This document shows, piece after piece, positions 1 to 62,903 of a stretch of DNA of 62,903 nt. Every line of letters starts with the position of its first letter. Within the stretch, counting starts at the first letter, position 1. The DNA is taken from assembly GCA_005884125.1 (NCBI GenBank), contig VAXP01000119.1:18788-81690 (forward strand). The letters are read 5' to 3'. The position numbers were made by a program, and so were the translations under genes. The notes under the pieces were generated by a model that was not told the DNA's origin, did no database searches, and worked only from the letters and a program-made list of their open reading frames with translations. The stretch is from Actinomycetota bacterium (GTDB taxonomy: Bacteria > Actinomycetota > Acidimicrobiia > Acidimicrobiales > AC-35).

Positions 1-1130
1 TGGGCCAGGAGGTCGCCCAGGCGCTCGTTCATGGCCGTCGACCCGCAGATGTCGCTGAACAGGATGGTCACCGTCCCATCGGGGGCGGTGGGGACGTCGC
101 CGTCCTCGGCCGGGACCGTCTGCTGCGCCTGAGCCGGCGGCGTGGGCCCGCCGGGCGTGGCCGTGGGCGCAGCGACGGGCGGAGCGGCGCCATCAGCGGA
201 GGCCGCGCTCGGGGCGGAGGCCGGGCCTTGGGCCGGGGCCGCGCCCGGGACGGGGGCGGAAGGGTCGGGCGGGGGCCAGGGGGGCTTGGGCGGCCGGGGG
301 GCGACGACGACGGGGTCGGGCATCCCGACCTGCTCCAGGGCGCGCTGCCACTCCTCCCGGGCCCGCTCCACGGCCCGCCCGGCGTGGCGGTGGGCGCGGG
401 CCACGTGCTGCTCCCAGTGCTGCTGGCGCCGACCGATCCTCTGCTGCTGGCGCTGGAGCTTCTCCTGCATGAGCTGGTCGATGCCCTGGGCCAGGTGCTC
501 GACGAAGGGCTTGTGGGAGTTGGGTCCCCGGCTGCGCACCTCGACCCCGCCCATCACGGGGAAGGCGCGTATCCGCACCACGGGAGTGCCGGGGATGGCG
601 GGCACGTCGGCCAGCTTGAGGTCCTTGCCCCCCATGATGGGCAGGCCGGTCAGCTCCACCTCGATGCCCTCGGGCACGTCGATGCGGATGCCGCCCATGA
701 TCGCCACCGCGGTGATGGTGAGCTCGGGGCCGGTGATCTCGGCCTGGCGCAGGTCCAGGTGGCAACCCCCCATGACGGCCACCACGGCCACGTGGTTGCC
801 CGGCCGCCACCGGCCCGTGCGCTTGGCGCCGCTCATGATGGCGACGACCCAGCGGCTGACCCTCCGGCGCCTGGGCTCGAGGGCACGCTCGCCCGTCGTC
901 GCCACCGCGGCCGACACGGGCTCGACGCTCCTGGGCAGATCGGCGAACACGGGCTCGATCTCGGCGCCGGAGCGGGCGGCGTAGACCGTGCCCACCCGCT
1001 CGGAGAACTCGTCCAGGGTCAGGCGGCCGTCGCTCGTGTGGCGCTGGAGGAGCTCAACGGCCCGCTCGCGGTCGGCGTCGGACAGGCGGTCCTCGGGCGC
1101 CGGGCGGCCGTCAGGCGGGCGGTCGGCCAT
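1..1130 (-). CDS. DUF1707 (SHOCT-like) + LiaF-C-like domain + coiled-coil + class III adenylate/guanylate cyclase fusion protein; C-terminus lies beyond the window edge
   Basis: Absent from the ORF track because it runs off the window. My translation from ATG 1130..1128 reads MADRPPDGRPAPEDRLSDADRERAVELLQRHTSDGRLTLDEFSERV (DUF1707 signature), then VAVVAVMGGCHLDLRQAEI / AIMGGIRIDVPEGIEV (LiaF/DUF2154-like), a Q/R-rich helix and a Pro/Ala linker. GTVTILFSDICGSTAMNERLGD (cyclase F-x-D-I-x-G-S-T motif) sits at the window edge. Confidence 0.75.
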   Translation of the reverse strand, partial: MADRPPDGRPAPEDRLSDADRERAVELLQRHTSDGRLTLDEFSERVGTVYAARSGAEIEPVFADLPRSVEPVSAAVATTGERALEPRRRRVSRWVVAIMSGAKRTGRWRPGNHVAVVAVMGGCHLDLRQAEITGPELTITAVAIMGGIRIDVPEGIEVELTGLPIMGGKDLKLADVPAIPGTPVVRIRAFPVMGGVEVRSRGPNSHKPFVEHLAQGIDQLMQEKLQRQQQRIGRRQQHWEQHVARAHRHAGRAVERAREEWQRALEQVGMPDPVVVAPRPPKPPWPPPDPSAPVPGAAPAQGPASAPSAASADGAAPPVAAPTATPGGPTPPAQAQQTVPAEDGDVPTAPDGTVTILFSDICGSTAMNERLGDLLA

Positions 1131-2037
1131 CGTCCAAGTGTGGCCCATCCCGCCCCTGGGCGGCATCTGCGCCGCCGGGGACCGGGCCCGCGGGCGCCTC
1201 CCCGGCCCGGGCGTGGATTGGACCCTCGACGTCCCTCAGCGACGGCGCCTTCCGCCCCGTGCGCAGGGCGATCATCTCGGCGCATACGGACACGGCCGTC
1301 TCCTCGGGGGTGCGGGCGCCGATGTCGAGCCCGATGGGAGCCATCACCCGGCCCAGGCCCTCCTCCCCGACCCCGGCCTCCCGCAGCCGGGCGACCCGCT
1401 CGGCGTGGGTCCGGCGCGATCCCATGGCGCCCAGGTAGCCGACGCGCGTCCGAAGGGCGGCCACGATGGCGGGGACGTCGAACTTGGGGTCATGGGTCAG
1501 CACGCACACCGCGTCCCGGGGCCCGAGCTCACCGCCAACCTTGGCCAGGTGGCGGTCGGGCCAGTCCACCACCACCTCGTCGGCCATGGGGAAGCGGGCG
1601 GGCGTGGCGAAGACGGGCCGGGCGTCGCACACCGTCACCCGGTATCCCAACAGCTTGGCCGCCCGCCCCAGCGCGGCGGTGAAGTCCACCGCGCCGAAGA
1701 TCACCATGTGGGGAGGGGGAGCGAAGGACTCGATGAACACGGCCACGGCCCGGCGGCGGGCCTGGCCCCTGGGGCCGTAGTGCCTGGTCGAGGTGAGGCC
1801 CGTCTCCAGCGCGGCGCGGGCGTCGCGCGTCACGACCCGGTCGAGGTCGTCGTTGCCCAGCGTGCCCAGCTCCGCCCCCACCGGTCGCACCAGGAGCTTG
1901 GCCCCGAGGCCCACGCCGTGCTCACCGGGGTCGCCCGCGTCCCCCGCGCCCTCCTCGGGCGTGAGCTCCACCACGGTGGCCAGGGCCACGGCCTCCTCCG
2001 CCCTCAGGGCGTCGCGCAGGGCCTCGTAGAGGGTCAC
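1111..2037 (-). CDS. XdhC/CoxI-family molybdenum hydroxylase maturation protein (XdhC_CoxI + Rossmann XdhC_C domains)
   Basis: ORF 1111..2127 contains MVIFGAVDFTAALGRAAKLLGYRVTVCDARP and PIGLDIGARTPEETAVSVCAEMIA, typical of XdhC. Start placed at GTG 2037, which overlaps the upstream TGA as GTGA; the ORF-track start at 2127 looks like an over-extension. Confidence 0.85.
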   Translation of the reverse strand: MTLYEALRDALRAEEAVALATVVELTPEEGAGDAGDPGEHGVGLGAKLLVRPVGAELGTLGNDDLDRVVTRDARAALETGLTSTRHYGPRGQARRRAVAVFIESFAPPPHMVIFGAVDFTAALGRAAKLLGYRVTVCDARPVFATPARFPMADEVVVDWPDRHLAKVGGELGPRDAVCVLTHDPKFDVPAIVAALRTRVGYLGAMGSRRTHAERVARLREAGVGEEGLGRVMAPIGLDIGARTPEETAVSVCAEMIALRTGRKAPSLRDVEGPIHARAGEAPAGPVPGGADAAQGRDGPHLDDGRPPA

Positions 2038-2351
2038 CAGTCGAGGGGCTCGACGAACACGTGCACCGTCCCCCCGCAGGTCAGCCCCACCGCGAAGGCC
2101 TCGTCGTCGGAGTAGCCGAAGGTGCACAGCCGGGCCACTCCGTCACCAGCCAGCACCTCCAGGGCCTGCTCCACCACCGCGCCCTCCACGCACCCGCCCG
2201 AGACCGACCCCGCCACCTCTCCGTCCTCGCTCACGGCCATGGTGGCGCCGGGATCGCGAGGTCCCGACCCCTCCACCGCGACCACGCGCGCCACCGCGAC
2301 CCTCCGCCCCGCGGCCCGCCAGCGCTCCACCTCGCCCAGAACCTCTTTCAC
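2034..2351 (-). CDS. Stand-alone XdhC_CoxI N-terminal-domain protein
   Basis: 105-aa ORF with VARVVAVEGSGPRDPGATMAV...GSVSGGCVEGAVV, matching the N-terminal XdhC domain. GTG start overlaps the coxE-like stop (GTGA at 2348-2351). Confidence 0.8.
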   Translation of the reverse strand: MKEVLGEVERWRAAGRRVAVARVVAVEGSGPRDPGATMAVSEDGEVAGSVSGGCVEGAVVEQALEVLAGDGVARLCTFGYSDDEAFAVGLTCGGTVHVFVEPLDW

Positions 2352-3478
2352 CGCGCGATCACCTCCGCCAACGATTCGAGGGCGGCCAGGGAATGGCCTT
2401 CCACGAAGGAGTCAACGTAGGGAAGGGCCGCGGCCATCCCTCGGGCCACGGGGGCGTAGCCGGGCGTGGCCTTGAGGGGGTTCACCCACACCACCCGGTG
2501 GGCCACCCTCCGCAGGCGGGCCATCTCGGTCCCCAGCTGGTCGGGGTCACCCCGGTCCCAGCCGTCGGAGAGGATGACCACGATGGCCCCCCGGGCCAGG
2601 CCCCGGACGCCCCAGAGGTCGTTGAAGGTGCGCAGGCCCTCGCCCAGGCGGGTTCCGCCCGACCAGTCGGGGACGGCCCGGGCCGCCCCCGCGAGGGCCG
2701 CGTCGGGGTCGTGCCCGGAGAGCTCCCGGGTGAGGCGGGTGAGGCGGGTGCCCATCGCGAACGCCTCCACCCGGCCCCGGCCCGCCACCGCGGCGTGGAG
2801 GAAGCGCAGCAGGGCGCGGGCGTAGGGCTCCATGGAGCCGCTCACGTCGCACAGCAGCACCACCCGCCGGGGCCGCATGCTCTGCTCCACCCGGGGCCGG
2901 CGCACCACCTCCCCCCCGGCCCGCACGGCCAGGCGCACCGTGCGGCGCAGGTCGGGCCGGCCGTGGCTACGGTGCGAGGGGCGCAGGCGGCGGGAGCGAC
3001 GCAGGGCTCCCACCAGGCGCAGGTCGGCCATGAGGCGGCGGGACTCCGCCAGCTCGGCCGGGCTGTAGACGGCGAAGTCCTTGTGCCTGAGCACCTCGAC
3101 GGGGCTGTAGCGCACGGCCAGGGTGGGCTGGGCCTTCTCGGCGTCGGTGTCCCCGGCGCCGTCGTCGCCCTCGCTGTCGTCGAGGGCCACGACCACCTCG
3201 ACGGGCGGGGGCGCAGGCGGAGGGTCGGGCGGCGCCCCCAGCCAGAAGGCGGCGAAGCCGCTGTCGTAGGCGGCCACGTCCTCCGGGCGGCGCACGAGCG
3301 TCGACCGGCCCGCCCAGTAGACGGGGCCGGGAGCGCCCAGGCCCACCGCGGCCAGGGCCCGGCGGTAGGTGATGACGGTGCCCAGGTCGACGTCGAGCCC
3401 GGCCCGCCGCAGCACGTGGGCGAAGGCCACGGCCAGGCGCTCGGGCTGGTCGGGTGGGATCGGGGCGGGCTCGACCAT
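2348..3478 (-). CDS. VWA-domain CoxE-like protein
   Basis: 376-aa ORF with the MIDAS-like motif VLLCDVSGSMEPYARALLRFLHA. It follows a MoxR/CoxD ATPase gene, as in cox clusters. Confidence 0.85.
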   Translation of the reverse strand: MVEPAPIPPDQPERLAVAFAHVLRRAGLDVDLGTVITYRRALAAVGLGAPGPVYWAGRSTLVRRPEDVAAYDSGFAAFWLGAPPDPPPAPPPVEVVVALDDSEGDDGAGDTDAEKAQPTLAVRYSPVEVLRHKDFAVYSPAELAESRRLMADLRLVGALRRSRRLRPSHRSHGRPDLRRTVRLAVRAGGEVVRRPRVEQSMRPRRVVLLCDVSGSMEPYARALLRFLHAAVAGRGRVEAFAMGTRLTRLTRELSGHDPDAALAGAARAVPDWSGGTRLGEGLRTFNDLWGVRGLARGAIVVILSDGWDRGDPDQLGTEMARLRRVAHRVVWVNPLKATPGYAPVARGMAAALPYVDSFVEGHSLAALESLAEVIAR

Positions 3479-3487
3479 GCCGGGGGC

Positions 3488-4372
3488 TCAGCCCTGGCGG
3501 GCGGCCGCGGCCCGGGCCAGGTCGGCGACGCCCGCCCCCCGTACCCGCTCCGCGTCCTCCCGGTACTTGAGCACGGCGCCCAGGGTGACCTCGATGGTGG
3601 CCTCGTCCAGGGTGGCCCGTCCCAGGGTGGCCAGGGCCAGGGCCCAGTCGATGGTCTCGGCCACACCAGGGGGCTTGTACAGCTGCAGCTCCCTGAGCCG
3701 CTCCACCGCTCCCGCCACCTGGCGGGCCAGGCCCTCGCCCGCCTCGGGGGCGCGCAGGCGGACGATGGCGACCTCGCGCTCGAAGCTCGGGTGCTCCACC
3801 CAGTGGTAGAGGCAGCGCCGCTTGAGGGCGTCGTGCACGTCGCGGGTGCGGTTGGAGGTGAGCACGGCCACGGGCGGGACCTCGGCCCGCACCGTCCCCA
3901 GCTCGGGCACGGTGACGGCGTAGTCCGAGAGGATCTCCAGGAGGAAGGCCTCGAACTCGTCGTCGGCCCGGTCGACCTCGTCGATCAGCAGCACGGGCGG
4001 CGGGTCCGCGGGGACCAGCGCCTGCAGGAGGGGCCGGCGCACCAGGAAGCGCTCGGAGTACAGCTCGTCCTCCACGTCGGTGCCGACCTCGCCTCCGCCC
4101 GCCGCGGCCCTGGCCTCCACCGCCCGCAGGTGCAGGAGCTGACGGGAGTAGTCCCACTCGTAAACGGCCTGGGCCGCGTCGATGCCCTCGTAGCACTGCA
4201 GGCGCAGCAGCTCGCCCCCCGTCCAGCGGGACAGGACCTTGGCCAGCTCCGTCTTGCCCACCCCGGCCTCGCCCTCGAGCAACAGGGGCCGGCGCAGGGA
4301 CAGGGCCAGGAAGACGGCGGTGGCCAGCCCCTCGTCGGCCAGGTAGCCGTGGCGGGCCAGCGCCTGGCTCAC
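3488..4372 (-). CDS. MoxR-like AAA+ ATPase (CoxD-like)
   Basis: Walker A LLLEGEAGVGKTELAKVL and Walker B VLLIDEVDRADDEFEAFLLEIL; about 294 aa, typical of MoxR/CoxD. Confidence 0.9.
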   Translation of the reverse strand: MSQALARHGYLADEGLATAVFLALSLRRPLLLEGEAGVGKTELAKVLSRWTGGELLRLQCYEGIDAAQAVYEWDYSRQLLHLRAVEARAAAGGGEVGTDVEDELYSERFLVRRPLLQALVPADPPPVLLIDEVDRADDEFEAFLLEILSDYAVTVPELGTVRAEVPPVAVLTSNRTRDVHDALKRRCLYHWVEHPSFEREVAIVRLRAPEAGEGLARQVAGAVERLRELQLYKPPGVAETIDWALALATLGRATLDEATIEVTLGAVLKYREDAERVRGAGVADLARAAAARQG

Positions 4373-4439
4373 GTCCTCGACGCCCGACGGCGCCCGCCCG
4401 CCGGGGCTCAGGTCGCTCAGCCCCCGGCCTCCCCGGCCG

Positions 4440-4907
4440 TCACCGGCCCCGCACGGAGGGAGCGGCGGCGAGGACGGCCTTGACGATGTTGTGGTAGCCG
4501 GTGCAACGGCACAGGTTGCCCTCCAGGCCCGTGCGCACCTCGGCCTCGGTGGGATCGGGATGCTCGGCCAGCAGGGAGACCGCGGCCATCACCATCCCCG
4601 GTGTGCAGTAGCCGCACTGGAGGGCGTGGTTCTCCTGGAAGGCCCGCTGCAGCGGGTGCATCTCCTGGCCCCGGGCCAGGCCCTCGATGGTGGTGACCTG
4701 GCCGCCGTCGGCCTGGGCCGTGAGCAGGGTGCAGGACTTCACCGACTCGCCGTCGAGCAGCACGGTGCAGGCTCCGCAGGACGTGGTGTCACAGCCCACG
4801 TTGGTGCCGGTGAGGCCGAGCACCTCGCGCAGGTAGTGCACCAGGAGGAGCCTGGCCTCGACGTCGTCGGTGCGCTCGGCGCCGTTGACGGTGAGCGTGA
4901 CCTTCAC
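4440..4907 (-). CDS. (2Fe-2S)-binding small subunit of a molybdenum hydroxylase (CoxS-like)
   Basis: [16 protein letters not shown] and [14 protein letters not shown]...[10 protein letters not shown] are the two 2Fe-2S cysteine motifs. Start set at GTG 4907, overlapping the large-subunit TGA. Confidence 0.9.
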
Positions 4908-7180
4908 GACCGCCCTCCCTTGGAGTCCTTGGCGTCCTGGATGGCCCGCCACACCCGCTCGGCCGTGAGGGGCATGTCGATGTGGCGCACGCCCAGGTGG
5001 GTGACGGCGTCGACCACGGCGTTGTGCACCGCCGGCGTCGACCCGATGGTGCCCGACTCACCGATGCCCTTGGCCCCCAGCTCGTTGAGAGGCGTGGGCG
5101 TCTCCAGGCGCACGGTCTCGAAGCTGGGTAGCTCGGCTGCGGAGATGAAGCCGTAGTCGGCCAGGTTCGAGGTGACGGGATTGCCGTCCTCGTCGTAGCG
5201 CATCTCCTCCAGCAGGGCCTGGGCCGCGCCCTGGGCCAGGCCCCCGTGGACCTGACCCTCGGCCAGCAGGGGGTTGAGGATGCGCCCGGCGTCGTCCACC
5301 GCCACCATGCGCACCAGCTGCACCCTTCCCGTCTCCGTGTCCACCTGGGCCACGGCCACGTGGGCGCCGAAGGGGAAGGTGGGACCGGCCTGGGTGTAGT
5401 CGACCTCGGCCGCCAGCCCGCCCCGGTCGGAGGCGGCCCCGGCCAGCTCCGACCACGACCGTGACACGGCGGGGGTGCCGGTGACGTGGAAGCGTCCTCC
5501 CACCTTGTCGAGAACCACGTCGTCCACGTTGGCCTCCAGGAGCTCGGCGGCCAGCTGGCGGGCCTTGTCCGCCACCTGGGCCGCGGCCTGGTTCACGGCC
5601 ACGCCCCCCGTCTGCAGCGACCGCGACCCGGCCGTGCCCTGGCCCCGGGGGACCACGTCGGTGTCGCCGTGGATGACCTCGATGTCCTCGATGGGTATGC
5701 CCAGCTGCTCGCTGACGAGCATGGAGAAGGCGGTGGCGTGGCCCTGGCCGTGGGGCGACGTGCCCGTGCGCACCGTGACCTTGCCGTCGGGCCTGACCTC
5801 CACCGCGCCGAACTCGCTGCCGGGGATGCCGCTGGTGATCTCCACGTACACGGACAGGCCGATGCCCAGCTGCACCACGTCGCCCGCCTCCCGGCGGCGG
5901 CGCTGCTCCTCCCGCAGCCCGTCGTAGCCCGCGGCCTCCAGGGCCAGGTCCAGGCCTCGGGCGTAGTTCCCGCTGTCGTAGGTGGTCCCCGTCGGGGTGG
6001 TGAAGGGGAAGGCGTCGGCCGGTATGAGGTTGCGTCTGCGCACCTCGGCCGGGTCCATCCCGATCTCGGCCGCGAACATGTCCACGGCCCGCTCCAGGGC
6101 GGCGGTGGCCTCGGGGCGGCCGGCGCCCCGGTAGGCGGTCATGGGCGTGGTGTTGGTCAGAAGCGACCTGCTGTTGAACTCGACCTTGGGGATGGCGTAC
6201 ACGCCGCTCGCCATGGTGCGGGTCATGAAGGGCAGCATGGCCCCGATGGCGGCGTAGGCCCCCGAGTCCTGGAGCACGGTGATGCGGTAGGCCTCGACCT
6301 TGCCCTGGCGCGACCCGCCCATCTCCACCTCCTGGACCTGTCCCCGCCCGTGGCCCAGGCCGACCATGCTCTCCGAGCGGGTCTCCACCCAGCGCACGGG
6401 CCGGTCCAGCTTGCGGGCCAGCCAGGCCACCAGGATCTCCTCCGGGTACGGGCCCATCTTGGCCCCGAAGCCTCCGCCCACGTCGGGGGCCACGACCCGG
6501 ACCTGGTCGGCTTCGAGCCCGAGCCGGGCGACGAGGGCGTCCTTCACCCCGTGGGCCCCCTGGGTGCTGGCGTAGTGGAGCAGGCGCCCGTCCCGCCACT
6601 CGGCCGCGGCGGCCCGTACCTCCAGGGGGCAGGGGGCCACCCGCTGGTTGACGATGCGCTGGCGGACCACGACCTCACACCCGTCGAAGAGGGACTCGTC
6701 CCGGCCGAAGGCGAGCTCGAAGGCGACGTTGGTGCCCACGTCGGGGAACAGCAGCACGTCCTGGGCCGCCGACTCCTCCGCGCTCATCACCACGGGCAGG
6801 GGCTCGTAGTCCACGAAGACGAGCTCGGCCGCGTCCGGCCCCTGGTAGCGCTCCTCCGTCACGACCACGGCCACGGGCTCGCCCACGAAGCGCACCACGC
6901 CTTGGGCCAGAGCCGGGCGGGTCATGGCCTGGTTGAGGAAGGCCATCTCCGGCGCGGCGGGGGCCATGTCGAGGTCGGCCGCACTGAACACGGCGACCAC
7001 GCCCGGGGCCTTGCGTGCTTCCTCCACGTCCAGCGCGGCGATACGGGCGTGGGCCATGGTCGAGCGCACGTAGGTGGCGTACAGGGCCCCGTCCACGCGC
7101 ACGTCGTCCACGTAGGTCCCGCCCACGGTGAGGAACTTGGGGTCCTCCTTGCGCAGGACGCGGTTGCCCAGAATGCTCAC
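4904..7180 (-). CDS. Molybdopterin-binding large subunit, xanthine dehydrogenase/CO dehydrogenase family, form II CoxL-like
   Basis: 758-aa ORF. The active-site loop reads [14 protein letters not shown] (form II AYRGAGR, not form I AYxCSFR). A GGGAGGGAG Shine-Dalgarno lies upstream of GTG 7180. Confidence 0.9.
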
Positions 7181-7264
7181 GGGTTGCTCCCTCCCGACGA
7201 AGCCGGTCCGCAGGTTACCCAGCGCCCCGCCGCCGGCGTGCGGGAGCGGGCCGGGCCGGGGCGT

Positions 7265-10570
<3,306 letters not shown>

Positions 10571-10574
<4 letters not shown>

Positions 10575-11680
10575 GGCTGGGCGGGCTGCCCCCCGCCCGT
10601 GGTCCCGCCGCCGCCCGCGGCGCCGGTGGCGCCCGTCCCGCCGCCGGCCGCGCCCGTCCCTCCGAGGGATCCGGGCCCGGTGCGGGCCTTGCCGCTCGAG
10701 GTGGGCACCGAGGGAGCGTTGGGGGGCACCACCCCGGGCTGGAGGCCTTCCTTCTGGAAGCGGCCGTAGCGGGGGTTGACCGTCACCCGGGAGGCGGGCA
10801 CGGCCTTGTCCAGGAAGTCGTTGAGGCTGGCCTGACTCTGCTGCTCGAGCTGGGCCCTGATGGCGGGGGCGGCCTGGTCCACGGGCTGGGGGTTGCGGGC
10901 CGTGACCTGGATGATGTGGAAGCCGAACTGGGTCTGGACGGGCTGGCTGAGCTCGTTCACGGCCAGCGAGGTCACGGCCTGGCCGAACTCGGGGACGAAG
11001 CTGCCGATCTGGTCGGAGGTCAGACAGCCCAGATCCCCTCCCCGCGACGCGCTGCCCTGGTCCGTCGAGCTGGCCCGGGCCACGGCCGCGAAGTCCTGGC
11101 CCGACACGATGCGGGCCCGGGCCTGATCGGCCTGGTCCTTGGCCGGCAGCAGTATGTGGCGCACGCACGTCTGCTGGAACTGATCGCGGTTGGCGTCGTA
11201 GAAGGCGCGTATGGCCGCGTCGTCGACCTTGGTCGACGACAGGGCCAGGCTGAGGGCCGTGACCTCGGCCGCCCGGCGCACGACGGTGTCGCGGTAGAAG
11301 CGGGGGAAGGCGGTGAACTCCCTGGGGTCGTTGAAGGCGCCCTGGGCCTGGGTGAGGGCCGAGGCCAGGTCCAGGGTGAGGTGACGGCGCAGGACCTCGC
11401 GGTGGACGAACTCCAGGAAGATGCGGCGGGACAGCACCCGGGCCACGAAGTCGCTGGTGAAGGTGTCCTTGGCCTTGCCCAGCACCGACACCTGCTGCTG
11501 GAGTGTCTGGACGTAGGCCTTGTTGTGGAGGATGGCGTCCAGCTCGCCGTTGAGCTCGCTCTGGCTGATCGTGTGTCCGTTCACGATGGCCGCGTAGGGG
11601 CGCACCGACGCGCACGACGAGGCCAGCAAGCCGAGCAGGACAGCGAGGGCGACCGCGGAGAAGACGGGGATGCGACGCAC
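10571..11680 (-). CDS. Secreted/lipoprotein-type peptidyl-prolyl isomerase (parvulin, SurA/PrsA-like)
   Basis: Signal peptide ending LLASSC (lipobox-like). Parvulin core VRHILLPAKDQADQARARIVSGQDFAAVARASSTDQGSASRGGDLGCL...FGFHIIQV. Gly/Ala/Thr-rich C-terminal tail. Confidence 0.85.
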
Positions 11681-11692
11681 GGCCGGGCGATC

Positions 11693-14600
11693 CTACGCGG
11701 GGACCAGCCGCCCCAGCAGGTCGCTCAGGGCGTCGGCGGGGTCGGCCCCCCGGGGCAGGGGCACCACCACCTGGGCCTGTTCCTCCTTGTACAGGGCCCT
11801 GGGCCACAGCCGCTGGAGACGGATGCGGGCGCTGGCCGCCAGGGCCAGGGGAGACAGCCGGGCCGTCCCCCCGGCCGTGGCCGCCGACCCCGGACCGGCG
11901 GCGGTGCGGGACCCCACGACCGTCACCTCCCGCACCCCGGTGCGGGCGCAGGCGGCCCGCAGGCGCCCGACCCGCAGCAGGGCCTCGGCGGGAGGGGGCA
12001 GGGGCCCGTAGCGGTCGACCCACTCGTCGCGGATGTCGTCCACCTCGGCCTGGGAGGTCACCGCGGCCAGGCGCCGGTAGGCCTCCAGGCGCAGGTCCTC
12101 CCGGGCCACGTACTCGCGGGGCAGGTGGGCCTCGATGGGGAGGTCGAGCTTGATCTCGGCCGGCTGGCGGGGCTCCTCGCCCTTCAGCTCGGCCACCGCC
12201 TCGCTGACCATCCTGACGTACAGGTCGTAGCCGACGGCCGCGATGTGGCCCGACTGGTCGGCGCCCAGCAGGTTGCCCGCACCCCTGATCTCGAGGTCGC
12301 GCATGGCGATCTTGAAGCCCGAGCCCAGCTCGGTGTGCTCCCCGATCGTGCGCAGGCGCTCATAGGCCTCTTCCGTCAGGGAGCGCTCGGGCGGGAAGAA
12401 CAGATAGGCGTAGGCGCGCTGGCCGGCCCTGCCCACCCGGCCCCGCAGCTGGTGGAGCTGGCCCAGGCCCAGCAGGTCGGCGCGGTCGACGACCAGGGTG
12501 TTCACGGTGGGCATGTCGATGCCCGACTCGATGATGGTCGTACACACGAGAACGTCGTAGGCGCCCTCCCAGAAGTCGAGGACGACCCTCTCGAGGGTGC
12601 CCTCGTCCATCTGTCCGTGGGCCACGGCGATGCGGGCCTCGGGGACGAGCTCGCGCAGGCGGGACGCCACGTGCTCGATGTCGAGGACGCGGTTGTGCAC
12701 GAAGAAGACCTGTCCCTCCCGCAGCAGCTCGCGTCGCAGGGCCTCGCTCACGGCCCGTTCGTCGAACTCGCCGACGTAGGTGAGGATGGGCTGGCGCTCG
12801 GCCGGCGGGGTGTTGAGCAGGGTCAGGTCGCGAATGCCGGTGAGGCTCATCTCCAGGGTGCGGGGTATGGGCGTGGCCGTGAGGGTGAGGACGTCGACGT
12901 CGGTGCGCAGCCTCTTGATGGCCTCCTTGTGGGTGACGCCGAAGCGCTGCTCCTCGTCCACGACCAACAGGCCCAGGTCCTTGAAGCGCACGTCGCCCGA
13001 GAGCAGCCGGTGGGTGCCGATCACCACGTCGACCGAGCCGTCGGTCAGACCGGCGGCCACCCGCGTCGCCTGTGCGGGCGTCAGGAAGCGGGAGAGGACC
13101 TCGACCCGCACGGGGAAGCCGGCCATGCGGTCGGAGAAGGTCTGGAAGTGCTGCTGGGCCAGGAGCGTGGTGGGCACCAGCACGGCCGCCTGCTTGCCGT
13201 CCTGCACGGCCTTGAAGACGGCGCGGATGGCCACCTCGGTCTTGCCGAAGCCCACGTCGCCGCACACCAGGCGGTCCATGGGCACGGCCTCTTCCATGTC
13301 GCCCTTGACCTCCACGATGGCCTTGAGCTGGTCGGGCGTCTCCGTGAAGGGGAAGGCCTCCTCCACCTCCCGCTGCCAGGGGGTGTCGGGGGCGAAGGCG
13401 TGCCCGGGGGTGGTCACCCGGCGGCGATAGAGGACGACCAGCTCCTGGGCGATCTCCCGCACGGCCGCCCGCACCCGGGCCTTGGTCCGCTGCCAGTCCG
13501 ACCCGCCCAGGCGGTGGACGCTGGGCGTCTCGCCTCCGGTATAGGGCTGGATGGCGTCGATCTGGTCGGAGGGGACGTAGAGCTTGTCCCCCCCGCGGTA
13601 CTCGAGCAGGAGGTAGTCGCGCTCGGAGCCGGCGATGGCCCTGGTCACCATGCCGCCGTAGCGGGCCACTCCGTGCTGATGGTGCACGACGAAGTCCCCG
13701 GGCTTGAGGTCGTCGAAGAAGCCCTCGGTGAGCCGGGCCCGGGCCCGGGCCCGGCGGTGGGCCCGCCGGCGCCCGGTGAGGTCGCCCTCGGCCAGGACGG
13801 CCAGCTTGAGGGTGGGAAGCACGAAGCCCCGCTCTAGAGGCTGGACCACGACCCGGGCCCCGGGGGCGGAGAGGTCGACCTCATCGCCGCCGTCGCCCGT
13901 GGTGGCCTCGGTGACCGCGTGCAGGCTCAGCCCCTCCTCGCCCAGCACGGCCGCCAGCCGCGCCGCGCTGCCGGCCCCGTCGGCGCACACCGTCACCCTG
14001 TAGCCGTCCGCCACCAGCTCGCCCAGCTGCTTGGCCAGGCGGGCGGCGTCGCCCACGACCGGGTCCCAGCCGTGGGCCGGGATGGACGCTCCTTGCGGTC
14101 CCTCGGGGGTGGCCGTGACCGACCAGGCCGGCGCGGTGGTGTGGGCCAGGAGCCGGTCGAAGGGGAGGTGGAGGCGGGGGAAGCCGGGAGCCGACCCGGG
14201 GCGGTCGGCTCCCCACGTCTGGGCCAGGGTGGCGGCCAGAGCCGCTTCCTCGTCCAGGAGGTCGGCGGCCCGGTCTCGCATGCGCCGGGGATCGAAGAGG
14301 AGCAGCTGGGCCTTCGGCCCCAGCAGGTCGGGGAGCACGTGCTCGGCCTCGGTGAGCCAGGGCAGCCACGACTCCATGCCGTCGAAGACCAGACCCTCGG
14401 CCAGCCTCTCCCACTGCTCCCGGCCCCAGGGCTCGGCCCCGACGAGCCGGGCGGCCCGCTCCCGCACCTCCTCGGTGGGGAGCAGCTCCCGGCAGCCGAA
14501 GACCTCCACGTGGTCGAGGTCGCCGGTCGAGCGCTGGTCGTTGAGGTCGAAGGTGGTGAGGCGGTCGACCTCGTCGCCCCACATGTCGACCCGCACGGGG

Positions 14601-15196
14601 GCGTCGGCGGTGGACGGGAAGACGTCGACGATCCCGCCTCTGACCGCCACCTCACCGCGGTGCTCCACCTGGTACTCCCGGCGGTAGCCGAGGACCACCA
14701 GCCTGGCCACCAGGTCGGCCGGATCGAGCACGTCCCCCCGTCTGATCACGACGGGCCCGACGTCCTCCACGTGCGGCCCCAGCCGCTGCACCATGGCCTT
14801 GACCGATGCCACCAGCACCCGCGGGGCCCTCTCCGGCTCCTTGAGGCGCCACATGGCCCGCAGACGGCGGCCCATGGTCTCGGCGCTGGGGCTCACCCGC
14901 TCGAAGGGCAGGGTCTCCCACGCCGGGAAGGTGTCCACCGCATCCTCGCCCAGGAACGCGGTCAGGTCATGGGCCAACCGCTCGGCGTCGGAGGCCGTGG
15001 GCGTGACGATGACGACCGGGTGGCGAGCGGACAGCTGCGTGAGCCCGGCGGCCACGAAGGCGCGGGCCGCGTCGGGGATGGCCACCACCGCGCTCGACCG
15101 CCCGGCCAGGCCGACCAGGGTGTCGTCTCCCCGCAGCAGCCTGGGGAGCGAGCTGAGCGGCGCCGGCGCCGGTTCCTCGGGCTGGGGCTCGCTCAC
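11693..15196 (-). CDS. mfd: Transcription-repair coupling factor Mfd
   Basis: 1167 aa. Helicase motifs [36 protein letters not shown], plus the CarD-like segment [13 protein letters not shown]. Confidence 0.97.
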
Positions 15197-15278
15197 CGGT
15201 TCAGGCTAGGCGCGGCCCCGTCCCGCCTGACACGGCGGCGGACCGGCGGACGCGACCACGGCTCGCCGGGCACACGCC

Positions 15279-16460
15279 TCAGATGGCGGGGGGCTCGTCC
15301 ACCGGAGTGCTGAAGGAGAAGCCCCGCGCCTTGAGCTGGTCGATGAGCGGGCGCAGCATGGCCACCGTCTGGGAGCGGTCGCCACCCCCGTCGTGCATGA
15401 GGATCACCGAGCCGGGCCGGACGCGATCGAGGATGCGCTGGAGGATGACGGGCGCGGGAGGACGCTCGTAGTCGTGGGGGTCCACGTCCCACAGCAGCAC
15501 GCGCAGGCCCCGCTCGTGGGCGACGCTGATGACATCGGGCGACAGGGAGCCGCCCGGGGGTCGGTAGAGCTGGGGGCTCTCCTGGAGGACGTCCTGGAGC
15601 TTGTCCGCCTGTCCGAATATCTCGTCGTGGATCTGGGAGCGGGGCCGCGACGCCAGGGTGACGATGTGGTGCAGCGTGTGGTCACAGGCGGCGTTGCCCC
15701 TCTGGCGCTCCAGCTTGACCAGGCCCGGGTAGTGCTGGGTGGCGTAGCCGACCGTGCAGAAGGTGCCCTTCACGCCTTCGTCGAGGAGGATCTGCAGCAC
15801 CTGGGGGGTCCACTGGGGGCTGGGCCCGTCGTCGAAGGTGAGGGCGACGACGTTGGCTCTCTCGGGGGCGGCGGGCGTCGGAGCCGAGATCCGGGAGCTG
15901 GTGACGACCTCTCCGCTCACGCTGCCGACCTCGCTGTCGGCCACCCCGGCGTGGCCCGGGCGCCACAGCGTCCGCTCGACGGGCGGAAGCCCCCCGGGGG
16001 AGATGGGGGTCTGGCGGGCCTCGACGGGCTCGACGGCGTCGACCCCGTCGACCAGCGCTATGCCGTCGCCCGACTCGATGTCGGTGGCCTGCACCGCCGG
16101 GTGTCCGTTCAGCAGCACCAGGGTCGGATCGTGGTGGGGGTCGAGCACCTGGTGGGTGACGGCCGACAGCAGGGCCCCGTCGTGTGTGCCCATGCGGGCC
16201 GCCCTCAGCGCGTCGGACACCGTGGGGTGGCTGTGGCGCACGCGGACCAGGGTCCCCGCCACCGTCACCAGGATCGTGCCCGGAGGGCGCGATGCCAGGG
16301 TGGTGAGGGCCAACCCCAGCAACACGACGACGGCGAAGGCGGCCACCCGCCGGCTGCGGCGGAGCCGGCGGCGGCGACGGAGGCCGCGGGTGCGAGCGAG
16401 ACGGCGGAGACGGGCCGGGCGGCGAAGGTCGGCCTCGGCCTGCTCGTCCGCGGGGGTCAT
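15279..16460 (-). CDS. Membrane-anchored polysaccharide deacetylase (NodB homology domain)
   Basis: Arg-rich N-terminus plus TM (AAFAVVVLLGLALTTLA). NodB motifs VVALTFDDGP and CDHTLHH, then ILMHDGGGDRSQT. Start set at ATG 16460, overlapping the pth TGA (ATGA). Confidence 0.85.
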   Translation of the reverse strand: MTPADEQAEADLRRPARLRRLARTRGLRRRRRLRRSRRVAAFAVVVLLGLALTTLASRPPGTILVTVAGTLVRVRHSHPTVSDALRAARMGTHDGALLSAVTHQVLDPHHDPTLVLLNGHPAVQATDIESGDGIALVDGVDAVEPVEARQTPISPGGLPPVERTLWRPGHAGVADSEVGSVSGEVVTSSRISAPTPAAPERANVVALTFDDGPSPQWTPQVLQILLDEGVKGTFCTVGYATQHYPGLVKLERQRGNAACDHTLHHIVTLASRPRSQIHDEIFGQADKLQDVLQESPQLYRPPGGSLSPDVISVAHERGLRVLLWDVDPHDYERPPAPVILQRILDRVRPGSVILMHDGGGDRSQTVAMLRPLIDQLKARGFSFSTPVDEPPAI

Positions 16461-17041
16461 CCGGGCTCGGTGGCGTTGAAGCGGTTCATGGCCGCCTGAG
16501 GTCCCTGGCACAGGAGGACCTCGACTGCATCGGCCGCCTCCTCCACGACGACCTCAAGCTCCTTGCGCTCCGACTTGGACGGGGGGCCCAGGACGTGTCC
16601 GGCGCCCTGCTTGCGACCGGGCGGCTTGCCCACCCCGATGCGGACGCGGGCGAAGTCCGGGCTGTGCACGTGGGCCTGGATGGAACGCAGGCCGTTGTGC
16701 CCGGCCGTGCCCCCGCCCATCTTCACCCTGAGCCGGCCCACGGGCAGGTCGAGCTCGTCGTGCACCACGACCAGCCGGCCCAGGTCCTCGATCCCGAAGC
16801 GGCGCACCAAGCGGGCCACGGCCAGGCCCGACTCGTTGACGTAGGTCTGGGGGAAGGCCAGGGCCAGCCGGCGGACACCGTCGCAGTCGACCTTCACCTC
16901 GTCGGTCAGGGCCCGCTCCGGCCGCGAGCGCCTCAGCCGGCCGCCGTGGCGCTCGGCCAGACGAGCGACGACCTCGGCGCCCAGGTTGTGCCGCGTCCGC
17001 TCGTACTCGGCGCCCGGGTTCCCCAGGCCGACGGCGAGCAG
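16457..17041 (-). CDS. pth: Peptidyl-tRNA hydrolase
   Basis: LLAVGLGNPGAEYERTRHNLG (catalytic His region) ...QTYVNESG...HDELDLPVGRLRVKMGGGTAGHNGLRS. The conserved N-terminus lies upstream of the first ATG/GTG (16897). Start provisionally placed at CTG 17041; the start is uncertain. Confidence 0.85.
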   Translation of the reverse strand: MLAVGLGNPGAEYERTRHNLGAEVVARLAERHGGRLRRSRPERALTDEVKVDCDGVRRLALAFPQTYVNESGLAVARLVRRFGIEDLGRLVVVHDELDLPVGRLRVKMGGGTAGHNGLRSIQAHVHSPDFARVRIGVGKPPGRKQGAGHVLGPPSKSERKELEVVVEEAADAVEVLLCQGPQAAMNRFNATEPG

Positions 17042-17076
17042 GTGGGCAGCCGAACCGGTCCGGTGCCCGAGCAGCG

Positions 17077-17811
17077 CTAGCCCCCGGTCTCCCCGCTGTC
17101 GCCGGACCCACCGGCCGCACCTTCGGGCGAGGGCGCGGCGCCCTCGGCCGGAGCCTCGGCCCCCTCCACCCCGGCCTCGGCCTCGGCTTCGGCTATGGCC
17201 GCGGCCTCGGCCGCGGCGGCCGCCTCTGCCTCGGTGACCAGGTCGGCCGCCTTCACCTGGGGCGGCTGCCCCGCCACTATGGCGGTGTCGGGGTCGACGT
17301 CGGTGGTCACGCCTTCGGGGAGGGGCACGTCGCCCACCCGGATGGTGTCGCCGATGGCCAGCCCGGAGATGTCGACCTCCAGGTGGGTGGGGATCCGGGC
17401 CGGGGTCGCCTTCACCGACAGACCGTGCAGCTGCTGGTCGACCACGCCGTCGCCCTGGTGCACCTGGATCGCCTCGCCCACGACGGTCAGGGGGACGTCG
17501 ACGGTGACGATCTCGTCCCTGCGCACGATCACGAAGTCGACGTGCCTGACCGTTCCCCGCACCGGGTCGCGTTGCAGCTCGCGGGCCATGGCCAGGTGCG
17601 AGGTGCCGTCCACCTTGAGGGCGAGCAGGGCGTTGAGACCGGCGTCGGTGGTCAGGGCGGACCGCAGCTCACGGCCGTCCACCGCTATGGGCTGGGCCTC
17701 GACCCCGTGGCCGTACAGGACGGCGGGGACCTTGCCCGCGGCCCGTAGGCGGCGGGCGGGGCGGCTGCCGGTCGGGCGACCGGCCTGGGCCGTGAGGGCT
17801 ATCTCGGGCAT
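17077..17811 (-). CDS. rplY: 50S ribosomal protein L25 / general stress protein Ctc
   Basis: RRLRAAGKVPAVLYGHG...ELQRDPVRGTVRHVDF, followed by an acidic Ala/Glu-rich tail. Position prs-rplY-pth is conserved. Confidence 0.92.
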   Translation of the reverse strand: MPEIALTAQAGRPTGSRPARRLRAAGKVPAVLYGHGVEAQPIAVDGRELRSALTTDAGLNALLALKVDGTSHLAMARELQRDPVRGTVRHVDFVIVRRDEIVTVDVPLTVVGEAIQVHQGDGVVDQQLHGLSVKATPARIPTHLEVDISGLAIGDTIRVGDVPLPEGVTTDVDPDTAIVAGQPPQVKAADLVTEAEAAAAAEAAAIAEAEAEAGVEGAEAPAEGAAPSPEGAAGGSGDSGETGG

Positions 17812-17857
17812 CGCTGGAGTGCTCCACCACTGCGAACGGAGGGTGCAGCATAGCGAG

Positions 17858-18841
17858 TCAGGCCTGGTTCTCGCCCCCGAAGATCTCCGATACGGACGTG
17901 TCCTCGAACACGGCGTCGATGGCGTTGGCGATGATGGGAGCCACCGAGAGCACCTCCAGCTTGTCGATCAGGCGCTCGGGCGGCAGCGGAAGGGTGTTGG
18001 TGATCACCACCCGGGAGATGCAGGAGTTCTTGAGCCTGTCCGTGGCCGGGTCGGAGAGAACCCCGTGGGTGGCCATGGCCCAGACCTCGGTGGCCCCGGC
18101 GGCGACCAGGAGGTCGGCGGCGGCGCATACCGTCCCGGCCGTGTCGATCATGTCGTCGACCACGATGCAGCGCCTGCCCTCCACCGCGCCGACCACGTCC
18201 CGGGCCTGGACCTGACCGGGGGCCTCCTTGGGGCGGCGCTTGTGCACGATGGCCAGGTCGGCGTGCAGGGTCTGGGTGAAGCGTTCGGCCACCCGCACCC
18301 GCCCCGCGTCGGGCGCCACGATCACCGAGTCGGCTCCGCCCTGCTGGCGCAGGTAGTCGATCAGGACGGGCATGGCCAGGAGGTGGTCCACGGGGCCGTC
18401 GAAGAAGCCCTGGATCTGACCGGAGTGGAGGTCGACGCTCATGATGCGGTTGGCCCCGGCCACCCGCAGCATGTCGGCGACGAGCTTGGCCGTGATGGGT
18501 TCCCGGCCCCACACCTTGCGGTCCTGGCGCGAGTATCCGTAGTAGGGGCACACCGCGGTGATGCGCTTGGCCGAGGCCCGCTTGGCCGCGTCGATCATGA
18601 TGAGCTGCTCCATGATCGAGTCGTTCACCGGCTCGCCGTGGGTCTGGAGGATGAACACGTCCGTGCCCCGCACGGAGTCGCCGAAGCGGCAGTGGATCTC
18701 GCCGTTGGGGAAGTTCTTGAGGTTGGCCTCCTGGAGCGCGACTCCGAGGTGGTCGGCGATCTCCTGCGCCAGCTCCGGATGCGACCGGCCGGCGTAGAGC
18801 TCCAGGCGCTTGGTCGGTACGAGCTCCATCGTCGTCGCCAC
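17858..18841 (-). CDS. prs: Ribose-phosphate pyrophosphokinase
   Basis: ITAVCPYYGYSRQDRK, VIVAPDAGRVRVAERF, CIVVDDMIDTAGT (PRPP-binding loop). Confidence 0.96.
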   Translation of the reverse strand: MATTMELVPTKRLELYAGRSHPELAQEIADHLGVALQEANLKNFPNGEIHCRFGDSVRGTDVFILQTHGEPVNDSIMEQLIMIDAAKRASAKRITAVCPYYGYSRQDRKVWGREPITAKLVADMLRVAGANRIMSVDLHSGQIQGFFDGPVDHLLAMPVLIDYLRQQGGADSVIVAPDAGRVRVAERFTQTLHADLAIVHKRRPKEAPGQVQARDVVGAVEGRRCIVVDDMIDTAGTVCAAADLLVAAGATEVWAMATHGVLSDPATDRLKNSCISRVVITNTLPLPPERLIDKLEVLSVAPIIANAIDAVFEDTSVSEIFGGENQA

Positions 18842-18847
18842 CTGAGC

Positions 18848-19966
18848 CTACTCGCCGTCGTCGGCGACGGCGCGGAAGAATGGACCCGTCACGGTGCCGT
18901 CGGCCACCCTGCTGCCGGGCTCGAGCACGGCGTAGGGGCCCACCCGCGCGTTGGTGCCGACCTCGGCTTCGCGACCCACCGCCTGCTCCACCACCGCGCC
19001 CTCCCCCACGACGCAGTCCACCAGCCGCGTGTCCGGACCCACTCGGGCGCCCGGTCCGACCACGGTCGAGCCGTGCAGGAGCGTTCCCGGGAAGATTGTG
19101 ACGTCGGGAGCGAGCTCGACGGAGGCGTCGATGTAGGTGCGCTCGGGATCGAGCATGGTGACGCCCCGGCGCATCCAGCGCTCGTTGGTGCGGTCCCGGA
19201 GCTCGGCCTCGGCCACGGCCAGCTGGGCCCGGTCGTTGACGCCGGCCGCCTCCATGGCGTCGGGGGCGACCACGCTCACCACGTTGTAGCCGGCGTCGTA
19301 GAGCACGCCGATGGCGTCGGTCAGGTAGTACTCCCCCTGGGCGTTCTCGGGCACGAGCCGGCGCAGGGCGGGGGCGAGCACGCTCTTGCGGAAGCAGTAG
19401 ATGGAGGTGCACACCTCGGTGATCTGACGCTCCTCCTCGGTGGCGTCGGCCTCCTCCACGATGCGGGCCACCCGATCGTCCTTGCCCCGCACCACCCGGC
19501 CGTAGCCCCGGGGCACCTCCAGCACAGCGGTGAGGAGCGTGGCCGCGGCGTCCGAGCTGCGGTGGGTGCGCACCAGGGCAGCCACGGTGGCGGGCCGGAG
19601 CAGCGGGGTGTCGCCCGGGAGCACGATCAGGTCGCCGTCCTCCAGGTCCTCGTCCACGTCGAAGGACGCGGGGAACCCCGTCAGCGCCACCGATACGGCA
19701 TCGCCGGTGCCCCGCTGGACGTGCTGCTCGACGAACTCGATGGCCAGCTTGGGCGGGGCCATCTCCTGCATGGTCTTGACCACGCTCTCGCCGCCGTGGC
19801 CGATGACGACCACCACCCTGTCGACGGGCAGCTCGGCCAGGGCGTCGAGCACGTGGAGCACCATGGGCCGCCCGCACAGGAGGTGAAGGGGCTTGGGGCG
19901 GCTCGAACGCATGCGCGTCCCCTCGCCGGCGGCCAGGACCACGGCGGAGAGCGGGCGGTAGCTCAT
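18848..19966 (-). CDS. glmU: GlmU-like N-acetylglucosamine-1-phosphate uridylyltransferase with a truncated left-handed beta-helix (acetyltransferase active-site region missing)
   Basis: N-terminus AVVLAAGEGTRMRSSRPKPLHLLCGRPMV matches the GlmU signature. The protein is only 372 aa and ends inside the LbH repeats (VGPYAVLEPGSRVADGTVTGPFF*), 6 nt before prs. Confidence 0.8.
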   Translation of the reverse strand: MSYRPLSAVVLAAGEGTRMRSSRPKPLHLLCGRPMVLHVLDALAELPVDRVVVVIGHGGESVVKTMQEMAPPKLAIEFVEQHVQRGTGDAVSVALTGFPASFDVDEDLEDGDLIVLPGDTPLLRPATVAALVRTHRSSDAAATLLTAVLEVPRGYGRVVRGKDDRVARIVEEADATEEERQITEVCTSIYCFRKSVLAPALRRLVPENAQGEYYLTDAIGVLYDAGYNVVSVVAPDAMEAAGVNDRAQLAVAEAELRDRTNERWMRRGVTMLDPERTYIDASVELAPDVTIFPGTLLHGSTVVGPGARVGPDTRLVDCVVGEGAVVEQAVGREAEVGTNARVGPYAVLEPGSRVADGTVTGPFFRAVADDGE

Positions 19967-20015
19967 GCAGTGATTGTCTACCCCCAGCGGCCCCGGTTGG
20001 GGTATCGCAGGTCGC

Positions 20016-21323
20016 TCAGCGGCAAAGCTCCTGGAAGAGGCGGTAGCGGGCCTGCACGGGACCGGTCCAGCGGGGGTCGGGCTCGACGGCGCGGGCGCTG
20101 CGGGCCCACCGGGCGGCGTCCGCGGTGGAGGCCTCCAGACCCGCGGCCATCCGGGCCAGGAAGGCCGCGCCCAGGGCCGCTCCTTGGGGCACGGCCACCA
20201 CCTGGCAGGGAAGGGCGACGGCGTCGGCCAGCGCCTGCACCCATTCCCCGACCGCGGTACCGCCCCCGGTGACGATCACCCGGCGGGGGGGCACTCCCGT
20301 AAGGTCGATGAGGCGGCGGGCCACGAAGCCCGACGCCTCGTAAGCCGCCCGGCGGGCCGCGGCCGGGCCGTGACTGAGGTCGAGGCCATGGAGGGCGGCC
20401 CGGGGCGAGGCGTCGTGCACGGGGGCCCGCTCCCCCCGCGGCCAGGGCGCCCACACGGGAACGGCGTCGGGGTCGACCTCGCCCCGGGGGCGGCCCAGCA
20501 GGCGGGTGGCCCAGTCGAGGAACAGGCCCCCGGCGTTGCTGGGCCCGCCCACGAGCGTCCTTCCCGTCGCACCCACGTGCGGGAAGGTGTCGAGGCCGGC
20601 GACCTCGCGCCAGTCGGTGTCGACGGCCCACACGATGAGGGTGGTGCCCAGGAGCACGAGCACGTCGCCCACCTCGGTGGCGCCCGCCACCAACAGCTCG
20701 GCCATGGCATCGACCCCGCCGGCGTCCAGCACGGCGTCGCCCACCCGTCCCACGGCCTCGCCCATCCCGGCCACGCGCGGGAGCTGGCCGATGGTGGCTC
20801 CGGCCTCGGCCACCACCTCGGTGTCCCACGTCCATGTGTCGGTGCTGAACACGGGGCTGGACGAGGCGGCCACACCGGTGTCGACGACGGCCTCGCCGGA
20901 GAGAGAGTGGTTGGCGACGGCCTGAGCGGGCCAGTACCCGTGGGCGCCCGGAGAGGCGGCCGCGGTCCAGCGCAGGAACCCGTCGGCGTCGTGACGGGCC
21001 CCGCCGTGACGGCCGCGGCCGTCGCCGTAGAGCAGACCGGGCGTGCGGGGCCGGCCCCGCCCGTCCACGGCCGTGAGCGACGGCACCATCCCCACCACGC
21101 TCACCCCCCTGACACGGGGCTGGTCCAGGGCGGCCAGGGCCCGTAGCGGAGCTCGGCGCCACACCTTGTCGGCATCGTGCTCCAGGCGGTCGGGCGCGGG
21201 CACCAGCGTCCGGTGGGGCATGCGCAGCGATGCCACCACCCTCCCGTCCCCGTCGGCGGCGACGGCCTTCACCGAGGTGGTGCCCATGTCGATCCCGACC
21301 GTGACGTCGACCACCCGCCTCAC
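20016..21323 (-). CDS. FGGY-family carbohydrate kinase (xylulokinase-like)
   Basis: VGIDMGTTSVKAVAADGDG N-terminal actin-fold motif; C-terminal RVIVTGGGTAVGEWVQALADAVALP. Confidence 0.85.
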   Translation of the reverse strand: MRRVVDVTVGIDMGTTSVKAVAADGDGRVVASLRMPHRTLVPAPDRLEHDADKVWRRAPLRALAALDQPRVRGVSVVGMVPSLTAVDGRGRPRTPGLLYGDGRGRHGGARHDADGFLRWTAAASPGAHGYWPAQAVANHSLSGEAVVDTGVAASSSPVFSTDTWTWDTEVVAEAGATIGQLPRVAGMGEAVGRVGDAVLDAGGVDAMAELLVAGATEVGDVLVLLGTTLIVWAVDTDWREVAGLDTFPHVGATGRTLVGGPSNAGGLFLDWATRLLGRPRGEVDPDAVPVWAPWPRGERAPVHDASPRAALHGLDLSHGPAAARRAAYEASGFVARRLIDLTGVPPRRVIVTGGGTAVGEWVQALADAVALPCQVVAVPQGAALGAAFLARMAAGLEASTADAARWARSARAVEPDPRWTGPVQARYRLFQELCR

Positions 21324-21440
21324 CCACCCATGAGGGCGATGTGACTGTCGCTCGCTCGCACGCCTCTAGCATTGCTCGCCCATGCAGCAGGCAGCCGTGC
21401 GTCTCCTGTCCTGAGCAGCGTCGGCGGCGGCGAGGCGCTG

Positions 21441-21511
21441 TTCGGGGGCTCCGGGTCGAACGGAGATTCACGGCTCCAAAGGCCGTTGTCCTGCCATTGG
21501 ACGACCCCCGA
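21441..21511 (-). tRNA. tRNA-Gln (anticodon UUG), CCA not encoded
   Basis: Folded by hand: acceptor TCGGGGG/CCCCCGA, D arm GTCC-AATGGCA-GGAC, anticodon arm ACGGC-CTTTGGA-GCCGT, variable GAAT, T arm CTCCG-TTCGACC-CGGAG, discriminator A, followed by CAG. 71 nt. Confidence 0.9.
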
Positions 21512-21620
21512 CCGTCACCCGCCCGAGCACGGTCCGGGCCTGCGACGGGGCTCAGGCTACCCATCGCCCCCCGCCCGCTTTCCGCCCGGAGGCCACGTCC
21601 CGACTAGCCTCACCGGCGCC

Positions 21621-21719
21621 ATGGGCTCTCTGATCAAGAAGCGCCGCAAGCGGATGCGGAAGAAGAAGCACAAGAAGATGCTGAAGGCCACCCGCTGGCA
21701 GCGCCGGTCGGGGAAGTAG
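21621..21719 (+). CDS. Actinobacterial mini ribosomal protein bS22-like (32 aa)
   Basis: MGSLIKKRRKRMRKKKHKKMLKATRWQRRSGK resembles the MGSVIKKRRKRM.KKKH.K bS22 family. Too short for the ORF track's true start. A TAGCCT -10-like hexamer 11 nt upstream and no SD suggest a (near-)leaderless mRNA. Confidence 0.85.
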   Translation: MGSLIKKRRKRMRKKKHKKMLKATRWQRRSGK

Positions 21720-21772
21720 CCCCTGGCCGTCCCCGGGCCTCAACCCGGCAACAAGGTCGAGCAGATCGAGCA

Positions 21773-21798
21773 GCGGCCGCCCTCCGGGGCGGCCGCTC
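21773..21798. terminator. 11-bp GC hairpin between convergent bS22 and ispE; candidate bidirectional terminator without a U-tract
   Basis: AGCGGCCGCCC-tccg-GGGCGGCCGCT is a perfect inverted repeat, and its position between convergent 3' ends fits a terminator. Confidence 0.55.
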
Positions 21799-21800
21799 GG

Positions 21801-21838
21801 CGTGGAGGGGGCTTCAGGGCGTGGAGGGGGCTTCAGGG
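21801..21838. repeat. Perfect 19-bp tandem duplication (cgtggagggggcttcaggg x2) covering the ispE stop codon
   Basis: Direct read: 21801-21819 is identical to 21820-21838. The ispE TGA (21833-21835) lies in copy 2. Confidence 0.9.
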
Positions 21839-22594
21839 CCGGGCCGTGTGGACCACCACCCTGCCCTCCCCGGGGAAGGCGCCCTCCACGAACCAGGTCG
21901 AGCCGCTCCCGGCCAGCACGGGCTCGCGACCCGTGTCCCTCCCGAGTCTCTCCCGCCACCGTCGCAGCCGGGGCTCGACCGAGAGGGCCGCGGCCTCGAG
22001 GTGGTTACGGCCCGCGGTGCTGGAACCGAGCTCGTCCCAGGCCCGGTACACAGCCGCGGTGGACACGCCGAAGGGAGGGATGAGCAGGGTGAAGACCCGG
22101 GCCTCGAAGGCCAGGGGCTCGAGAACCTCGCCGATCCCCCGCACGCGCGCCCGCCCGCCGACCAGGCAGAACGGCACGTCGGCGCCCAGGCGGGCGGCCA
22201 GGGCGAGCTGGTCGGGCGAGGCGCCGGAGATCCCGGCCCAGCGGAGCACGGCGGCGGCGTCGGCCGACCCGCCGCCCAGGCCCGCTCCCGCTGGGATCCG
22301 CTTCTCGAGGCGCACCTGCGCCCGGCGTCCCACCGCGGCCAGGGCGCTCACCACCAGGTTGTCCTCACCCGGTGGCACGCCCGTCACGGCGACCCCACCT
22401 CCGAGAGGTCCCCCGGCGTCCACCACCTCGAGCCCGTCGCCCTCCGAGAAGAACAGCGCGTCGGCCAGGTCGACGCTCACCATCTCCGCGTCGACGAGGT
22501 GGTAGCCGTCGTCGCGCCTCCCGCCGATCCCCAGCGACAGGGTCAGCTTGGCGAGGGCGAGGACGCGCTGGGGTCGCGCCGCCTGGTCAGCCAC
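21833..22594 (-). CDS. ispE: 4-diphosphocytidyl-2-C-methyl-D-erythritol kinase
   Basis: AKLTLSLGIGGRRDDGYHLVDAEMVSV, KRIPAGAGLGGGSADAAAVL (GHMP motif), ADVPFCL. Start set at GTG 22594, overlapping the rsmA 3' end by about 52 nt; the 410-aa ORF-track call is over-extended. Confidence 0.88.
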   Translation of the reverse strand: MADQAARPQRVLALAKLTLSLGIGGRRDDGYHLVDAEMVSVDLADALFFSEGDGLEVVDAGGPLGGGVAVTGVPPGEDNLVVSALAAVGRRAQVRLEKRIPAGAGLGGGSADAAAVLRWAGISGASPDQLALAARLGADVPFCLVGGRARVRGIGEVLEPLAFEARVFTLLIPPFGVSTAAVYRAWDELGSSTAGRNHLEAAALSVEPRLRRWRERLGRDTGREPVLAGSGSTWFVEGAFPGEGRVVVHTARP

Positions 22595-23406
22595 GCCGCC
22601 AGTGTTCCCCAGGCACGCACGTCGAGCTCCTCGGCCCGGGCCTCGGGCCGGAGGCCGGCGGCGACGAGGTCCTCCGCCGTGGCCAGGCCGGCGAGGGCGC
22701 GCCGCAGCATCTTGCGCCTCTGCCCGAAGCCGGCGCGCACAAGGGCGAAGAGGTCCTCGTACGGAGCGATGGCGGGGTCGACCGCGGGCCGCGGGAGACG
22801 GTCGAGGGCGACAAGCACGGAGGCGACCTTGGGTTCGGGCAAGAACACCGTCGCCGGCACCCGGCCCACGACCTTGGCCGTGGCCCAGTAGGCCACCTTC
22901 ACCGAGACGGCTCCGTAGCCGGGGGCCCGGGGCCCGGCCGCCAGGCGCTCGCCCACCTCGCGCTGGACCATCACCAGGAGGCGGCCGACGGCGGGCGCGG
23001 CTTCGAGGACGTCCACCACGAGCGAGGCGGCCAGGTTGTAGGGCAGATTGGCCACCAGGGCCCACGGGCCCGGCTCGGGCTCGAGCAGCGCCCCCCAGTC
23101 GAGGCCGCGGGCGTCGGCCTCGACCACGCGCACACCGCTGGAGGAGACGAGCTCACGCAGCACGGGCAGGAGGTGGCGGTCTGTCTCCAGCGCGGTCACG
23201 TCGGCGCCCGTCTCGGCCAGGGCCAGGGTCAGCGAGCCCAGCCCGGCCCCGATCTCCAGCACGCGGTCTCCCGGGCCGACCCGGGCCAGGCGGGCTATGC
23301 GGCGCACGGTGTTGGGGTCGGCCACGAAGTTCTGGCCCAGGGCACGGTTGGCGCGCAGGCCGTGGCGCGCCATGAGATCTCGCACCTCCTGGCGGGTGAG
23401 CGTCAC
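22543..23406 (-). CDS. rsmA: 16S rRNA (adenine1518/1519-N6)-dimethyltransferase
   Basis: LGQNFVADPNTVRRI, VLEIGAGLGSLTLAL, ANLPYN motifs. Confidence 0.95.
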   Translation of the reverse strand: MTLTRQEVRDLMARHGLRANRALGQNFVADPNTVRRIARLARVGPGDRVLEIGAGLGSLTLALAETGADVTALETDRHLLPVLRELVSSSGVRVVEADARGLDWGALLEPEPGPWALVANLPYNLAASLVVDVLEAAPAVGRLLVMVQREVGERLAAGPRAPGYGAVSVKVAYWATAKVVGRVPATVFLPEPKVASVLVALDRLPRPAVDPAIAPYEDLFALVRAGFGQRRKMLRRALAGLATAEDLVAAGLRPEARAEELDVRAWGTLAAWLTRRRDPSASSPSPS

Positions 23407-23504
23407 CGGTGCTGAAGGCTAGAGCGCGTCGGGCGCGTGAGGCGCGTCTATCTGCAGGAGGGCCGGAGCGCGGCGAAGGGGGTCAGTGCCGCGGCGTCAC
23501 GTCG

Positions 23505-24104
23505 TCACCACGTGATGCGGACCTCGATGACGCCCGACGACGTGGAGGCGATCCTGGCGAAGGTGTCCCTGCTGAGATCGATGATGCGACCGGCCACGTA
23601 CGGCCCTCGATCGGCCACGCGGCAGGTGGTGGAGGCGCCGCTGGATTGGTTGGTCACGGTGACGATGGTGCCGAAGGGAAGCGAGCGATGGGCGCACGTG
23701 CCCGCGGGCGCGTCGTACCAGGACGCGCCGCCGGTCTGGCTGTTGCGGGGAGGCCCAGTGGTGTCGGTGGTGGGGGGCGCCGTGGTCGGCGGCGGAGGGG
23801 GTGGCGAGGTGGTCGTGGTCGTGGGACGGGGCTGCGACGCGGCCTTGACCGTCGTCGGGGTCGTGGTCGGTGGAGGTGGAGGTGGAGGTGGAGGTGGAGG
23901 TGGAGGTGCGCCACCAGCGTCGGTGGCCGCGGCCACCTGCGTGGACTCGGTGAGCCCGGCGTCGGGCAAGGCCGAGGGCCGGGGCGGGCTGGGAGGGGCG
24001 GGGGTTCCCACCGAGGGATCGAGGTCGACCACCACCGCGGCACCCACGGCCGCGATGCGCATGAGGGCTCTGGTCGGGCGCGAAAGCGCAGACCCAGCCG
24101 CCAT
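23505..24104 (-). CDS. Membrane-anchored RlpA-like double-psi beta-barrel (DPBB) protein with a Pro/Thr-rich linker
   Basis: C-terminus GGASWYDAPAGTCAHRSLPFGTIVTVTN...CRVADRGPYVAGRIIDLSRDTFARIA...IEVRITW is RlpA/DPBB-like. Start uncertain: ATG 24104 is preferred over GTG 24215 because the first 37 codons use atypical AT-rich codons. Confidence 0.75.
   Translation of the reverse strand: MAAGSALSRPTRALMRIAAVGAAVVVDLDPSVGTPAPPSPPRPSALPDAGLTESTQVAAATDAGGAPPPPPPPPPPPPPTTTPTTVKAASQPRPTTTTTSPPPPPPTTAPPTTDTTGPPRNSQTGGASWYDAPAGTCAHRSLPFGTIVTVTNQSSGASTTCRVADRGPYVAGRIIDLSRDTFARIASTSSGVIEVRITW
23869..23908. repeat. (GGTGGA)6.7 hexanucleotide microsatellite encoding a 13-Pro run on the minus strand
   Basis: Direct read of six perfect GGTGGA units plus GGTG; it translates to PPPPPPPPPPPPP inside the RlpA-like CDS. 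Confidence 0.95.
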
Positions 24105-24316
24105 GCCGGCTGCGCCGGCGCCGCCATTGGCCACGAGGGCCGAATGCGACGATCGGTGCGGGCGCGTCAGGACATACGGCACCGCAAGTAAGGCAGCGCA
24201 TATGTTCAGCACCACCAGGCGCCGTAGCCCTGCCGCGGATTTTCTCCTCAGGGATTGCCCCTTTGGTCGCGGTCAGGGAACGTGCTGTGACGGGGGAAGT
24301 GACCTGGTTCGGCACC

Positions 24317-25030
24317 CTAGACAGGTCCCGCTCGCCCCTGCAAACGGAAGGCGGCCTCGGCCGAGGCCCACGTCGCCTCCTCCACCGCGGGCACGGGGAC
24401 CCCCCGGACCTGGGCCACCCCCGCCCCCACCACGGGAACGAGAGACGGGCGGTTGGGCCGGCCCCGGTGCGGGACGGGAGCCAGGAACGGTGAGTCGGTC
24501 TCGACCAGCAGCCTGTCGAGGGGGCACATGGCGGCCGCGGCGCGGACGTCGCCGGCGTTGGGGAACGTGACGATGCCGCTGAAGGAGAGCCACGCGCCCA
24601 GCCCGAGGCAGCGCCGCGCCTCGTCGGGCCCTCCGGTGAAGCAGTGGAAGACGGTGCGCTCGGGAACGCCTTCGGCGGACAGGATGGCGAAGGTGTCGTC
24701 CCACGCCTGGCGCGTGTGTATCACCAGAGCCAGGTCGTGACGCCGGGCCAGAGCGATCTGAGCCGCGAAGGCATCGCGCTGCACCGGTCGTGGCGAGTGG
24801 TCGTAGTGGTAGTCGAGGCCGCACTCCCCCACGGCGACGACGGAGCCCTGCGTCAATCCTTCCTCGAGCACGGGGACGATGGAGTCGACGCCTTGCGCCG
24901 CGTCATGGGGATGGAGGCCGACATCGGTCCCGATGGTGACGAGACGCGTGACGCCCGCCTGGCGAGCCTCGTCCACGGCGTGCGAGCCGACGCCGTCGTG
25001 GGTGATGTGGCAGTGGGAGTCGGTCCACAC
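24317..25030 (-). CDS. tatD: TatD-family metal-dependent hydrolase
   Basis: WTDSHCHI, GECGLDYHYD, LVIHTRQAW, HCFTG, LVETDSPFLAPVPHRG motifs. Confidence 0.9.
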   Translation of the reverse strand: MWTDSHCHITHDGVGSHAVDEARQAGVTRLVTIGTDVGLHPHDAAQGVDSIVPVLEEGLTQGSVVAVGECGLDYHYDHSPRPVQRDAFAAQIALARRHDLALVIHTRQAWDDTFAILSAEGVPERTVFHCFTGGPDEARRCLGLGAWLSFSGIVTFPNAGDVRAAAAMCPLDRLLVETDSPFLAPVPHRGRPNRPSLVPVVGAGVAQVRGVPVPAVEEATWASAEAAFRLQGRAGPV

Positions 25031-25040
25031 GCGCGGCCCG

Positions 25041-26543
25041 TCACTGCTTGCGGGGGAAGAGGGGATCGCCCCGCTCCACGGGCAGACCTCCGGGGTACCC
25101 GCCCCAGGCCGCGGCCCCGGGCAGGCGCTGGTCCTGGGGCCGTCCCGGCAGGCCGATGCGCCGCCACAGCTCGGCGCAGGCCGCGGGCATGGCCGGGCTG
25201 GCCAGGACGGCCACGATCCGGAGCGTCTCCAGCGCGTCGCCCATCACCGAGTCGACGCCCGGACCGGCCTCGGCCCGCCACGGCTCGTTGGCCTCGAGGT
25301 AGGCGTTGGTCTCCCGGATGAGGCGCCAGGTGGACTCCAAGGCGTCGGAGGGCGCGAACCTCCTCCACGCCTCGTCGGTGGCCCGGTAGGCCTCGGCCGC
25401 CACCGACTGCAAGGGGCTGCCGTCCTGGGGTTTGGGGCCGACTCCGCCGCACTTGCGCTCGACCACGGTGGCCACCCGCGACAGGAGGTTCCCCAGGTTG
25501 TTGGCCAGGTCGGCGTTGTAGCGGTCGACCATGCGCTCGTAGGAGAAGTCGCCGTCGGGGCCGAAGGCCTGGTCCCTCAGGAAGTGGTACCGGTACCCGT
25601 CGACGCCGAAGTCGGCCACCAGGTCCCGGGGCGCGATCTGGTTGAGCCGGGTCTTGGACATCTTCTCCCCGCCGACCAGCAGCCACCCGTGGACGAAGAC
25701 GCGATGGGGCGGATCGATCCCCGCGGCCATGCACATGGCCGGCCACCACACGCAATGGAAGCGAAGGATCTCCTTGCCGATGAGATGGTGCACGACCGGC
25801 CACCAGAGGGCGAAGCGCTCGGGATCGGCGCCGTAGCCGACGGCGGTGGCGTAGTTGATGAGGGCGTCGTACCAGACGTAGAAGACGTGGCGGTCGTCCC
25901 AGGGGACGGGCACGCCCCAGGTGAGCGAGGTCCGGGTGATGCTGATGTCCTCCAGGCCCTGGCGTATGAAGCCCAGCGCCTCGTTGCGCTTGGTGGCGGG
26001 CTGGACCGCCTCGGGATTGTCCTCGTACCACCGCAGGAGGCGGTCCTGGTAGCGGCTGAGCCTGAAGAAGTAGTTCTCCTCCTTCATGAGCCGCACGGGT
26101 ATGCCGTGGATTGGGCAGCAGCCGTCGACCAGCTCGCTCTCGGCGTAGTAGGCCTCGCACGAGACGCAGTAGGGCCCCTCGTAGGTCCCCAGCTCGATGT
26201 CCCCGTTGTCGTAGACGGTCTGCAGGAAGCGCTGGACGGCCAGGTGGTGGCGGGGCTCGCTCGTGCGGATGAAGTCGTCGTTGGCGATCTGGAGCAGGCG
26301 CCAGGCCTCCCTGAAGCGCTCCACCGTCCGGTCGGCCCACTCCTGGGGGGTCACTCCGTTGGCCTCCGCCGTCTGGGCCACCTTGAGCCCGTGCTCGTCC
26401 GTCCCGGTCAGGAAGACGACGTCGTCGCCCTGGAGGCGGTGCCAGCGGCAGATGGCGTCGCCGATCACGGTCGTGTAGGCGTGGCCTATGTGGGGGGCGT
26501 CGTTGACGTAATAGATCGGCGTAGTGACGTAGAGCCGGCCCAC
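25041..26543 (-). CDS. metG: Methionine--tRNA ligase (short form, no C-terminal tRNA-binding domain)
   Basis: TTPIYYVNDAPHIGHAYT (HIGH) and GGEKMSKTRLN (KMSKS); 500 aa. The GTG start is only 41 nt from the divergent abrB-like start. Confidence 0.96.
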   Translation of the reverse strand: MGRLYVTTPIYYVNDAPHIGHAYTTVIGDAICRWHRLQGDDVVFLTGTDEHGLKVAQTAEANGVTPQEWADRTVERFREAWRLLQIANDDFIRTSEPRHHLAVQRFLQTVYDNGDIELGTYEGPYCVSCEAYYAESELVDGCCPIHGIPVRLMKEENYFFRLSRYQDRLLRWYEDNPEAVQPATKRNEALGFIRQGLEDISITRTSLTWGVPVPWDDRHVFYVWYDALINYATAVGYGADPERFALWWPVVHHLIGKEILRFHCVWWPAMCMAAGIDPPHRVFVHGWLLVGGEKMSKTRLNQIAPRDLVADFGVDGYRYHFLRDQAFGPDGDFSYERMVDRYNADLANNLGNLLSRVATVVERKCGGVGPKPQDGSPLQSVAAEAYRATDEAWRRFAPSDALESTWRLIRETNAYLEANEPWRAEAGPGVDSVMGDALETLRIVAVLASPAMPAACAELWRRIGLPGRPQDQRLPGAAAWGGYPGGLPVERGDPLFPRKQ

Positions 26544-26584
26544 GGCCGTACAGTACCGATGGCGATCGGAGGTGCCAGCGAGAA

Positions 26585-26899
26585 ATGGACGTCACGAGCG
26601 GAGTGGCCCGACGCATCGACCACCTCGGCCGGATCGTGGTGCCGGTGGAGCTGAGACGGCTTTTCGGCATCGAGCCCGGCGACGAGCTCGAGATCTCGGT
26701 GCGCGACGGCGCTATCGCCCTGGTGAAGGTGGAGACGCGCTGCGTGTTCTGCAACTCCGACCAGGGGCTGGTCGCCTTCCGGGGCAAGCGGGTCTGCGGT
26801 GGATGCGCCGGCGAGCTGTCCGGGGACCGGTGGAGCCCGGGGGAGGGCGCCCCCGTGGGGACCCCGGGCGCGGCCATGACCGACGACGTGGCCGGCTAG
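26585..26899 (+). CDS. AbrB/MazE/SpoVT-type DNA-binding protein with a C-terminal CxxC-x14-CxxC zinc-ribbon-like extension
   Basis: ARRIDHLGRIVVPVELRRLFGIEPGDELEISVRDGAIALVK is a swapped-hairpin SpoVT-AbrB domain, followed by CVFCNSDQGLVAFRGKRVCGGC. GGAGG Shine-Dalgarno 11 nt upstream of the ATG. Confidence 0.85.
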   Translation: MDVTSGVARRIDHLGRIVVPVELRRLFGIEPGDELEISVRDGAIALVKVETRCVFCNSDQGLVAFRGKRVCGGCAGELSGDRWSPGEGAPVGTPGAAMTDDVAG

Positions 26900-26923
26900 C
26901 CGTAGATCGCCCCCCCGGGCGGA

Positions 26924-27741
26924 TCACTTCCGGAGGCGCACGGAGGCGTCGTAGACCCGGCGCTTGGGCACACCCAGCTCGGCCGCCACCAGCGGGACGG
27001 CTTGGCGGCCACGGCCGCCTCCACCTGCTCGTCGCTGGCCGGCTCGGGCCCGCCCGCCCCCGCCACCACCAGCACGTGCTCGCCCCTGGGCGCCGACTCC
27101 CGGGCCCGGGCCAGGGCCCCGTCGAGGGTCCCCCGCCACACCTCCTCGTGCAGCTTGGTGAGCTCGCGGGCCACGGCCACCAGGCGCAGGGGACCGCAGG
27201 CCGCCAGCAGGTCGCCCAGCGTGGCCTCGAGCCGGTGGGGCGCCTCGTAGAGCACGGTGGTGCGGCGCTCGGCCGCGATGGCCCCAAGCCGCTCGGCCCG
27301 CTCACGTCCCTTGCGGGGGAGGAAGCCCTCGAAGCAGAAGCGGGCGGTGGGCAGCCCGCTCAGCACCAGGGCGGCGACCAGGGCGGAGGGTCCGGGGACC
27401 ACCTCGACCCGGGCCCCGGCCCCGGCCGCGGCCACCACCAGCCTGGTGCCCGGATCGGAGATGCCGGGCGTGCCCGCGTCGGTCACCACGGCCACGTCGA
27501 CGCCCCGGTCGAGCAGACCCAGGACGTGGGCGACCTGGCCCGCCTCGTTGTGCTCGTGGACGGCCAGGAGCCGCTTGCCGGAGATGCCGGCGTGGGTGAG
27601 CAGCTTGCGGGTGTGGCGGGTGTCCTCGCAGGCGATGACCCCGACCCGGGCCAGCGTGTCCGTGGCCCGGGGCGAGAGGTCGCCGAGGTTGCCGATCGGG
27701 GTGGAGACCAGGATGAGGCTTCCGGTCGGGGCCATGGCCAC
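26924..27741 (-). pseudogene. rsmI: 16S rRNA (cytidine1402-2'-O)-methyltransferase RsmI with an apparent 1-nt frameshift near 27000-27006 (methylase domain intact, conserved C-terminal tail in another frame)
   Basis: Frame A (27741 down) reads LILVSTPIGNLGDLSPRATDTL...IACEDTRHTRKLL...GEHVLVVAG...EAAVAAK, then non-homologous PSRWWRPSW.... The -1 frame continues AVPLVAAELGVPKRRVYDASVRLRK*, the typical RsmI tail, stopping at 26924. Confidence 0.7.
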
Positions 27742-28074
27742 TCACTCCCCGGCGATCTCCAGCTTGTCCCCGGGGCGGAGGCGCCAGCGCTCGAAGGCGC
27801 CGGCGGGAACCTCGAGGATGCAGCACACGCCCCGCCTGGGCCTGGTGACGCGGAAGGGGCGCAGGCACAGCGTCTCGGTCACGACGAGGTCCTCGTCGCA
27901 GAAGGCGACGTCGATGGGGAAGCGCATGCCCACGGTGTGGACCGAATGGGCGGGCCGGAGGAGGAGGGCGCCCTCGTAGTGGTCGCGACCCATCAGCCCC
28001 TTCACCCGGTCCCGGAGAGACCCCGCCACCTCGAGCGTGGCCAGGACCTCGCCCTCCCGGAGCAACCAGGCCAT
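27742..28074 (-). CDS. DUF192 domain-containing protein
   Basis: 110 aa. LRDRVKGLMGR...HTVGMRFPIDVAFCDED...VLEVPAG resembles DUF192. Its stop abuts the rsmI ATG. Confidence 0.7.
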   Translation of the reverse strand: MAWLLREGEVLATLEVAGSLRDRVKGLMGRDHYEGALLLRPAHSVHTVGMRFPIDVAFCDEDLVVTETLCLRPFRVTRPRRGVCCILEVPAGAFERWRLRPGDKLEIAGE

Positions 28075-28084
28075 CTCGACCCGA

Positions 28085-29161
28085 TCAGACGTTGAAGCGG
28101 ATCTCGAGGACGTCGCCGTCGACGACCTCGTAGTCCTTGCCCTCGACCCGCAGGCGCCCCGCCGCTTTGGCCGCGGTCCATGACCCGAGCTCCAGGAGCT
28201 CGTCCCAGCGGATCACCTCGGCGCGGATGAAGCCGCGTTGCAGGTCGGAGTGGATGACCCCGGCGCACTCGGGCGCCTTGGCCCCGGCCCGGAACGTCCA
28301 GGCCCGCGACTCCTTGTCTCCCGTGGTGAGGAACGTGCGCCGGCCCAGCAGGTGGTAGGCGGCGCGCACGACCCGGGGGAGGGCGCCCTCGCCCAGGCCC
28401 AGACCCTGCAGCAGCTCGGCCCGCTCCCCCGCGGCCAGCTGGGCCGCCTCCGCCTCCAGCTGCACGCTCACCCCCAGGACCTCGGCCGTCCCTCCGAGCT
28501 CCTCGGCCACCGGCTTGACCAGCCGGTCGCCCTCGGGCACCTGGTCGTCTCCCAGGTTGACGACGGCCAGCACCGGCTTGTTGGTGAGCAGGAAGACGGG
28601 GCGCAGCGCGGCCCGGGCCTCTTCGTCGAGCGCCGAGCGGTACAGCGGGGTTCCGGCGTGGAGGGCGGCCAGGGCCTTCTCCATGGCCGACACCTCGCCG
28701 GCCAGGGAGTGGTCGACCCGGGCCGCCTTGCGCCGCTTGTCGAGCTGAACCTCCAGGCTGGCCGCGTCGGCCAGGACGAGCTCGAGCTCGAGCACGCCGA
28801 GGTCCTCCAGGGGGTCGGTGCCGCCGACAACGTTGGCGTCCTCGAAGGCCCGCAGCACCAGGCACAGGGCGTCGACCTCGCGTATCCCGGCCAGGAAGCG
28901 GTTGCCCAGCCCCTCGCCGGTGGAGGAGCCCGCCACCAAACCGGCGATGTCGACCACCTCGACGGTGGCGTGCACCACCTTGCGGCTGTGGCTCATGTCG
29001 GCCAGGGCCAGGAGGCGGTGGTCGGGAACCTGGGCCACCCCCACCGCGGTCTCGGTGGTGGAGAAGGGATGCGCGGCGACGGGCGCCGAGCCCCCGGTGA
29101 GGGCGTTGAAGAGGGCGGACTTCCCCGAGTTGGGCAGCCCGACGATCCCGATTCGCTCCAC
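28085..29161 (-). CDS. ychF: Redox-regulated ATPase YchF
   Basis: IGIVGLPNSGKSALFNALT (G1), DIAGLV, plus the C-terminal TGS/YchF signature FTTGDKESRAWT...IHSDLQRGFIRAEV. Confidence 0.95.
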   Translation of the reverse strand: MERIGIVGLPNSGKSALFNALTGGSAPVAAHPFSTTETAVGVAQVPDHRLLALADMSHSRKVVHATVEVVDIAGLVAGSSTGEGLGNRFLAGIREVDALCLVLRAFEDANVVGGTDPLEDLGVLELELVLADAASLEVQLDKRRKAARVDHSLAGEVSAMEKALAALHAGTPLYRSALDEEARAALRPVFLLTNKPVLAVVNLGDDQVPEGDRLVKPVAEELGGTAEVLGVSVQLEAEAAQLAAGERAELLQGLGLGEGALPRVVRAAYHLLGRRTFLTTGDKESRAWTFRAGAKAPECAGVIHSDLQRGFIRAEVIRWDELLELGSWTAAKAAGRLRVEGKDYEVVDGDVLEIRFNV

Positions 29162-29226
29162 CGGCTCCCACGCTATCGCCCGGGCCCGACGGGCCCGGAG
29201 GTCTGCTCAGCTACCCTCGGCCGGTC

Positions 29227-29310
29227 ATGTCGAAGAGAACCGTGAAGCGAAACATGCGCAAGAAGAAGAAGGCGAACCACGGCAAGAAGCCCAACTGCGG
29301 CCGGGGTTGA
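29227..29310 (+). CDS. Actinobacterial mini ribosomal protein bL37-like (27 aa)
   Basis: MSKRTVKRNMRKKKKANHGKKPNCGRG contains the KANHGK(R/K)PN core I recall for mycobacterial bL37. Not in the ORF track. TACCCT -10-like hexamer 10 nt upstream, no SD. Confidence 0.7.
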   Translation: MSKRTVKRNMRKKKKANHGKKPNCGRG

Positions 29311-29323
29311 ACCCCCTCGCGCC

Positions 29324-29965
29324 ATGGTCGAGCTCGTCGCCCTGGAGATCGCCGACGCCCCCGGGGTGTGGGGCGGCCTGGGCTTCGCGGTGGACGGCGG
29401 GGTCTGCAGGGTCGGCCGGGTGGCCCACCGCCTGGCCGGCGGGCCGGGCAAGGGCATCGTGTCCTGGACCCTGGACGGCACCAGGACGGAGCCCGCCGCC
29501 ACCCTGGACGGGCTGACCGCGGGTTCGGGGCCGGGGCCGGCCGCGACGGCCACGGTCACCGCCTCACGCCACCCCAACGGGGTGGTGGCCATCGACCATC
29601 TTGTGGTGTTCACGCCCGACCTCGAGCGCACCGTCTCGGCCCTGACCGAGGCCGGGTGCCAGGAGCGGCGCCGGCGCCGGTCCGCCACCTACGGACGCGA
29701 GATGGTGCAGGCCTTCTTCCGCCTGGGCGAGGTGGTGCTCGAGGTGGTCAGCGGGGCCCGACCCGCGGGCGACGGCCCGGCCCGCTTCTTCGGCCTGGCC
29801 TTCACCGTCGCCGACCTCGACGCCACCGCCCGCCATCTGGGCGACCGCCTCCATCCGGCCAAGGACGCGGTCCAGCCCGGACGGCAGATCGCCACCCTCG
29901 ACCGGGATGCGGGCTCGACGGTGGCCATGGCCTTCATGAGCCCGGGACGGCCGGAGCCGGCGTGA
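29324..29965 (+). CDS. VOC/glyoxalase-like domain protein
   Basis: VAIDHLVVFTPDLERTVSALTEAG...FFRLGEVVLEVV...FGLAFTVADLDA is consistent with glyoxalase-like beta-alpha-beta-beta-beta modules. This is a weak, family-level call. Confidence 0.6.
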   Translation: MVELVALEIADAPGVWGGLGFAVDGGVCRVGRVAHRLAGGPGKGIVSWTLDGTRTEPAATLDGLTAGSGPGPAATATVTASRHPNGVVAIDHLVVFTPDLERTVSALTEAGCQERRRRRSATYGREMVQAFFRLGEVVLEVVSGARPAGDGPARFFGLAFTVADLDATARHLGDRLHPAKDAVQPGRQIATLDRDAGSTVAMAFMSPGRPEPA

Positions 29966-29998
29966 ACGGGCCGGAGTGACGGAGGTGCCGGGACCCAG

Positions 29999-31555
29999 GT
30001 GAGCGACAGCTGGAAACCCGAGGTGGAGGAGCTGCGCCGCCGGGAGGAGCTGGCCCGTGCCATGGGCGGGCCCGACAAGGTGGCCCGCCACAAGGGGGCG
30101 GGCAGGCTGACGGTCAGGGAGCGCATCGACGCCCTCCTCGACGCCGGCAGCTTCCACGAGATCGGCACTCTGGCCGGCCGGGCCACCTACGCCGAGAAGG
30201 GCTCCGGTCTCACCGGCTTCTCGCCCACCAACTTCGTGATGGGGCGGGGACGCATCCAGGGCCGGCCCGTGGTGGTGGGCGGGGACGACTTCACCGTCAG
30301 AGGCGGAGCGGCCGACGCGTCCATCTGGCAGAAGCAGGCCATGTCCGAGCAGATGGCCAACGAGCTGCGCCTGCCCGTGGTGCGCCTCATCGACGGCAGC
30401 GGCGGTGGGGGCTCGGTCAAGTCGCTGGAGACGACGGGGCGGACCTACGTGCCCTACAACCCGGGGTGGGACTGGGTGGTGGCCAACCTGGCCACGGTGC
30501 CGGTGGTGTCGCTGGCTCTGGGGTCGGTCGCCGGTCTGGGCGCGGCCCGGGTGGTCACCAGCCACTACTCGGCCATGGTGAAGGGCACGTCGCAGGTCTT
30601 CGTGGCCGGGCCGCCGGTGGTGGCCCGCCTGGGCGAGCAGGTGGACAAGGAGGAGCTGGGCGGGAGCCACATCCACGCCCGCAACGGCACCGTCGACGAC
30701 GAGGTGGGCAGCGAGGAGGAGGCCTTCGCCCGGGCCCGGCGCTTCCTCTCCTTCCTCCCCTCTTCCGTGCACGGGCTGGCCGGGCGGGTCGCCACCGAGG
30801 ACCCGCCCGACCGGCGCGAGGAGTGGCTGCTCGAGGCCATCCCCAGGAACCGGCGGGCCGTCTACCGGGCCCGGCGGATCATCGAGGCCGTGTTCGACCA
30901 GGGCTCCTTCTTCGAGACCGGGCGCCTGTGGGGCAGGTCGGCCGTCACCGGGCTGGCCCGCCTGTCGGGCTGGCCGGTGGCGGTCCTGGCCGGCGACCCC
31001 TACCACTACGGGGCGGGCTGGACGGCCGACGCGTCCCAGAAGGTGGCCCGTCACGTCGACCTGGCCGACACCTTCCACCTGCCCGTGGTGCACCTGGTCG
31101 ACCAGCCCGGCTTCGTGATCGGGGTGGCCGCGGAGCGGGCCTCGACCATCCGCCACGGGGCCCGGGCCCTGGCCGCGGTGTACCAGGCCTCGGTGCCGTG
31201 GTGCTCGGTCATCCTGCGCCGGGTCTTCGGCGTGGCCGGCGCCGCCCACCAGAACGCGTCCCGGCTCTCCTACCGCTACGCCTGGCCCTCGGGGGACTGG
31301 GGCTCGCTGCCCCTCGAGGGCGGGATCGAGGCCGCCTACAAGGCCCAGCTGGCGGCGTCCGAGGACCCCGACGCCGTCCGCGCCGAGATCGAGGAACGGA
31401 TGAACCTGGTCCGCTCGCCCTTCCGCACGGCCGAGTCGTTCCTCGTCGAGGAGATCATCGATCCCCGCGACACCAGGCCCCTGCTCTGCGAGTTCGCCGA
31501 GCTGGCCGCTGCGCTGAGGATCCCCGGGCCCACGGCCCGCCCCCTGCGCCCCTGA
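29999..31555 (+). CDS. Acyl-CoA carboxylase carboxyltransferase (beta) subunit
   Basis: 518 aa with two crotonase-like halves: GRIQGRPVVVGGDDFTVRGGA, VRLIDGSGGG and PVVHLVDQPGFVIG. No biotin carboxylase or BCCP gene is nearby. Confidence 0.88.
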   Translation: MSDSWKPEVEELRRREELARAMGGPDKVARHKGAGRLTVRERIDALLDAGSFHEIGTLAGRATYAEKGSGLTGFSPTNFVMGRGRIQGRPVVVGGDDFTVRGGAADASIWQKQAMSEQMANELRLPVVRLIDGSGGGGSVKSLETTGRTYVPYNPGWDWVVANLATVPVVSLALGSVAGLGAARVVTSHYSAMVKGTSQVFVAGPPVVARLGEQVDKEELGGSHIHARNGTVDDEVGSEEEAFARARRFLSFLPSSVHGLAGRVATEDPPDRREEWLLEAIPRNRRAVYRARRIIEAVFDQGSFFETGRLWGRSAVTGLARLSGWPVAVLAGDPYHYGAGWTADASQKVARHVDLADTFHLPVVHLVDQPGFVIGVAAERASTIRHGARALAAVYQASVPWCSVILRRVFGVAGAAHQNASRLSYRYAWPSGDWGSLPLEGGIEAAYKAQLAASEDPDAVRAEIEERMNLVRSPFRTAESFLVEEIIDPRDTRPLLCEFAELAAALRIPGPTARPLRP

Positions 31556-31564
31556 GCCCGGGCG

Positions 31565-32443
31565 TCAGATGGCCTGGGGGGCGTTCCAGGCGACGCCCAG
31601 CCCGGCCAGCACCCGGGCCAGCGCGGCGGGCGTGTCGGACATGACGCCGTCGACTCCGACGCCCACCAGGCGCTCCATCTCCGCGGGGTCGTCGATGGTC
31701 CACACGTGCACGGCGGCGCCGGCGCGGTGGGCGGCGGCGACGAAGGCCTCGTCCACCACGGTGACGGACTGGAACGTGGGGGGCACCTGCAGGGCGACGT
31801 GGCGGCCGAGGGCCGCGGCCGCGGCGGCGTCGTCGCCTTCGCGCACGGCGCGGTAGAACAGGGCCGTGGCCGCGGTGCCGGCCGAGGTGCAGACCTCCGG
31901 GGCCTGGGCCGCGAAGGCGCTGGTGGCCTGGTCGTGGAAGGAGGCCACGATGACGTCGTCGCCACGCCCGAACTCGCGCAGGAGGCGGGCCAGGGCGGCC
32001 TCGTAGGGCTCGACCTCGGGCGCCGTGCGCTTGACGTCGAGGTTCAGGGGCACACCGGGGAACTCCGACAGCACCTCGCGCAGCGCGGGAACGCGCAGCT
32101 CGGTGTCCTCGGGGGCGCGACCTCGCAGGACGTACTCCTCCTCGGGTCGGCCCCGGACCGTCACCTCACCGGGCACGAACCAGTAGGCGTTGTCCAGGGC
32201 CTGAACCTGGTCCAGGGTGAGACCGGCGATGGCCCCGCTTCCCCCCGTCGTCCGGTCGACGGTCGGGTCGTGGCACACGACCAGCTCCCCGTCGACGGTG
32301 GCGTGGACGTCCAGCTCGAGGGCCGAGGCCCCCGCGGCCAGGGCCCGGCGCATGGCCCAGAGCGTGCTGGAGGGCCCCTCCCGGGCCCCTCCCTGGTGGG
32401 CAAAGGCCAGGACACGGCGGTCGAGCCAGGGATTCCCGCCCAC
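31565..32443 (-). CDS. Glycerophosphodiester phosphodiesterase family protein
   Basis: VLAFAHQGGAREGPSSTLWAMRRALAAGASALELDVHATVDGELVVCHD...VHVWTIDD are GDPD motifs. Confidence 0.88.
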   Translation of the reverse strand: MGGNPWLDRRVLAFAHQGGAREGPSSTLWAMRRALAAGASALELDVHATVDGELVVCHDPTVDRTTGGSGAIAGLTLDQVQALDNAYWFVPGEVTVRGRPEEEYVLRGRAPEDTELRVPALREVLSEFPGVPLNLDVKRTAPEVEPYEAALARLLREFGRGDDVIVASFHDQATSAFAAQAPEVCTSAGTAATALFYRAVREGDDAAAAAALGRHVALQVPPTFQSVTVVDEAFVAAAHRAGAAVHVWTIDDPAEMERLVGVGVDGVMSDTPAALARVLAGLGVAWNAPQAI

Positions 32444-32469
32444 GGGTCAGACGGTACCGTGGGCCTCTG

Positions 32470-33090
32470 ATGGACCACGCCCTGCTGGAGGCCATCGCCG
32501 CCCTCCGCCACTGCTTCGACGACGCCCTCCTGGAGCGCCAGGCGGCCGTGGACGAGCGCTTCCAGGTGGACATTCTGGGCGGGGACATGTCCTTCGAGAC
32601 CTCCTACAGCCTGCCCGGGGAGGGGCCGGCCCCCCGTGTCAGGGCCGACATCGGCCTGGAGTGGCCCACCTGGAGCCAGGCCGCCTACCGCTCCTGGGCC
32701 ATCGGGGAGGGCTTCGACGAGCCCCCGGAGCTGATCGTGGAGGTCACCCTCCGCCTCCAGCGCCTGGTGGCGCCGCCCGATCCCCGGATAGCCATGGGGT
32801 TGCTGCCCGAGGAGATCCACGCCCTGGGCCTGGGCTGTGACACCCTGGAGAGGGCCGAGCCCACCGTCGAGCAGATCTTCAACACACCTCCGGACGTGGC
32901 CGAGTGCTCACTGGAAGTGACCTACGACGGTACCCTGCGCCTGGACGAGCCCGTTCTCGAGTCCCCCGACGCCATGCGGGCCTGCTTCGCCCCCCTGGCC
33001 CGGTGGGTGGCGTCGACCCTGGTGCGCCTGGGCGACCTCCCCCTGGAGTTCCTGCCCGAGGAGGAGAGCGAGGCCGAGGCCTCCGACTAG
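32470..33090 (+). CDS. Hypothetical acidic protein, no recognisable domain
   Basis: 206-aa ORF with genome-typical GC3 codon usage, no better competing ORF, and an acidic C-terminus (EEESEAEASD). Confidence 0.55.
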   Translation: MDHALLEAIAALRHCFDDALLERQAAVDERFQVDILGGDMSFETSYSLPGEGPAPRVRADIGLEWPTWSQAAYRSWAIGEGFDEPPELIVEVTLRLQRLVAPPDPRIAMGLLPEEIHALGLGCDTLERAEPTVEQIFNTPPDVAECSLEVTYDGTLRLDEPVLESPDAMRACFAPLARWVASTLVRLGDLPLEFLPEEESEAEASD

Positions 33091-33103
33091 AGACCCGGCG
33101 GCC

Positions 33104-34198
33104 TCAGGGTCCGCGCCCGGCGGCCCGGCGGCCACCCGCGGTCGGCTCCAGCAGGCCGGCCTCGGCCGCCAGCGCCTCCAGGGGGACCAGGGGCCGGGCG
33201 CCCAGGTGGCCGATGACCTCGGCCGCGGCCAGCCCCCCCAGCTGGGCGCAGCGCTCGAGGGCGACGCCCCGGGCCAGGCCCAGGAGGAACCCGGCGGCGT
33301 AGAGGTCGCCGGCCCCGGTGGTGTCGACGACCCGCTCCACCGGGTGGGCGTCCACGGCCAGGACCTGGTCCCCGGCCACCACGACCGAGCCCGCCGGGCC
33401 CCGGGTCACGGCCGCCACCGAGCAGCGGGAGGACACCAGCCCCAGGGCCTGATCGAGCCCGCCCACCTGGAACAGCGACGTGAGCTCCACGGCGTTGGCG
33501 AACAGCACCCCCACGCCGCTGTCGATCAGCTCCAGGAACTCTTCCCGGTGGCGCTCGACGCAGAAGGGGTCGGAAAGGGTGAGGGCGACCTCGGCTCCCG
33601 TCTCTCGGGCCAGGGCCACGGTGCGGCGCAGGGCCTGCTTGGCCTGGGGCGGGTCCCACAGGTAACCCTCCAGGTAGACGAGGCGGCTGTCGGCGATGAG
33701 GCCGGCGTCGATGTCCTCGGGCTCCAGGCAGGCGGCCGCGCCCAGATGCGTGTTCATGGTGCGCTCACCGTCGGGCGTCACGAAGATGAGGCAGCGGGCG
33801 GTGGCCGGGCCCGAGGTCGCCGCCGGGGTGGTGAAGCGCACTCCGGCGGCGCGCAGGTCGTGGGCGAACACCGCGCCGAGCTGGTCGTCGCGCACGCGTC
33901 CGATGAAGGCGGCCGAGCCGCCGAGGGAGGCCACGCCGGCCACGGTGTTGGCCGCCGAGCCGCCCGAGGCCTCCACGGCCGGGCCCATGGCCCGGTACAG
34001 GCGGTCGGCCGAGGCCGAGTCGACCAGGGCCATGGTCCCCTTCACCAGGCCGAGGCGGCCCAGCACCTGGTCTTCGGTCTCGGCCAGCACGTCGACGATG
34101 GCGCTCCCCACCGCGACCACGTCGATCCCGACCGCCTGGCGCGCCGGGGGCGGCGTGTCGGGCACGCACTGGACCGTAGTCGGGCGCCCTGACAGCAT
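33104..34198 (-). CDS. PfkB-family kinase (adenosine kinase-like)
   Basis: VVAVGSAIVDVL, ASGGSAANTVAG, and C-terminal VVDTTGAGDLYAAGFLLG (PfkB signature 2). Start at ATG 34198, or alternatively GTG 34165; the 507-aa ORF-track call is over-extended. Confidence 0.85.
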   Translation of the reverse strand: MLSGRPTTVQCVPDTPPPARQAVGIDVVAVGSAIVDVLAETEDQVLGRLGLVKGTMALVDSASADRLYRAMGPAVEASGGSAANTVAGVASLGGSAAFIGRVRDDQLGAVFAHDLRAAGVRFTTPAATSGPATARCLIFVTPDGERTMNTHLGAAACLEPEDIDAGLIADSRLVYLEGYLWDPPQAKQALRRTVALARETGAEVALTLSDPFCVERHREEFLELIDSGVGVLFANAVELTSLFQVGGLDQALGLVSSRCSVAAVTRGPAGSVVVAGDQVLAVDAHPVERVVDTTGAGDLYAAGFLLGLARGVALERCAQLGGLAAAEVIGHLGARPLVPLEALAAEAGLLEPTAGGRRAAGRGP

Positions 34199-34204
34199 GA
34201 CCGG

Positions 34205-34675
34205 GTGCTCGAGACCGGCCGCCCTGCCCCCGACCTCGAGCTGCCCGACCAGGACGGCCGTCCCGTGCGCCTTCGCGACCACGCCGGGCGGTGGGTCGTG
34301 CTGTGGTGGTATCCCAAGGCCGCCACCCCGGGCTGAACGAGGGAGGGGCAGGGGTTCCGTGACCGAACCCCAGAGCTGACGGAGGCGGGGGCGGACGTGC
34401 TCGGGGTCTCCTTCGACACCCCCGAGGACAACAAGAGCTTCGCCGAGGCGGAGTCCTTCCCGTTCCCGCTGCTCTCCGACGTGGATCGGGCCGCGGCCGA
34501 CGCCTACGGGACCCGGAGGCCTCCGGAGGACCCCCTGGCCGCCCACGTGCCCAGGCGCACCACCTTCCTCATCGACCCCCAGGGCGTGGTGCGGAGGATC
34601 TACGAGGTCACCGACGTGGCCGGTCACGCCCAGGAGGTCCTGGCCGACCTGAAGGCGCTGACCGGAGGGGCCTAG
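34205..34675 (+). CDS. bcp: Bcp/PrxQ-type peroxiredoxin with in-frame TGA (34334-34336) at the peroxidatic Cys position; candidate selenocysteine, or alternatively a nonsense pseudogene
   Basis: Single-frame translation from GTG 34205: VLETGRPAPDLELPDQDGRPVRLRDHAGRWVVLWWYPKAATPG[TGA]TREGQGFRDRTPELTEAGADVLGVSFDTPEDNKSFAE...FPLLSD...RTTFLIDPQG. This is colinear with E. coli Bcp (YFYPKAMTPGCT). The ORF track lists only the last 92 aa. Confidence 0.7.
34351..34371 (+). promoter_or_regulatory. SECIS-like hairpin 14 nt downstream of the in-frame UGA
   Basis: GGGGUUC-CGUGACC-GAACCCC: a 7-bp stem and a 7-nt loop containing GU, with the loop about 25 nt from the UGA. Confidence 0.45.
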
Positions 34676-34697
34676 CCTCCCCTAGGCTCCCCCGGCC

Positions 34698-37268
34698 GTG
34701 GCCCAGGACCACGCCGCCTTCCGCCTGCCCCGCACCGTCGAGCCCCGGCGCTACGAGCTGACGCTGTGGCCCGACCTGGAGGTCTTCTCCTTCACGGGCA
34801 CCGAGCGCGTCCTGGTGCGGGTGCTCGAGCCCGTCAGCGAGCTCGTGCTCAACGCCGTGGAGCTCGAGGTGCGCTCGGCGACGATGGAGCGCGAGGGAAA
34901 CGAGCCCGTCGAGGCCGCGGTGTCCTATGAGCCCGGCGACGAGCGCGTGCGCCTGACCCTGCCCACGGCCCTGGACCCGGGGGACTGGACCCTGCACCTC
35001 GCCTTCGCCGGCCAGATCACCGACGAGCTGCGGGGCTTCTACCGCAGCACCTTCCGCGACATCGACGGCCGGGAGCGGGTGCTGGGCACGACGCAGTTCG
35101 AGGCGACCGACGCGCGGCGGGCCTTCCCGTGCTGGGACGAGCCCGACCGCAAGGCGACCTTCGCCCTGACGCTGGTCATCGATCCTGCGCTGACCGCCGT
35201 CTCCAACACGTCGGTCGCGGCCGAGGCCGAGGCGGACGGCGGGCGAAGGCAGGTGAGCTTCGCCGAGACCATCCCCATGTCCAGCTACCTCGTCGCCTTC
35301 GTGATCGGTCCCCTGGAGGCGACGGCTCCCGTCGAGGTCGACGGCGTCCCCCTCCGCATCGTGCACGTGCCCGGCAAGGCCGGCCTCACCTCCTTCGCCC
35401 TGGAGGCGGCCACCCACGCCCTGGGCTTCTTCGCGGAGTGGTTCGCCATCGCCTACCCGGGCGACAAGCTCGACCACGTCGCCATCCCCGACTTCGCCTT
35501 CGGCGCCATGGAGAACCTGGGCTGCGTTACCTACCGCGAGTCGGTGCTCCTCATCGACCCGGCCGCGTCCACCCAGATGGAGCGCGAGCGGGTGGCCGAG
35601 GTCCTGGCCCACGAGACGGCCCACATGTGGTTCGGCGACCTGGTGACCATGCGCTGGTGGAACGGGCTGTGGCTCAACGAAGCCTTCGCCACCTTCATGG
35701 AGATGCACTGCGTCGACTCCTTCCGCCCGGAGTGGGAGCGGTGGGTCAGCTTCGGCTTGAGCCGGGAGACGGCCATGGCCACCGACGGCCTGGCCGCCAC
35801 CCGTCCCATCGAGTTCCCCGTGGCCCGCCCCGAGGAGGCCGAGGGCATGTTCGACGTGCTCACCTACCAGAAGGGGTGCGCGGTCCTGCGCATGCTCGAG
35901 CAGTACCTGGGGGCCGAGCGCTTTCGTGACGGCATCCGCCGCTACCTCGACGAGCACCGTTACGGCAACGCCGAGACCACGGACCTGTGGGACGCCATCG
36001 AGGAGACGACGGGCGAGCCCGTGCGGGCCACCATGGACTCCTGGATCTTCCAGGGCGGCCATCCCCTGGTGACGGTGTCGGTGGCCGGGGACGGGCGCAC
36101 CCTGGAGCTGGACCAGCGCCCCTTCCGCTACCTCGTGGGCGACGACGGGGGGCGCCCCTGGCACGTGCCCGTCCTCTACCGGACCGAAGCCGGAGGGCGC
36201 ACCGGCCAGGACCGCCTGCTCCTCTCGGGCGAAGGCGCCCGGGTCGAGCTGCCGGGGCCCCCGGACCTGGTCCTGGTCAACGCCGGGGGGTCGGGGTTCT
36301 ACCGGGTCCGCTACCAGGACGAGCTGTTCGGCGCCCTCGTCTCCGCCTTCGGCCGCCTCGACGGCCTGGAGCGCTGCAACCTGGTCGCCGACACCTGGGC
36401 CTGCGTGCTCGCCGGCCTCTCGCCCGCGGCCGACTTCCTGGCCCTGGCCAAGAAGATGGGGGGCGAGACCGACCCCACGGTGTGGGACGTGGTCCTGGGC
36501 GCCCTCGACCTGCTCGACCGGGTCCTGCCCGAGGACGACCGCCCCCGGCTCCAGGCCTTCGTGCGGGCCCTGGCCGGTCCCCTCTTCGCCGAGCTGGGAT
36601 GGCGGCCGGGCCAGGACGAGCCCGAGCGCCGGGGCCTGCTGCGGGCGACTCTCCTCAGGGCCCTGGGGACCATCGGGGCCGACCCCGAGGTCCGGGCCCG
36701 GGCCGTGGAGCTGCACCGGGGCCTGCTCCAGAACAGCTGCGCCGTCGACCCCCAGCTGCTGGGCGCCCTGGTGCGGGTGGCGGCGGCCGCGGGAGGGAGC
36801 GACCAGTACGAGCTGTTCGTGCAGCGGTGGCGCTCCCCGGCCAACCCCCAGGAGGAGCTGCGCTACCTGTACGGCCTGGCCGCCTTCGACGACCCCGACC
36901 TCATGGCCCGCACCCTGGAGCTGGCCCTGCGGGAGGTGCGCCCCCAGAACGCCCCCTTCCTGCTCCTCACCGCCCTGGCCAACCGGGCCCGGGGCCCCGA
37001 GGCGTGGGAGTTCGTCAAGCAGCACTGGGACGAGCTGTGCGCCCGACTCCCCGACAACACCATCCGGCGCATGCTGGAGGGGGTGGCCACCCTCTGCGCG
37101 CCCGAGCCGGCGGCCGACGCCCACGCCTTCCTGGCCGCCCATCCCCTGCGGTCGGGCCAGCTCACGGTGGACCAGATCCTGGAGCGCCTCGACGTGCACG
37201 TCGCCTTCGCCCAGCGGGAGGGCGCCCATCTGGGCCGCCTGCTCGTCCCCGACGGGGACGACCGCTGA
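34698..37268 (+). CDS. pepN: Aminopeptidase N (M1 family)
   Basis: GAMENLG exopeptidase motif and HETAHMWFGDLVTMRWWNGLWLNEAFA (HExxH-x18-E); 856 aa. Confidence 0.95.
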   Translation: MAQDHAAFRLPRTVEPRRYELTLWPDLEVFSFTGTERVLVRVLEPVSELVLNAVELEVRSATMEREGNEPVEAAVSYEPGDERVRLTLPTALDPGDWTLHLAFAGQITDELRGFYRSTFRDIDGRERVLGTTQFEATDARRAFPCWDEPDRKATFALTLVIDPALTAVSNTSVAAEAEADGGRRQVSFAETIPMSSYLVAFVIGPLEATAPVEVDGVPLRIVHVPGKAGLTSFALEAATHALGFFAEWFAIAYPGDKLDHVAIPDFAFGAMENLGCVTYRESVLLIDPAASTQMERERVAEVLAHETAHMWFGDLVTMRWWNGLWLNEAFATFMEMHCVDSFRPEWERWVSFGLSRETAMATDGLAATRPIEFPVARPEEAEGMFDVLTYQKGCAVLRMLEQYLGAERFRDGIRRYLDEHRYGNAETTDLWDAIEETTGEPVRATMDSWIFQGGHPLVTVSVAGDGRTLELDQRPFRYLVGDDGGRPWHVPVLYRTEAGGRTGQDRLLLSGEGARVELPGPPDLVLVNAGGSGFYRVRYQDELFGALVSAFGRLDGLERCNLVADTWACVLAGLSPAADFLALAKKMGGETDPTVWDVVLGALDLLDRVLPEDDRPRLQAFVRALAGPLFAELGWRPGQDEPERRGLLRATLLRALGTIGADPEVRARAVELHRGLLQNSCAVDPQLLGALVRVAAAAGGSDQYELFVQRWRSPANPQEELRYLYGLAAFDDPDLMARTLELALREVRPQNAPFLLLTALANRARGPEAWEFVKQHWDELCARLPDNTIRRMLEGVATLCAPEPAADAHAFLAAHPLRSGQLTVDQILERLDVHVAFAQREGAHLGRLLVPDGDDR

Positions 37269-37306
37269 GCGCTGAGTCCCGGCCCGCCCGTCCCCGCCAC
37301 CTCGAG

Positions 37307-38413
37307 GTGTTCGCGGTGGAGGACACCTCGGTGCAGGTGTGCTGGGACCGGCTCCCGCCCGGCGCCGTGGCGCTGGAAGCCGGGGGCTCCCGGGTGGAGG
37401 TGGAGGGCGGCGGCGGGCCTGGGTCGGTCTCCCTCGACGGCCTGCCCCCCGACGCCGCGCTCGAGCTGACCGTGACCGCTCACGGGCAGCCCCGCAGGCG
37501 GGCGCGCCGCTTCAGGACCCTGCCTCCGCCCCCCGGCCGCCTCCTCAGCCGGTTCGCCACCGTCAACGACCTCCACATCGGCGAGAGGGGGTTCGGGCTG
37601 GTGCAGCGCCTCCACGACGACGGCGGTCCCGACGGCGAGCCCTACCCGGTGCGTTGCGCGAGGGCCGCGGTGCGGGAGGCGGTGGCGTGGGGGGCGGACA
37701 CCCTCGTGGCCAAGGGCGACCTGACCTGGAGCGGCCGGCCCGGGCAGTGGGAGACCATCGCCGGGATCCTGGGCTCGGCCGGGGTGCCGGTGCACGCCGT
37801 GCCCGGCAACCACGACACGGGCCGCAAGTCGGTGGAGGGAGGGCCCGTCCTACGCGGCCACGGCGTGGACATGCGGGACGGAGAGTGGGCCGTCGACCTG
37901 GCCGGGATACGCGTCGTCATGGTGGACAGCACCTGGCGGGGGCACAGCCGGGGGGAGCTGGACGAGGCCCGGCGGGCCCGGGTGGCCGCCCTGGCGGCAG
38001 GAGGCGGGGGACCGGCCTTCGTCGCCCTCCACCACTACCCCCAGCCCTTCCGGCTGCCCCACATGTACCCGGCCGGGCTCCCGGCCGACCAGGCCCGGGC
38101 CCTGCTGGACGCGCTGGCGGCCGCCAACCCCTCCACCCTGGTCGCCACCGGCCACAGCCACCGCCACCGGGTCCACCGGCGCACCCCGGTGCGGGTGGCC
38201 GAGGTGGGGGCCACGCTCCACTACCCGGGCACGTGGGCGGGCTACGCCGTGCACGAGGGCGGGATCCGCCAGGTCGTCAGGCGCGTCGCCGCCCCCGAGG
38301 CCATGGCCTGGACCGAGCGCACCCGGCGGGTGCTGGGCGGGCTGTGGGGGTGGTGGGCATCGGGCCGCCTGGCCGACCGCTGCTTCACCCTGGGCTGGGC
38401 TGGTCCCCGCTGA
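37307..38413 (+). CDS. Calcineurin-like metallophosphoesterase with an N-terminal Fn3/PAP-like beta domain
   Basis: FATVNDLHIG, AKGDLTWSG, VPGNHD, ATGHSHRH motifs. Start at GTG 37307 or 37316, after the pepN stop; the ORF-track call 35987.. is over-extended. Confidence 0.8.
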   Translation: MFAVEDTSVQVCWDRLPPGAVALEAGGSRVEVEGGGGPGSVSLDGLPPDAALELTVTAHGQPRRRARRFRTLPPPPGRLLSRFATVNDLHIGERGFGLVQRLHDDGGPDGEPYPVRCARAAVREAVAWGADTLVAKGDLTWSGRPGQWETIAGILGSAGVPVHAVPGNHDTGRKSVEGGPVLRGHGVDMRDGEWAVDLAGIRVVMVDSTWRGHSRGELDEARRARVAALAAGGGGPAFVALHHYPQPFRLPHMYPAGLPADQARALLDALAAANPSTLVATGHSHRHRVHRRTPVRVAEVGATLHYPGTWAGYAVHEGGIRQVVRRVAAPEAMAWTERTRRVLGGLWGWWASGRLADRCFTLGWAGPR

Positions 38414-38612
38414 GCCCTTCGATGCGGGCCTGGACCTGCTCGAGGCGGGTCGCGGCCAGGCGGTGGAGGGCGACGGCCCGCTCGTAGAGCTCGGCCGCCT
38501 CCTCGATGCCGACCTCTTCGGAGGCCATGCGGGAGGTGAGCTCCTCCAGCGCCCCCAGCAGCTGCTCGAAGCTCAGCCCCTGGTAGTCCGAGGCCTCCTC
38601 AGGCGCCGCCAC
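38385..38612 (-). CDS. xseB: Exodeoxyribonuclease VII small subunit
   Basis: 75 aa. SFEQLLGALEELTSRMASEEVGIEEAAELYERAVALHRLAATRLEQ is typical XseB. It overlaps the xseA stop. Confidence 0.9.
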   Translation of the reverse strand: MAAPEEASDYQGLSFEQLLGALEELTSRMASEEVGIEEAAELYERAVALHRLAATRLEQVQARIEGLSGDQPSPG

Positions 38613-39888
38613 CGGCCACCTCGTCCACGGCGGTGACGCGGGCGACCAGGCGCCCGGCCGAGAGCTGGATGCCGAGGTCCTCTCCCGGGGCGGCCTGGCC
38701 CGCCCGGCGCAGCACGCCGCCCCCGGCGCCGCGGACCACGGCGTAGCCCCGCTCGAGAACCCGCTGGGGGCTCAGCGCGTCCAGGGTGCGCCGGCGTTCG
38801 GCCAGGGCCTGGGCGGCCCACTGGCAGCGGGCCGGCAGGGGCCTCTCCCAACCCACCCTGGCCACGGCCGCGGCCGCCTGCGCCACCCGCCGGCGGGGGT
38901 GCAGGAGGCCGAGGCTGTCGCCGGCCACCCCCAGCCGGGCCCGGGCCGAACCCATCCGGGCGCCCAGGGCGCCCGCCCCGTCCAGCGTCGCCAGGCGTCG
39001 GGTCTGGGCGTCGAGGCGGTCCACGGCCGCGGCTGACACCAGGGCCAGCAGGCCGTCGAGGAGGCGCTCGAGCTCCAGGCGCGAGGGCACGATGGCCGCG
39101 GCCGCCAGCGAGGGGGTGGCGCAGCGGAGGTCGGCCACCTCGTCGCACAGGGGGCGGTCGCCTTCGTGGCCGATGGCGGTCACCACAGGGGTGCCGGATG
39201 CGGCGATGGCCCGGCAGAGCTCCTCGTCGCTGAAGGGCAGCAGCTGGGCCGGGTCGCCTCCGCCCCGGGCCAGGACGATGACCTCGACCTCGGGGCGGCG
39301 GTCGAGGCGGACCACGGCCTCGGCCAGGGCCTGGGCCGCACCCGGGCCCGAGACCGTCACCTCCAGGTAGCGCACGGGGTAGCCGGGAAAGCGGGCGGCC
39401 ACTACCGACTGGACGTCGGCCCGCACCGCGGCGTCGGTCCCGCAGACCACGGCGATGGACTCGGGCAGGCGGGGGATGGGATGCCGGGGCCGGTCGAGCA
39501 GGCCGTCGGCGACCAGCCGGCGGCGGGTGTCCTCGATGGTGGCGGCGATGGCTCCGGCACCGACGGGCGCCACCTCGTCGGCCACCAGGAGGAGCTGGCC
39601 CTGCCCCGTCGTCCAGGACAGGGCGCCGGTCACGGCCACGCGCTCGCCGTGCACGGCCCGGCAGCGGCGCAGGCGGGCCGAGGGGCATGTCACGGTGATC
39701 TGGGCGGCCCGGTCGCGCAGGGTGAAGTAGAGCCGGCCCGAAGCCGCGGCCTTGGGCCGCACCACCTCGCCCTCGACCACCACCCGCCCGACGTCGGCCG
39801 TGGCGCGGGCGATCTCCGCGCTCAGGCGGACGAGGCTGACCCGGCGGGGGCCGGCCCCCGGGCCGGGCGGGAAGAGCGTCTGTCCCAT
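38599..39888 (-). CDS. xseA: Exodeoxyribonuclease VII large subunit
   Basis: OB-fold N-terminus VVVEGEVVRPKAAASGRLYFTLRD, then VVCGTDAAVRADV, VIVLARGGGD, TAIGHEGDRPLCDEVADLRCATPS. Confidence 0.93.
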   Translation of the reverse strand: MGQTLFPPGPGAGPRRVSLVRLSAEIARATADVGRVVVEGEVVRPKAAASGRLYFTLRDRAAQITVTCPSARLRRCRAVHGERVAVTGALSWTTGQGQLLLVADEVAPVGAGAIAATIEDTRRRLVADGLLDRPRHPIPRLPESIAVVCGTDAAVRADVQSVVAARFPGYPVRYLEVTVSGPGAAQALAEAVVRLDRRPEVEVIVLARGGGDPAQLLPFSDEELCRAIAASGTPVVTAIGHEGDRPLCDEVADLRCATPSLAAAAIVPSRLELERLLDGLLALVSAAAVDRLDAQTRRLATLDGAGALGARMGSARARLGVAGDSLGLLHPRRRVAQAAAAVARVGWERPLPARCQWAAQALAERRRTLDALSPQRVLERGYAVVRGAGGGVLRRAGQAAPGEDLGIQLSAGRLVARVTAVDEVAGGGA

Positions 39889-39925
39889 GTCACCCCGATC
39901 CTACGGAGCGCCCCGCCGGCCCGGG

Positions 39926-41089
39926 TCAGAGCACGACGAGGGAGGCTGCGAACACGGCGTAGAACCCGGCCACCGCGGCCAGGCGGCCCGCGCTCAGGCG
40001 CCGGCCGCGGAAGGTCACCAGCAGGTAGCCGATGGCGGCCATGGTCACGACCCCGGAGGCGATGAGGGGGCCGTCGAAGTGCCAGCTGGTGAAGAGCAGA
40101 CCCAGGCCGCTGGGGACGGTGGCCTGGATCATCATTGCCCCGCTGATGTTGGCCAGGGCCAGCTCGGTCTTGCCCTGGCGCACCCAGAGCAGCGCCGTCA
40201 TCGTCTCGGGCAGCTCGGTGGCGATGGGCGACAGGAGGAGGGCGGTGACGGTGGCGGACAGGCCCAGCTGCGGTCCGGCCCACTCCAGCTGGCGCACGAA
40301 CACCTGGGAGGCCACGAAGATCACCGCCGCCGCGGCCACCGTCTGCACCCCGATGAGGACGGGGGCGGGTCTGTCGGCCCGGGGCTGGAGACGCAGGGGC
40401 TCGAGTCCGGCGCTGTCGGCCGCGGCGCCGCGGTCGGTCAGCTCGCCGGCGAAGTACACGCCGTAGGCGAGGAAGAAGGCGATCCCCAGCCAGCGCTTGT
40501 AGGCGAAGGCGACCAGCCCGAGGGCGACCTTGAACACGAAGACGGCGAGGAACCACTTCTGGTCCCGGGTCAGGCGCCCGCCGTCCACGCCCCCGTCTCC
40601 GGAGCCGCCGTCTCCGGAGCCTCCGTCTGCGGAGCGTTGCCGTGCGGACGTGGCCTCGCGCCGGGCGTCGCCCGAGAGGTAGAGGCTCCGGCGCCGGCCC
40701 AGCAGGGCGAAGCCGACCAGGGCGTAAGCGATGGTCGACAGGACCAGGGGCCCGCCCAGGGCCGCGCCCACCCCGATGTCGTGGCTGCGCTGGCTGTGGC
40801 GGAAGACGACGGCGACGAAGGTGACCACGCTCTCGGGCAGGGCCGTGCCCACCGCGGCCAGCAGCGTGCCCACGGCGATGCGGCCCACCTCGAGCTCCAC
40901 TCCCAGCCACTCCACTGCGTTCACGAACCACTCGCAGGCCAGGTAGATGGCGACGGCGGCGCCGATCAGCAAGGCCACGTGGAGCAACTCGTCCTCCTCC
41001 CTGGCCACAGGGGAAGGGGCGACCTCGACCCGGGGGCCAGCGTGCCGGCACAGGTCGAAGGTCTCGTCCGCCCAGAGCGGCGGGCCCAA
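39926..41089 (-). CDS. CaCA-family sodium/calcium (cation) antiporter
   Basis: Two Na_Ca_ex halves (GTLLAAVGTALPE and LLLSPIATELPET alpha-repeats) separated by a cytoplasmic loop carrying a (GGSGD)3 insert. Confidence 0.88.
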   Translation of the reverse strand: MGPPLWADETFDLCRHAGPRVEVAPSPVAREEDELLHVALLIGAAVAIYLACEWFVNAVEWLGVELEVGRIAVGTLLAAVGTALPESVVTFVAVVFRHSQRSHDIGVGAALGGPLVLSTIAYALVGFALLGRRRSLYLSGDARREATSARQRSADGGSGDGGSGDGGVDGGRLTRDQKWFLAVFVFKVALGLVAFAYKRWLGIAFFLAYGVYFAGELTDRGAAADSAGLEPLRLQPRADRPAPVLIGVQTVAAAAVIFVASQVFVRQLEWAGPQLGLSATVTALLLSPIATELPETMTALLWVRQGKTELALANISGAMMIQATVPSGLGLLFTSWHFDGPLIASGVVTMAAIGYLLVTFRGRRLSAGRLAAVAGFYAVFAASLVVL

Positions 41090-41226
41090 CCGCCGGGGAC
41101 GCGAGTCCCGGCATGTCGACGGGTTGGCGGAGGACTACTCCCCTTCGAGTGGGCCCAATGTAGTGCAGGGCCCCCCACGCTGGGCGTCCGCTGGCGAGAG
41201 GGGGCAAACGCTTAACATTTCCAGCG

Positions 41227-41898
41227 GTGACCGACGCCCACGTGGCCGTCCCGCCCATGGCACCGGAGCTGCTGGTGCGCGCCAGGGCCACCAAGGGTTT
41301 CATGCCCCACGACGAGGGCGTGGCCCTCTACAGCGCCGCCACCACGGCCGGGCTCACGGGGCTCGGCCCCCTCCTGGAGATCGGCAGCTACTGCGGCAAG
41401 TCGGCCGTGTACCTGGGCGCGGCGGCCCGGGCCGGCGCGACGGTGCTGTTCACCATCGACCACCACCGGGGCTCGGAGGAGAACCAGTCGGGCTGGGACC
41501 ACCACGACCCCTCCCTGGTCGACTCCCGCACCGGGCGCATGGACACCCTGCCCGTGTTCCGCCGGGCCATCGAGGACGCCGGCCTGGAAGCGGTGGTGAT
41601 CGCGGTGGTGGGCGATTCGGCCACCGTGGCCCGCCACTGGCACACCCCGCTCTCCTTCCTCTTCATCGACGGGGGCCACGGGATGGCACCGGCCTGGGCC
41701 GACTACACCGGTTGGGTCCCCCACGTCGCCATCGGAGGCCTGGTCGCCATCCACGACGTGTTCCCCGACCCGGCCGAGGGCGGCCAGGCCCCCTTCGAGC
41801 TGTGGAGCAGGGCGGTGGTGTCGGGGGGCTTCGTCCCCGACGAGGGGGCGTCCTGCGCCAGCCTACGGGTGCTGCGCCGGGTCTCCGACCGCTTCTGA
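41227..41898 (+). CDS. Class I SAM-dependent methyltransferase (Methyltransf_24 / cephalosporin-hydroxylase-like)
   Basis: LLEIGSYCGKSAVYLGAAA (SAM motif I) ...LFTIDHHRGSEE...FLFIDGGHG...LVAIHDV. Confidence 0.8.
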   Translation: MTDAHVAVPPMAPELLVRARATKGFMPHDEGVALYSAATTAGLTGLGPLLEIGSYCGKSAVYLGAAARAGATVLFTIDHHRGSEENQSGWDHHDPSLVDSRTGRMDTLPVFRRAIEDAGLEAVVIAVVGDSATVARHWHTPLSFLFIDGGHGMAPAWADYTGWVPHVAIGGLVAIHDVFPDPAEGGQAPFELWSRAVVSGGFVPDEGASCASLRVLRRVSDRF

Positions 41899-42927
41899 GT
41901 CCATGGCCAGGTCGAGCCCGGCGGGCAGGCCCGCGCCCCCGAACAGGCCGGCCGCCGGCCCCAGCCCGTCCAGGGCGGCGGCGGCCAGGATCACGGCCGC
42001 GGCGGTGTAGGTGCTGCGCTCCCCGCCCGGGAAGTTGACCTCCTGGGGATAGACGCGCCCCGTCCAGTAGGAGCCGTCGCTGTGACGGAGCTGACGCGTC
42101 CAACCCAACAGGCGGCGGGCGGCCTCGGTGAGCCCCGCCGCGTGCAGGGCCATCACGCACTCCGCCGTCTCCGCCACCGTGACCCAGGGGCGGTCGTCGA
42201 CGCAGCGCACGCCCCGCCCCTCCATCACGAACTCGCCCCACCGCTCGTGCAGGCGGGACCGGGCCGGGGCGCCCGTGACCGCGCCCGACAGCACCGGGTA
42301 GTACCAGTCCATGGCCCAGCGGTTCTTGGGCTCGAAGGCCTCCGGCCTCTGCGAGACGGCGTGGGCCAGGCTCCCGGCCGCCACCTCCCACTCCGGGCGC
42401 TCCAGGCCCAGGGCCTCGGCCGCGGCGACGGCGCAGCGCAGGCTGAAGTAGACGGACGAGGAGGCGGTGAGCAGGGCGAAGCGCCCGGGGCTGCCGTCGG
42501 CCTCGATGCACCACAGGATCTCGCCTCCCGGCTGCTGCAGCCGCAGGGCGAACCCGATGGCGGCCTCGACCGCGGGCCACTGCTCCTTCAGGAACCCGGC
42601 GTCCCCCGTGACCAGGTAGTGGTGCCAGGCCCCCACGGCGACGTAGGCGCAGCAGTTGGCGTCGAGGCGGTAGTTCTCCACCCCCTCGGCCAGGTAGTAC
42701 TGGAACCAGCTGCCGTCGTCGTGCTGGGTGGCGCCCAGCCACCGGTAGGCCCTCTCCGCCTCGTCCCACCACCCGGCCGTGTCCAGGGCCATGGCCGCCT
42801 CCACGTGGTTCCACGGGTCGGCGTGGCCGGAGGGAAACCACGGGATCATGCCGTTGGGGAGCTGGGTCTCGGCGATGGTGGCCGCCGTGGCCTGCAGCTC
42901 GGACGCGGTCAGCGCGGGCGTGGTCAC
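41863..42927 (-). CDS. (alpha/alpha)6-barrel protein with prenyltransferase/squalene-oxidase-type repeats
   Basis: Three DG-x-W repeats: QHDDGSWFQY, QQPGGEILWC, RHSDGSYWTG. GTG 42927 overlaps the upstream methyltransferase stop. It is the C-terminal part of the 715-aa composite ORF 41863..44010. Confidence 0.75.
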   Translation of the reverse strand: MTTPALTASELQATAATIAETQLPNGMIPWFPSGHADPWNHVEAAMALDTAGWWDEAERAYRWLGATQHDDGSWFQYYLAEGVENYRLDANCCAYVAVGAWHHYLVTGDAGFLKEQWPAVEAAIGFALRLQQPGGEILWCIEADGSPGRFALLTASSSVYFSLRCAVAAAEALGLERPEWEVAAGSLAHAVSQRPEAFEPKNRWAMDWYYPVLSGAVTGAPARSRLHERWGEFVMEGRGVRCVDDRPWVTVAETAECVMALHAAGLTEAARRLLGWTRQLRHSDGSYWTGRVYPQEVNFPGGERSTYTAAAVILAAAALDGLGPAAGLFGGAGLPAGLDLAMDSEAVGDPAQHP

Positions 42928-43637
42928 GGCGCCGGCTTCTCGGCGTAAACGACCAGGCTCTTGCCCAGGTAGGGGTTGAGCAGGCGTTCGGGCACGCGGG
43001 TCACGGGGGTGGCCGCGGTGATGTCCCACACCAGGAGGCGGTGGTAGGCCCGCACCAGGGGGTGGTCGGCCCGGTCCACCCCGACGGCGCAGCGCAGCCA
43101 CCAGTACGGCGTGTGCAGGGCGTGGGCGTGGTGCCAGCCCATCACGCGCAGGCCCACCCCTTGCAGGCGGCTGATGACCGTCGAGCGCCGGTAGATGCGC
43201 ACGTGGCCACCCTCCACGGAGTGGTAGGCGTCCGACAGGGCCCAGTTGACGAGCTCGGGCCCCCAGCGGGGCACGGTCACCGCCATCGTCCCCCCGGGCC
43301 GCAGCACCCGGGCCAGCTCGACCAGGGCGGCCGTGTCCCGGGGGATGTGCTCCAGCACCTCGGCCGCGATCACCCGGTCGAAGGCGTGGTCGGGGAAGGG
43401 GAGGGCCAGGGCGTTGCCGTTGACCGCGACTCCCGCGCCGCAGGCGGCCTCGCCCTCCTCCACCATGGCGGCCAGCAGGACGGCCACCTCCTTCAGCTCG
43501 GTGTCGGACGCGTCCAGGGCCACCACGTCGGCGCCCCGGCGCAGCGACTCGTAGGCGTGGCGGCCGCCGCCGCAGCCCAGGTCGAGCACGCGCTCGTGGG
43601 GGCGCAGGCCCAAGCGGGCGAAGTCGACGGTCAGCAC
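42924..43637 (-). CDS. Class I SAM-dependent methyltransferase (Methyltransf_11-like)
   Basis: RVLDLGCGGGRHAYESLRRGADVVALDAS (motif I), IAAEVLEHIP, LRPGGTMAVTVP. Confidence 0.85.
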   Translation of the reverse strand: MLTVDFARLGLRPHERVLDLGCGGGRHAYESLRRGADVVALDASDTELKEVAVLLAAMVEEGEAACGAGVAVNGNALALPFPDHAFDRVIAAEVLEHIPRDTAALVELARVLRPGGTMAVTVPRWGPELVNWALSDAYHSVEGGHVRIYRRSTVISRLQGVGLRVMGWHHAHALHTPYWWLRCAVGVDRADHPLVRAYHRLLVWDITAATPVTRVPERLLNPYLGKSLVVYAEKPAP

Positions 43638-44905
43638 GGCAGCGGCACCTCCCGCCCGGCCCCCAGGGCCTCCCGGTACTGCTCGGCCGTGGCCCGGGCC
43701 GTGGCCTGCCAGGTGAAGCGCTCGAGCACCCGGGACCGGCCCGCCTCCCCCAGCCTGACCCGCAGCTCAGGGTCGTCGAGGGCCAGGAGCAGGGCCGCGG
43801 CCAACGCCCCGGGGTCGCTCGGTGGAACCAGGAGGCCCGTCTCGCCGCTCCTGCCCACCACCTCGGGCAGGGCCCCGCCCGTCGTCGCCACCAAGGGCAC
43901 GGCGCAGGCCATGGCCTCCACCGCGGGAAGGGAGAAGCCTTCGTACAGAGAAGGCACGACCGCCACCTCGGCCTCGGCGTAGAGGCGGACGATCTCCTCG
44001 TCGGCCACACCGCTGACGAAGCGCACCGCGCCCCTGAGGCCCAGGCGGTCGATGGTGGCCTCGGCCCTGCTCTCGGGACGGGGCCGGCCGATGACGACCA
44101 GCTCCGCGTCGCGCTCGGTGCGCACCTTGGCCACCGCCTCCAGCAGAGGGACGAGGCCCTTCATGGGCACGTCGGCGCTGGCCGTCGTCATGATCCGCCC
44201 CGGGACCCGGGCCACGTCGGGCCGGGGCCGGAACCGGGACGCGTCCACCCCGACGGGCACGACCCGGACGCGCCCGGCGTCGACGCCCATCTGGGCGACG
44301 ATGTCGGCGGCCGAGGACGACGACACGGTGATGACCCTGGGCACCATGGCCGCCACCCGCTTCTGCATCCCCAGGAATCCGTACCAGCGTCGCAGGGTCA
44401 TGCGGCGCCTCACGGTGCGGGCGTGGGCCAGGTCGAGCTCCCGGTCCACGGTGATGGGGTGGTGAAGGGTGGCGACGACGGGCCAGCCGTCGTCCAGCAT
44501 CCCGGCCACGCCCCGGCCCAGGCACTGGTTGTCGTGGATGAGGTCGAAGTCACCCCTCCGCCCGGTCAGGAGGCGCCGGGCCCGGAGGCTGAAGGTCAGA
44601 GGCTCGGGGAACCCGCCCGTGCACATGAGGGCGAACTCGAGCACGTCGATGCGGTCCCGGAACTCCCAGGGCCAGGGGACGCGAAAGGGGTCGGGCTCGC
44701 GGTACAGGTCCAGGCTGGGCACGGGCACGAAGCCCACCCCGGGGTCGAGCACCGGATAGGGCTGGCCCGCGAACACCGTCACCCGGTGGCCGAGGGCGGT
44801 CAGCTCCCTGGTCAGGTGGCGGGTGTAGACACCCTGGCCCCCGGAGTGGGGGTTGCCCCGGTAGGCCAGGAACGCGACGCGCAGCCCCTCCCGGTCCCGG
44901 CCCAT
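43631..44905 (-). CDS. GT4-family (GT-B) glycosyltransferase
   Basis: N-terminal RVAFLAYRGNPHSGGQGVYTRHLTRELTALGHRV; C-terminal VVPSLYEGFSLPAVEAMACAVPLVATTGGALPEVV (E-x7-E region). Confidence 0.88.
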   Translation of the reverse strand: MGRDREGLRVAFLAYRGNPHSGGQGVYTRHLTRELTALGHRVTVFAGQPYPVLDPGVGFVPVPSLDLYREPDPFRVPWPWEFRDRIDVLEFALMCTGGFPEPLTFSLRARRLLTGRRGDFDLIHDNQCLGRGVAGMLDDGWPVVATLHHPITVDRELDLAHARTVRRRMTLRRWYGFLGMQKRVAAMVPRVITVSSSSAADIVAQMGVDAGRVRVVPVGVDASRFRPRPDVARVPGRIMTTASADVPMKGLVPLLEAVAKVRTERDAELVVIGRPRPESRAEATIDRLGLRGAVRFVSGVADEEIVRLYAEAEVAVVPSLYEGFSLPAVEAMACAVPLVATTGGALPEVVGRSGETGLLVPPSDPGALAAALLLALDDPELRVRLGEAGRSRVLERFTWQATARATAEQYREALGAGREVPLPC

Positions 44906-44926
44906 GGCGGGATAGCCTGGCCGGGA

Positions 44927-44944
44927 GTTGACCGGGCGGTCAAC
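44927..44944. terminator. 7-bp hairpin (GTTGACC-gggc-GGTCAAC) between the Nramp-type gene's 3' end and the GT4 gene start
   Basis: Perfect inverted repeat in a 66-nt gap. The function (terminator or operator) is not established. Confidence 0.35.
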
Positions 44945-44971
44945 TGCGCCGACCGGGGGCGCGGGGCCGGA

Positions 44972-46258
44972 TCAGCGCAGCCCGAGGAGCCCCTGCACTC
45001 CCTGGGCCAGGAACACCAGGGCCATGCCGGCCACGCCCACCACCGACACCCAGGCCACCTTGCGGAACCTGGGCCCGTTCACGGCGTCCCCCAGGACGCT
45101 GCGCCGGTTGGCCAGCACCAGGATGAACACCAGGATCACGGGCGTGATGACGCCCTGGAGGACCTGGGTGTCGACCAGCAGGCGGAACAGGCTCCCCGGG
45201 CGCAGGGCCACCGCCGCCCCCGCCATCACCTGCACGGTGAACAGACCCAGGAAGAGCGGTGCCTCGGTGAACGAGCGCGAGACCGAGCGCTCGACCCCTA
45301 GGGCCTCGGAGACCGCGTAGGACGTGGAGAGGGGCACCACCGCCCCGGCCAGGGCCGAGGCTCCCAGCAGGCCTATGGCGAAGAGCGTCTCCGCGCTGGC
45401 TCCGGCCACCGGCTTCAGAGCCAGGGCCGCGTCCTTGGCCGAGGTGAGGGGCCCACGGCCGCCGATGGCGGCCGCGGTGGCGATGATGATGGAGATGGAG
45501 ATGAGGTTGGCGAAGATGGCACCGGCCACGGCGTCGATGCGCTCGTAGCGGTACTCGTCGGGGCCGATGCCCCGGTCGACCACCCCGGCCGCACCGTAGA
45601 GCTGCATGTACGGGGTGATGGTGGTGCCGATGAGGGCGACGGCCAGGAAGGTGAAGTCGCGGTTGGCGACGAGGTGGGGAAGGGCCGCGTCCTTGGCCAC
45701 CTCCGACCAGCCGGGGTGGCCCAGGAAGGCGGCCACCGGGTAGGTGAAGAACACGAGCGACAGCACCAGGAACATGCGCTCTGCGTAGCTGTAGGAGCTG
45801 AACACCACCACGGCCCAGATGGCCACGGCGAAGACGGGGATGGACACGTAGCGGGACACGTGCAACAGCTCGAGGGCGGCGCCCACCCCGGCGAATTCCG
45901 ACACGACCAGGCCGGTGTTGGCGACAACCAGGCTCAGCAGGGCGAAGCTCGCCACCCTGACCGAGAACTCCTCTCGGATGAGGGCGGCCAGACCCTTGCC
46001 CGTGTAAGCGCCGAGTCGGGCCGACATCTCCTGGACGACCACCAGGGCGACGGTGACCAGCACCATGAAGAACAGCGTCCGGTAGCGGAACTGGGCCCCG
46101 GCCGAGGCGTAGGTGGCGATGCCCCCGGCGTCGTTGCCGGCGTTGGCCGCGATCAGCCCGGGGCCGGCCAGGGCCAGGTAGGAAAGGAAGCGGCGCAGCC
46201 GGGCGGGGCCCGTGTCGGACGCGGGATCGGGTCCCCCCGCCCCCCCCGAACCGCTCAT
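44972..46258 (-). CDS. Nramp/SLC11-family transporter with NRMT-like (Mg2+-type) binding-site substitutions
   Basis: GPGLIAANAGNDAGGIATYASAGAQFRY has TM1 DAGG instead of DPGN; ALIGTTITPYMQLY has TM6 T-P-Y instead of M-P-H. Start set at ATG 46258, 17 nt after the upstream stop. Confidence 0.85.
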   Translation of the reverse strand: MSGSGGAGGPDPASDTGPARLRRFLSYLALAGPGLIAANAGNDAGGIATYASAGAQFRYRTLFFMVLVTVALVVVQEMSARLGAYTGKGLAALIREEFSVRVASFALLSLVVANTGLVVSEFAGVGAALELLHVSRYVSIPVFAVAIWAVVVFSSYSYAERMFLVLSLVFFTYPVAAFLGHPGWSEVAKDAALPHLVANRDFTFLAVALIGTTITPYMQLYGAAGVVDRGIGPDEYRYERIDAVAGAIFANLISISIIIATAAAIGGRGPLTSAKDAALALKPVAGASAETLFAIGLLGASALAGAVVPLSTSYAVSEALGVERSVSRSFTEAPLFLGLFTVQVMAGAAVALRPGSLFRLLVDTQVLQGVITPVILVFILVLANRRSVLGDAVNGPRFRKVAWVSVVGVAGMALVFLAQGVQGLLGLR

Positions 46259-46274
46259 GGCGCGGGAAGGCGGC

Positions 46275-47612
46275 TCACTGCAACAGCCTGGGGAAGTGGA
46301 GGCGGCTGCGACCCATGAGGGCGTCGACAACGTCGTCGGCCAGGATGCGCCCCACGGGCCTGCCCTCCTCGTCCACCACCAGCAGCGACGAGCGGCGGGC
46401 CTCGGTGAGCTGCGATGCGACCTCGTCCACGGGAGCGTCGGGCCGCACCGTCACGGGCCGCTCCTCGCGCAGAAGCTCGCCCAGCGAAGCGTCGGGTGGC
46501 GCGACGACCAGGTCGAACAGGGTGAGGTCGCCGAGCAGCCGACCCTCCTCGTCCACCACGGCCACGGCGTCGATCTCCTGGCTGTGGTCGGCCATGTCCG
46601 CAAGGCGCCGGGCCACGTCGCTCACCCGCCCCTCCGGACGGGCCGTGGCCAGCACCGTCGTCATGAAGCCCGCGGCCTGATCACCGGGGTATCCGAGCAG
46701 CTCTTCGAGGTGGGCCGCGGTTTTCTCGGGCATGTGCTCGAGGAGCTCCTCCCGATCCTCCCGGCCCAGGTCGCGCAGCGCGTCCACGGCCTCGTCGGGC
46801 TCCATGGACGCCACCAGGGCCGCGGCGTGCTCGGGCTCGGCCTCGCGCAGGAGGGCGCCCAGCTCGTCGGGCTCCATCTCCTCCAGGGCGTCGGCGGCCG
46901 TCTCCCGCTCCAGGGCGGCCAGCAGCTCCTGGCGGGCGGGCCGGCCCAGGTCCTCCAGCAGGTCGGCCAGCTCGCCGGGGCGGAGCCGGCGCAGGCCCTC
47001 GTGCGAGGTGCGCAGCCGCAGCTCCTTCACCGCGTCGCCGAAGGGCTGGACCGCGGCCCAGTCGATGACCTTCTCCGGGGTGGGCCGCGTCCGCCACCGG
47101 GACGGCCCGAGGCGGCGAACGAGGGACTGGAGGCTCACATCCACCCCCACCAGGCGGATGCCCCCCAGCGCCTCGGCCAGGTAGAGGTCCGAGCCCCGCA
47201 CCACCTGAACCCCGTCCACGTCCACCAGCTGGTGGTCGAGGACGTCCTTGGCCAGCATCACCTCTCCCTCGCGACGCTCGAAGTCGCGCATGTCGAGCCG
47301 GGACGAGCGCAGCACGATCTCGCCGTGGGAGAGCTTCTCGATGGCGGAGGCGTCGATGAAGGCGAGCCGGCGTCCCACCTTGACCACCAGCCCGGTGACG
47401 GGCGGGTAGAGGTCGCCCCCGGCCATGCGCACGACCACGTCGACCAGCCTTCCGATCTCGGCCCCGGCCTGGTTGCGCACGGGCCGGCCGACCAGACCGG
47501 CCAGGGACACGATGGCGTCCCGCACGGCGCGCGTCGCGAGTATCCGACGGGAGCGCTCGTCGCGCCGGGCGCGCAAGCGGGGGGCACCGGGCAGCGGAGG
47601 ACGACGGGACAT
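46275..47612 (-). CDS. Soluble PRC-barrel-like + MgtE_N + tandem CBS protein (the MgtE cytoplasmic sensor without the membrane pore)
   Basis: PRC-like GAEIGRLVDVVV...VTGLVVKVG...; MgtE_N acidic helices LADLLEDLGRPARQELLAALERETAADALEEMEPDE...ASMEPDEAVDALRDL; CBS pair AGFMTT...VAVVDEEGRLLG / VTVRPDAP...LLVVDEEGRPVG. No TM segments. ATG 47612 has an AAGGTGG Shine-Dalgarno. Confidence 0.85.
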   Translation of the reverse strand: MSRRPPLPGAPRLRARRDERSRRILATRAVRDAIVSLAGLVGRPVRNQAGAEIGRLVDVVVRMAGGDLYPPVTGLVVKVGRRLAFIDASAIEKLSHGEIVLRSSRLDMRDFERREGEVMLAKDVLDHQLVDVDGVQVVRGSDLYLAEALGGIRLVGVDVSLQSLVRRLGPSRWRTRPTPEKVIDWAAVQPFGDAVKELRLRTSHEGLRRLRPGELADLLEDLGRPARQELLAALERETAADALEEMEPDELGALLREAEPEHAAALVASMEPDEAVDALRDLGREDREELLEHMPEKTAAHLEELLGYPGDQAAGFMTTVLATARPEGRVSDVARRLADMADHSQEIDAVAVVDEEGRLLGDLTLFDLVVAPPDASLGELLREERPVTVRPDAPVDEVASQLTEARRSSLLVVDEEGRPVGRILADDVVDALMGRSRLHFPRLLQ

Positions 47613-47966
47613 GGCAACCACCTTCCTGGGCGCGAGGGCTGCTGGGACAGGCGCCCTCCCGGCCACCGTCACGCTCCGGTCAGGAGCGGGAGGCAGGCAC
47701 CGTCAGCGCAGGTGCGAGGACCCGGGAACCGGCGTCACACCAGAGGGAGGGCGCGAGGGACACGGACTACTGGGGGGTTCACCCGGTTGCACGGCCTCAC
47801 CTCCTCCTCAGTCGACGGCTCGATCCATACGGTCGACCGCCCATGCTACCGGTCGAGTTGCCCGGCACGGCAGGCCCGAAAGCCCGAGGAGCCGTGCAAG
47901 CGGGCTTGTACGCTCCCGGCACCGGAGTCGTCCGCGTCGGGCGCGCCAGGGGAAGGACTGCCGACG

Positions 47967-48815
47967 GTGGAGCCGTTCGAGACGGTGAGCGCACCGGACG
48001 GGCCCGCCGTGGCCGACCTGTGCCGGCGGGCCTCGCCCGACCCACCGCCCCATGAGGACCTCCTCGCCTCGCTCTTCGACCCCTCCCGACCCGCACTCGT
48101 GCGGGGCGACCCTGGGCGGGGCGTGGTGGCGACGGTGGAACGCAACGGCCAGGGCTACCTCCGCCTGCTGGTTGTCGATCCCGCGTGGCGGCGCCGGGGC
48201 GTGGGGAGCGCCCTGCTGGAAGCGGCCGAAGCCGACCTGGCCGGGGTGGGCACGAGCGGGACGGTCGTGGTGGGAACGGACGCACCCGACTTCCTCTACC
48301 CCGGGGTCGACTCCCGCCAGACCGACATGCTCTGCCTGTTGGAGAAGCACGGCTACGAGCGGGTCTCGTTCAACTTCAACATGGCCGTCGACCTAACCCG
48401 CCTCCCTCCCGACCCGGGCGGCGCCGAGCTCGGGGGCGAGAGCGACCGGGCCGAGCTCGAGGCCTTCCTCGAGCGCCGCTGGCCCATGTGGGCCGACGAG
48501 GCCCTCCGGGGCCTGGACAAGGGCAGGCTCCTTCTCGCCCGCGACGGCGAGGGCGTTGCCGGCTTCTGCGCGTGGGACGTCAACTGGGCGGGAAAGCTGG
48601 GACCCATGGCCGGGCGCACGTGGGCCCGGGGACAAGGCGTGGGGCGCAAGCTCGTGCTGGGTGCCCTCCACCGCATGCGGGCCGGGGGACGGGAGGAGGC
48701 GGAGATCGTGTGGGTGGCCCCGCTGCGCTTCTATGCCAAGGCCGCGGGGGCGGTCGTCAACCGCGTGTTCTTCGTCTACCGCAAGCGCCTGCGTCCCCGG
48801 GAGCAGTCGCGGTGA
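47967..48815 (+). CDS. GNAT-family N-acetyltransferase (two GNAT-like halves)
   Basis: LRLLVVDPAWRRRGVGSALLEAAE (acetyl-CoA motif A) and a second WARGQGVGRKLVLGAL. GTG 47967 is preceded by GGAAGGA. Confidence 0.8.
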   Translation: MEPFETVSAPDGPAVADLCRRASPDPPPHEDLLASLFDPSRPALVRGDPGRGVVATVERNGQGYLRLLVVDPAWRRRGVGSALLEAAEADLAGVGTSGTVVVGTDAPDFLYPGVDSRQTDMLCLLEKHGYERVSFNFNMAVDLTRLPPDPGGAELGGESDRAELEAFLERRWPMWADEALRGLDKGRLLLARDGEGVAGFCAWDVNWAGKLGPMAGRTWARGQGVGRKLVLGALHRMRAGGREEAEIVWVAPLRFYAKAAGAVVNRVFFVYRKRLRPREQSR

Positions 48816-50551
48816 AGACCGACGCGCCGGTCCGACCCGTCCTTCTGCCCCAGCCCCGCACCTTGCGCCTGGACGGCGCCACGGCGCCGCAGCGCGAACC
48901 AGGCGCGATCGTCGACGCCAGGCTCCCCCCTCAGGGATACCGCCTGCGCATCGGGCCCGACGCCATCGAGCTGGCCGGCGGGGACGAGGCCGGCCTCTCC
49001 TACGGACGGGCCACGCTGGCCCAGCTGGCCCGGTGGTGTGGGCACCAGGGGCAGCACGGGCAGCTGCCCACCGGGGTCATCGAGGACAACCCCGACATCG
49101 CCGTCAGGGGCGTGATGCTCGACGTGTCCCGCGACAAGGTCCCGACCATGACGACGTTGCGCGACCTGATCGACCGGCTGGCGGGCTGGAAGGTCAACCA
49201 CCTCCAGCTCTACATGGAGCACGTCTTCGCCTACAGCAACCACGGTGAGGTCTGGGCCCAGGCCGATCCCTTCACCGCCGACGAGCTGTCCGAGCTCGAC
49301 CGACTCTGCCGGGACCGTCACGTCGAGCTCGTGCCCAACCAGAACTGCCTGGGCCACGCCGAGCGCTGGCTGGCCCACCCCCGCTACCGGCCTCTCGCCC
49401 TGGCCCCGGACGGCTTCGTCGACCCCTGGGGACGGCGGAGGGGGCCGTCCACGCTGGACCCGGCCCACCCCGGCTCCTTGGCCCTGGTGCGCGAGCTGCT
49501 GGCCGAGCTGCTGCCCTGCTTCTCCAGCTCCCGGGTGCACGTGGGGCTGGACGAGCCCTGGGAGCTGCCCGAGCAACGCATCGCCGAGTACGGCGAGTGG
49601 CTCGGCCGGCTGCGTTCCCTGCCCGAGCTCGACGGGCACGAGATGCTGGTCTGGGGCGACATCCTCGCCACCCACCCGGGCCTGCTGGGGGAGGTCCCCA
49701 AAGGGGTGACGGTCTGCGAGTGGGGCTACGAGGACTGGCACCCCTTCGACCCGCGGGTCCAGGCCCTGGCCGGCGCCGGCCTGCCCTTCTGGGTCTGCCC
49801 CGGGACCTCGAGCTGGCTGAGCGTGCTCGGCCGGACCACGAACGCGTGGGGCAACTGCGAGCGGGCCGCGGCCGCCGCCCTCCGCCACGGGGCCCAGGGG
49901 TACCTGGTAACCGACTGGGGCGACAACGGCCACCTTCAGCACCTCCCCGTCAGCGAACCGGGCCTGGCCGCGGGGGCGGCGCTGTCGTGGTGCCGGGAGG
50001 CCAACTCCGACCTCGACCTGGCCGCGGCCCTGAGCGTCCATGCCTTCGACGATGCGACGGGCGTGCTGGCCCGGGCGCTGGTGGAGCTGGGCGACGTGCA
50101 CCGGGTCGTCAAGCCCCAGGTCCCCAACATGTCCGTGCTCACCCTCCACCTCTACGCGCCCCGCATCCGTCTGGGGCGGCGCCTGACCGAGGGCCTGACC
50201 CCAGAGGACCTGCTCGAGGTGGAGCGCCGCATCGACGCCGCCGTCGCCGCGTTGGACCGGTCCCGACCCCAGAGGGAGGACGGCGAGCTGGTGCTCGATG
50301 AGGTGCGGGCCGGGGCCGGTCTGGTGCGTCTCCTGTGCCGGGACGGGAGGGCCCGCCTGGACGGCGACGGCAGGCTGGCCGCGGTTCCGGAGAAGGAGCG
50401 GGCCGAGCTGGCCGCGACCCTCGAGCCCATGATCGACGAGCACCGCCGCCTGTGGCTGGCGCGCAACCGACCCGGGGGCCTCAGCGACAGCGCGTCCTGG
50501 CTGGAGCGTCTGCTGCGGGCCTACCGCACGGGCGAGGTCGAACCCGCCTGA
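48812..50551 (+). CDS. GH20-family beta-N-acetylhexosaminidase-like glycoside hydrolase
   Basis: RGVMLDVSRDKVP, NHLQLYMEH, and VHVGLDEPWE (the H-x-G-x-D-E catalytic pair). GTG 48812 overlaps the GNAT TGA. Confidence 0.8.
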   Translation: MKTDAPVRPVLLPQPRTLRLDGATAPQREPGAIVDARLPPQGYRLRIGPDAIELAGGDEAGLSYGRATLAQLARWCGHQGQHGQLPTGVIEDNPDIAVRGVMLDVSRDKVPTMTTLRDLIDRLAGWKVNHLQLYMEHVFAYSNHGEVWAQADPFTADELSELDRLCRDRHVELVPNQNCLGHAERWLAHPRYRPLALAPDGFVDPWGRRRGPSTLDPAHPGSLALVRELLAELLPCFSSSRVHVGLDEPWELPEQRIAEYGEWLGRLRSLPELDGHEMLVWGDILATHPGLLGEVPKGVTVCEWGYEDWHPFDPRVQALAGAGLPFWVCPGTSSWLSVLGRTTNAWGNCERAAAAALRHGAQGYLVTDWGDNGHLQHLPVSEPGLAAGAALSWCREANSDLDLAAALSVHAFDDATGVLARALVELGDVHRVVKPQVPNMSVLTLHLYAPRIRLGRRLTEGLTPEDLLEVERRIDAAVAALDRSRPQREDGELVLDEVRAGAGLVRLLCRDGRARLDGDGRLAAVPEKERAELAATLEPMIDEHRRLWLARNRPGGLSDSASWLERLLRAYRTGEVEPA

Positions 50552-50750
50552 CCGAGGTCGATGGCGCTCGACCGACGCGTCGCGCCACGGCGGAGTTCTC
50601 GGCTTCGTCCCCGATGTCCGGGTCCTGAGTCCGGGCGCAAGCCGAATCCCTGGGGCTTCCTTACCGCTTCTTGGGTCAGGGTGCTTGGCCCGGCGCGCCG
50701 ATCAATTCCTTCGAACTCGCTGAATGAATCAAGCCAACCGAGGAGCTGCA

Positions 50751-51458
50751 ATGGAACACAGGAAGGCCTTGGCGGTGGCTGGAGGAGTCGCCCTCCTCTC
50801 CCTTTCCGGATCTCTGGCCGTCGGCGCCACCGCGGGGCTGCTGGGCTTCACCGTTCCCAAACAGCTGGGACGGGTCGGCTCCTTCGTCCCCACATCGGTG
50901 GCGAGCGGCCCCGTCGCCGCGACCGCCCCTCGATACACCACCGCGGCCAACACGGGCTGGGCCACCCAGCCCGCGCCGGCCACGGCGGCGGTGGCACCGC
51001 CCGCGGCCGCGGCGGCCGCCGCTCCCACCGTGCCCACCCTGGCCGCGCCGCCGCTGATCGGCGGGGTCCAGGTGCAGGTCGCCCCGGGACAACCGGCGGC
51101 CGGCCCCTCGGCTCCCGCGGCCACAGGACCCATTCCGGCCCCGTCGGCTCCGCCCGCCGCCGGGCCCGTCGACCCCTCGGCCAACACCTCCATCCAGGCG
51201 ACGCCCGCTACCCAGCCCCCGCCCAACCCGAACACGTCGCAGCCGGCATCGCCTCCCCCGTCGTCCACCGATCCCGCACCGGCACCCCAGCCGGCTCCGA
51301 GCTCGAGCCCGTCGACCACGTCCACCACCGCCGCCCCCGCTCCCGCGCCGGCACCGCAGCCGGCCCCGAGCACGACGACGACCACGGCGGCGCCTGCCCC
51401 CAGCACCACCACCACGAGCACCACCGCCCCCCAGGCCAGCTCGTCCGCCGACGACTGA
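50751..51458 (+). CDS. Membrane-anchored Pro/Ala/Thr-rich low-complexity protein
   Basis: AGGAG Shine-Dalgarno 5 nt upstream of ATG 50751, an N-terminal hydrophobic segment ALAVAGGVALLSLSGSLAVGA, then a PAT-rich tail. A family-level function cannot be assigned. Confidence 0.55.
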   Translation: MEHRKALAVAGGVALLSLSGSLAVGATAGLLGFTVPKQLGRVGSFVPTSVASGPVAATAPRYTTAANTGWATQPAPATAAVAPPAAAAAAAPTVPTLAAPPLIGGVQVQVAPGQPAAGPSAPAATGPIPAPSAPPAAGPVDPSANTSIQATPATQPPPNPNTSQPASPPPSSTDPAPAPQPAPSSSPSTTSTTAAPAPAPAPQPAPSTTTTTAAPAPSTTTTSTTAPQASSSADD

Positions 51459-51483
51459 GAACGAACGGAAACGACAGACAGAC

Positions 51484-52509
51484 ATGAGCCGCAAGCGCAA
51501 CGACGACACCGGGAGCTCCGCTGAGAGCTCCACCCAGGGCTCCGAGCCCCTGGGCTCCGAGACCCTTCACCGCCTCACGTCAGAGAGTGCCGCCGCCTCG
51601 AGCGGCGACGCCACGGTCGAGCGGATCCGCAAGCGGGCCCAGCGCCGGCCCGCGGCGAGCGCCGGTCTGATCGGCTTCGAGGCTCCCCTCGCCGACGGGA
51701 CGGGTGCCCCGCCAGCCCCGTCCCGTCGGACTCCACGCGGATCGGGCGGCCGCAAGCGCCGCCACGTCGCTACCGGCGCCCGGGCCGTGATGGCCGGCGT
51801 CAGCGCGTCGAGCGCCTTCATCGTCATGGGGCAGCTGGTCATGAACGAGCAGCGGGCCACCGCCGCCCTCAAGAAGACCAAGGCGTCGAGCACGGACGCG
51901 ACGCAGTCGGCCGGGAGCACCACCGCCTCGGTCGCAGCCGGCGCGGCCCCGGCGGACACGACGACCACGGGAGCCCCGGGCTGGAGCGCCAACCCCGCCG
52001 CCGCTCCCCCCGGCACCGTCCCCCCGGGTGCCACCGCCTCGACCGTGGCCGGCGCCCCCGCCGGCGTGGCCGCCCCCGGAGCCCCCTCGGCCGGCGGCCA
52101 GCCCGCTTCCGCCGGCGGCGGAGCGGTGGCCATGGGCGGCCAGACGGCGGCGGGCATGCCCACGACCAACGCCCAGGCCGTGCCCGGCGGCCAGCCCACG
52201 GCCGTCGCCCCCGCAGCCGGCAGTCAGCCCGCGGGACCGGCCACGTCCTCGGGCGGGGCGCCCTCCTCGGCTCCCCCCCAGTCGAGCCCACCTCCTTCCG
52301 GAGGGGCGCCGGCCCCGAGCCCGAGCCCCCGGCCTCAGCCCAGCCCGAGCCCCCAGCCTCAGCCCAGCCCGAGCCCCCAGCCGAGCCCGAGCCCCCAGCC
52401 CCAGCCTCAGCCCCAGCCTCAGCCCTCGCCCCAGACGACGACTACGCAGCCCCCCAAGCCGACCACCACCACTACCCCCCCCAAGGCCTGTGGTAGCAAG
52501 CCCTGCTAG
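51484..52509 (+). CDS. Single-pass membrane protein with a basic cytoplasmic N-terminus and an extracytoplasmic Pro/Ser/Gln/Thr-rich repeat tail
   Basis: TM segment AVMAGVSASSAFIVMGQLVM at about aa 101-120, then low complexity ending (PSPSPQPQ)n...TTTTTPPKACGSKPC. Confidence 0.55.
   Translation: MSRKRNDDTGSSAESSTQGSEPLGSETLHRLTSESAAASSGDATVERIRKRAQRRPAASAGLIGFEAPLADGTGAPPAPSRRTPRGSGGRKRRHVATGARAVMAGVSASSAFIVMGQLVMNEQRATAALKKTKASSTDATQSAGSTTASVAAGAAPADTTTTGAPGWSANPAAAPPGTVPPGATASTVAGAPAGVAAPGAPSAGGQPASAGGGAVAMGGQTAAGMPTTNAQAVPGGQPTAVAPAAGSQPAGPATSSGGAPSSAPPQSSPPPSGGAPAPSPSPRPQPSPSPQPQPSPSPQPSPSPQPQPQPQPQPSPQTTTTQPPKPTTTTTPPKACGSKPC
52333..52380. repeat. Two perfect 24-nt tandem units (cctcagcccagcccgagcccccag) within a longer degenerate PSPQ-coding repeat (about 52314-52430)
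   Basis: Direct read: 52333-52356 is identical to 52357-52380. Confidence 0.9.
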
Positions 52510-52531
52510 CGCCGAGGTCCGCTTCCGGGCC

Positions 52532-53446
52532 ATGGGCACCGAGGCCCACATCATCGCCGTGGGCGACGAGGACGACCTCGACGGCATCCTGCGCCGGGCC
52601 ACGTGGCGGGTGGAGCAGCTGGAAGGCAAGTGGAGCCGCTTCCGGCCCACGAGCGAGCTGTCGAGGCTGAACGCGGCCGCGGGGCGCCCCGTCGTCGTGT
52701 CGGCCGAGACCTTCGAGGCCGTGGCCCGGGCCATCCACGGCTGGTACGCAACCGGCGGGCGCTTCGACCCCACCATCCACCGGGCCCTGGTCGATGCCGG
52801 CTACGACCGGACCTTCCTGGACCTGCCTGCCGACTCGGCCTCGGTCGATCCTTCGGCCGGCCTCGACCCCGTGCACGTCCCCGGCTGCGGGGACATCGGG
52901 CTGTCCCGGTCGACCCACGCCGTCACCCTCCCCCCCGGGGTCACCCTCGACCTCGGAGGGATCGGCAAGGGCTACGCGGCCGACCTCATCGTGCGCGACA
53001 TGCTCGACTGGGGCGCGACGGGAGCCAGCGTGAGCCTGGGCGGCGACGTCCGCGTCCGGGGCCAGTCACCGTTCGGCCCGGCGTGGGTCGTCGTGGTGGA
53101 GAACTCTCTCGATCCAGGCGTCGAGCTCGACCGGCTCCTGCTCGGCGACGGGGCCGTCGTGACCAGCACCAGGCTCATGCGCACCTGGAAGCGCAACGGC
53201 GAGGAGCAGCACCACATCATCGATCCCGCGTCGGGACGACCGGCGTGGACCGGAGTGGCGGCCGTGACCACGGTCGCGTCGGAAGCCACCTGGGCCGAGG
53301 TCCTGGCCAAGGCCGCCTTCCTGGCAGGAGTGGAAGAAGGGCTGGCGCTGCTGCGTGCAGCCGGACTAACCGGATTCGTAATCGAGGACAGCGGCCGGGT
53401 TCACCGTGTCGCCGGACTGGAGGTCTTCTCGTCATGCACGCCATAG
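52532..53446 (+). CDS. apbE: FAD:protein FMN transferase (ApbE family), no recognisable signal peptide or lipobox
   Basis: MGTEAHIIAVG..., SELSRLN, DLGGIGKGYAAD, HHIIDPASGRP. Start at ATG 52532, or GTG 52490 (a 20-nt overlap with the upstream gene). Confidence 0.85.
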   Translation: MGTEAHIIAVGDEDDLDGILRRATWRVEQLEGKWSRFRPTSELSRLNAAAGRPVVVSAETFEAVARAIHGWYATGGRFDPTIHRALVDAGYDRTFLDLPADSASVDPSAGLDPVHVPGCGDIGLSRSTHAVTLPPGVTLDLGGIGKGYAADLIVRDMLDWGATGASVSLGGDVRVRGQSPFGPAWVVVVENSLDPGVELDRLLLGDGAVVTSTRLMRTWKRNGEEQHHIIDPASGRPAWTGVAAVTTVASEATWAEVLAKAAFLAGVEEGLALLRAAGLTGFVIEDSGRVHRVAGLEVFSSCTP

Positions 53447-54021
53447 CCGTGAGCAAGAGTCTGTGGTGGTACACGGCCCGCGCCGGCGGGCTGACCGCCT
53501 GGTGGTTGGTGGCCCTGACCGTCTTCTGGGGCCTGATGCTCTCCACCCGGGTCACCAGGGGTAAGCCCACACCGGCCTGGCTGCTCGACCTGCACCGCTT
53601 CATGGGCGGCCTGGCCGTGATCTTCACCGTCGTGCACATCGCCGGGCTCATGGGCGACAAGTGGATCAAGCTGCAGGTGGCCGACCTGGCCATCCCCATG
53701 CACGCCAAGTTCAAGCCCGGGGCCCTGGCGTGGGGTGTGATCGCCGTCTATCTCATGGTGGCCATCGAGCTGACGTCGCTGTTCATGAAGCACCTGCCCC
53801 GAAAGCTGTGGCGTGCCATCCACTCCACCGCCTTCGCCCTCTTCCTCATGACGACGGTGCACGCCTTCGCCGCCGGGAGCGAGAACAAGAACGTGGCCGT
53901 GCAGTGGACAGCCCTGTCCTTCGCCGCCATCTTCACCTTCCTGATGGTGTACCGGGCCTTTCTCCCCAGCCGGTTCCGCCTCCTCAACGGCCAGTTCCCA
54001 GACGCCCCGGCCCTGGGCTGA
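53434..54021 (+). CDS. Ferric-reductase-like transmembrane haem-b protein (MsrQ/YedZ-like, membrane domain only)
   Basis: Six predicted TM segments and two His pairs, LHRFMGGLAVIFTVVH (H-x13-H) and IHSTAFALFLMTTVH (H-x12-H). GGAGG 10 nt upstream of ATG 53434; overlaps the apbE end by 13 nt. Confidence 0.8.
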   Translation: MHAIAVSKSLWWYTARAGGLTAWWLVALTVFWGLMLSTRVTRGKPTPAWLLDLHRFMGGLAVIFTVVHIAGLMGDKWIKLQVADLAIPMHAKFKPGALAWGVIAVYLMVAIELTSLFMKHLPRKLWRAIHSTAFALFLMTTVHAFAAGSENKNVAVQWTALSFAAIFTFLMVYRAFLPSRFRLLNGQFPDAPALG

Positions 54022-54904
54022 CGGGCGAGTCGAGCGGCGCCGCCGCCCGATCCCGGAGCACCGCCTCCCCGACCCGCTGCACGTGCCAGGCCGCGTCGCC
54101 CCACGACGCGGCCAGGGCCCAGGCCCGCTTGAGCCACATGTGCAGGTCGTGCTCGACCGTGTAGCCCATGGCCCCGTGGACCTGGAGGGCGGCCCGGGCG
54201 GCCAGGAGGGCGGCTTGCGAGGCGTGGGCCTTGGCCATGGAGACGTGGACGGGATCCATGGACCAGGCGGCCCGGTAGACCACGGGACGGGCGAACTCGA
54301 GCCTCAGGGCCACGTCGGCCAGCTTGTGCTTCACGGCCTGGAATGCGCCGATGGGCTGGCCGAACTGGTGGCGCTGGCCGGCGTAGGCGACGGCCGCGTC
54401 CAGGAGCTGCTGGGCCGTCCCGCACAGCTGGGCGGCCGCGGCCAGGGCGGCCCGGTCCAGGACCGAGCGGGGGTCGAGCTCGAGGCGCTCGGCGTCACCG
54501 GGGTCCCAGCTCACCTCGAACAGGCGCCGAGATCCGTCCACTGCGGGGCACGGCGCGAGCGAGGCCCTGGAGGGCGGAAGCGACCACAGCCCGCCCTCGT
54601 GCTCGAGCACCAGGCGCTCGACCGAGTCGGCGTAGAGCACCAGGGGAGACACGGCCAGCCCCAGCCCCGTCGCCGCCGCCGCGCCGCCGCCCGGGCCCGA
54701 GGCGAAGGTCCCTACCACCGGTTCGGGAACGCAGGCCCGACCCGTCTCCTCCAGCACGAGCACCAGGTCGAGGGGCGAGAAGGCGGCGGCGTCCGCTCCC
54801 ACCACCCCCATGGCGCACAGCTTGGGCCACAGCCCGGGCACCCGGCCCGTCTCGTTCGCCCACGCCCGGCGCAGGGCCGCGGGCGGACACTCCTTCTCCA
54901 ACAT
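53984..54904 (-). CDS. Acyl-CoA dehydrogenase-family protein, short (beta-type) subunit
   Basis: C-terminal ACAD helices AVAYAGQRHQFGQPIGAFQAVKHKLADV...ALQVHGAMGYTVEHDLHMWLKRA. Only 306 aa from ATG 54904. It lies directly after a full-length ACAD. Confidence 0.8.
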   Translation of the reverse strand: MLEKECPPAALRRAWANETGRVPGLWPKLCAMGVVGADAAAFSPLDLVLVLEETGRACVPEPVVGTFASGPGGGAAAATGLGLAVSPLVLYADSVERLVLEHEGGLWSLPPSRASLAPCPAVDGSRRLFEVSWDPGDAERLELDPRSVLDRAALAAAAQLCGTAQQLLDAAVAYAGQRHQFGQPIGAFQAVKHKLADVALRLEFARPVVYRAAWSMDPVHVSMAKAHASQAALLAARAALQVHGAMGYTVEHDLHMWLKRAWALAASWGDAAWHVQRVGEAVLRDRAAAPLDSPVSPGPGRLGTGR

Positions 54905-54911
54905 GTCGCGC

Positions 54912-56039
54912 TCACCGCCGGGGGAGCCCGAGCACGCGCTCGGCCACCACGTTGCGCTGGATCTCGTTGGTGCCGGCGTAGATCGGGCCGGCCAGGGCGA
55001 ACTGGAAGCCCTTGCTCCACGGACCGTCAAGCTCGGCCTCGGGGCCGAGCAGTCGGAGGGCGGTCTCGTGCAGGCGCACGTCGAGCTCGGACCAGAAGAG
55101 CTTGGTGAGGCTGGCCTCGGGCCCGGCCCGCCCCCCGCCGGCCAGCCTGGTGACGGTCTGGAGGGTATGGAGCTGGTACGCCTCGGCGTCCATCCAGGCC
55201 CGCACCACCTCGTCCCTGAGGCCCGGGTCGGGCCGCTCCCGCCACAGCTCGACCAGCCTGGCCGCGGTGGCCTGGAAGCGGCCGGGGCTGCGCAGGGTCA
55301 GCTCCCGTTCCGATCCGGCCGTGTCCATGGCCACCTCCCAGCCCCGGTCCACCTCCCCGAGCACGGCGCCTTCCGGCACCAAGGCGTCCTCCAGGAAGAC
55401 CTCGGCGAAGCCCTCGTCGCCGTCGAGGCGGCCGAAGCCCCTCACCGTCACCCCCTCGGCCGCCAGCGGGACCAGGAAGTAGGTGAGGCCGCGGTGGCGC
55501 TCGGCCGACGGGTCGGTGCGGAAGAGCCCGAACAGGTGGGTGCAGAAGGCGCCCCGGGTCGTCCAGGTCTTCTGCCCCGTCAGGCGCCACCCGGCGCCGG
55601 AGTCGTCGCGGACGGCCATGCTCTTGATGGCAGCCAGGTCGCTGCCGGCGTCGGGCTCCGACCACCCCTGGCACCAGAGGTCCTCGGCCGCGGCCATGCG
55701 GGGCAGGATGCTGTCCTTCTGCTCCTGGGTACCGAACTCGAACAGCGTGGGTGCGAGCAGGAAGATCCCGTTCTGCGTGACCCGCTGGGGACCCCCGGCG
55801 CGGTGGTACTCCTCCTCGAAGATGAGCCACTCGAACAGGGTGGCCTCACGGCCGCCGTACTCCCGGGGCCACGACACCACGGCCCAGCGGGCGTCGAAGA
55901 GCTCGCGCTCCCATTCCCGGTGCAGGGCGAAGCCGGGGGCCGTGTCTCCCGAGGGCAGCCCGCGGGGGACGTTGGCCTCCAGCCAGGCCCGGGCCTCGGC
56001 GCGGAACGCCTCCTCCTCCTCGGTCCAGGTGAGGTCCAA
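54912..56039 (-). CDS. Acyl-CoA dehydrogenase-family protein (alpha-type subunit)
   Basis: 375 aa. WCQGWSEPDAGSDLAAIKS, KTWTTRGAFC, IYAGTNEIQRNVVAERVLGLP. Confidence 0.88.
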   Translation of the reverse strand: MDLTWTEEEEAFRAEARAWLEANVPRGLPSGDTAPGFALHREWERELFDARWAVVSWPREYGGREATLFEWLIFEEEYHRAGGPQRVTQNGIFLLAPTLFEFGTQEQKDSILPRMAAAEDLWCQGWSEPDAGSDLAAIKSMAVRDDSGAGWRLTGQKTWTTRGAFCTHLFGLFRTDPSAERHRGLTYFLVPLAAEGVTVRGFGRLDGDEGFAEVFLEDALVPEGAVLGEVDRGWEVAMDTAGSERELTLRSPGRFQATAARLVELWRERPDPGLRDEVVRAWMDAEAYQLHTLQTVTRLAGGGRAGPEASLTKLFWSELDVRLHETALRLLGPEAELDGPWSKGFQFALAGPIYAGTNEIQRNVVAERVLGLPRR

Positions 56040-56077
56040 CTGGTCGCGGTCGCCCCTGACCCTCTAGCGACGGCGCG

Positions 56078-57298
56078 CTAACGCTCGAGGATCACGCATG
56101 AGCCGTGGCCGAACAGGCCCTGGTTCACGGTCAGGCCCACCTTGGCATCCTGGACCTGGCGCCCCTGGGCCTGGCCTCGCAGCTGCCAGGTGACCTCGCA
56201 CACCTGGGCCAGGGCCTGGGCGGGGACGGCCTCCCCGAAGCAGGACAACCCCCCGCTGGGGTTCACCGGCACCCGCCCGCCCAGGGCGGTGTCGCCGTCG
56301 TGCAGCAGGCGCTCCGCCTCCCCGGGCTTGCACAGCCCGATGTTCTCGTACCAGTCGAGCTCCAGGGCCGAGGACAGGTCGTAGACCTCGGCCAGGCTCA
56401 GGTCCTCCGGACCGACCCCCGCCTCCTGGTAGGCCTTCTCGGCTATCGAGTCGCGGAAGGGCGACTCGGGCGGGGCCACGGTGGCGGCCGAGTCGGTGGC
56501 GAAGTTGGGCATCTCGATGACGGTGTTGGGGAACCGGGGGGTGACGGTGGAGAGGCCCGCCACCCGCACCGGGCCCGTCGTCCGCCGCCTGGCGAACTCG
56601 AGGCTCGAGAGCACGACGGCCGCGCCGCCGTCGCTCGTGGCGCAGATCTCCAGCAGGCGCAGGGGGTCGGCGACGAGAGGGGAGGCCAGCACCTCCTCCT
56701 CCGTCACCTCCTTGCGATAGCGGGCGTAGGGGTTGGCCATCCCGTGACGGGCGTTCTTCACCTTGACCCTGGCGAAGTCGGCATCGGTGGCGCCGTGCAG
56801 CTCCATGCGGCGCCGGGCGTAGAGGGCGAAGTAGGTGGGGTTGGTGGCGCCCAGCAGCCGGAAGCGGAGCCAGTCGGGGTCGTCGGGCCTGTCGCCCGAG
56901 GTGGGGGCCAGGAAGCCCCTGGGCGTGGTGTCGGCGCCCACGACCAGGGCGACGTCGCACAGCCCGGCCAGGATCTGGGCTCGCGCCGCGCCCAGGGCCG
57001 TGGCCCCCGACGCGCAGGCCGAGTAGGAGCTGGCCACCTGGGCTCCCTGCCAGCCCAGGGCCTGGGCGAAGGTGGAGCCGGCCACGTAGCCGGGATATCC
57101 GTTGCGCACCGTGTCGGCCCCGGACACGAACTGCACGTCGGGCCAGTCGAGGCCGGCGTCGTCCAGGGCGGCCCGGGCCGCGACCAGGCCGTACTCGACG
57201 AAGCTCCTGCCCCACTTGCCCCAGGGGTGCATGCCCACGCCGAGGACGGCGACCCGGCCCCGCCCGCTCGCCTGCGGTGCCGCCTCCGTCCCGCTCAC
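56078..57298 (-). CDS. SCP2/lipid-transfer-type thiolase (non-specific lipid-transfer protein Ltp-like)
   Basis: VAVLGVGMHPWGKW, SSYSACASGATALG (active-site Cys region), NPSGGLSCFGEAVPAQ, GLFGHGSCVIL. Start set at GTG 57298, overlapping the DUF35 TGA. Confidence 0.85.
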   Translation of the reverse strand: MSGTEAAPQASGRGRVAVLGVGMHPWGKWGRSFVEYGLVAARAALDDAGLDWPDVQFVSGADTVRNGYPGYVAGSTFAQALGWQGAQVASSYSACASGATALGAARAQILAGLCDVALVVGADTTPRGFLAPTSGDRPDDPDWLRFRLLGATNPTYFALYARRRMELHGATDADFARVKVKNARHGMANPYARYRKEVTEEEVLASPLVADPLRLLEICATSDGGAAVVLSSLEFARRRTTGPVRVAGLSTVTPRFPNTVIEMPNFATDSAATVAPPESPFRDSIAEKAYQEAGVGPEDLSLAEVYDLSSALELDWYENIGLCKPGEAERLLHDGDTALGGRVPVNPSGGLSCFGEAVPAQALAQVCEVTWQLRGQAQGRQVQDAKVGLTVNQGLFGHGSCVILER

Positions 57299-57714
57299 AG
57301 CGGTCTCCACTTCCATACGACGTGCTCGTGCTCGTCGTCCTCGAACAAGGTGGCCAGCACCAGCTCGACCTCGGCGCCGACCCGGAGCCGGGTCGGGTCA
57401 CCGTCGAGCTGTCCCAGCACGACCATCTTCTCCTCGGCCAGCTCCACGGCTGCGATGGTGTAGGGCTGGAAGGGGTCGCCGGCCACGAAGGGCGGAGGCG
57501 GGGCGTAGTGGTTGGTCGTGTAGGACCACACCCGGCCCCGACGGCTGAGGGGCGCCTCCTCGAAGTCCCCGCCCCGGCAGCCCGGGTTGCGACAGGCCGT
57601 CTCCGCCCTGGGGAAGAACACCGTCCCGCACGTCACGCAGCGGTTCCCCAGCAGGTGGGGCTGGTCCTCGTCCATGGTGAACCAGCCCTCGACGGCCGGG
57701 ACCCTGGCCTTCAT
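57295..57714 (-). CDS. DUF35 Zn-ribbon + OB-fold protein (thiolase partner)
   Basis: LLGNRCVTCGTVFFPRAETACRNPGCRG (rubredoxin-like ribbon) followed by an OB fold, YTIAAVELAEEKMVVLGQL. Confidence 0.85.
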   Translation of the reverse strand: MKARVPAVEGWFTMDEDQPHLLGNRCVTCGTVFFPRAETACRNPGCRGGDFEEAPLSRRGRVWSYTTNHYAPPPPFVAGDPFQPYTIAAVELAEEKMVVLGQLDGDPTRLRVGAEVELVLATLFEDDEHEHVVWKWRPL

Positions 57715-57802
57715 CCGTCGATGGGACGCGGCGCAGCTGGGCGGCGGGCGGTCACCGGCCCCACATTAGGAGCTGGCCCCCGAGGTGGCGGTGCCGCCGC
57801 CG

Positions 57803-59659
57803 CTAGGGCGGGTCCGACGGGGCCGAGCCGCTCGTCCCTCCGCCCGACCGGCGACGGTCGGGCTCGCGCAGCAGCCGCTTGCGGGCCCGGATCGAGGAGG
57901 GGGTGATCTCCACCAGCTCGTCGTCGGCGATGACCTCGATGGCCGACTCGATGGTCAGCCGGCGCGCGGGCGCGAGCTTGATGGCCTCGTCCGATGCGTG
58001 GGTGCGTATGTTGGTCTTCTGCTTCTCCCGGGTCACGTTCACGACCATGTCCCCGGGGCGGGAGCTCTCGCCCACGACCATGCCCTCGTACACCGGCTCA
58101 CCGGGTACCACGAACAGCTCGCCCCGCAGCTGGAGCTTGTCCAGGGCATAGCCCGTCGCCGAGCCCGGCCTGTCGGCCACCATGGCGCCTCCCCTCCGCT
58201 GTGGGAGCTCGCCCATCCAAGGAGCCCAGCCCCGGTGGCGGGTGTGGAGCACGGCCGTGCCGCGCGTGAGGGTGAGGAGCTGGGAGCGGAAGCCGAGCAG
58301 GCCCCGAGCCGGAGCCTCGAAGCGCACGATGCTGCGACCGGGGTTGCCCGTGCGCACGTCGAGCACCGTGCCCCGCCGGGAGGCCAGGGCCTGGGAGACG
58401 GTCCCGACGTGGTCGTCGGGCACGTCGACCACACCCTCCTCGACGGGCTCGTGGCGGACATCGCCGATCCTGCGGGTGAGGACCTCGGGCCTGCTCACCT
58501 CCATCTCGTATCCCTCCCGCCGCATCGACTCGATGAGGACGGCCAGCTGGAGGTCGCCTCTACCCGCCACCTGGATCACATCGGGGGAGTCGGTGTCCTC
58601 CAAGCGGATGGCCACGTTGCCCATGACCTCGCGCTCGAGGCGGTTGCGCAGGTGCCTGGACGTCAGGAAGCGCCCCTCCTTGCCGGCCAGGGGTGAGGTG
58701 TTGACGCCGAAGGTCATGCGCAGGACGGGCTCGTCCACCGTGAGGCGCTCGAGCGGGTCGGGGTCGGCGGGATCGGCCAGCGTGTCGCCGATCTGGACGT
58801 CGGGGAAGCCGGCCAGGACGAACAGGTCCCCCGCGGCCAGCTCGTCCACCTCCTTGCGGCCCAGGCCCTCGATGGCCAGCAGCCGTGTCGGCCGGCGGGC
58901 GACGGCGGCGCCCGTGGCGTGGACCAGGGTCACCGGCCTCGCGGCGCGCAGCGTTCCCCGGACGATCCGTCCCACCGCCAGCCGTCCCAGGTACTCCGAC
59001 GCGTCCAGGTTGGTGACCAGGGCCTGGAGGGGCGCACCGGGATCGCCGATTGGTGCCGGCACCGTGCGCAGCACGGCATCGAGCAGGGGCGCCAGGTCGG
59101 CACCGGGCGGGGGCAGGCCCACTCCCTCCGTGGCCCGACCGTCGCGGGCCACGGCCGAGATCACCGGGAACTCGATGTGGTGGTCGGATACCTCCAGGTC
59201 GAGGAAGAGCTGATAGATCTCGTCCAGGACCTCGGCGGACCGGGCATCGGACCGATCCACCTTGTTGAGCACGACCACGGCGGGCAGGTCGCCCGCCACC
59301 ACCTTGGACAGCACGTACCGGGTCTGGGGCAGCGGGCCCTCGGCCGCGTCGACCAGGAGCAGCACGCCGTCGACCATGGCCAGGGCCCGCTCGACCTCGC
59401 CGCCGAAGTCGGCGTGACCGGGAGTGTCGACCAGGTTCACCTTCACGCCCCGCCAGATCACGGACGCCGCCTTGGCCAGGATGGTGATGCCCCGCTCCCG
59501 CTCCTGGTCGGTCGAGTCGAGAACCCGTTCCACGAACTCGTGGCGGGGGCCGAACACCCCCGTCTGACGCAGGATGGCATCGACCAGGGTCGTCTTGCCG
59601 TGGTCGACGTGAGCGACCAGGGCCACGTTCCGGATGGCGGCAACCTCCACGGGGACCAT
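57803..59659 (-). CDS. typA: Translational GTPase TypA/BipA
   Basis: [44 protein letters not shown]; 618 aa from ATG 59659. Confidence 0.96.
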
Positions 59660-59848
59660 GATGCTCCAGGCGCCCTCCGGCCAAGCACCGCCGCCGCGCC
59701 CGCGGGCCGGGAGCACGCTCCGGACCTGCGAGGATGACCGCGAGCCACGGAGTGGTCACCCGTGTGGGCCCCAGCCCCAGCTCGTCTCTTCTCGAGAGTT
59801 TCAACCAGGCGCAACGCCCGCGAAATACAGCTTCACGAGCATTGGTCC

Positions 59849-61012
59849 GTGACAGTGGAAGCCGAGCCCGCGCCGTCCGGGCCGCCCAGTCTCGCCGGAC
59901 TGGTCGTCGGCATCACCGCCGACCGCCGGGCCGGCGAGCAGGCCGAGCTGCTGCGTCGCATGGGGGCGAAGGTCCTGCACGGACCGACGATCAACACCCT
60001 CACCGTGGGGGACCAGGACCGGGTGTTGGCCGCGACCGCCGACGTCGTCGCTCGACCGCCGGAGGTCGTTCTCGCCACCACCGGGATCGGTATGCGCAGC
60101 TGGATGGTGATGGCGGAGACGGCCGGGGTGGATGCCGCTCTTCTCCGGACCCTGGGTCGGGCGCGCATCGTGGCCCGAGGCCCGAAGGCGGCAGGCGCGG
60201 TGCGGCAGATGGGTCTCGAGGTCTGGCACCTCGAAGAGACCGAGCGCCTCGACGGCATGGTCGCCTGGCTGGTGGATCGGGGCGTCTCAGGGGTGCGTAT
60301 GGCGCTTCAGGAGTACGGCAACCAGGCTCCCTGGGCTCTGGCCGCCCTCCGCGATGCCGGAGCCGACGTGACCAGCGTCCCCGTCTACCGCTGGACGCTC
60401 CCGCCGGACCGGGCGCCCGCCATCAGGCTCATACAGGCCACCGTCGACGGGCGGGTCGATGTGGTCACCTTCACCAGCGCGCCCGCGGTCGGGAACATGT
60501 TCGCCATCGCCTCGGCCGCCGGGCTGGACGACCGGTTGCGCCCCGCCCTGCAACGCATGGTCGTGGCCGCGGTCGGTCCGGTAACGGCCGCCGCCGTCGC
60601 CGGCATGGGCATGGACGGCTGCGTCGCACCCGACCGGGGCCGGCTCGGCCTGATGGTCAGGCGGCTGTCGGATTCGCTCGTGGGTAGCGGCGACCGGGTG
60701 GCGGTGGGCGATGCCGAGGTGATCGTCCGGGGGTCGGCGGTCATGAGGGGCGGCATGCGCATCGAGCTTCCCGATCGGGAGCGGGCGCTGCTCGCTGCTC
60801 TGCTCCGGCGGCCGGGAGCGGTGGTCTCCCGGCGGGCCCTGTTGGCCGAGCTGTGGGGCGCGGACGCCGACCCCAAGACGGTGGACTCGGCCATGGCCCG
60901 GCTCCGGCGCCGGGTGGCCGGCGTGGGTCTGGCCATCCAGGCTGTGCCCCGCCGCGGCTACCGGTTGGACACGGCCGGCCAGACGCCGGACGTCACCCGG
61001 GCTGACCGGTGA
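59849..61012 (+). CDS. nnaR: Uroporphyrinogen-III synthase (HemD)-like domain fused to an OmpR/PhoB-type winged-helix DNA-binding domain (NnaR-like nitrate/nitrite assimilation regulator)
   Basis: HemD-like VVLATTGIGMRSW...VTFTSAPAV; C-terminal LPDRERALLAALLRRPGAVVSRRALLAELWG...VDSAMARLRRRV...VPRRGYRL. Start at GTG 59849 or 59855. Confidence 0.8.
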   Translation: MTVEAEPAPSGPPSLAGLVVGITADRRAGEQAELLRRMGAKVLHGPTINTLTVGDQDRVLAATADVVARPPEVVLATTGIGMRSWMVMAETAGVDAALLRTLGRARIVARGPKAAGAVRQMGLEVWHLEETERLDGMVAWLVDRGVSGVRMALQEYGNQAPWALAALRDAGADVTSVPVYRWTLPPDRAPAIRLIQATVDGRVDVVTFTSAPAVGNMFAIASAAGLDDRLRPALQRMVVAAVGPVTAAAVAGMGMDGCVAPDRGRLGLMVRRLSDSLVGSGDRVAVGDAEVIVRGSAVMRGGMRIELPDRERALLAALLRRPGAVVSRRALLAELWGADADPKTVDSAMARLRRRVAGVGLAIQAVPRRGYRLDTAGQTPDVTRADR

Positions 61013-61940
61013 CCAGCGCGCTCACCGACTCTCTGGTCTCGACGACGGCCCCGTCCACCCTCGGTGCGGCCGCGCCTTCGACCTCCCGAGCCAGAGCCGT
61101 GACCCCCGCCACCGTGTCGGTGGCACCCGCGGCGACGGCAACGGGCTCTGCCCGACCGGCCCAACCGTAGGCCAAGCCGACGAGCAGTCCCCCGCCGAGG
61201 ACGTTTCCGGGGACGGTGAACACCAGGTTGCGCGTCATCTCGGACCAGCCGGCCAGAGGGACGTGCCCGAATATCCCCAGGCCGAAGACCGTCATGTTGG
61301 CGATGGAGTGCTCGAAGCCGGAGGCGATGAAGGCCAGCAGGGCCCACCACAGGCAGATGAGCTTGGCCGCGTCGCTCCTGGTGCGACCGGCCATCCACAG
61401 AGCCAGGCAGACGAGCATGTTGCACAGGATGGAGCGCATGAAGAGCTGCCCACCGCTGAGCCCCGCCTTGGACTTGACGATCCCCGCGAGCGTCGCCATG
61501 AAGACCGTTGGCTGGCCCCTGGCCGCGCCCGCGCTCAGGACGCCGCTGGCGTTGACGAGACCGGCGAACAGCAGCGACCCGGCCAGGTTGCCCAGCAGGG
61601 ACGCGACCCAGACGACCCCGACGTCGAGGGCCCGCACCCTTCTCCTCATGAGGCCCTGGAGCATGACCATGACATTGCCGGTGAACAGCTCGGCCCCGGC
61701 GAAGACAACCAGGGTCAGGGCCACCCCGAAGACGGCGCCCTGGACGAGCTTCGCGCTGGGCGACTTCGCCGCCACGAATGCGGCGCTGACCATCACCAGC
61801 AGGACGACAGCGACCCCGACGTAGGCCCCGGCCATGGCCGAGGTGGCCAGGTACCTGGCCATGGATGTTCTGGCGGCGCGCGCCTTGGTGATCGCGGACG
61901 TCTGCTGGTCTTCCAACGCCTCGCTGACGGGAATGGGCAT
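60993..61940 (-). CDS. Formate/nitrite transporter family protein (NirC/FocA-like)
   Basis: GAELFTGNVMVM and FIASGFEHSIANM pore motifs, plus a C-terminal cytoplasmic extension. Confidence 0.9.
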   Translation of the reverse strand: MPIPVSEALEDQQTSAITKARAARTSMARYLATSAMAGAYVGVAVVLLVMVSAAFVAAKSPSAKLVQGAVFGVALTLVVFAGAELFTGNVMVMLQGLMRRRVRALDVGVVWVASLLGNLAGSLLFAGLVNASGVLSAGAARGQPTVFMATLAGIVKSKAGLSGGQLFMRSILCNMLVCLALWMAGRTRSDAAKLICLWWALLAFIASGFEHSIANMTVFGLGIFGHVPLAGWSEMTRNLVFTVPGNVLGGGLLVGLAYGWAGRAEPVAVAAGATDTVAGVTALAREVEGAAAPRVDGAVVETRESVSALVTGQPG

Positions 61941-61985
61941 GGAGCTCCTCTCTCTCGCTCTCTCGCTGATGCTCGGTGGATCCCC

Positions 61986-62903
61986 TTAGACCAGGGCGGC
62001 TTCCAGGGGGGGCGACACGGCCGGGGCCGAGCCAGCTGGGAGCCGGTCGGGCTCGTCCCCTCCCGCCTCGAACCCGGAGGCGACGGACTCGAGATGGGCG
62101 CAGAAGGCCTCGATGCCGATCCGGGAGATGGTCCCGGCCATGGACTCGCCCGCGGTACGCAACGCTTCCCAGCACCCGACGAGCGACCCGACGGTGTCCT
62201 CGACGTCTTCCTCGGCCACCCGACCGGCGAGGACGCCGAGGCGCCCCCACCCCAGGTCGGCGCCCAGCCAGACGTGGTACCCCAGCCGGACCCGACCGCC
62301 GATCCGAACCTTGGCGCCGGACAGACCTATGTCGGCTGCATGGTGCTGGGCGCAAGAGTTGGGACAGCCCGAGACGTGGAGCCGAAGACCCGTGTTCCGT
62401 GCCAGCGCCGGATGGCTCAGCAGGCGGGCGCCGACGGAGGGTGCGGCCGTGATGCCCAGGCTGCAGACGGCGGACCCCGTACAGGCCCGGACGTCGGTGG
62501 CGCCATCGGCACCCTCGGCGCACAGGCCGTGGGCCAGCAGCGCCCGGCGCAGCCTCGGGATGTCGTGGACGAGGACGTCGCGGAACATGGCGTTCTGGTT
62601 CCGCGTCAGGTGCAGCCGGCCGCTGCCCATGGGCGCGAGCGACGCCAGCAGCCTCATGTCGTCGCTGTCGAGGTCCCCCAGAGGGACGTTGACCGTCACC
62701 ATGGCTCGCCCCTGCTGGCGCTGGGGCCTGACACCCCCGGCCCAACCGCCCGGTGGGACGACGGCCAGGACGCGGGCGAAGTCGGCCGGAGCGGGGACCT
62801 CGACGCCGCCCGGCCCCGCGCCACCCCGGCGACGAGCCCGGACGAGGGCGTCGTCGAAGGCGGCGCGGAACATCTCCGCGCCGATCCTCTCCGTCACGAA
62901 CTT
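61986..62903 (-). CDS. Ferredoxin-type nitrite/sulfite reductase, C-terminal half (5' end outside the window)
   Basis: Sirohaem-[4Fe-4S] cysteine clusters VRACTGSAVCSLG and VSGCPNSCAQHHAADIG. The frame stays open to the window edge. Confidence 0.88.
   Translation of the reverse strand, partial: KFVTERIGAEMFRAAFDDALVRARRRGGAGPGGVEVPAPADFARVLAVVPPGGWAGGVRPQRQQGRAMVTVNVPLGDLDSDDMRLLASLAPMGSGRLHLTRNQNAMFRDVLVHDIPRLRRALLAHGLCAEGADGATDVRACTGSAVCSLGITAAPSVGARLLSHPALARNTGLRLHVSGCPNSCAQHHAADIGLSGAKVRIGGRVRLGYHVWLGADLGWGRLGVLAGRVAEEDVEDTVGSLVGCWEALRTAGESMAGTISRIGIEAFCAHLESVASGFEAGGDEPDRLPAGSAPAVSPPLEAALV

Follow-up and report, generated by a model that had tools for sequence, protein, structure and literature searches.

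Selenocysteine (Sec)-containing peroxiredoxins are an established family of prokaryotic selenoproteins (PMC13188914; PMC1794560), for which PxxxTxxU has been given as the motif (PMC13188914). In the Sargasso Sea selenoproteome, a Sec-peroxiredoxin with a TxxU motif was placed in COG1225 (PMC1088965), and the named examples of the family stem mostly from Deltaproteobacteria, Clostridia, and unassigned marine reads (PMC13188914; PMC1794560; PMC1088965). None of these three publications mentions a Sec-peroxiredoxin clade of Acidimicrobiia from soil, sediment, or sponge. The occurrence of Sec at the peroxidatic position has been shown experimentally for PrxU of Eubacterium acidaminophilum (NCBIfam NF040737; Sohling et al. 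2001), an enzyme that comes from a strict anaerobe and belongs to another peroxiredoxin subfamily, the profile of which is longer, at 233 positions.

The locus described here resembles the bacterial Sec-peroxiredoxin family in its Pfam domain (PF00578), in its TxxU or PxxxTxxU motif with the presumed Sec at the peroxidatic position, in the putative SECIS element that lies within the coding sequence just past the UGA, and in the existence of widespread Cys homologues. COG1225, to which the family was assigned in the marine data, is the Bcp group. In the Cys-type members of the Bcp/PrxQ subfamily, a Cys takes the place of the Sec, and a resolving Cys is present either at position +5 (the E. coli type) or in helix alpha-3, i.e., where C or S distinguishes the wild-type from the mutant chain of X. 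campestris BCP.

A probable peroxiredoxin gene spanning an in-frame UGA

The analysed DNA was a stretch of 62.9 kb (hereafter, the window), for which a first-pass annotation had proposed a candidate Sec-containing Bcp-type peroxiredoxin, encoded in a single frame through an in-frame TGA. This frame is indeed present on the forward strand, running from a GTG over the TGA to a TAG (Table 1). The GTG was taken as the start codon, as no other start lies between it and the upstream stop, and the relatives begin with V[IL]ESG. In the list of open reading frames (ORFs), the gene is split into a 43-amino-acid (aa) head (34205..34336) and a 92-aa tail (GTG 34397..34675), the latter as previously noted.

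Table 1. Coordinates of the predicted peroxiredoxin gene and its features within the window.
Feature	Position	Strand	Remarks
Probable Sec-containing Bcp/PrxQ-type peroxiredoxin coding sequence	34205..34675	+	156 codons, UGA included; begins with GTG and ends with TAG (34673-34675)
Active-site motif P37-K-A-A-T41-P-G-U44 (PxxxTxxU)	34313..34336	+	Aligns with YPKDSTPGC of X. campestris BCP
UGA predicted to be read as Sec, peroxidatic position	34334..34336	+	TGA in 104/104 loci; Cys in homologues P0001, P0007, and P0008
Conserved active-site Arg codon, R118 in PRR-TTFLIDP	34556..34558	+	Counterpart in X. campestris BCP: Arg of IERSTFLLSP
Putative SECIS-type hairpin GGGGUUC-CGUGACC-GAACCCC	34351..34371	+	7-bp stem (34351-34357/34365-34371), 7-nt loop (34358-34364)

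When head and tail were joined over the TGA, the resulting protein matched the AhpC-TSA domain (Pfam PF00578; 135.3 bits, E-value of 1.4e-39) over residues 5–131. Its best NCBIfam matches were PrxQ (114 bits) and Bcp (PRK09437; 106 bits), ahead of PrxU (56 bits), AhpC (43 bits), and Tpx (23 bits), which places it nearer to Bcp/PrxQ than to the other peroxiredoxin subfamilies. No NCBIfam model reached its cut-off for this protein and, since the PrxQ and Bcp scores lie under the respective equivalog cut-offs of 260 and 140, it is an equivalog of neither model. The precedent of PrxU, which the first-pass annotation had invoked, holds with regard to Sec at the peroxidatic position but not with regard to the subfamily, as the score of 56.3 bits against the PrxU model NF040737 stays far below the cut-off of 270. 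The best matches in the PDB were all BCP proteins, headed by X. campestris BCP (5iph; E-value of 1.8e-29), and the closest structural and sequence relatives were X. campestris BCP (5iph, 3gkk) and the E. coli Bcp family (PRK09437). As judged from sequence, positions 34205–34675 very probably constitute a single gene, the product of which is a Bcp/PrxQ-type peroxiredoxin with selenocysteine.

Among the in-frame TGA codons of the window that have coding signal both before and after them, only the one at position 34334 does not mark a plain gene boundary. The three other candidates were rejected, as each is the ordinary junction of two neighbouring genes that share a frame. TGA is also the commonest ordinary stop codon in the window (28 of the 40 confident ORFs), in line with what had been noted earlier for this genome, and this use as the main ordinary stop excludes a genome-wide reassignment of TGA. 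Elsewhere in the window, the region from 47.7 to 54.9 kb was left without a gene by the first ORF filter, and its phase-specific GC content was that of normal coding DNA over most of its length.

Active site and absence of a resolving cysteine

Residue-by-residue alignment with X. campestris BCP (5iph), which is colinear over residues 8–151, placed the TGA exactly on the peroxidatic Cys of YPKxxTPG-C-T, as had been claimed from a comparison with E. coli Bcp. Both proteins share the YPKxxTPG-C/U-T sequence, the active-site Arg, and the fold, and P37, T41, position 44, and R118 are invariant in the alignment of the relatives (alignment A1).

In contrast to the Cys-type enzymes, the positions for a resolving residue are occupied by Gln or Arg (+5) and by Ala (helix alpha-3) in the proteins described here. 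More specifically, across the 90 distinct proteins, position +5 is always Q, R, E, or K (Gln in the window) and never Cys, and position +36 (in helix alpha-3) holds an Ala in 79 of them and a Cys in just 3. The protein encoded in the window contains no Cys and thus lacks the resolving Cys, at +5 or in helix alpha-3, of the atypical 2-Cys mechanism. Moreover, 79 of the 90 distinct proteins do not contain a single Cys, and this absence points to a 1-Sec enzyme, as had been suggested before from the Gln at +5. The clade would in that case represent a 1-Sec variant of the Bcp/PrxQ subfamily. A mechanistic analogy is offered by 1-Cys peroxiredoxins such as AhpE, which have no resolving residue and in which a partner reduces the oxidised catalytic residue. 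AhpE of M. tuberculosis was itself among the weaker structural matches (PDB 1xxu and 4x0x; E-value of ca. 1e-13), and differs in belonging to another peroxiredoxin subfamily and in using Cys rather than Sec.

Counterparts with Cys opposite the UGA do exist, since three full-length homologues (P0001, P0007, and P0008) read TPG-C-T.EGQGFRDR, one of which (P0001) shares the PfkB / Prx / PepN / XseB / XseA synteny of the window. At the nucleotide level, the syntenic Cys (TGC) orthologue (L240) encodes the same GQGFRDR peptide but with the codons CGG and CGG, and the hairpin that follows the UGA elsewhere is lost. A further TGC variant (L239) has this hairpin intact, and its existence indicates that Cys is viable at this site.

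Conservation of the UGA codon and selection on both halves of the gene

A set of 104 related loci was fetched, including those of 80 GTDB species genomes, mostly of Acidimicrobiia, and comprising ca. 90 distinct sequences. The peptides used for the genome scan were W[VI]VLW[WF][YF]P and EGQGFRDR and, since the latter is the peptide encoded by the hairpin, the scan sample is enriched for hairpin-bearing members. The first-pass annotation had named the choice between a Cys codon and TGA in orthologues as a check on its proposal, and the codon at this site turned out to be TGA in all 104 loci, with TAA, TAG, TGC, and TGT never being encountered. This holds for the syntenic metagenome relatives (tail identity of 74–100%), all of which carry TGA at the same codon between conserved flanks, for the copies in Acidimicrobiia metagenome-assembled genomes (MAGs) that reside in another gene neighbourhood, and for each of the 80 loci from GTDB species that were retained after the genome scan. 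Together, the loci range from ca. 50 to 100% in protein identity, and they come from two or more gene neighbourhoods and from samples of soil, sediment, and sponge. Complete chromosomes are among the carriers of the gene (e.g., OZ241894.1, OZ220491.1, OY759762.1, and CATQHS010000001.1).

Furthermore, the ORF following the TGA is unbroken in every locus (107–125 codons), and the downstream decay that had been named as an argument against a selenoprotein was seen in none of them. For closer pairs, the dN/dS ratio is ca. 0.15–0.25 both upstream and downstream of the TGA, so that the flanks earlier described as conserved are both under purifying selection. The head of the gene and the 60 nt from the TGA to position 34397 are as constrained as the remainder.

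The first-pass annotation had itself put forward a recent nonsense mutation as an alternative, by which the locus would be a pseudogene yielding a 43-aa fragment or no product at all. Such a reading would fit with TGA being the commonest stop in the genome, with gene callers and the NCBI annotation reporting two short ORFs, and with a window devoid of Sec machinery. However, it is at odds with an identical TGA codon in 104 loci of such diverse sequence, neighbourhood, and origin, with a downstream ORF that is intact everywhere and evolves at a dN/dS of ca. 0.2 on both sides, with the lack of any TAA or TAG at this site, and with the adjoining hairpin, which displays compensatory substitutions. 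The divergence among the relatives also excludes that they are assembly chimeras of one and the same sequence. Because the UGA is conserved and both halves of the gene are under purifying selection, the locus is not a pseudogene, and the probability we would still assign to that alternative, effectively refuted by these data, is next to nil. It is this comparison with relatives, rather than any single sequence, that makes the case for Sec stronger than chance.

The short ORFs in current annotations deserve attention in their own right. Wherever gene calls were visible in the relatives, the gene was recorded as one or two short ORFs, and in three NCBI MAGs these consist of a 44-aa ORF and a 109-aa 'redoxin domain-containing protein'. 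Likewise, the best 120 matches of a search with a profile of the tail comprised 115 truncated gene calls (102–117 aa) and 5 full-length proteins. These calls, together with the in-frame GTG at 34397, could be taken to mean that the gene gives rise to two products, i.e., a head that stops at the UGA and a tail of 92–112 aa from an internal start. Nevertheless, a tail starting at 34397 would have neither any of the active site (residue 44 along with Pro37 and Thr41) nor the initial strands of its thioredoxin fold, and the constraint on the head and on the 60 nt from the TGA up to 34397 equals that on the rest of the gene. In addition, the called tails measure 102–117 aa in the profile search but 90–92 aa in the closest relatives, and this variation indicates that no single internal start is common to the relatives. 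We therefore consider two separate products very improbable, and a single protein read through the UGA remains the preferred reading.

A conserved hairpin with the properties of a bacterial SECIS element

The hairpin listed in Table 1, which had been spotted in the first-pass annotation together with the GU in its loop, is present 14 nt past the UGA, and its apical loop lies 21 nt past the UGA. The loop (CGUGACC) features G and then U at its second and third positions, and the hairpin by itself folds at –10.5 kcal/mol. According to the published bacterial SECIS (bSECIS) model, such elements have a loop of 3–9 nt, an upper stem of 4–16 bp, a UGA-to-loop spacing of 16–37 nt, a G as the first or second loop nucleotide with G or U coming next, and a minimum free energy of at most –7.5 kcal/mol (PMC13188914). 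With its 7-nt loop, 7 bp, CGU, 21-nt spacing, and –10.5 kcal/mol, the hairpin falls within each of these ranges, which agrees with the earlier remark that it sits roughly where bacterial SECIS elements lie.

The hairpin also resembles the fdhF-type SECIS and the bSECISearch consensus in being a stem-loop within the ORF after the UGA, with a small loop containing G and then U. In contrast to the E. coli SECIS, with which it has no sequence similarity, it shows no evident bulged U, and its lower stem is not conserved. Going by the fdhF numbering, the GU of the loop is located about one codon further from the UGA than it is in fdhF. None of the Rfam SECIS families scored at the gathering threshold over the window, or at an E-value of up to 10 for positions 34280–34440. 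The coverage of bacterial SECIS elements by these families is poor. Rfam models similarly miss the bacterial SECIS elements reported for Actinomarina (2026 preprint).

On its own, the presence of the hairpin is only mildly unusual, given that, in a window of 74% GC, as many as 1.8% of positions are followed by a perfect 7-bp hairpin, and the folding energy of the 60-nt stretch was no better than that of its shuffles (z = 0.32). Across 87 distinct sequences, 98.9% of the stem cells are paired, compared to 89.8% in shuffles (with 0 of 500 reaching the observed value) and at most 66% in slid controls. Co-variation of the stem, which had been suggested as a further check, was seen as double-sided (compensatory) changes in three of the seven pairs, i.e., pair 30–44 (GC in 57, CG in 28, and GU in 2 sequences), pair 31–43 (UA in 46, UG in 34, and CG in 7), and pair 33–41 (CG in 81 and GC in 5). 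Five sequences with a 5-nt loop had been registered by hand, with NN inserted in the loop, and these account for all 5 GC cells of pair 33–41 and, as we read the alignment, for 5 of the 7 cases of CG at pair 31–43. RNAalifold independently recovered the same helix, as the sole consensus helix in the stretch.

At the codon level, the G-C to C-G swap consists of a synonymous Gly change (GGG to GGC) coupled with a Thr-to-Ser change (ACC to AGC). Moreover, stem and loop make use of rare Arg codons, with CGT and CGA accounting for 4.1% and 2.7% of the Arg codons of the window, respectively. The hairpin, which along with the UGA is conserved in ca. 90 related genomes of Acidimicrobiia, is thus under selection at the RNA level. 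Together, the orthologues, the co-variation of the hairpin, and the Cys homologues lend support to the candidate Sec-containing Bcp-type peroxiredoxin of the first-pass annotation.

Sec machinery in the lineage

Within the 62.9-kb window, scans with ARAGORN, Rfam, and NCBIfam (ca. 36 ORFs) revealed no tRNA-Sec, selA, selB, or selD, and the one SelB-like GTPase encoded there was identified as TypA (788 bits). The flanks of the peroxiredoxin genes in the relatives (ca. 1.3 Mb of loci) likewise yielded no tRNA-Sec with ARAGORN and no tblastn match with E. coli SelA or SelD, or with Acidimicrobiales SelA or SelB. On a set of 120 SelA loci, the E. coli SelA and SelD probes matched 120 and 10 loci, respectively, with ARAGORN finding 25 tRNA-Sec genes in that same set. 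For the lineage of the window itself, selC and selD were not found.

An adjoining selA-selB pair, in which both genes exceed the NCBIfam equivalog cut-offs (TIGR00474, 395 vs. 268 bits; TIGR00475, 292 vs. 242 bits), was detected on the Acidimicrobiales MAG GCA_035312905.1, and also on ENA contigs of the CRIT18-1 / ERZ273152xx series, which carries the window's own peroxiredoxin gene. The tetranucleotide correlation of these selA-selB contigs with the window amounted to 0.975–0.981, compared to 0.945–0.981 for 3.6–5.1 kb fragments of the window itself and at most 0.970 for other Acidimicrobiia species. The pair is thus putatively tied to the window's genome by composition and sample series only, and not through one contig or curated genome. 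An identical copy of the window's PepN was found only on ENA contig ERZ27285964 k141_4036884; the 92-aa tail occurs on 24 contigs, and among the 13 listed, none is an NCBI MAG. The SelA-bearing MAGs DATGBB and DATLEK (WGS prefixes) are not among the 80 genomes that bear the peroxiredoxin. The best 120 SelA relatives are 72–100% identical and are labelled by NCBI as Acidimicrobiales, Actinomycetota, or Actinobacteria. Actinomarina, which also belongs to the class Acidimicrobiia, has selA, selB, selC, and selD (2026 preprint). A gene shared beside SelA and, in some loci, beside the peroxiredoxin was considered as well, but it has the look of a RidA/YjgF-type gene and, at ca. 60% identity, is uninformative on taxonomy.

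With selD and selC not found for the lineage, and with a TGC variant (L239) that keeps the hairpin intact and shows Cys to be viable, the UGA might be recoded without selenium, i.e., by hairpin-dependent read-through that inserts Cys (through SelB and a tRNA-Sec-like tRNA-Cys), Trp, or another residue. SelB-dependent insertion of Cys at UGA reportedly occurs in nature (Mukai et al. 2016). However, the selA that adjoins selB in this lineage, scoring over its equivalog cut-off, is specific to the synthesis of Sec-tRNA(Sec), and the hairpin matches a bSECIS model that is specific to Sec. Moreover, this would be a costly system for inserting a Cys that is only one base away (TGA to TGC), set against a TGA in all of the ca. 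90 distinct sequences. Recoding without selenium is accordingly improbable, and insertion of Sec is the reading that is retained below.

Proposed mechanism and implications

During translation, the hairpin past the UGA would act as a bacterial SECIS element, bringing SelB with GTP and Sec-tRNA(Sec) to the ribosome, whereupon the UGA would be read as Sec instead of stop. An enzyme of 155 residues is predicted to result, in which Sec44 lies in the PxxxTxxU site beside Thr41 and Arg118. Its selenolate could reduce H2O2 or an organic hydroperoxide and thereby be converted to selenenic acid. Since there is no Cys at +5 or at the helix alpha-3 position, an external thiol reductant would have to recycle this selenenic acid directly, candidates being thioredoxin, or a low-molecular-weight thiol with its redoxin. 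Insertion of Sec, binding of SelB, peroxidase activity, and the identity of the reductant are all proposed here from sequence comparison.

Current knowledge is not overturned by this locus, as Sec-peroxiredoxins and bacterial SECIS elements are well established. Rather, the gene is a further member of an already known kind of selenoprotein (Bcp-type Sec-peroxiredoxins having been known since 2004–2005) that is systematically mis-annotated, and annotation pipelines could call it correctly if given a family model in which position 44 is Sec. In the literature found, the Sec trait in the class Acidimicrobiia was covered by one 2026 preprint only (on Actinomarina). With the present clade, Acidimicrobiia, a group abundant in samples from soil, sediment, and sponge, would count among the bacteria that use Sec in peroxide defence. 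A more far-reaching and rather speculative possibility, to which we give less than even credence, is that the Cys-free 1-Sec PrxQ is the signature of a largely unnoticed, class-wide Sec trait of the Acidimicrobiia of soil, sediment, and sponge, nearly fixed as Sec and helping to maintain the Sec machinery, and at the same time a distinct mechanistic subclass in which a lineage-specific reductant recycles the selenenic acid directly. A Sec-peroxiredoxin without Cys would provide a clean natural system for studying the recycling of selenenic acid without a resolving residue.

A peroxiredoxin frame runs through an in-frame TGA

The mechanical ORF list splits the peroxiredoxin (Prx) locus into a 43-aa head and a 92-aa tail from GTG 34397, separated at a TGA that a single frame reads through (see the table of features). 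When the TGA is entered as Cys, the joined 156-residue protein is an AhpC-TSA domain protein (Pfam, 135 bits, E 1.4e-39), and NCBIfam matches it best to PrxQ (114 bits) and to Bcp PRK09437 (106 bits), each below its equivalog cut-off. The closest solved structures, BCP chains of Xanthomonas campestris (5iph, E 1.8e-29), align the TGA with the peroxidatic Cys of YPKxxTPG-C-T and R118 with the active-site Arg; residue +5 from the TGA is Gln. The first-pass annotation had described such a frame, with TGA at the catalytic Cys of a Bcp peroxiredoxin, Gln replacing the +5 resolving Cys and a 7-bp hairpin past the UGA, and all of its factual statements, coordinates included, proved correct. TGA is also the main ordinary stop in the window (28 of 40 confident ORFs), the GC content of which is 73.7%.

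Features of the window
Feature	Position	Strand	Remark
Predicted selenocysteine (Sec)-peroxiredoxin reading frame	GTG 34205, TGA 34334-34336, TAG 34673-34675	+	a single frame
SECIS-type hairpin GGGGUUC-CGUGACC-GAACCCC	34351-34371	+	14 nt past UGA
Molybdenum hydroxylase cluster	1111-7264	-	
Low codon-phase contrast	50400-51300		~1 kb
Hexanucleotide array GCCCCA	52312-52434		~20 tandem copies
Formate/nitrite transporter family gene and NirA-like fragment	60993-62903	-	at window end

Relatives keep the TGA and constrain both sides of it

In protein searches the closest relatives by identity were truncated tails (P0009, 91%; P0014, 89%; P0021, 80%; P0063, 74%; P0053, 64%), full-length homologues being farther off (56–64%). 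Of the 120 best matches of a tail profile search, 115 were truncated calls and 5 were full-length, and an identical copy of the window's 92-aa tail was present on 24 metagenome contigs. At the DNA level, loci L001–L011 share the window's gene order (carboxyltransferase, GDPD, 206-aa hypothetical, PfkB kinase, Prx, PepN), while L012–L014, from three NCBI Acidimicrobiia MAGs, have another neighbourhood (SpoVS, Prx, MiaB, MiaA). In every contig from L001 to L014, head and tail are joined in frame across the TGA, and TPG-TGA-T[RKI]EGQGFRDR[TS]P is conserved. The NCBI annotation of L012–L014 splits the gene (L012:445-912) into a 44-aa and a 109-aa ORF, and in all three the annotated tail ORF starts at ATC, the second codon past the TGA and a non-standard start codon.

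A GTDB scan with one genome per species returned 197 relatives, of which the best 80 were kept; these are MAGs, some of them complete chromosomes of 3–4.6 Mb, labelled mostly Acidimicrobiia, Acidimicrobiales, Ilumatobacteraceae, Acidimicrobiaceae, 'Candidatus Aldehydirespirator' or unclassified Actinomycetota. TGA occupied the site in 80/80 of these and in 104/104 loci altogether (90 distinct proteins), with TAA, TAG, TGC and TGT in none. The ORF past the TGA was intact in the 104 loci (107–125 codons), and dN/dS was ~0.15–0.25 for closer pairs, equal upstream and downstream of the TGA. A pseudogene, i.e., the alternative raised in the first-pass annotation, is excluded by this invariant TGA, intact ORF and purifying selection on both sides; the downstream decay that it would entail was not seen in the TGA-bearing relatives.

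Three MAGs carry two Sec-peroxiredoxin copies on separate contigs (L043 and L080, JBDSMH; L044 and L069, JBDTLT; L051 and L052, JBJXGF), so that some genomes have paralogues. Truncated members P0249 and P0315 and loci L059 and L099 are labelled Chloroflexota, Actinomyces sp., Nitriliruptorales or Acidobacteriota; either membership is wider than Acidimicrobiia or the contigs were binned or labelled wrongly.

Cys occupies the site in the full-length proteins P0001, P0007 and P0008 (TPG-C-T.EGQGFRDR). Since P0001 (locus L240) shows PfkB / Prx / PepN / XseB / XseA synteny as in the window, it is an orthologue with TGC. In P0007 (L239:49-510, JGI Ga0633500_0184650), TGC is combined with a still perfect hairpin (GGGCTTC CGTGATC GAAGCCC), which argues for a recent Sec/Cys change; this locus looks like a very recent switch or a strain polymorphism.

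The hairpin is conserved as RNA

Perfect 7-bp hairpins occur after 1.8% of random positions in the window, and the local folding energy is unremarkable (z = 0.32), so that the single sequence alone does not settle the question. The relatives were compared in a gapless alignment of 87 distinct 66-nt segments, in which five sequences of one clade with a 5-nt loop (CGUGA) were put in register by hand, NN being inserted in the loop. Stem columns 27–33 / 41–47 held standard pairs in 98.9% of cells, compared with 89.8% in shuffles (0/500 reached the observed value) and at most 66% in slid controls, and RNAalifold returned the same helix and no other as consensus fold. The covariation proposed as a check in the first-pass annotation was found, as double-sided changes in 3 of the 7 stem pairs: pair 30–44 (GC 57, CG 28, GU 2) is independent of the hand alignment, five of the seven CG at pair 31–43 (UA 46, UG 34, CG 7) apparently come from the hand-aligned clade, and so do all five GC at pair 33–41 (CG 81, GC 5). 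Compensation extends across codons: synonymous Gly GGG to GGC is paired with Thr-to-Ser ACC to AGC, and in the clade with the 5-nt loop a Phe-to-Leu change (TTC to CTG) is paired with an Arg codon change (CGA to AGG) and a Thr-to-Ser change (to TCC). In that clade (L049, L063, L075, L081, L087 and L092; ~position 10130 each) the hairpin is rebuilt as GGGCCUG-CGUGA-CAGGUCC, the 3′ arm has moved 2 nt, and the peptide is GLRDRS[ETD] instead of GFRDR[TSA]P.

Within the element, Arg is still encoded by CGT and CGA (A of CGA invariant, T of CGT in at least 90% of sequences), which account for 4.1% and 2.7%, respectively, of Arg codons in window genes. The peptide GQGFRDR is retained in the syntenic Cys orthologue, which encodes it as CAA GGC TTC CGG GAC CGG and has lost the hairpin. 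Together, these comparisons of sequence indicate that the hairpin is under selection at the RNA level and tied to the TGA.

Bacterial SECIS elements are modelled with an apical loop of 3–9 nt, an upper stem of 4–16 bp, a G at loop position 1 or 2 with G or U directly after it, 16–37 nt between UGA and loop, and an MFE of -7.5 kcal/mol or lower (PMC13188914); the window hairpin agrees throughout (7 nt, 7 bp, loop start CGU, 21 nt and -10.5 kcal/mol). Rfam gave no match at the hairpin in whole-window or local scans, and according to the Actinomarina preprint Rfam models likewise fail on bacterial SECIS elements.

selA-selB on composition-matched contigs

The sole tRNA gene in the window is tRNA-Gln, and NCBIfam scans found no selA, selB or selD among the window ORFs, the one SelB-like GTPase there being TypA. 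Nor did the regions around the Prx genes of the relatives (~1.3 Mb of loci) yield tRNA-Sec, SelA, SelB or SelD. Scanning metagenome contigs for the SelA motif GDKLLGGPQAG, back-translated with GC-rich codons, yielded 120 SelA loci, which doubled as positive control for the probes and ARAGORN and were ranked by how similar their tetranucleotide usage is to that of the window. The top-ranked locus, L185, is a soil contig (IMG Ga0066705) with an id close to that of L023 (Ga0066700), whose Prx tail is 89% identical to the window's. Its SelA matched its best 120 clusters at 72–100% identity, those with an NCBI name being labelled Acidimicrobiales, Actinomycetota or Actinobacteria. The 100% match, P0122, lies in an adjacent selA-selB pair in Acidimicrobiales MAG GCA_035312905.1 and on ENA contigs of ERZ27315245 and ERZ28573644 (CRIT18-1), i.e., the sample series of the window's Prx gene.

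Each gene scores above its equivalog cut-off (selA 395 bits vs. 268, selB 292 bits vs. 242). The tetranucleotide correlation of the selA-selB contigs (GC 0.732–0.739) with the window is 0.975–0.981, compared with 0.945–0.981 for the window's own 3.6–5.1 kb fragments and at most 0.970 for those of other Acidimicrobiia species; this is binning-grade evidence, not proof, that the window's organism has selA-selB. Of the machinery sought by the first-pass annotation, these contigs carry selA and selB; selC (tRNA-Sec) and selD were not found on them (5–17 kb at L224 and L227). The two Acidimicrobiales genes lie side by side in one orientation (L224:942-3983; L227:8001-11109), with a WhiB-family gene after selB in L227. 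Actinomarina, also of class Acidimicrobiia, carries selA, selB, selC and selD (Actinomarina preprint), and most sponge-symbiont bins, from various phyla, contain SelA together with SelB (PMC5649159).

A predicted 1-Sec peroxidase

The best reading is standard bacterial Sec insertion, in which the hairpin would recruit SelB carrying Sec-tRNA(Sec) and UGA 34334 would be decoded as Sec, giving a PxxxTxxU peroxiredoxin; we infer the steps from SelB binding onwards. Among the 90 distinct proteins, Cys is present at +5 in none and at the alpha-3 position (+36) in three, and 79 have no Cys at all. These counts argue for the 1-Sec mechanism suggested earlier, in which the selenenic acid would be reduced by an outside partner. 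Three members of the 5-nt-loop clade have a Cys at +36, the alpha-3 resolving-Cys position, and might form a Sec-Cys bond.

Other features of the window

The molybdenum hydroxylase cluster encodes a CoxL / aldehyde-dehydrogenase-type large subunit that scores 668 bits against glyceraldehyde dehydrogenase alpha; it also encodes MadB/MadC-like AAA ATPase and VWA proteins and a maturation factor resembling XdhC. None of these scores reaches its equivalog cut-off. The GCCCCA array (TRF score 96–140) lies within a coding-signal stretch and may encode a proline-rich linker. At 50400–51300 the three codon phases are near-equal in GC (0.67–0.81), as opposed to the strong third-position GC bias over most of the window, and this stretch may be non-coding or hold atypical genes. 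Formate metabolism frequently goes with Sec use; no formate dehydrogenase was seen in the window, and the formate/nitrite transporter gene adjoining a NirA-like sulfite/nitrite reductase fragment is ordinary context.

A probable Sec-peroxiredoxin clade in Acidimicrobiia

With TGA in all loci, a covarying hairpin and a fitting SECIS model, the candidate selenocysteine peroxiredoxin of the first-pass annotation is very probably a genuine selenoprotein gene. The TxxU / PxxxTxxU Sec-peroxiredoxins are already an established family of prokaryotic selenoproteins (PMC13188914), with twelve sequences counted in bacterial genomes in 2006 (PMC1794560) and forty-three (COG1225) in Sargasso Sea data in 2005 (PMC1088965), so this kind of protein was already known. 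PrxU of E. acidaminophilum is a biochemical precedent, but belongs to another subfamily (the joined window protein reaches only 56 bits with the NCBIfam PrxU model vs. a cut-off of 270). Our literature search found only the 2026 Actinomarina preprint linking Sec to Acidimicrobiia. What is new is the clade, which spans many Acidimicrobiia species, has a highly conserved SECIS and is almost always Cys-free, and current gene callers miss this Acidimicrobiia Sec-peroxiredoxin.

Follow-up and report, generated by a model that had tools for sequence, protein, structure and literature searches.

Results

Organization and conservation of the locus

On the minus strand of the window, by which we mean the whole 62,903-nt stretch of DNA analyzed here, a gene for a soluble protein with CBS domains (the partner) is followed by a gene for an NRMT-type transporter of the SLC11/Nramp family (Table 1). 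Upstream of both lies a candidate leader open reading frame (ORF), which we name after its E-P-P-S core. The preliminary description of this DNA had placed the partner 17 nt upstream of the transporter on the same strand; position and strand were correct, and the spacer is 16 nt. No terminator-like site was found within the operon or the leader. A perfect palindrome past the transporter, located 22 nt before the next gene (a GT4 glycosyltransferase, ATG at 44905), lacks a T-run and for that reason did not score as a terminator.

Table 1. Features of the operon and its surroundings, with positions in the window.
Feature	Position	Strand	Description
Palindrome	44927-44944	minus	GTTGACC-GCCC-GGTCAAC, perfect; 28 nt past transporter stop
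Transporter gene	44972-46258	minus	NRMT-type SLC11/Nramp; 428 aa + stop, ATG at 46258
TM6 site motif	45608-45628	minus	G-T-T-I-T-P-Y; TxxT of NRMTs; canonical A-x-x-M-P-H
TM1 site motif	46121-46135	minus	N-D-A-G-G; DxxG of NRMTs; canonical Nramp DPGN
Spacer	46259-46274	minus	Partner stop to transporter ATG; 16 nt, no terminator
Partner gene	46275-47612	minus	445 aa + stop, ATG at 47612; soluble PRC-PRC-MgtE_N-CBS-CBS
C-terminal tail	46278-46307	minus	Residues 436-445 (S-R-L-H-F-P-R-L-L-Q); replaces MgtE plug helix
CBS pair	46308-46676	minus	Residues 313-435; Pfam CBS E=8.8e-18
MgtE_N domain	46695-46997	minus	Acidic, helical; residues 206-306; Pfam PF03448 E=1.7e-23
N-module	46998-47525	minus	Residues ~30-205; predicted tandem PRC barrel (AF2 secondary structure, Foldseek, Pfam PRC)
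PRC barrels 1 and 2			Residues ~34-101 and ~117-200 (AF2 secondary structure)
Candidate leader ORF	47703-47792	minus	29 codons + stop, GTG start, upstream of partner gene; (GTG)M-Q-P-G-E-P-P-S-S-P-C-P-S-R-P-P-S-G-V-T-P-V-P-G-S-S-H-L-R-stop
E-P-P-S core	47769-47780	minus	GAA CCC CCC AGT; conserved core of candidate leader ORF
Shine-Dalgarno-like	47800-47809	minus	GAGGAGGAGG; ends 7 nt before leader GTG; read from sequence

In 78/78 related genome loci with enough upstream DNA, an NRMT gene is likewise preceded by a partner gene on its own strand. The pairing is therefore conserved far above chance, and the two genes that the preliminary description had joined into one system are indeed co-conserved. 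When the nearest in-frame start is taken in each related locus, a choice that biases the counts towards short gaps, the genes overlap by 4 nt in 28 of 71 loci and are spaced by -4 to +20 nt in 55 of 71. Where a genome has two NRMT paralogues, there are likewise two partner paralogues, each adjoining its own transporter. The Eggerthellaceae have NRMTs with 87-91% identity to EleNRMT, the structurally solved Mg2+ transporter of Eggerthella lenta; these are preceded by a partner of 450-453 aa, built of PRC, MgtE_N and CBS domains as here. A longer operon, including the downstream glycosyltransferase, a methyltransferase and a third gene, was considered and rejected; these genes are syntenic in only 16-18 of 80 loci, and thus lie outside the conserved unit. 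By its sequence, then, the locus is a two-gene operon of the NrmT type, i.e., an ordinary actinobacterial copy of a known pair.

The preliminary description was not aware of this pairing having been characterized, but it had already been reported by Shin et al. in 2014 (PLoS Genet, PMC4072509). These authors described 'mgtE-nramp operons', noting that most NrmT genes adjoin a homologue of the MgtE cytoplasmic domain, and proposed either cytoplasmic feedback regulation or a chaperone role for the MgtE-like partner. In the C. acetobutylicum NrmT operons (Ca_c0685, Ca_c3329), as in the window, this homologue is encoded immediately upstream of the transporter. In A. capsulatum, an MgtE fragment lies beside the NrmT-group gene and an M-box is lacking; co-expression of this pair in B. 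subtilis showed no added effect of the partner (PMC4072509). The C. acetobutylicum NrmTs (PMC4072509) and EleNRMT (PMC8806188) work without a partner. The 2014 text presents the partner as a small protein and makes no mention of PRC barrels, whereas the partner described here has 445 residues, and its N-terminal half is a predicted tandem PRC barrel.

The transporter belongs to the NRMT clade

The Pfam Nramp profile (PF01566) covers the transporter at profile positions 1-356 of 357 (E=1.7e-80). The site motifs given in the preliminary description for TM1 and TM6 were read again at the positions listed in Table 1, and the canonical Asn and Met ligands are gone, as had been stated; in TM1 the Asn is replaced by Gly, and in TM6 the Ala is replaced by Thr and the Met is lost. 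The site motif of NRMTs is DxxG / TxxA-T (eLife 2022, PMC8806188). EleNRMT (7QIA) matches the transporter over its full length with 318 bits (E=5.9e-94), compared with 74 bits for the best MntH, 52 for NRAT and 38 for human NRAMP2, and the score against the NCBIfam MntH profile, 127 bits, is below the cut-off of 430. By bit scores and motifs, therefore, the transporter is a member of the NRMT (Mg2+) clade of SLC11, as first proposed, and not of the MntH clade.

The nearest known system at the level of the transporter is EleNRMT itself (7QIA/7QIC/7QJI/7QJJ, Ramanadane et al. 2022, PMC8806188). About half of the residues are identical in the phmmer alignment of the two proteins, and identity to close Eggerthellaceae homologues is 41-42% by tblastn. 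Both have 'AGNDAGG' in TM1 and a Thr at the first TM6 position, and both keep a Gln in helix 10 and a Glu in helix 3. The proton-pathway histidines of helix 6b are absent at both positions (P-Y-M-Q-L-Y-G, aligned to P-W-M-M-F-F-N in EleNRMT); their loss is the rule in NRMTs (PMC8806188). The TM6 motif, T-T-I-T-P-Y as against T-T-I-A-P-W in EleNRMT, sets the transporter in a separate sub-clade. EleNRMT transports Mg2+ and Mn2+, and the first TM6-site Thr is needed for Mg2+ (PMC8806188). By homology, the transporter would import hydrated Mg2+ without proton coupling, and probably moves Mn2+ too. The eLife study deals with the transporter alone (PMC8806188); 'operon', 'genomic context' and 'CBS' do not occur in it, and its mentions of MgtE are not about a partner gene.

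A different possibility is that the metal handled by the pair is Mn2+ or some other transition metal, i.e., that the transporter imports chiefly Mn2+ and the partner is Mn2+-responsive. The A. capsulatum transporter rescued a Mn2+ defect, and a Mg2+ defect only at millimolar Mg2+ (PMC4072509); EleNRMT carries Mn2+ besides Mg2+ (PMC8806188); and the last site position of the transporter is not that of EleNRMT (TxxT instead of TxxA). However, DxxG-TxxT is within the NRMT consensus, and the first TM6 Thr is precisely the residue that EleNRMT needs for Mg2+. Two features described below also speak for Mg2+, namely the MgtE Mg2+ ligands retained in the partner, and a leader ORF that the operon has in common with genes for the CorA Mg2+ channel. 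We regard a Mn2+ system as quite unlikely.

The partner has acidic counterparts of most MgtE Mg2+ ligands and lacks the pore

The partner is 100% identical to a database protein (P0001, 'CBS domain-containing protein, MAG Actinobacteria bacterium'), and has more than 3500 homologues in the database, mostly of 443-450 aa. Its top match in a sequence search of the PDB is the cytosolic domain of T. thermophilus MgtE (2yvy, E=6.6e-25), and its AF2 model has a pLDDT of 82.7. The Pfam search agrees with the earlier domain assignment (PRC-like N-terminus, MgtE_N, CBS pair), with PRC being a weak match. MgtE_N is acidic, as had been noted, with 29 D/E and 11 K/R in 101 aa. The partner was also correctly described as soluble: no Pfam match to the MgtE membrane domain and no uncharged run of at least 15 residues were found in it, and the chain ends 10 residues past CBS2. 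Because the five-helix pore domain is absent, the partner is not an MgtE channel.

In sequence and fold, the N domain and CBS pair resemble those of T. thermophilus MgtE (TtMgtE; 2YVX/2YVY/2ZY9); Foldseek TM-scores of the partner MgtE_N against MgtE cytosolic domains are 0.80-0.89 (target-normalised). Five of the eight cytosolic Mg2+ ligands of MgtE have acidic counterparts, four of them invariant. That is, E59, D91 and D95 of TtMgtE correspond to D241 (invariant), D273 (invariant) and D277, and D247 and D250 to D427 and D430, both invariant. At the position of D226 there is an invariant Arg (R406), and E258 and D259, which belong to the plug helix, are absent. In the ATP pocket, Y170 has become Ala, R187 Phe and F227 Arg (R407), and for this reason regulation by ATP in the manner of MgtE was rejected. 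TtMgtE, unlike the partner, has a pore domain and a plug helix; the partner, unlike MgtE, has an extra N-terminal tandem PRC barrel. Any action of the partner would be in trans, and on an unrelated carrier of the LeuT fold. This combination, as read from the alignment, of most Mg2+ ligands kept with the ATP pocket and plug helix lost was found in none of the papers searched.

In place of the plug helix there is a short C-terminal tail. Among 74 homologues, P441 of this tail is invariant, and R437, H439 and F440 are nearly so. The pattern [RK]xHFPR[LF]L is kept across most genome loci, the Eggerthellaceae partners having another tail. The pLDDT of the tail is low in the AF2 model of the isolated partner.

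The N-terminal half is predicted to be a tandem PRC barrel

The Pfam PRC profile scores 19.0 bits in the whole partner, and 21.2 bits, exactly the cut-off, in the N-terminal 220 aa alone. The only PDB structures that match the AF2 model of this N-module are PRC barrels, both tandem and single. The closest structural match, which extends over both barrels, is to the tandem-PRC proteins CdpB1/CdpB2 of Archaeoglobus fulgidus (8QZO; E=2e-6, TM 0.55-0.65), and further matches are to photosynthetic reaction-centre H subunits, RimM and other PRC barrels. With 14-15% identity, and with CdpB1/CdpB2 being archaeal cell-division proteins that have no link to metal transport, the likeness is one of fold only. 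The N-module thus has a PRC-barrel fold in the AF2 model, whose confidence is moderate (pLDDT 73-83). A PRC barrel combined with MgtE and CBS domains was not found in the literature searched, a library that is incomplete and may miss an earlier description; a tandem PRC barrel as the N-terminal half of the partner was in none of the papers and looks unreported.

A phmmer search with the N-module returned 1757 representative clusters. Among the best 150 of these, no fusion of partner and transporter, nor any other real fusion to a membrane protein, was found; a 604-aa candidate (P0151) was dropped as a frameshifted gene call without Pfam domains. No proteins of the length expected for an N-module within a full-length MgtE channel were seen among the matches. 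There are also PRC-only partners of 227-292 aa, which are without the CBS pair and most of MgtE_N, and which are encoded directly upstream of NRMT-type genes in 5/5 independent cases examined.

These proteins bear on the possibility that the partner is a structural or assembly 'beta subunit', whose PRC tandem binds, stabilizes or localizes the NRMT, with MgtE_N and the CBS pair being dispensable or repurposed. Such a role would account for PRC-only partners that still accompany NRMT genes, and it is in line with the N-module, rich in invariant residues, being the most strongly conserved part of the partner. PRC barrels are protein-protein interaction modules in solved relatives, and EleNRMT is unstable in detergent, consensus mutations having been needed to stabilize it (PMC8806188). 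The large majority of loci nevertheless keep the full MgtE_N and CBS half, and the invariance of four MgtE Mg2+ ligands would be hard to account for if the partner had no part in metal sensing. We consider a purely structural role doubtful.

It could also be argued that the two proteins are co-expressed and never touch, the partner acting elsewhere as a cytosolic sensor of Mg2+ or nucleotides, or as a Mg2+ buffer. CBS-pair proteins are often independent regulators, and both the published co-expression result (PMC4072509) and the search for fusions in the 150 best N-module clusters out of 1757 were negative. On the other hand, the genes are adjacent in every testable locus, often with overlapping stop and start; paralogues pair specifically within one genome; N-module proteins adjoin NRMT genes in every case examined; and the canonical ATP pocket is lost. 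An absence of contact thus seems very improbable to us.

A candidate E-P-P-S leader precedes the operon

A Shine-Dalgarno (SD) sequence, a start codon, x(2-8) and then [E/D/Q]-P-P-S are arranged in this order in the window and in 43 related loci. In the alignment of upstream regions, the SD is kept as GGAGG(TG). The fixed E-P-P-S falls at codons ~4-10; its Ser codon, AGT, is invariant, and its Pro codons vary at third positions only. GARCCNCCNAGT occurs 41 times in 2.13 Mb, 38 times at the leader position. About one third of related loci have no recognizable E-P-P-S leader. The evidence for the leader is comparative only, since the window alone, with one match to the motif and 0.48 expected, gives no significance. 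Metagenomes gave 29 short E-P-P-S leaders followed by 600 nt or more of sequence; 12 of them precede a partner and NRMT pair, 7 a CorA gene and 1 an NRMT paralogue.

At the gathering threshold and also at E ≤ 10, the window gave no match to an M-box riboswitch, nor was one detected in nine related loci, and control of the operon by an M-box or another known riboswitch was rejected. The window differs in this from the 2014 NrmT operons, having the leader ORF instead; an M-box, though many NrmT operons carry one, is not defining for them, since some of the members in the 2014 paper lack it. The minimum free energy of the leader RNA is no better than that of shuffled sequence (z=0.10). The 60 nt past the leader motif are C-rich and G-poor (24.9 C and 16.7 G) and resemble a Rho loading site; the idea that the C-rich part of the leader ORF masks the SD of the partner gene was discarded, as it held in only 2/40 leaders.

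A precedent exists in Salmonella, where the leader ORFs mgtL (of mgtA) and mgtP (of mgtCBR) contain proline codons (PMC6460261). Like the E-P-P-S leader, these are short ORFs with conserved Pro codons in the 5' leaders of Mg2+ transporter genes, and are common to transporters of different families. They are from another phylum and have no sequence relationship to it; the E-P-P-S leader, unlike them, has a fixed core, and no attenuator structure was found. Its occurrence before CorA genes in metagenomes suggests an mgtL-like, Mg2+-responsive leader, which is possibly new. Nothing relevant on proline leaders of Mg2+ transporters in Actinobacteria was found in the literature searched, though this library is incomplete and an earlier description may exist; a conserved E-P-P-S leader in place of an M-box, absent from all papers searched, looks unreported.

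Discussion

The explanation that we favor, as somewhat more likely than not, is that of an NrmT-type operon in which a Mg2+-sensing partner would gate the transporter in trans, as the preliminary description had proposed, and the leader would control expression. The tandem PRC module, perhaps together with the conserved C-terminal tail, would dock the partner on the cytoplasmic face of the transporter. Upon a rise in cytosolic Mg2+, the ion would bridge the retained acidic ligands between MgtE_N and the CBS domains, as it does in MgtE, and the compacted partner would lock the transporter in a non-transporting state, so as to give fast feedback inhibition of uptake. Expression of the operon would probably be set by the E-P-P-S leader, in place of the M-box of Clostridia, with ribosome pausing at the Pro-Pro codons reporting Mg2+ or translation status, by analogy with Salmonella mgtL and mgtP.

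Some observations speak against this explanation. The plug helix with E258 and D259 is missing, and D226 has become an invariant Arg. In addition, the best 150 of the 1757 N-module clusters include no partner-transporter fusion, co-expression of the A. capsulatum pair was without effect (PMC4072509), and EleNRMT and the C. acetobutylicum NrmTs function with no partner present. Against leader control stand a leader RNA that folds like shuffled sequence, the lack of any terminator-like site, and the roughly one third of related loci in which no E-P-P-S leader is recognizable.

More tentatively, and at odds we would not call even, two elements may be taken jointly: that the E-P-P-S ORF is an undescribed leader of Actinomycetota, responsive to Mg2+ or translation status, and that NRMTs have their obligatory binding subunit in the tandem PRC barrel and not in the MgtE-like half. 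If so, the leader would control at least two unrelated Mg2+ uptake systems, namely the partner-nrmT operon, NRMT paralogues included, and corA, and would correspond in function to mgtL, mgtP and corL of enterobacteria. Because the leader ORF is also common to corA, it provides independent genomic evidence for a place of the operon in Mg2+ homeostasis. A functional leader would also add a new case of leader-peptide sensing to the high-GC Gram-positive bacteria, whose known Mg2+ regulation otherwise depends, to our knowledge, mostly on M-box riboswitches.

NRMTs are the fourth class of bacterial Mg2+ importers, and the question of what their near-universal MgtE-like partner does dates from 2014. 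The locus itself adds nothing new in kind. The surrounding comparison, however, splits the partner question into parts that can each be tested, i.e., the inseparable tandem PRC barrel, the retained Mg2+ ligands, the lost ATP pocket and the invariant C-terminal tail.

Identity of the transporter

The G+C content of the window is 71-78%, and the reported interval is occupied by two minus-strand ORFs, which are listed with the other features in the table. The transporter encoded by one of them is a full-length Nramp protein. Re-reading of the sequence returned the site motifs first described, namely N-D-A-G-G in TM1 and G-T-T-I-T-P-Y in TM6. In a comparison with all PDB sequences, the top match by far is EleNRMT, the solved Eggerthella lenta protein (7QIA, E=5.9e-94, 318 bits). 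The scores of the best MntH (74 bits), a plant Al3+ transporter (52 bits) and human NRAMP2 (38 bits) are weaker, and the score against the NCBIfam MntH model is far under its cut-off.

The site of the NRMT clade, i.e., the Nramp-related Mg2+ transporters of SLC11, is defined in the eLife 2022 paper as DxxG in TM1 and TxxA/T in TM6, and Mg2+ requires the TM6 Thr of EleNRMT (eLife 2022). Set against this definition, the window transporter has D-A-G-G and T-T-I-T. It retains the helix-10 Gln and helix-3 Glu of EleNRMT and, like EleNRMT, has neither of the helix-6b histidines; the two belong to different sub-clades, with [T/S]-P-Y in the window protein and A-P-W in EleNRMT. Given the EleNRMT match, the DxxG/TxxT site, the helix features and the low MntH score, the NRMT placement made in the preliminary description is well supported by sequence. 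Mg2+ is the predicted substrate. The alternative, that the physiological substrate is Mn2+ and not Mg2+, has a precedent in the A. capsulatum transporter, which rescued a Mn2+ defect (PMC4072509).

Coordinates of the features in the window and in related loci
Feature	Locus	Position	Strand	Details
NRMT-type transporter gene	window	44972-46258	-	ATG at 46258; 428 aa; Pfam PF01566, E=1.7e-80
Partner gene	window	46275-47612	-	ATG at 47612; 445 aa
R-R-S-S in CBS2	window	46386-46397	-	partner residues 406-409
Leader ORF	window	47792-47703	-	29 codons, MQPGEPPSSPCPSRPPSGVTPVPGSSHLR; 47703-47809 including the Shine-Dalgarno
Three genes after NRMT	window	41863-44905	-	
Perfect palindrome	window	44927-44944	-	GTTGACC-GCCC-GGTCAAC
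Ala/Pro/Thr-rich ORF	window	50724-51458	+	244 aa
tRNA gene	window	21443-21510	-	
Divergent partner-NRMT pairs	L060	950-3993	-	
		4368-7227	+	
Short partner	L071	5234-5917		Amycolatopsis pigmentata
Short partner	L081	1515-2243		
Short partner	L082	5001-5729		
Short partner	L087	693-1421		
Short partner	L088	4001-4879		L088/L089 are one case
Leader of a 594-aa NRMT paralogue	L145 (metagenome)		-	start at 2789 of the reverse complement

Architecture of the soluble partner

Confirmation of the start codon of the second gene comes from a database entry that is 100% identical and likewise exactly 445 aa long. A Pfam search upheld the domains first assigned to this partner, with MgtE_N at E=1.7e-23, two CBS domains at E=8.8e-18 and a weak PRC-barrel match; the MgtE membrane domain was not found. 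The partner was modeled with AlphaFold2 from 74 homologues (pLDDT 82.7), and the model consists of two beta-barrel subdomains (residues ~34-101 and 117-200), an MgtE_N helical bundle (206-306) and a CBS pair (313-435), followed by a 10-residue C-terminal tail that is disordered in the isolated model. The C-terminal half superposes with MgtE cytosolic domains (TM 0.80-0.89, target-normalised; E ~1e-18). For a separate model of residues 25-205, PRC-barrel proteins are the only structural matches: the archaeal tandem-PRC proteins CdpB1/CdpB2 score best (8QZO, E=2e-6), followed by photosynthetic reaction-centre H subunits, RimM and small PRC proteins. The N-terminus, initially called PRC-barrel-like, is therefore, as modeled, a tandem PRC barrel.

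Conservation of the gene pair

Transporter relatives were scanned in one genome per species, which returned 530. The best 80 of these share 62-75% identity and come mainly from Acidimicrobiia, and also from Mycolicibacterium, Pseudonocardia, Amycolatopsis and Acidithrix; Mycolicibacterium psychrotolerans and Acidithrix ferrooxidans are among the species with the operon. In 78 of these 80 loci a partner homologue lies directly upstream on the same strand, and the other two have less than 200 nt of upstream DNA; the pair first read from the window is thus co-conserved, with strict linkage at the operon level. The spacer in the window is 16 nt rather than the 17 nt first given, a correction that leaves the close, same-strand upstream placement and the rest of that observation intact. 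Among 71 pairs, 28 have a 4-nt overlap and 55 a spacing of -4 to +20 nt, counts that use the in-frame start nearest the partner stop and are biased to short gaps. Eggerthellaceae NRMTs that are 87-91% identical to EleNRMT are likewise preceded by a PRC+MgtE_N+CBS gene, of 450-453 aa.

In one locus, L060, two pairs are divergently oriented, and each has a separate partner paralogue. Its second partner, at ~33% identity, ends in a different C-terminal tail, and its second NRMT is a 564-aa protein with the site GDNDAGG / GTTVAPW and with N- and C-terminal extensions. A second partner match of this kind is also found in L059 and probably in L051.

Downstream of the window transporter are genes for a GT4 glycosyltransferase, a class I SAM methyltransferase and a 355-aa protein whose sole Pfam match, to a GH95 catalytic domain, is weak and sub-threshold. 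This trio is syntenic with the NRMT pair in only 16-18 of the 80 loci, which rules it out as part of the conserved unit. The palindrome between the NRMT stop and the glycosyltransferase gene might act as a terminator hairpin lacking a T-run, or else be bound by a regulator. Elsewhere in the window, an ORF encodes an Ala/Pro/Thr-rich protein whose N-terminus resembles a signal peptide; this low-complexity protein is probably secreted or associated with the cell wall.

Partners without a CBS pair

The N-module, i.e., the tandem PRC half (residues 25-205), was searched with phmmer against 1.84 billion representative proteins. This search gave 1757 clusters, with protein lengths that peak at ~445 aa, and no genuine fusion to a membrane domain was found among the best 150 of the 1757 representatives. 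It also revealed a class of short partners, 227-292 aa, that have the PRC tandem with no more than a portion of the MgtE_N helices and lack the CBS pair. Each of the five independent cases inspected has the short gene immediately before an NRMT-type gene, with an overlap between the two in four. Because these CBS-less partners still adjoin NRMT genes, the architecture suggests that the PRC tandem is the element associated with the transporter, and that MgtE_N and CBS are an add-on sensor. Alternatively, the partner might be a structural subunit.

Mg2+ and ATP ligands compared with MgtE

The Mg2+ ligands of T. thermophilus MgtE (TtMgtE) were placed on the partner through a phmmer alignment and a conservation table. 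E59, D91, D247 and D250 correspond to D241, D273, D427 and D430, all invariant, and D95 corresponds to D277, found in the majority. D226 is lost as a ligand, being replaced by an invariant Arg (R406), and the plug-helix residues E258 and D259 have no counterpart, as the protein ends S-R-L-H-F-P-R-L-L-Q. A subset of the MgtE ligands is thus kept, and the plug helix and ATP pocket are lost. Since the pocket residues Y170, R187 and F227 are replaced by A, F and R, ATP modulation in the manner of MgtE is unlikely. The R-R-S-S in CBS2, in which R406 and S409 are invariant, replaces the D226-F227 Mg2+/ATP contacts of TtMgtE, and suggests an altered ligand pocket or an altered interface. The tail, [RK]xHFPR[LF]L, is nearly invariant within the orthologous group of the partner, whereas Eggerthellaceae partners have an unlike tail.

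A leader ORF shared with corA

Neither the M-box nor any other Rfam family was found upstream of the operon; a single tRNA gene is the only Rfam gathering-level match in the window. Alignment of the upstream regions revealed a conserved block, consisting of a Shine-Dalgarno (SD), a start codon, 2-8 codons and [E/D/Q]-P-P-S, written GAR CCN CCN AGT. Besides the window, 43 related loci carry the strict form, and variants occur in about nine more (MLGDPSSTPPA in six, MDDEPPGQ in one, MPAGDIPHS in two). Variation in the Pro-Pro codons is confined to third positions, which is a coding signature, and the Ser codon is the rare AGT in every case. Outside the motif, the peptide is unconserved in sequence and length (11-45 aa, median 22). 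The distance from the ORF end to the partner gene has a median of 88 nt, and the 60 nt 3' of the motif are C-rich and G-poor. A 12-mer pattern for the leader lies in the leader position in 38 of its 41 occurrences on the two strands of 2.13 Mb of retrieved DNA; the single match in the window, taken alone, is not significant.

No terminator was found in the window leader or operon, and the fold of the leader RNA is no more stable than those of shuffled sequences. Masking of the SD by the uORF body was considered and rejected, as no consistent pattern emerged across leaders. Because the Pro-Pro codons (CCNCC) are anti-SD-like and pair with an SD in some predicted folds, they may have a role at the RNA level.

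A metagenome scan for the SD-start-EPPS arrangement was read at 80 loci among the matches listed. In-frame matches were present in 45, of which 36 are short ORFs, 29 of them followed by 600 nt or more of sequence. Among these 29, the leader precedes the partner (with NRMT) in 12, CorA in seven (Pfam PF01544, E=2e-59 and 5e-64; YGMN motif), a long NRMT paralogue without partner in one, and another or an unknown gene in nine. In L145, the leader lies 219 nt upstream of a 594-aa NRMT paralogue with no partner between; thus, some NRMTs have the leader and lack the partner. Common to two unrelated Mg2+ transporter families, the E-P-P-S leader resembles the proline-codon leaders mgtL and mgtP of Salmonella (PMC6460261). 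We regard it as a candidate Mg2+-responsive leader peptide. No description of it was found in the literature that could be searched, where the nearest case is that of the M. tuberculosis M-box-associated uORFs, whose peptide is different.

Relation to earlier work and proposed mechanism

The NrmT group was discovered through M-box riboswitches by Shin et al. 2014 (PLoS Genet, PMC4072509). Next to most NrmT genes they noted a homologue of the MgtE cytoplasmic domain, and they depicted 'mgtE-nramp operons'; as a speculation, they raised feedback regulation in the cytoplasm or a function as metal chaperone. The central idea of the preliminary description, an MgtE-type sensor regulating an NRAMP-type pore in trans, therefore arrives again at a hypothesis already in print, and the pairing is not, as was supposed, uncharacterised. 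The window locus is a real and correctly described NrmT/MgtE-fragment operon, for which the claimed novelty fails. The partner is not discussed in the eLife 2022 structural paper, and the later literature searched holds nothing further on it. PRC is absent from the text of Shin et al. 2014, and no paper joining PRC-barrel, MgtE and CBS was found in the literature searched; the tandem PRC barrel, and the N-module as constant companion of the transporter, thus appear to be undescribed.

We propose that the partner would dock on the transporter via its PRC tandem and/or tail, that Mg2+-dependent closure of the MgtE_N-CBS clamp would inhibit transport, and that ribosome pausing at E-P-P-S would tune transcription or translation of the operon. 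A competing explanation is that transporter and partner are co-expressed without contact. Co-expression of the A. capsulatum partner left rescue unchanged (PMC4072509).

Two modest additions, drawn from comparative genomics and predicted structure, could be new: the minimal partner is the modeled tandem PRC barrel, and the operon has a putative E-P-P-S leader. These lift the locus above routine annotation. That partner-NRMT and CorA genes have this leader in common is independent genomic evidence for the place of the operon in Mg2+ homeostasis.
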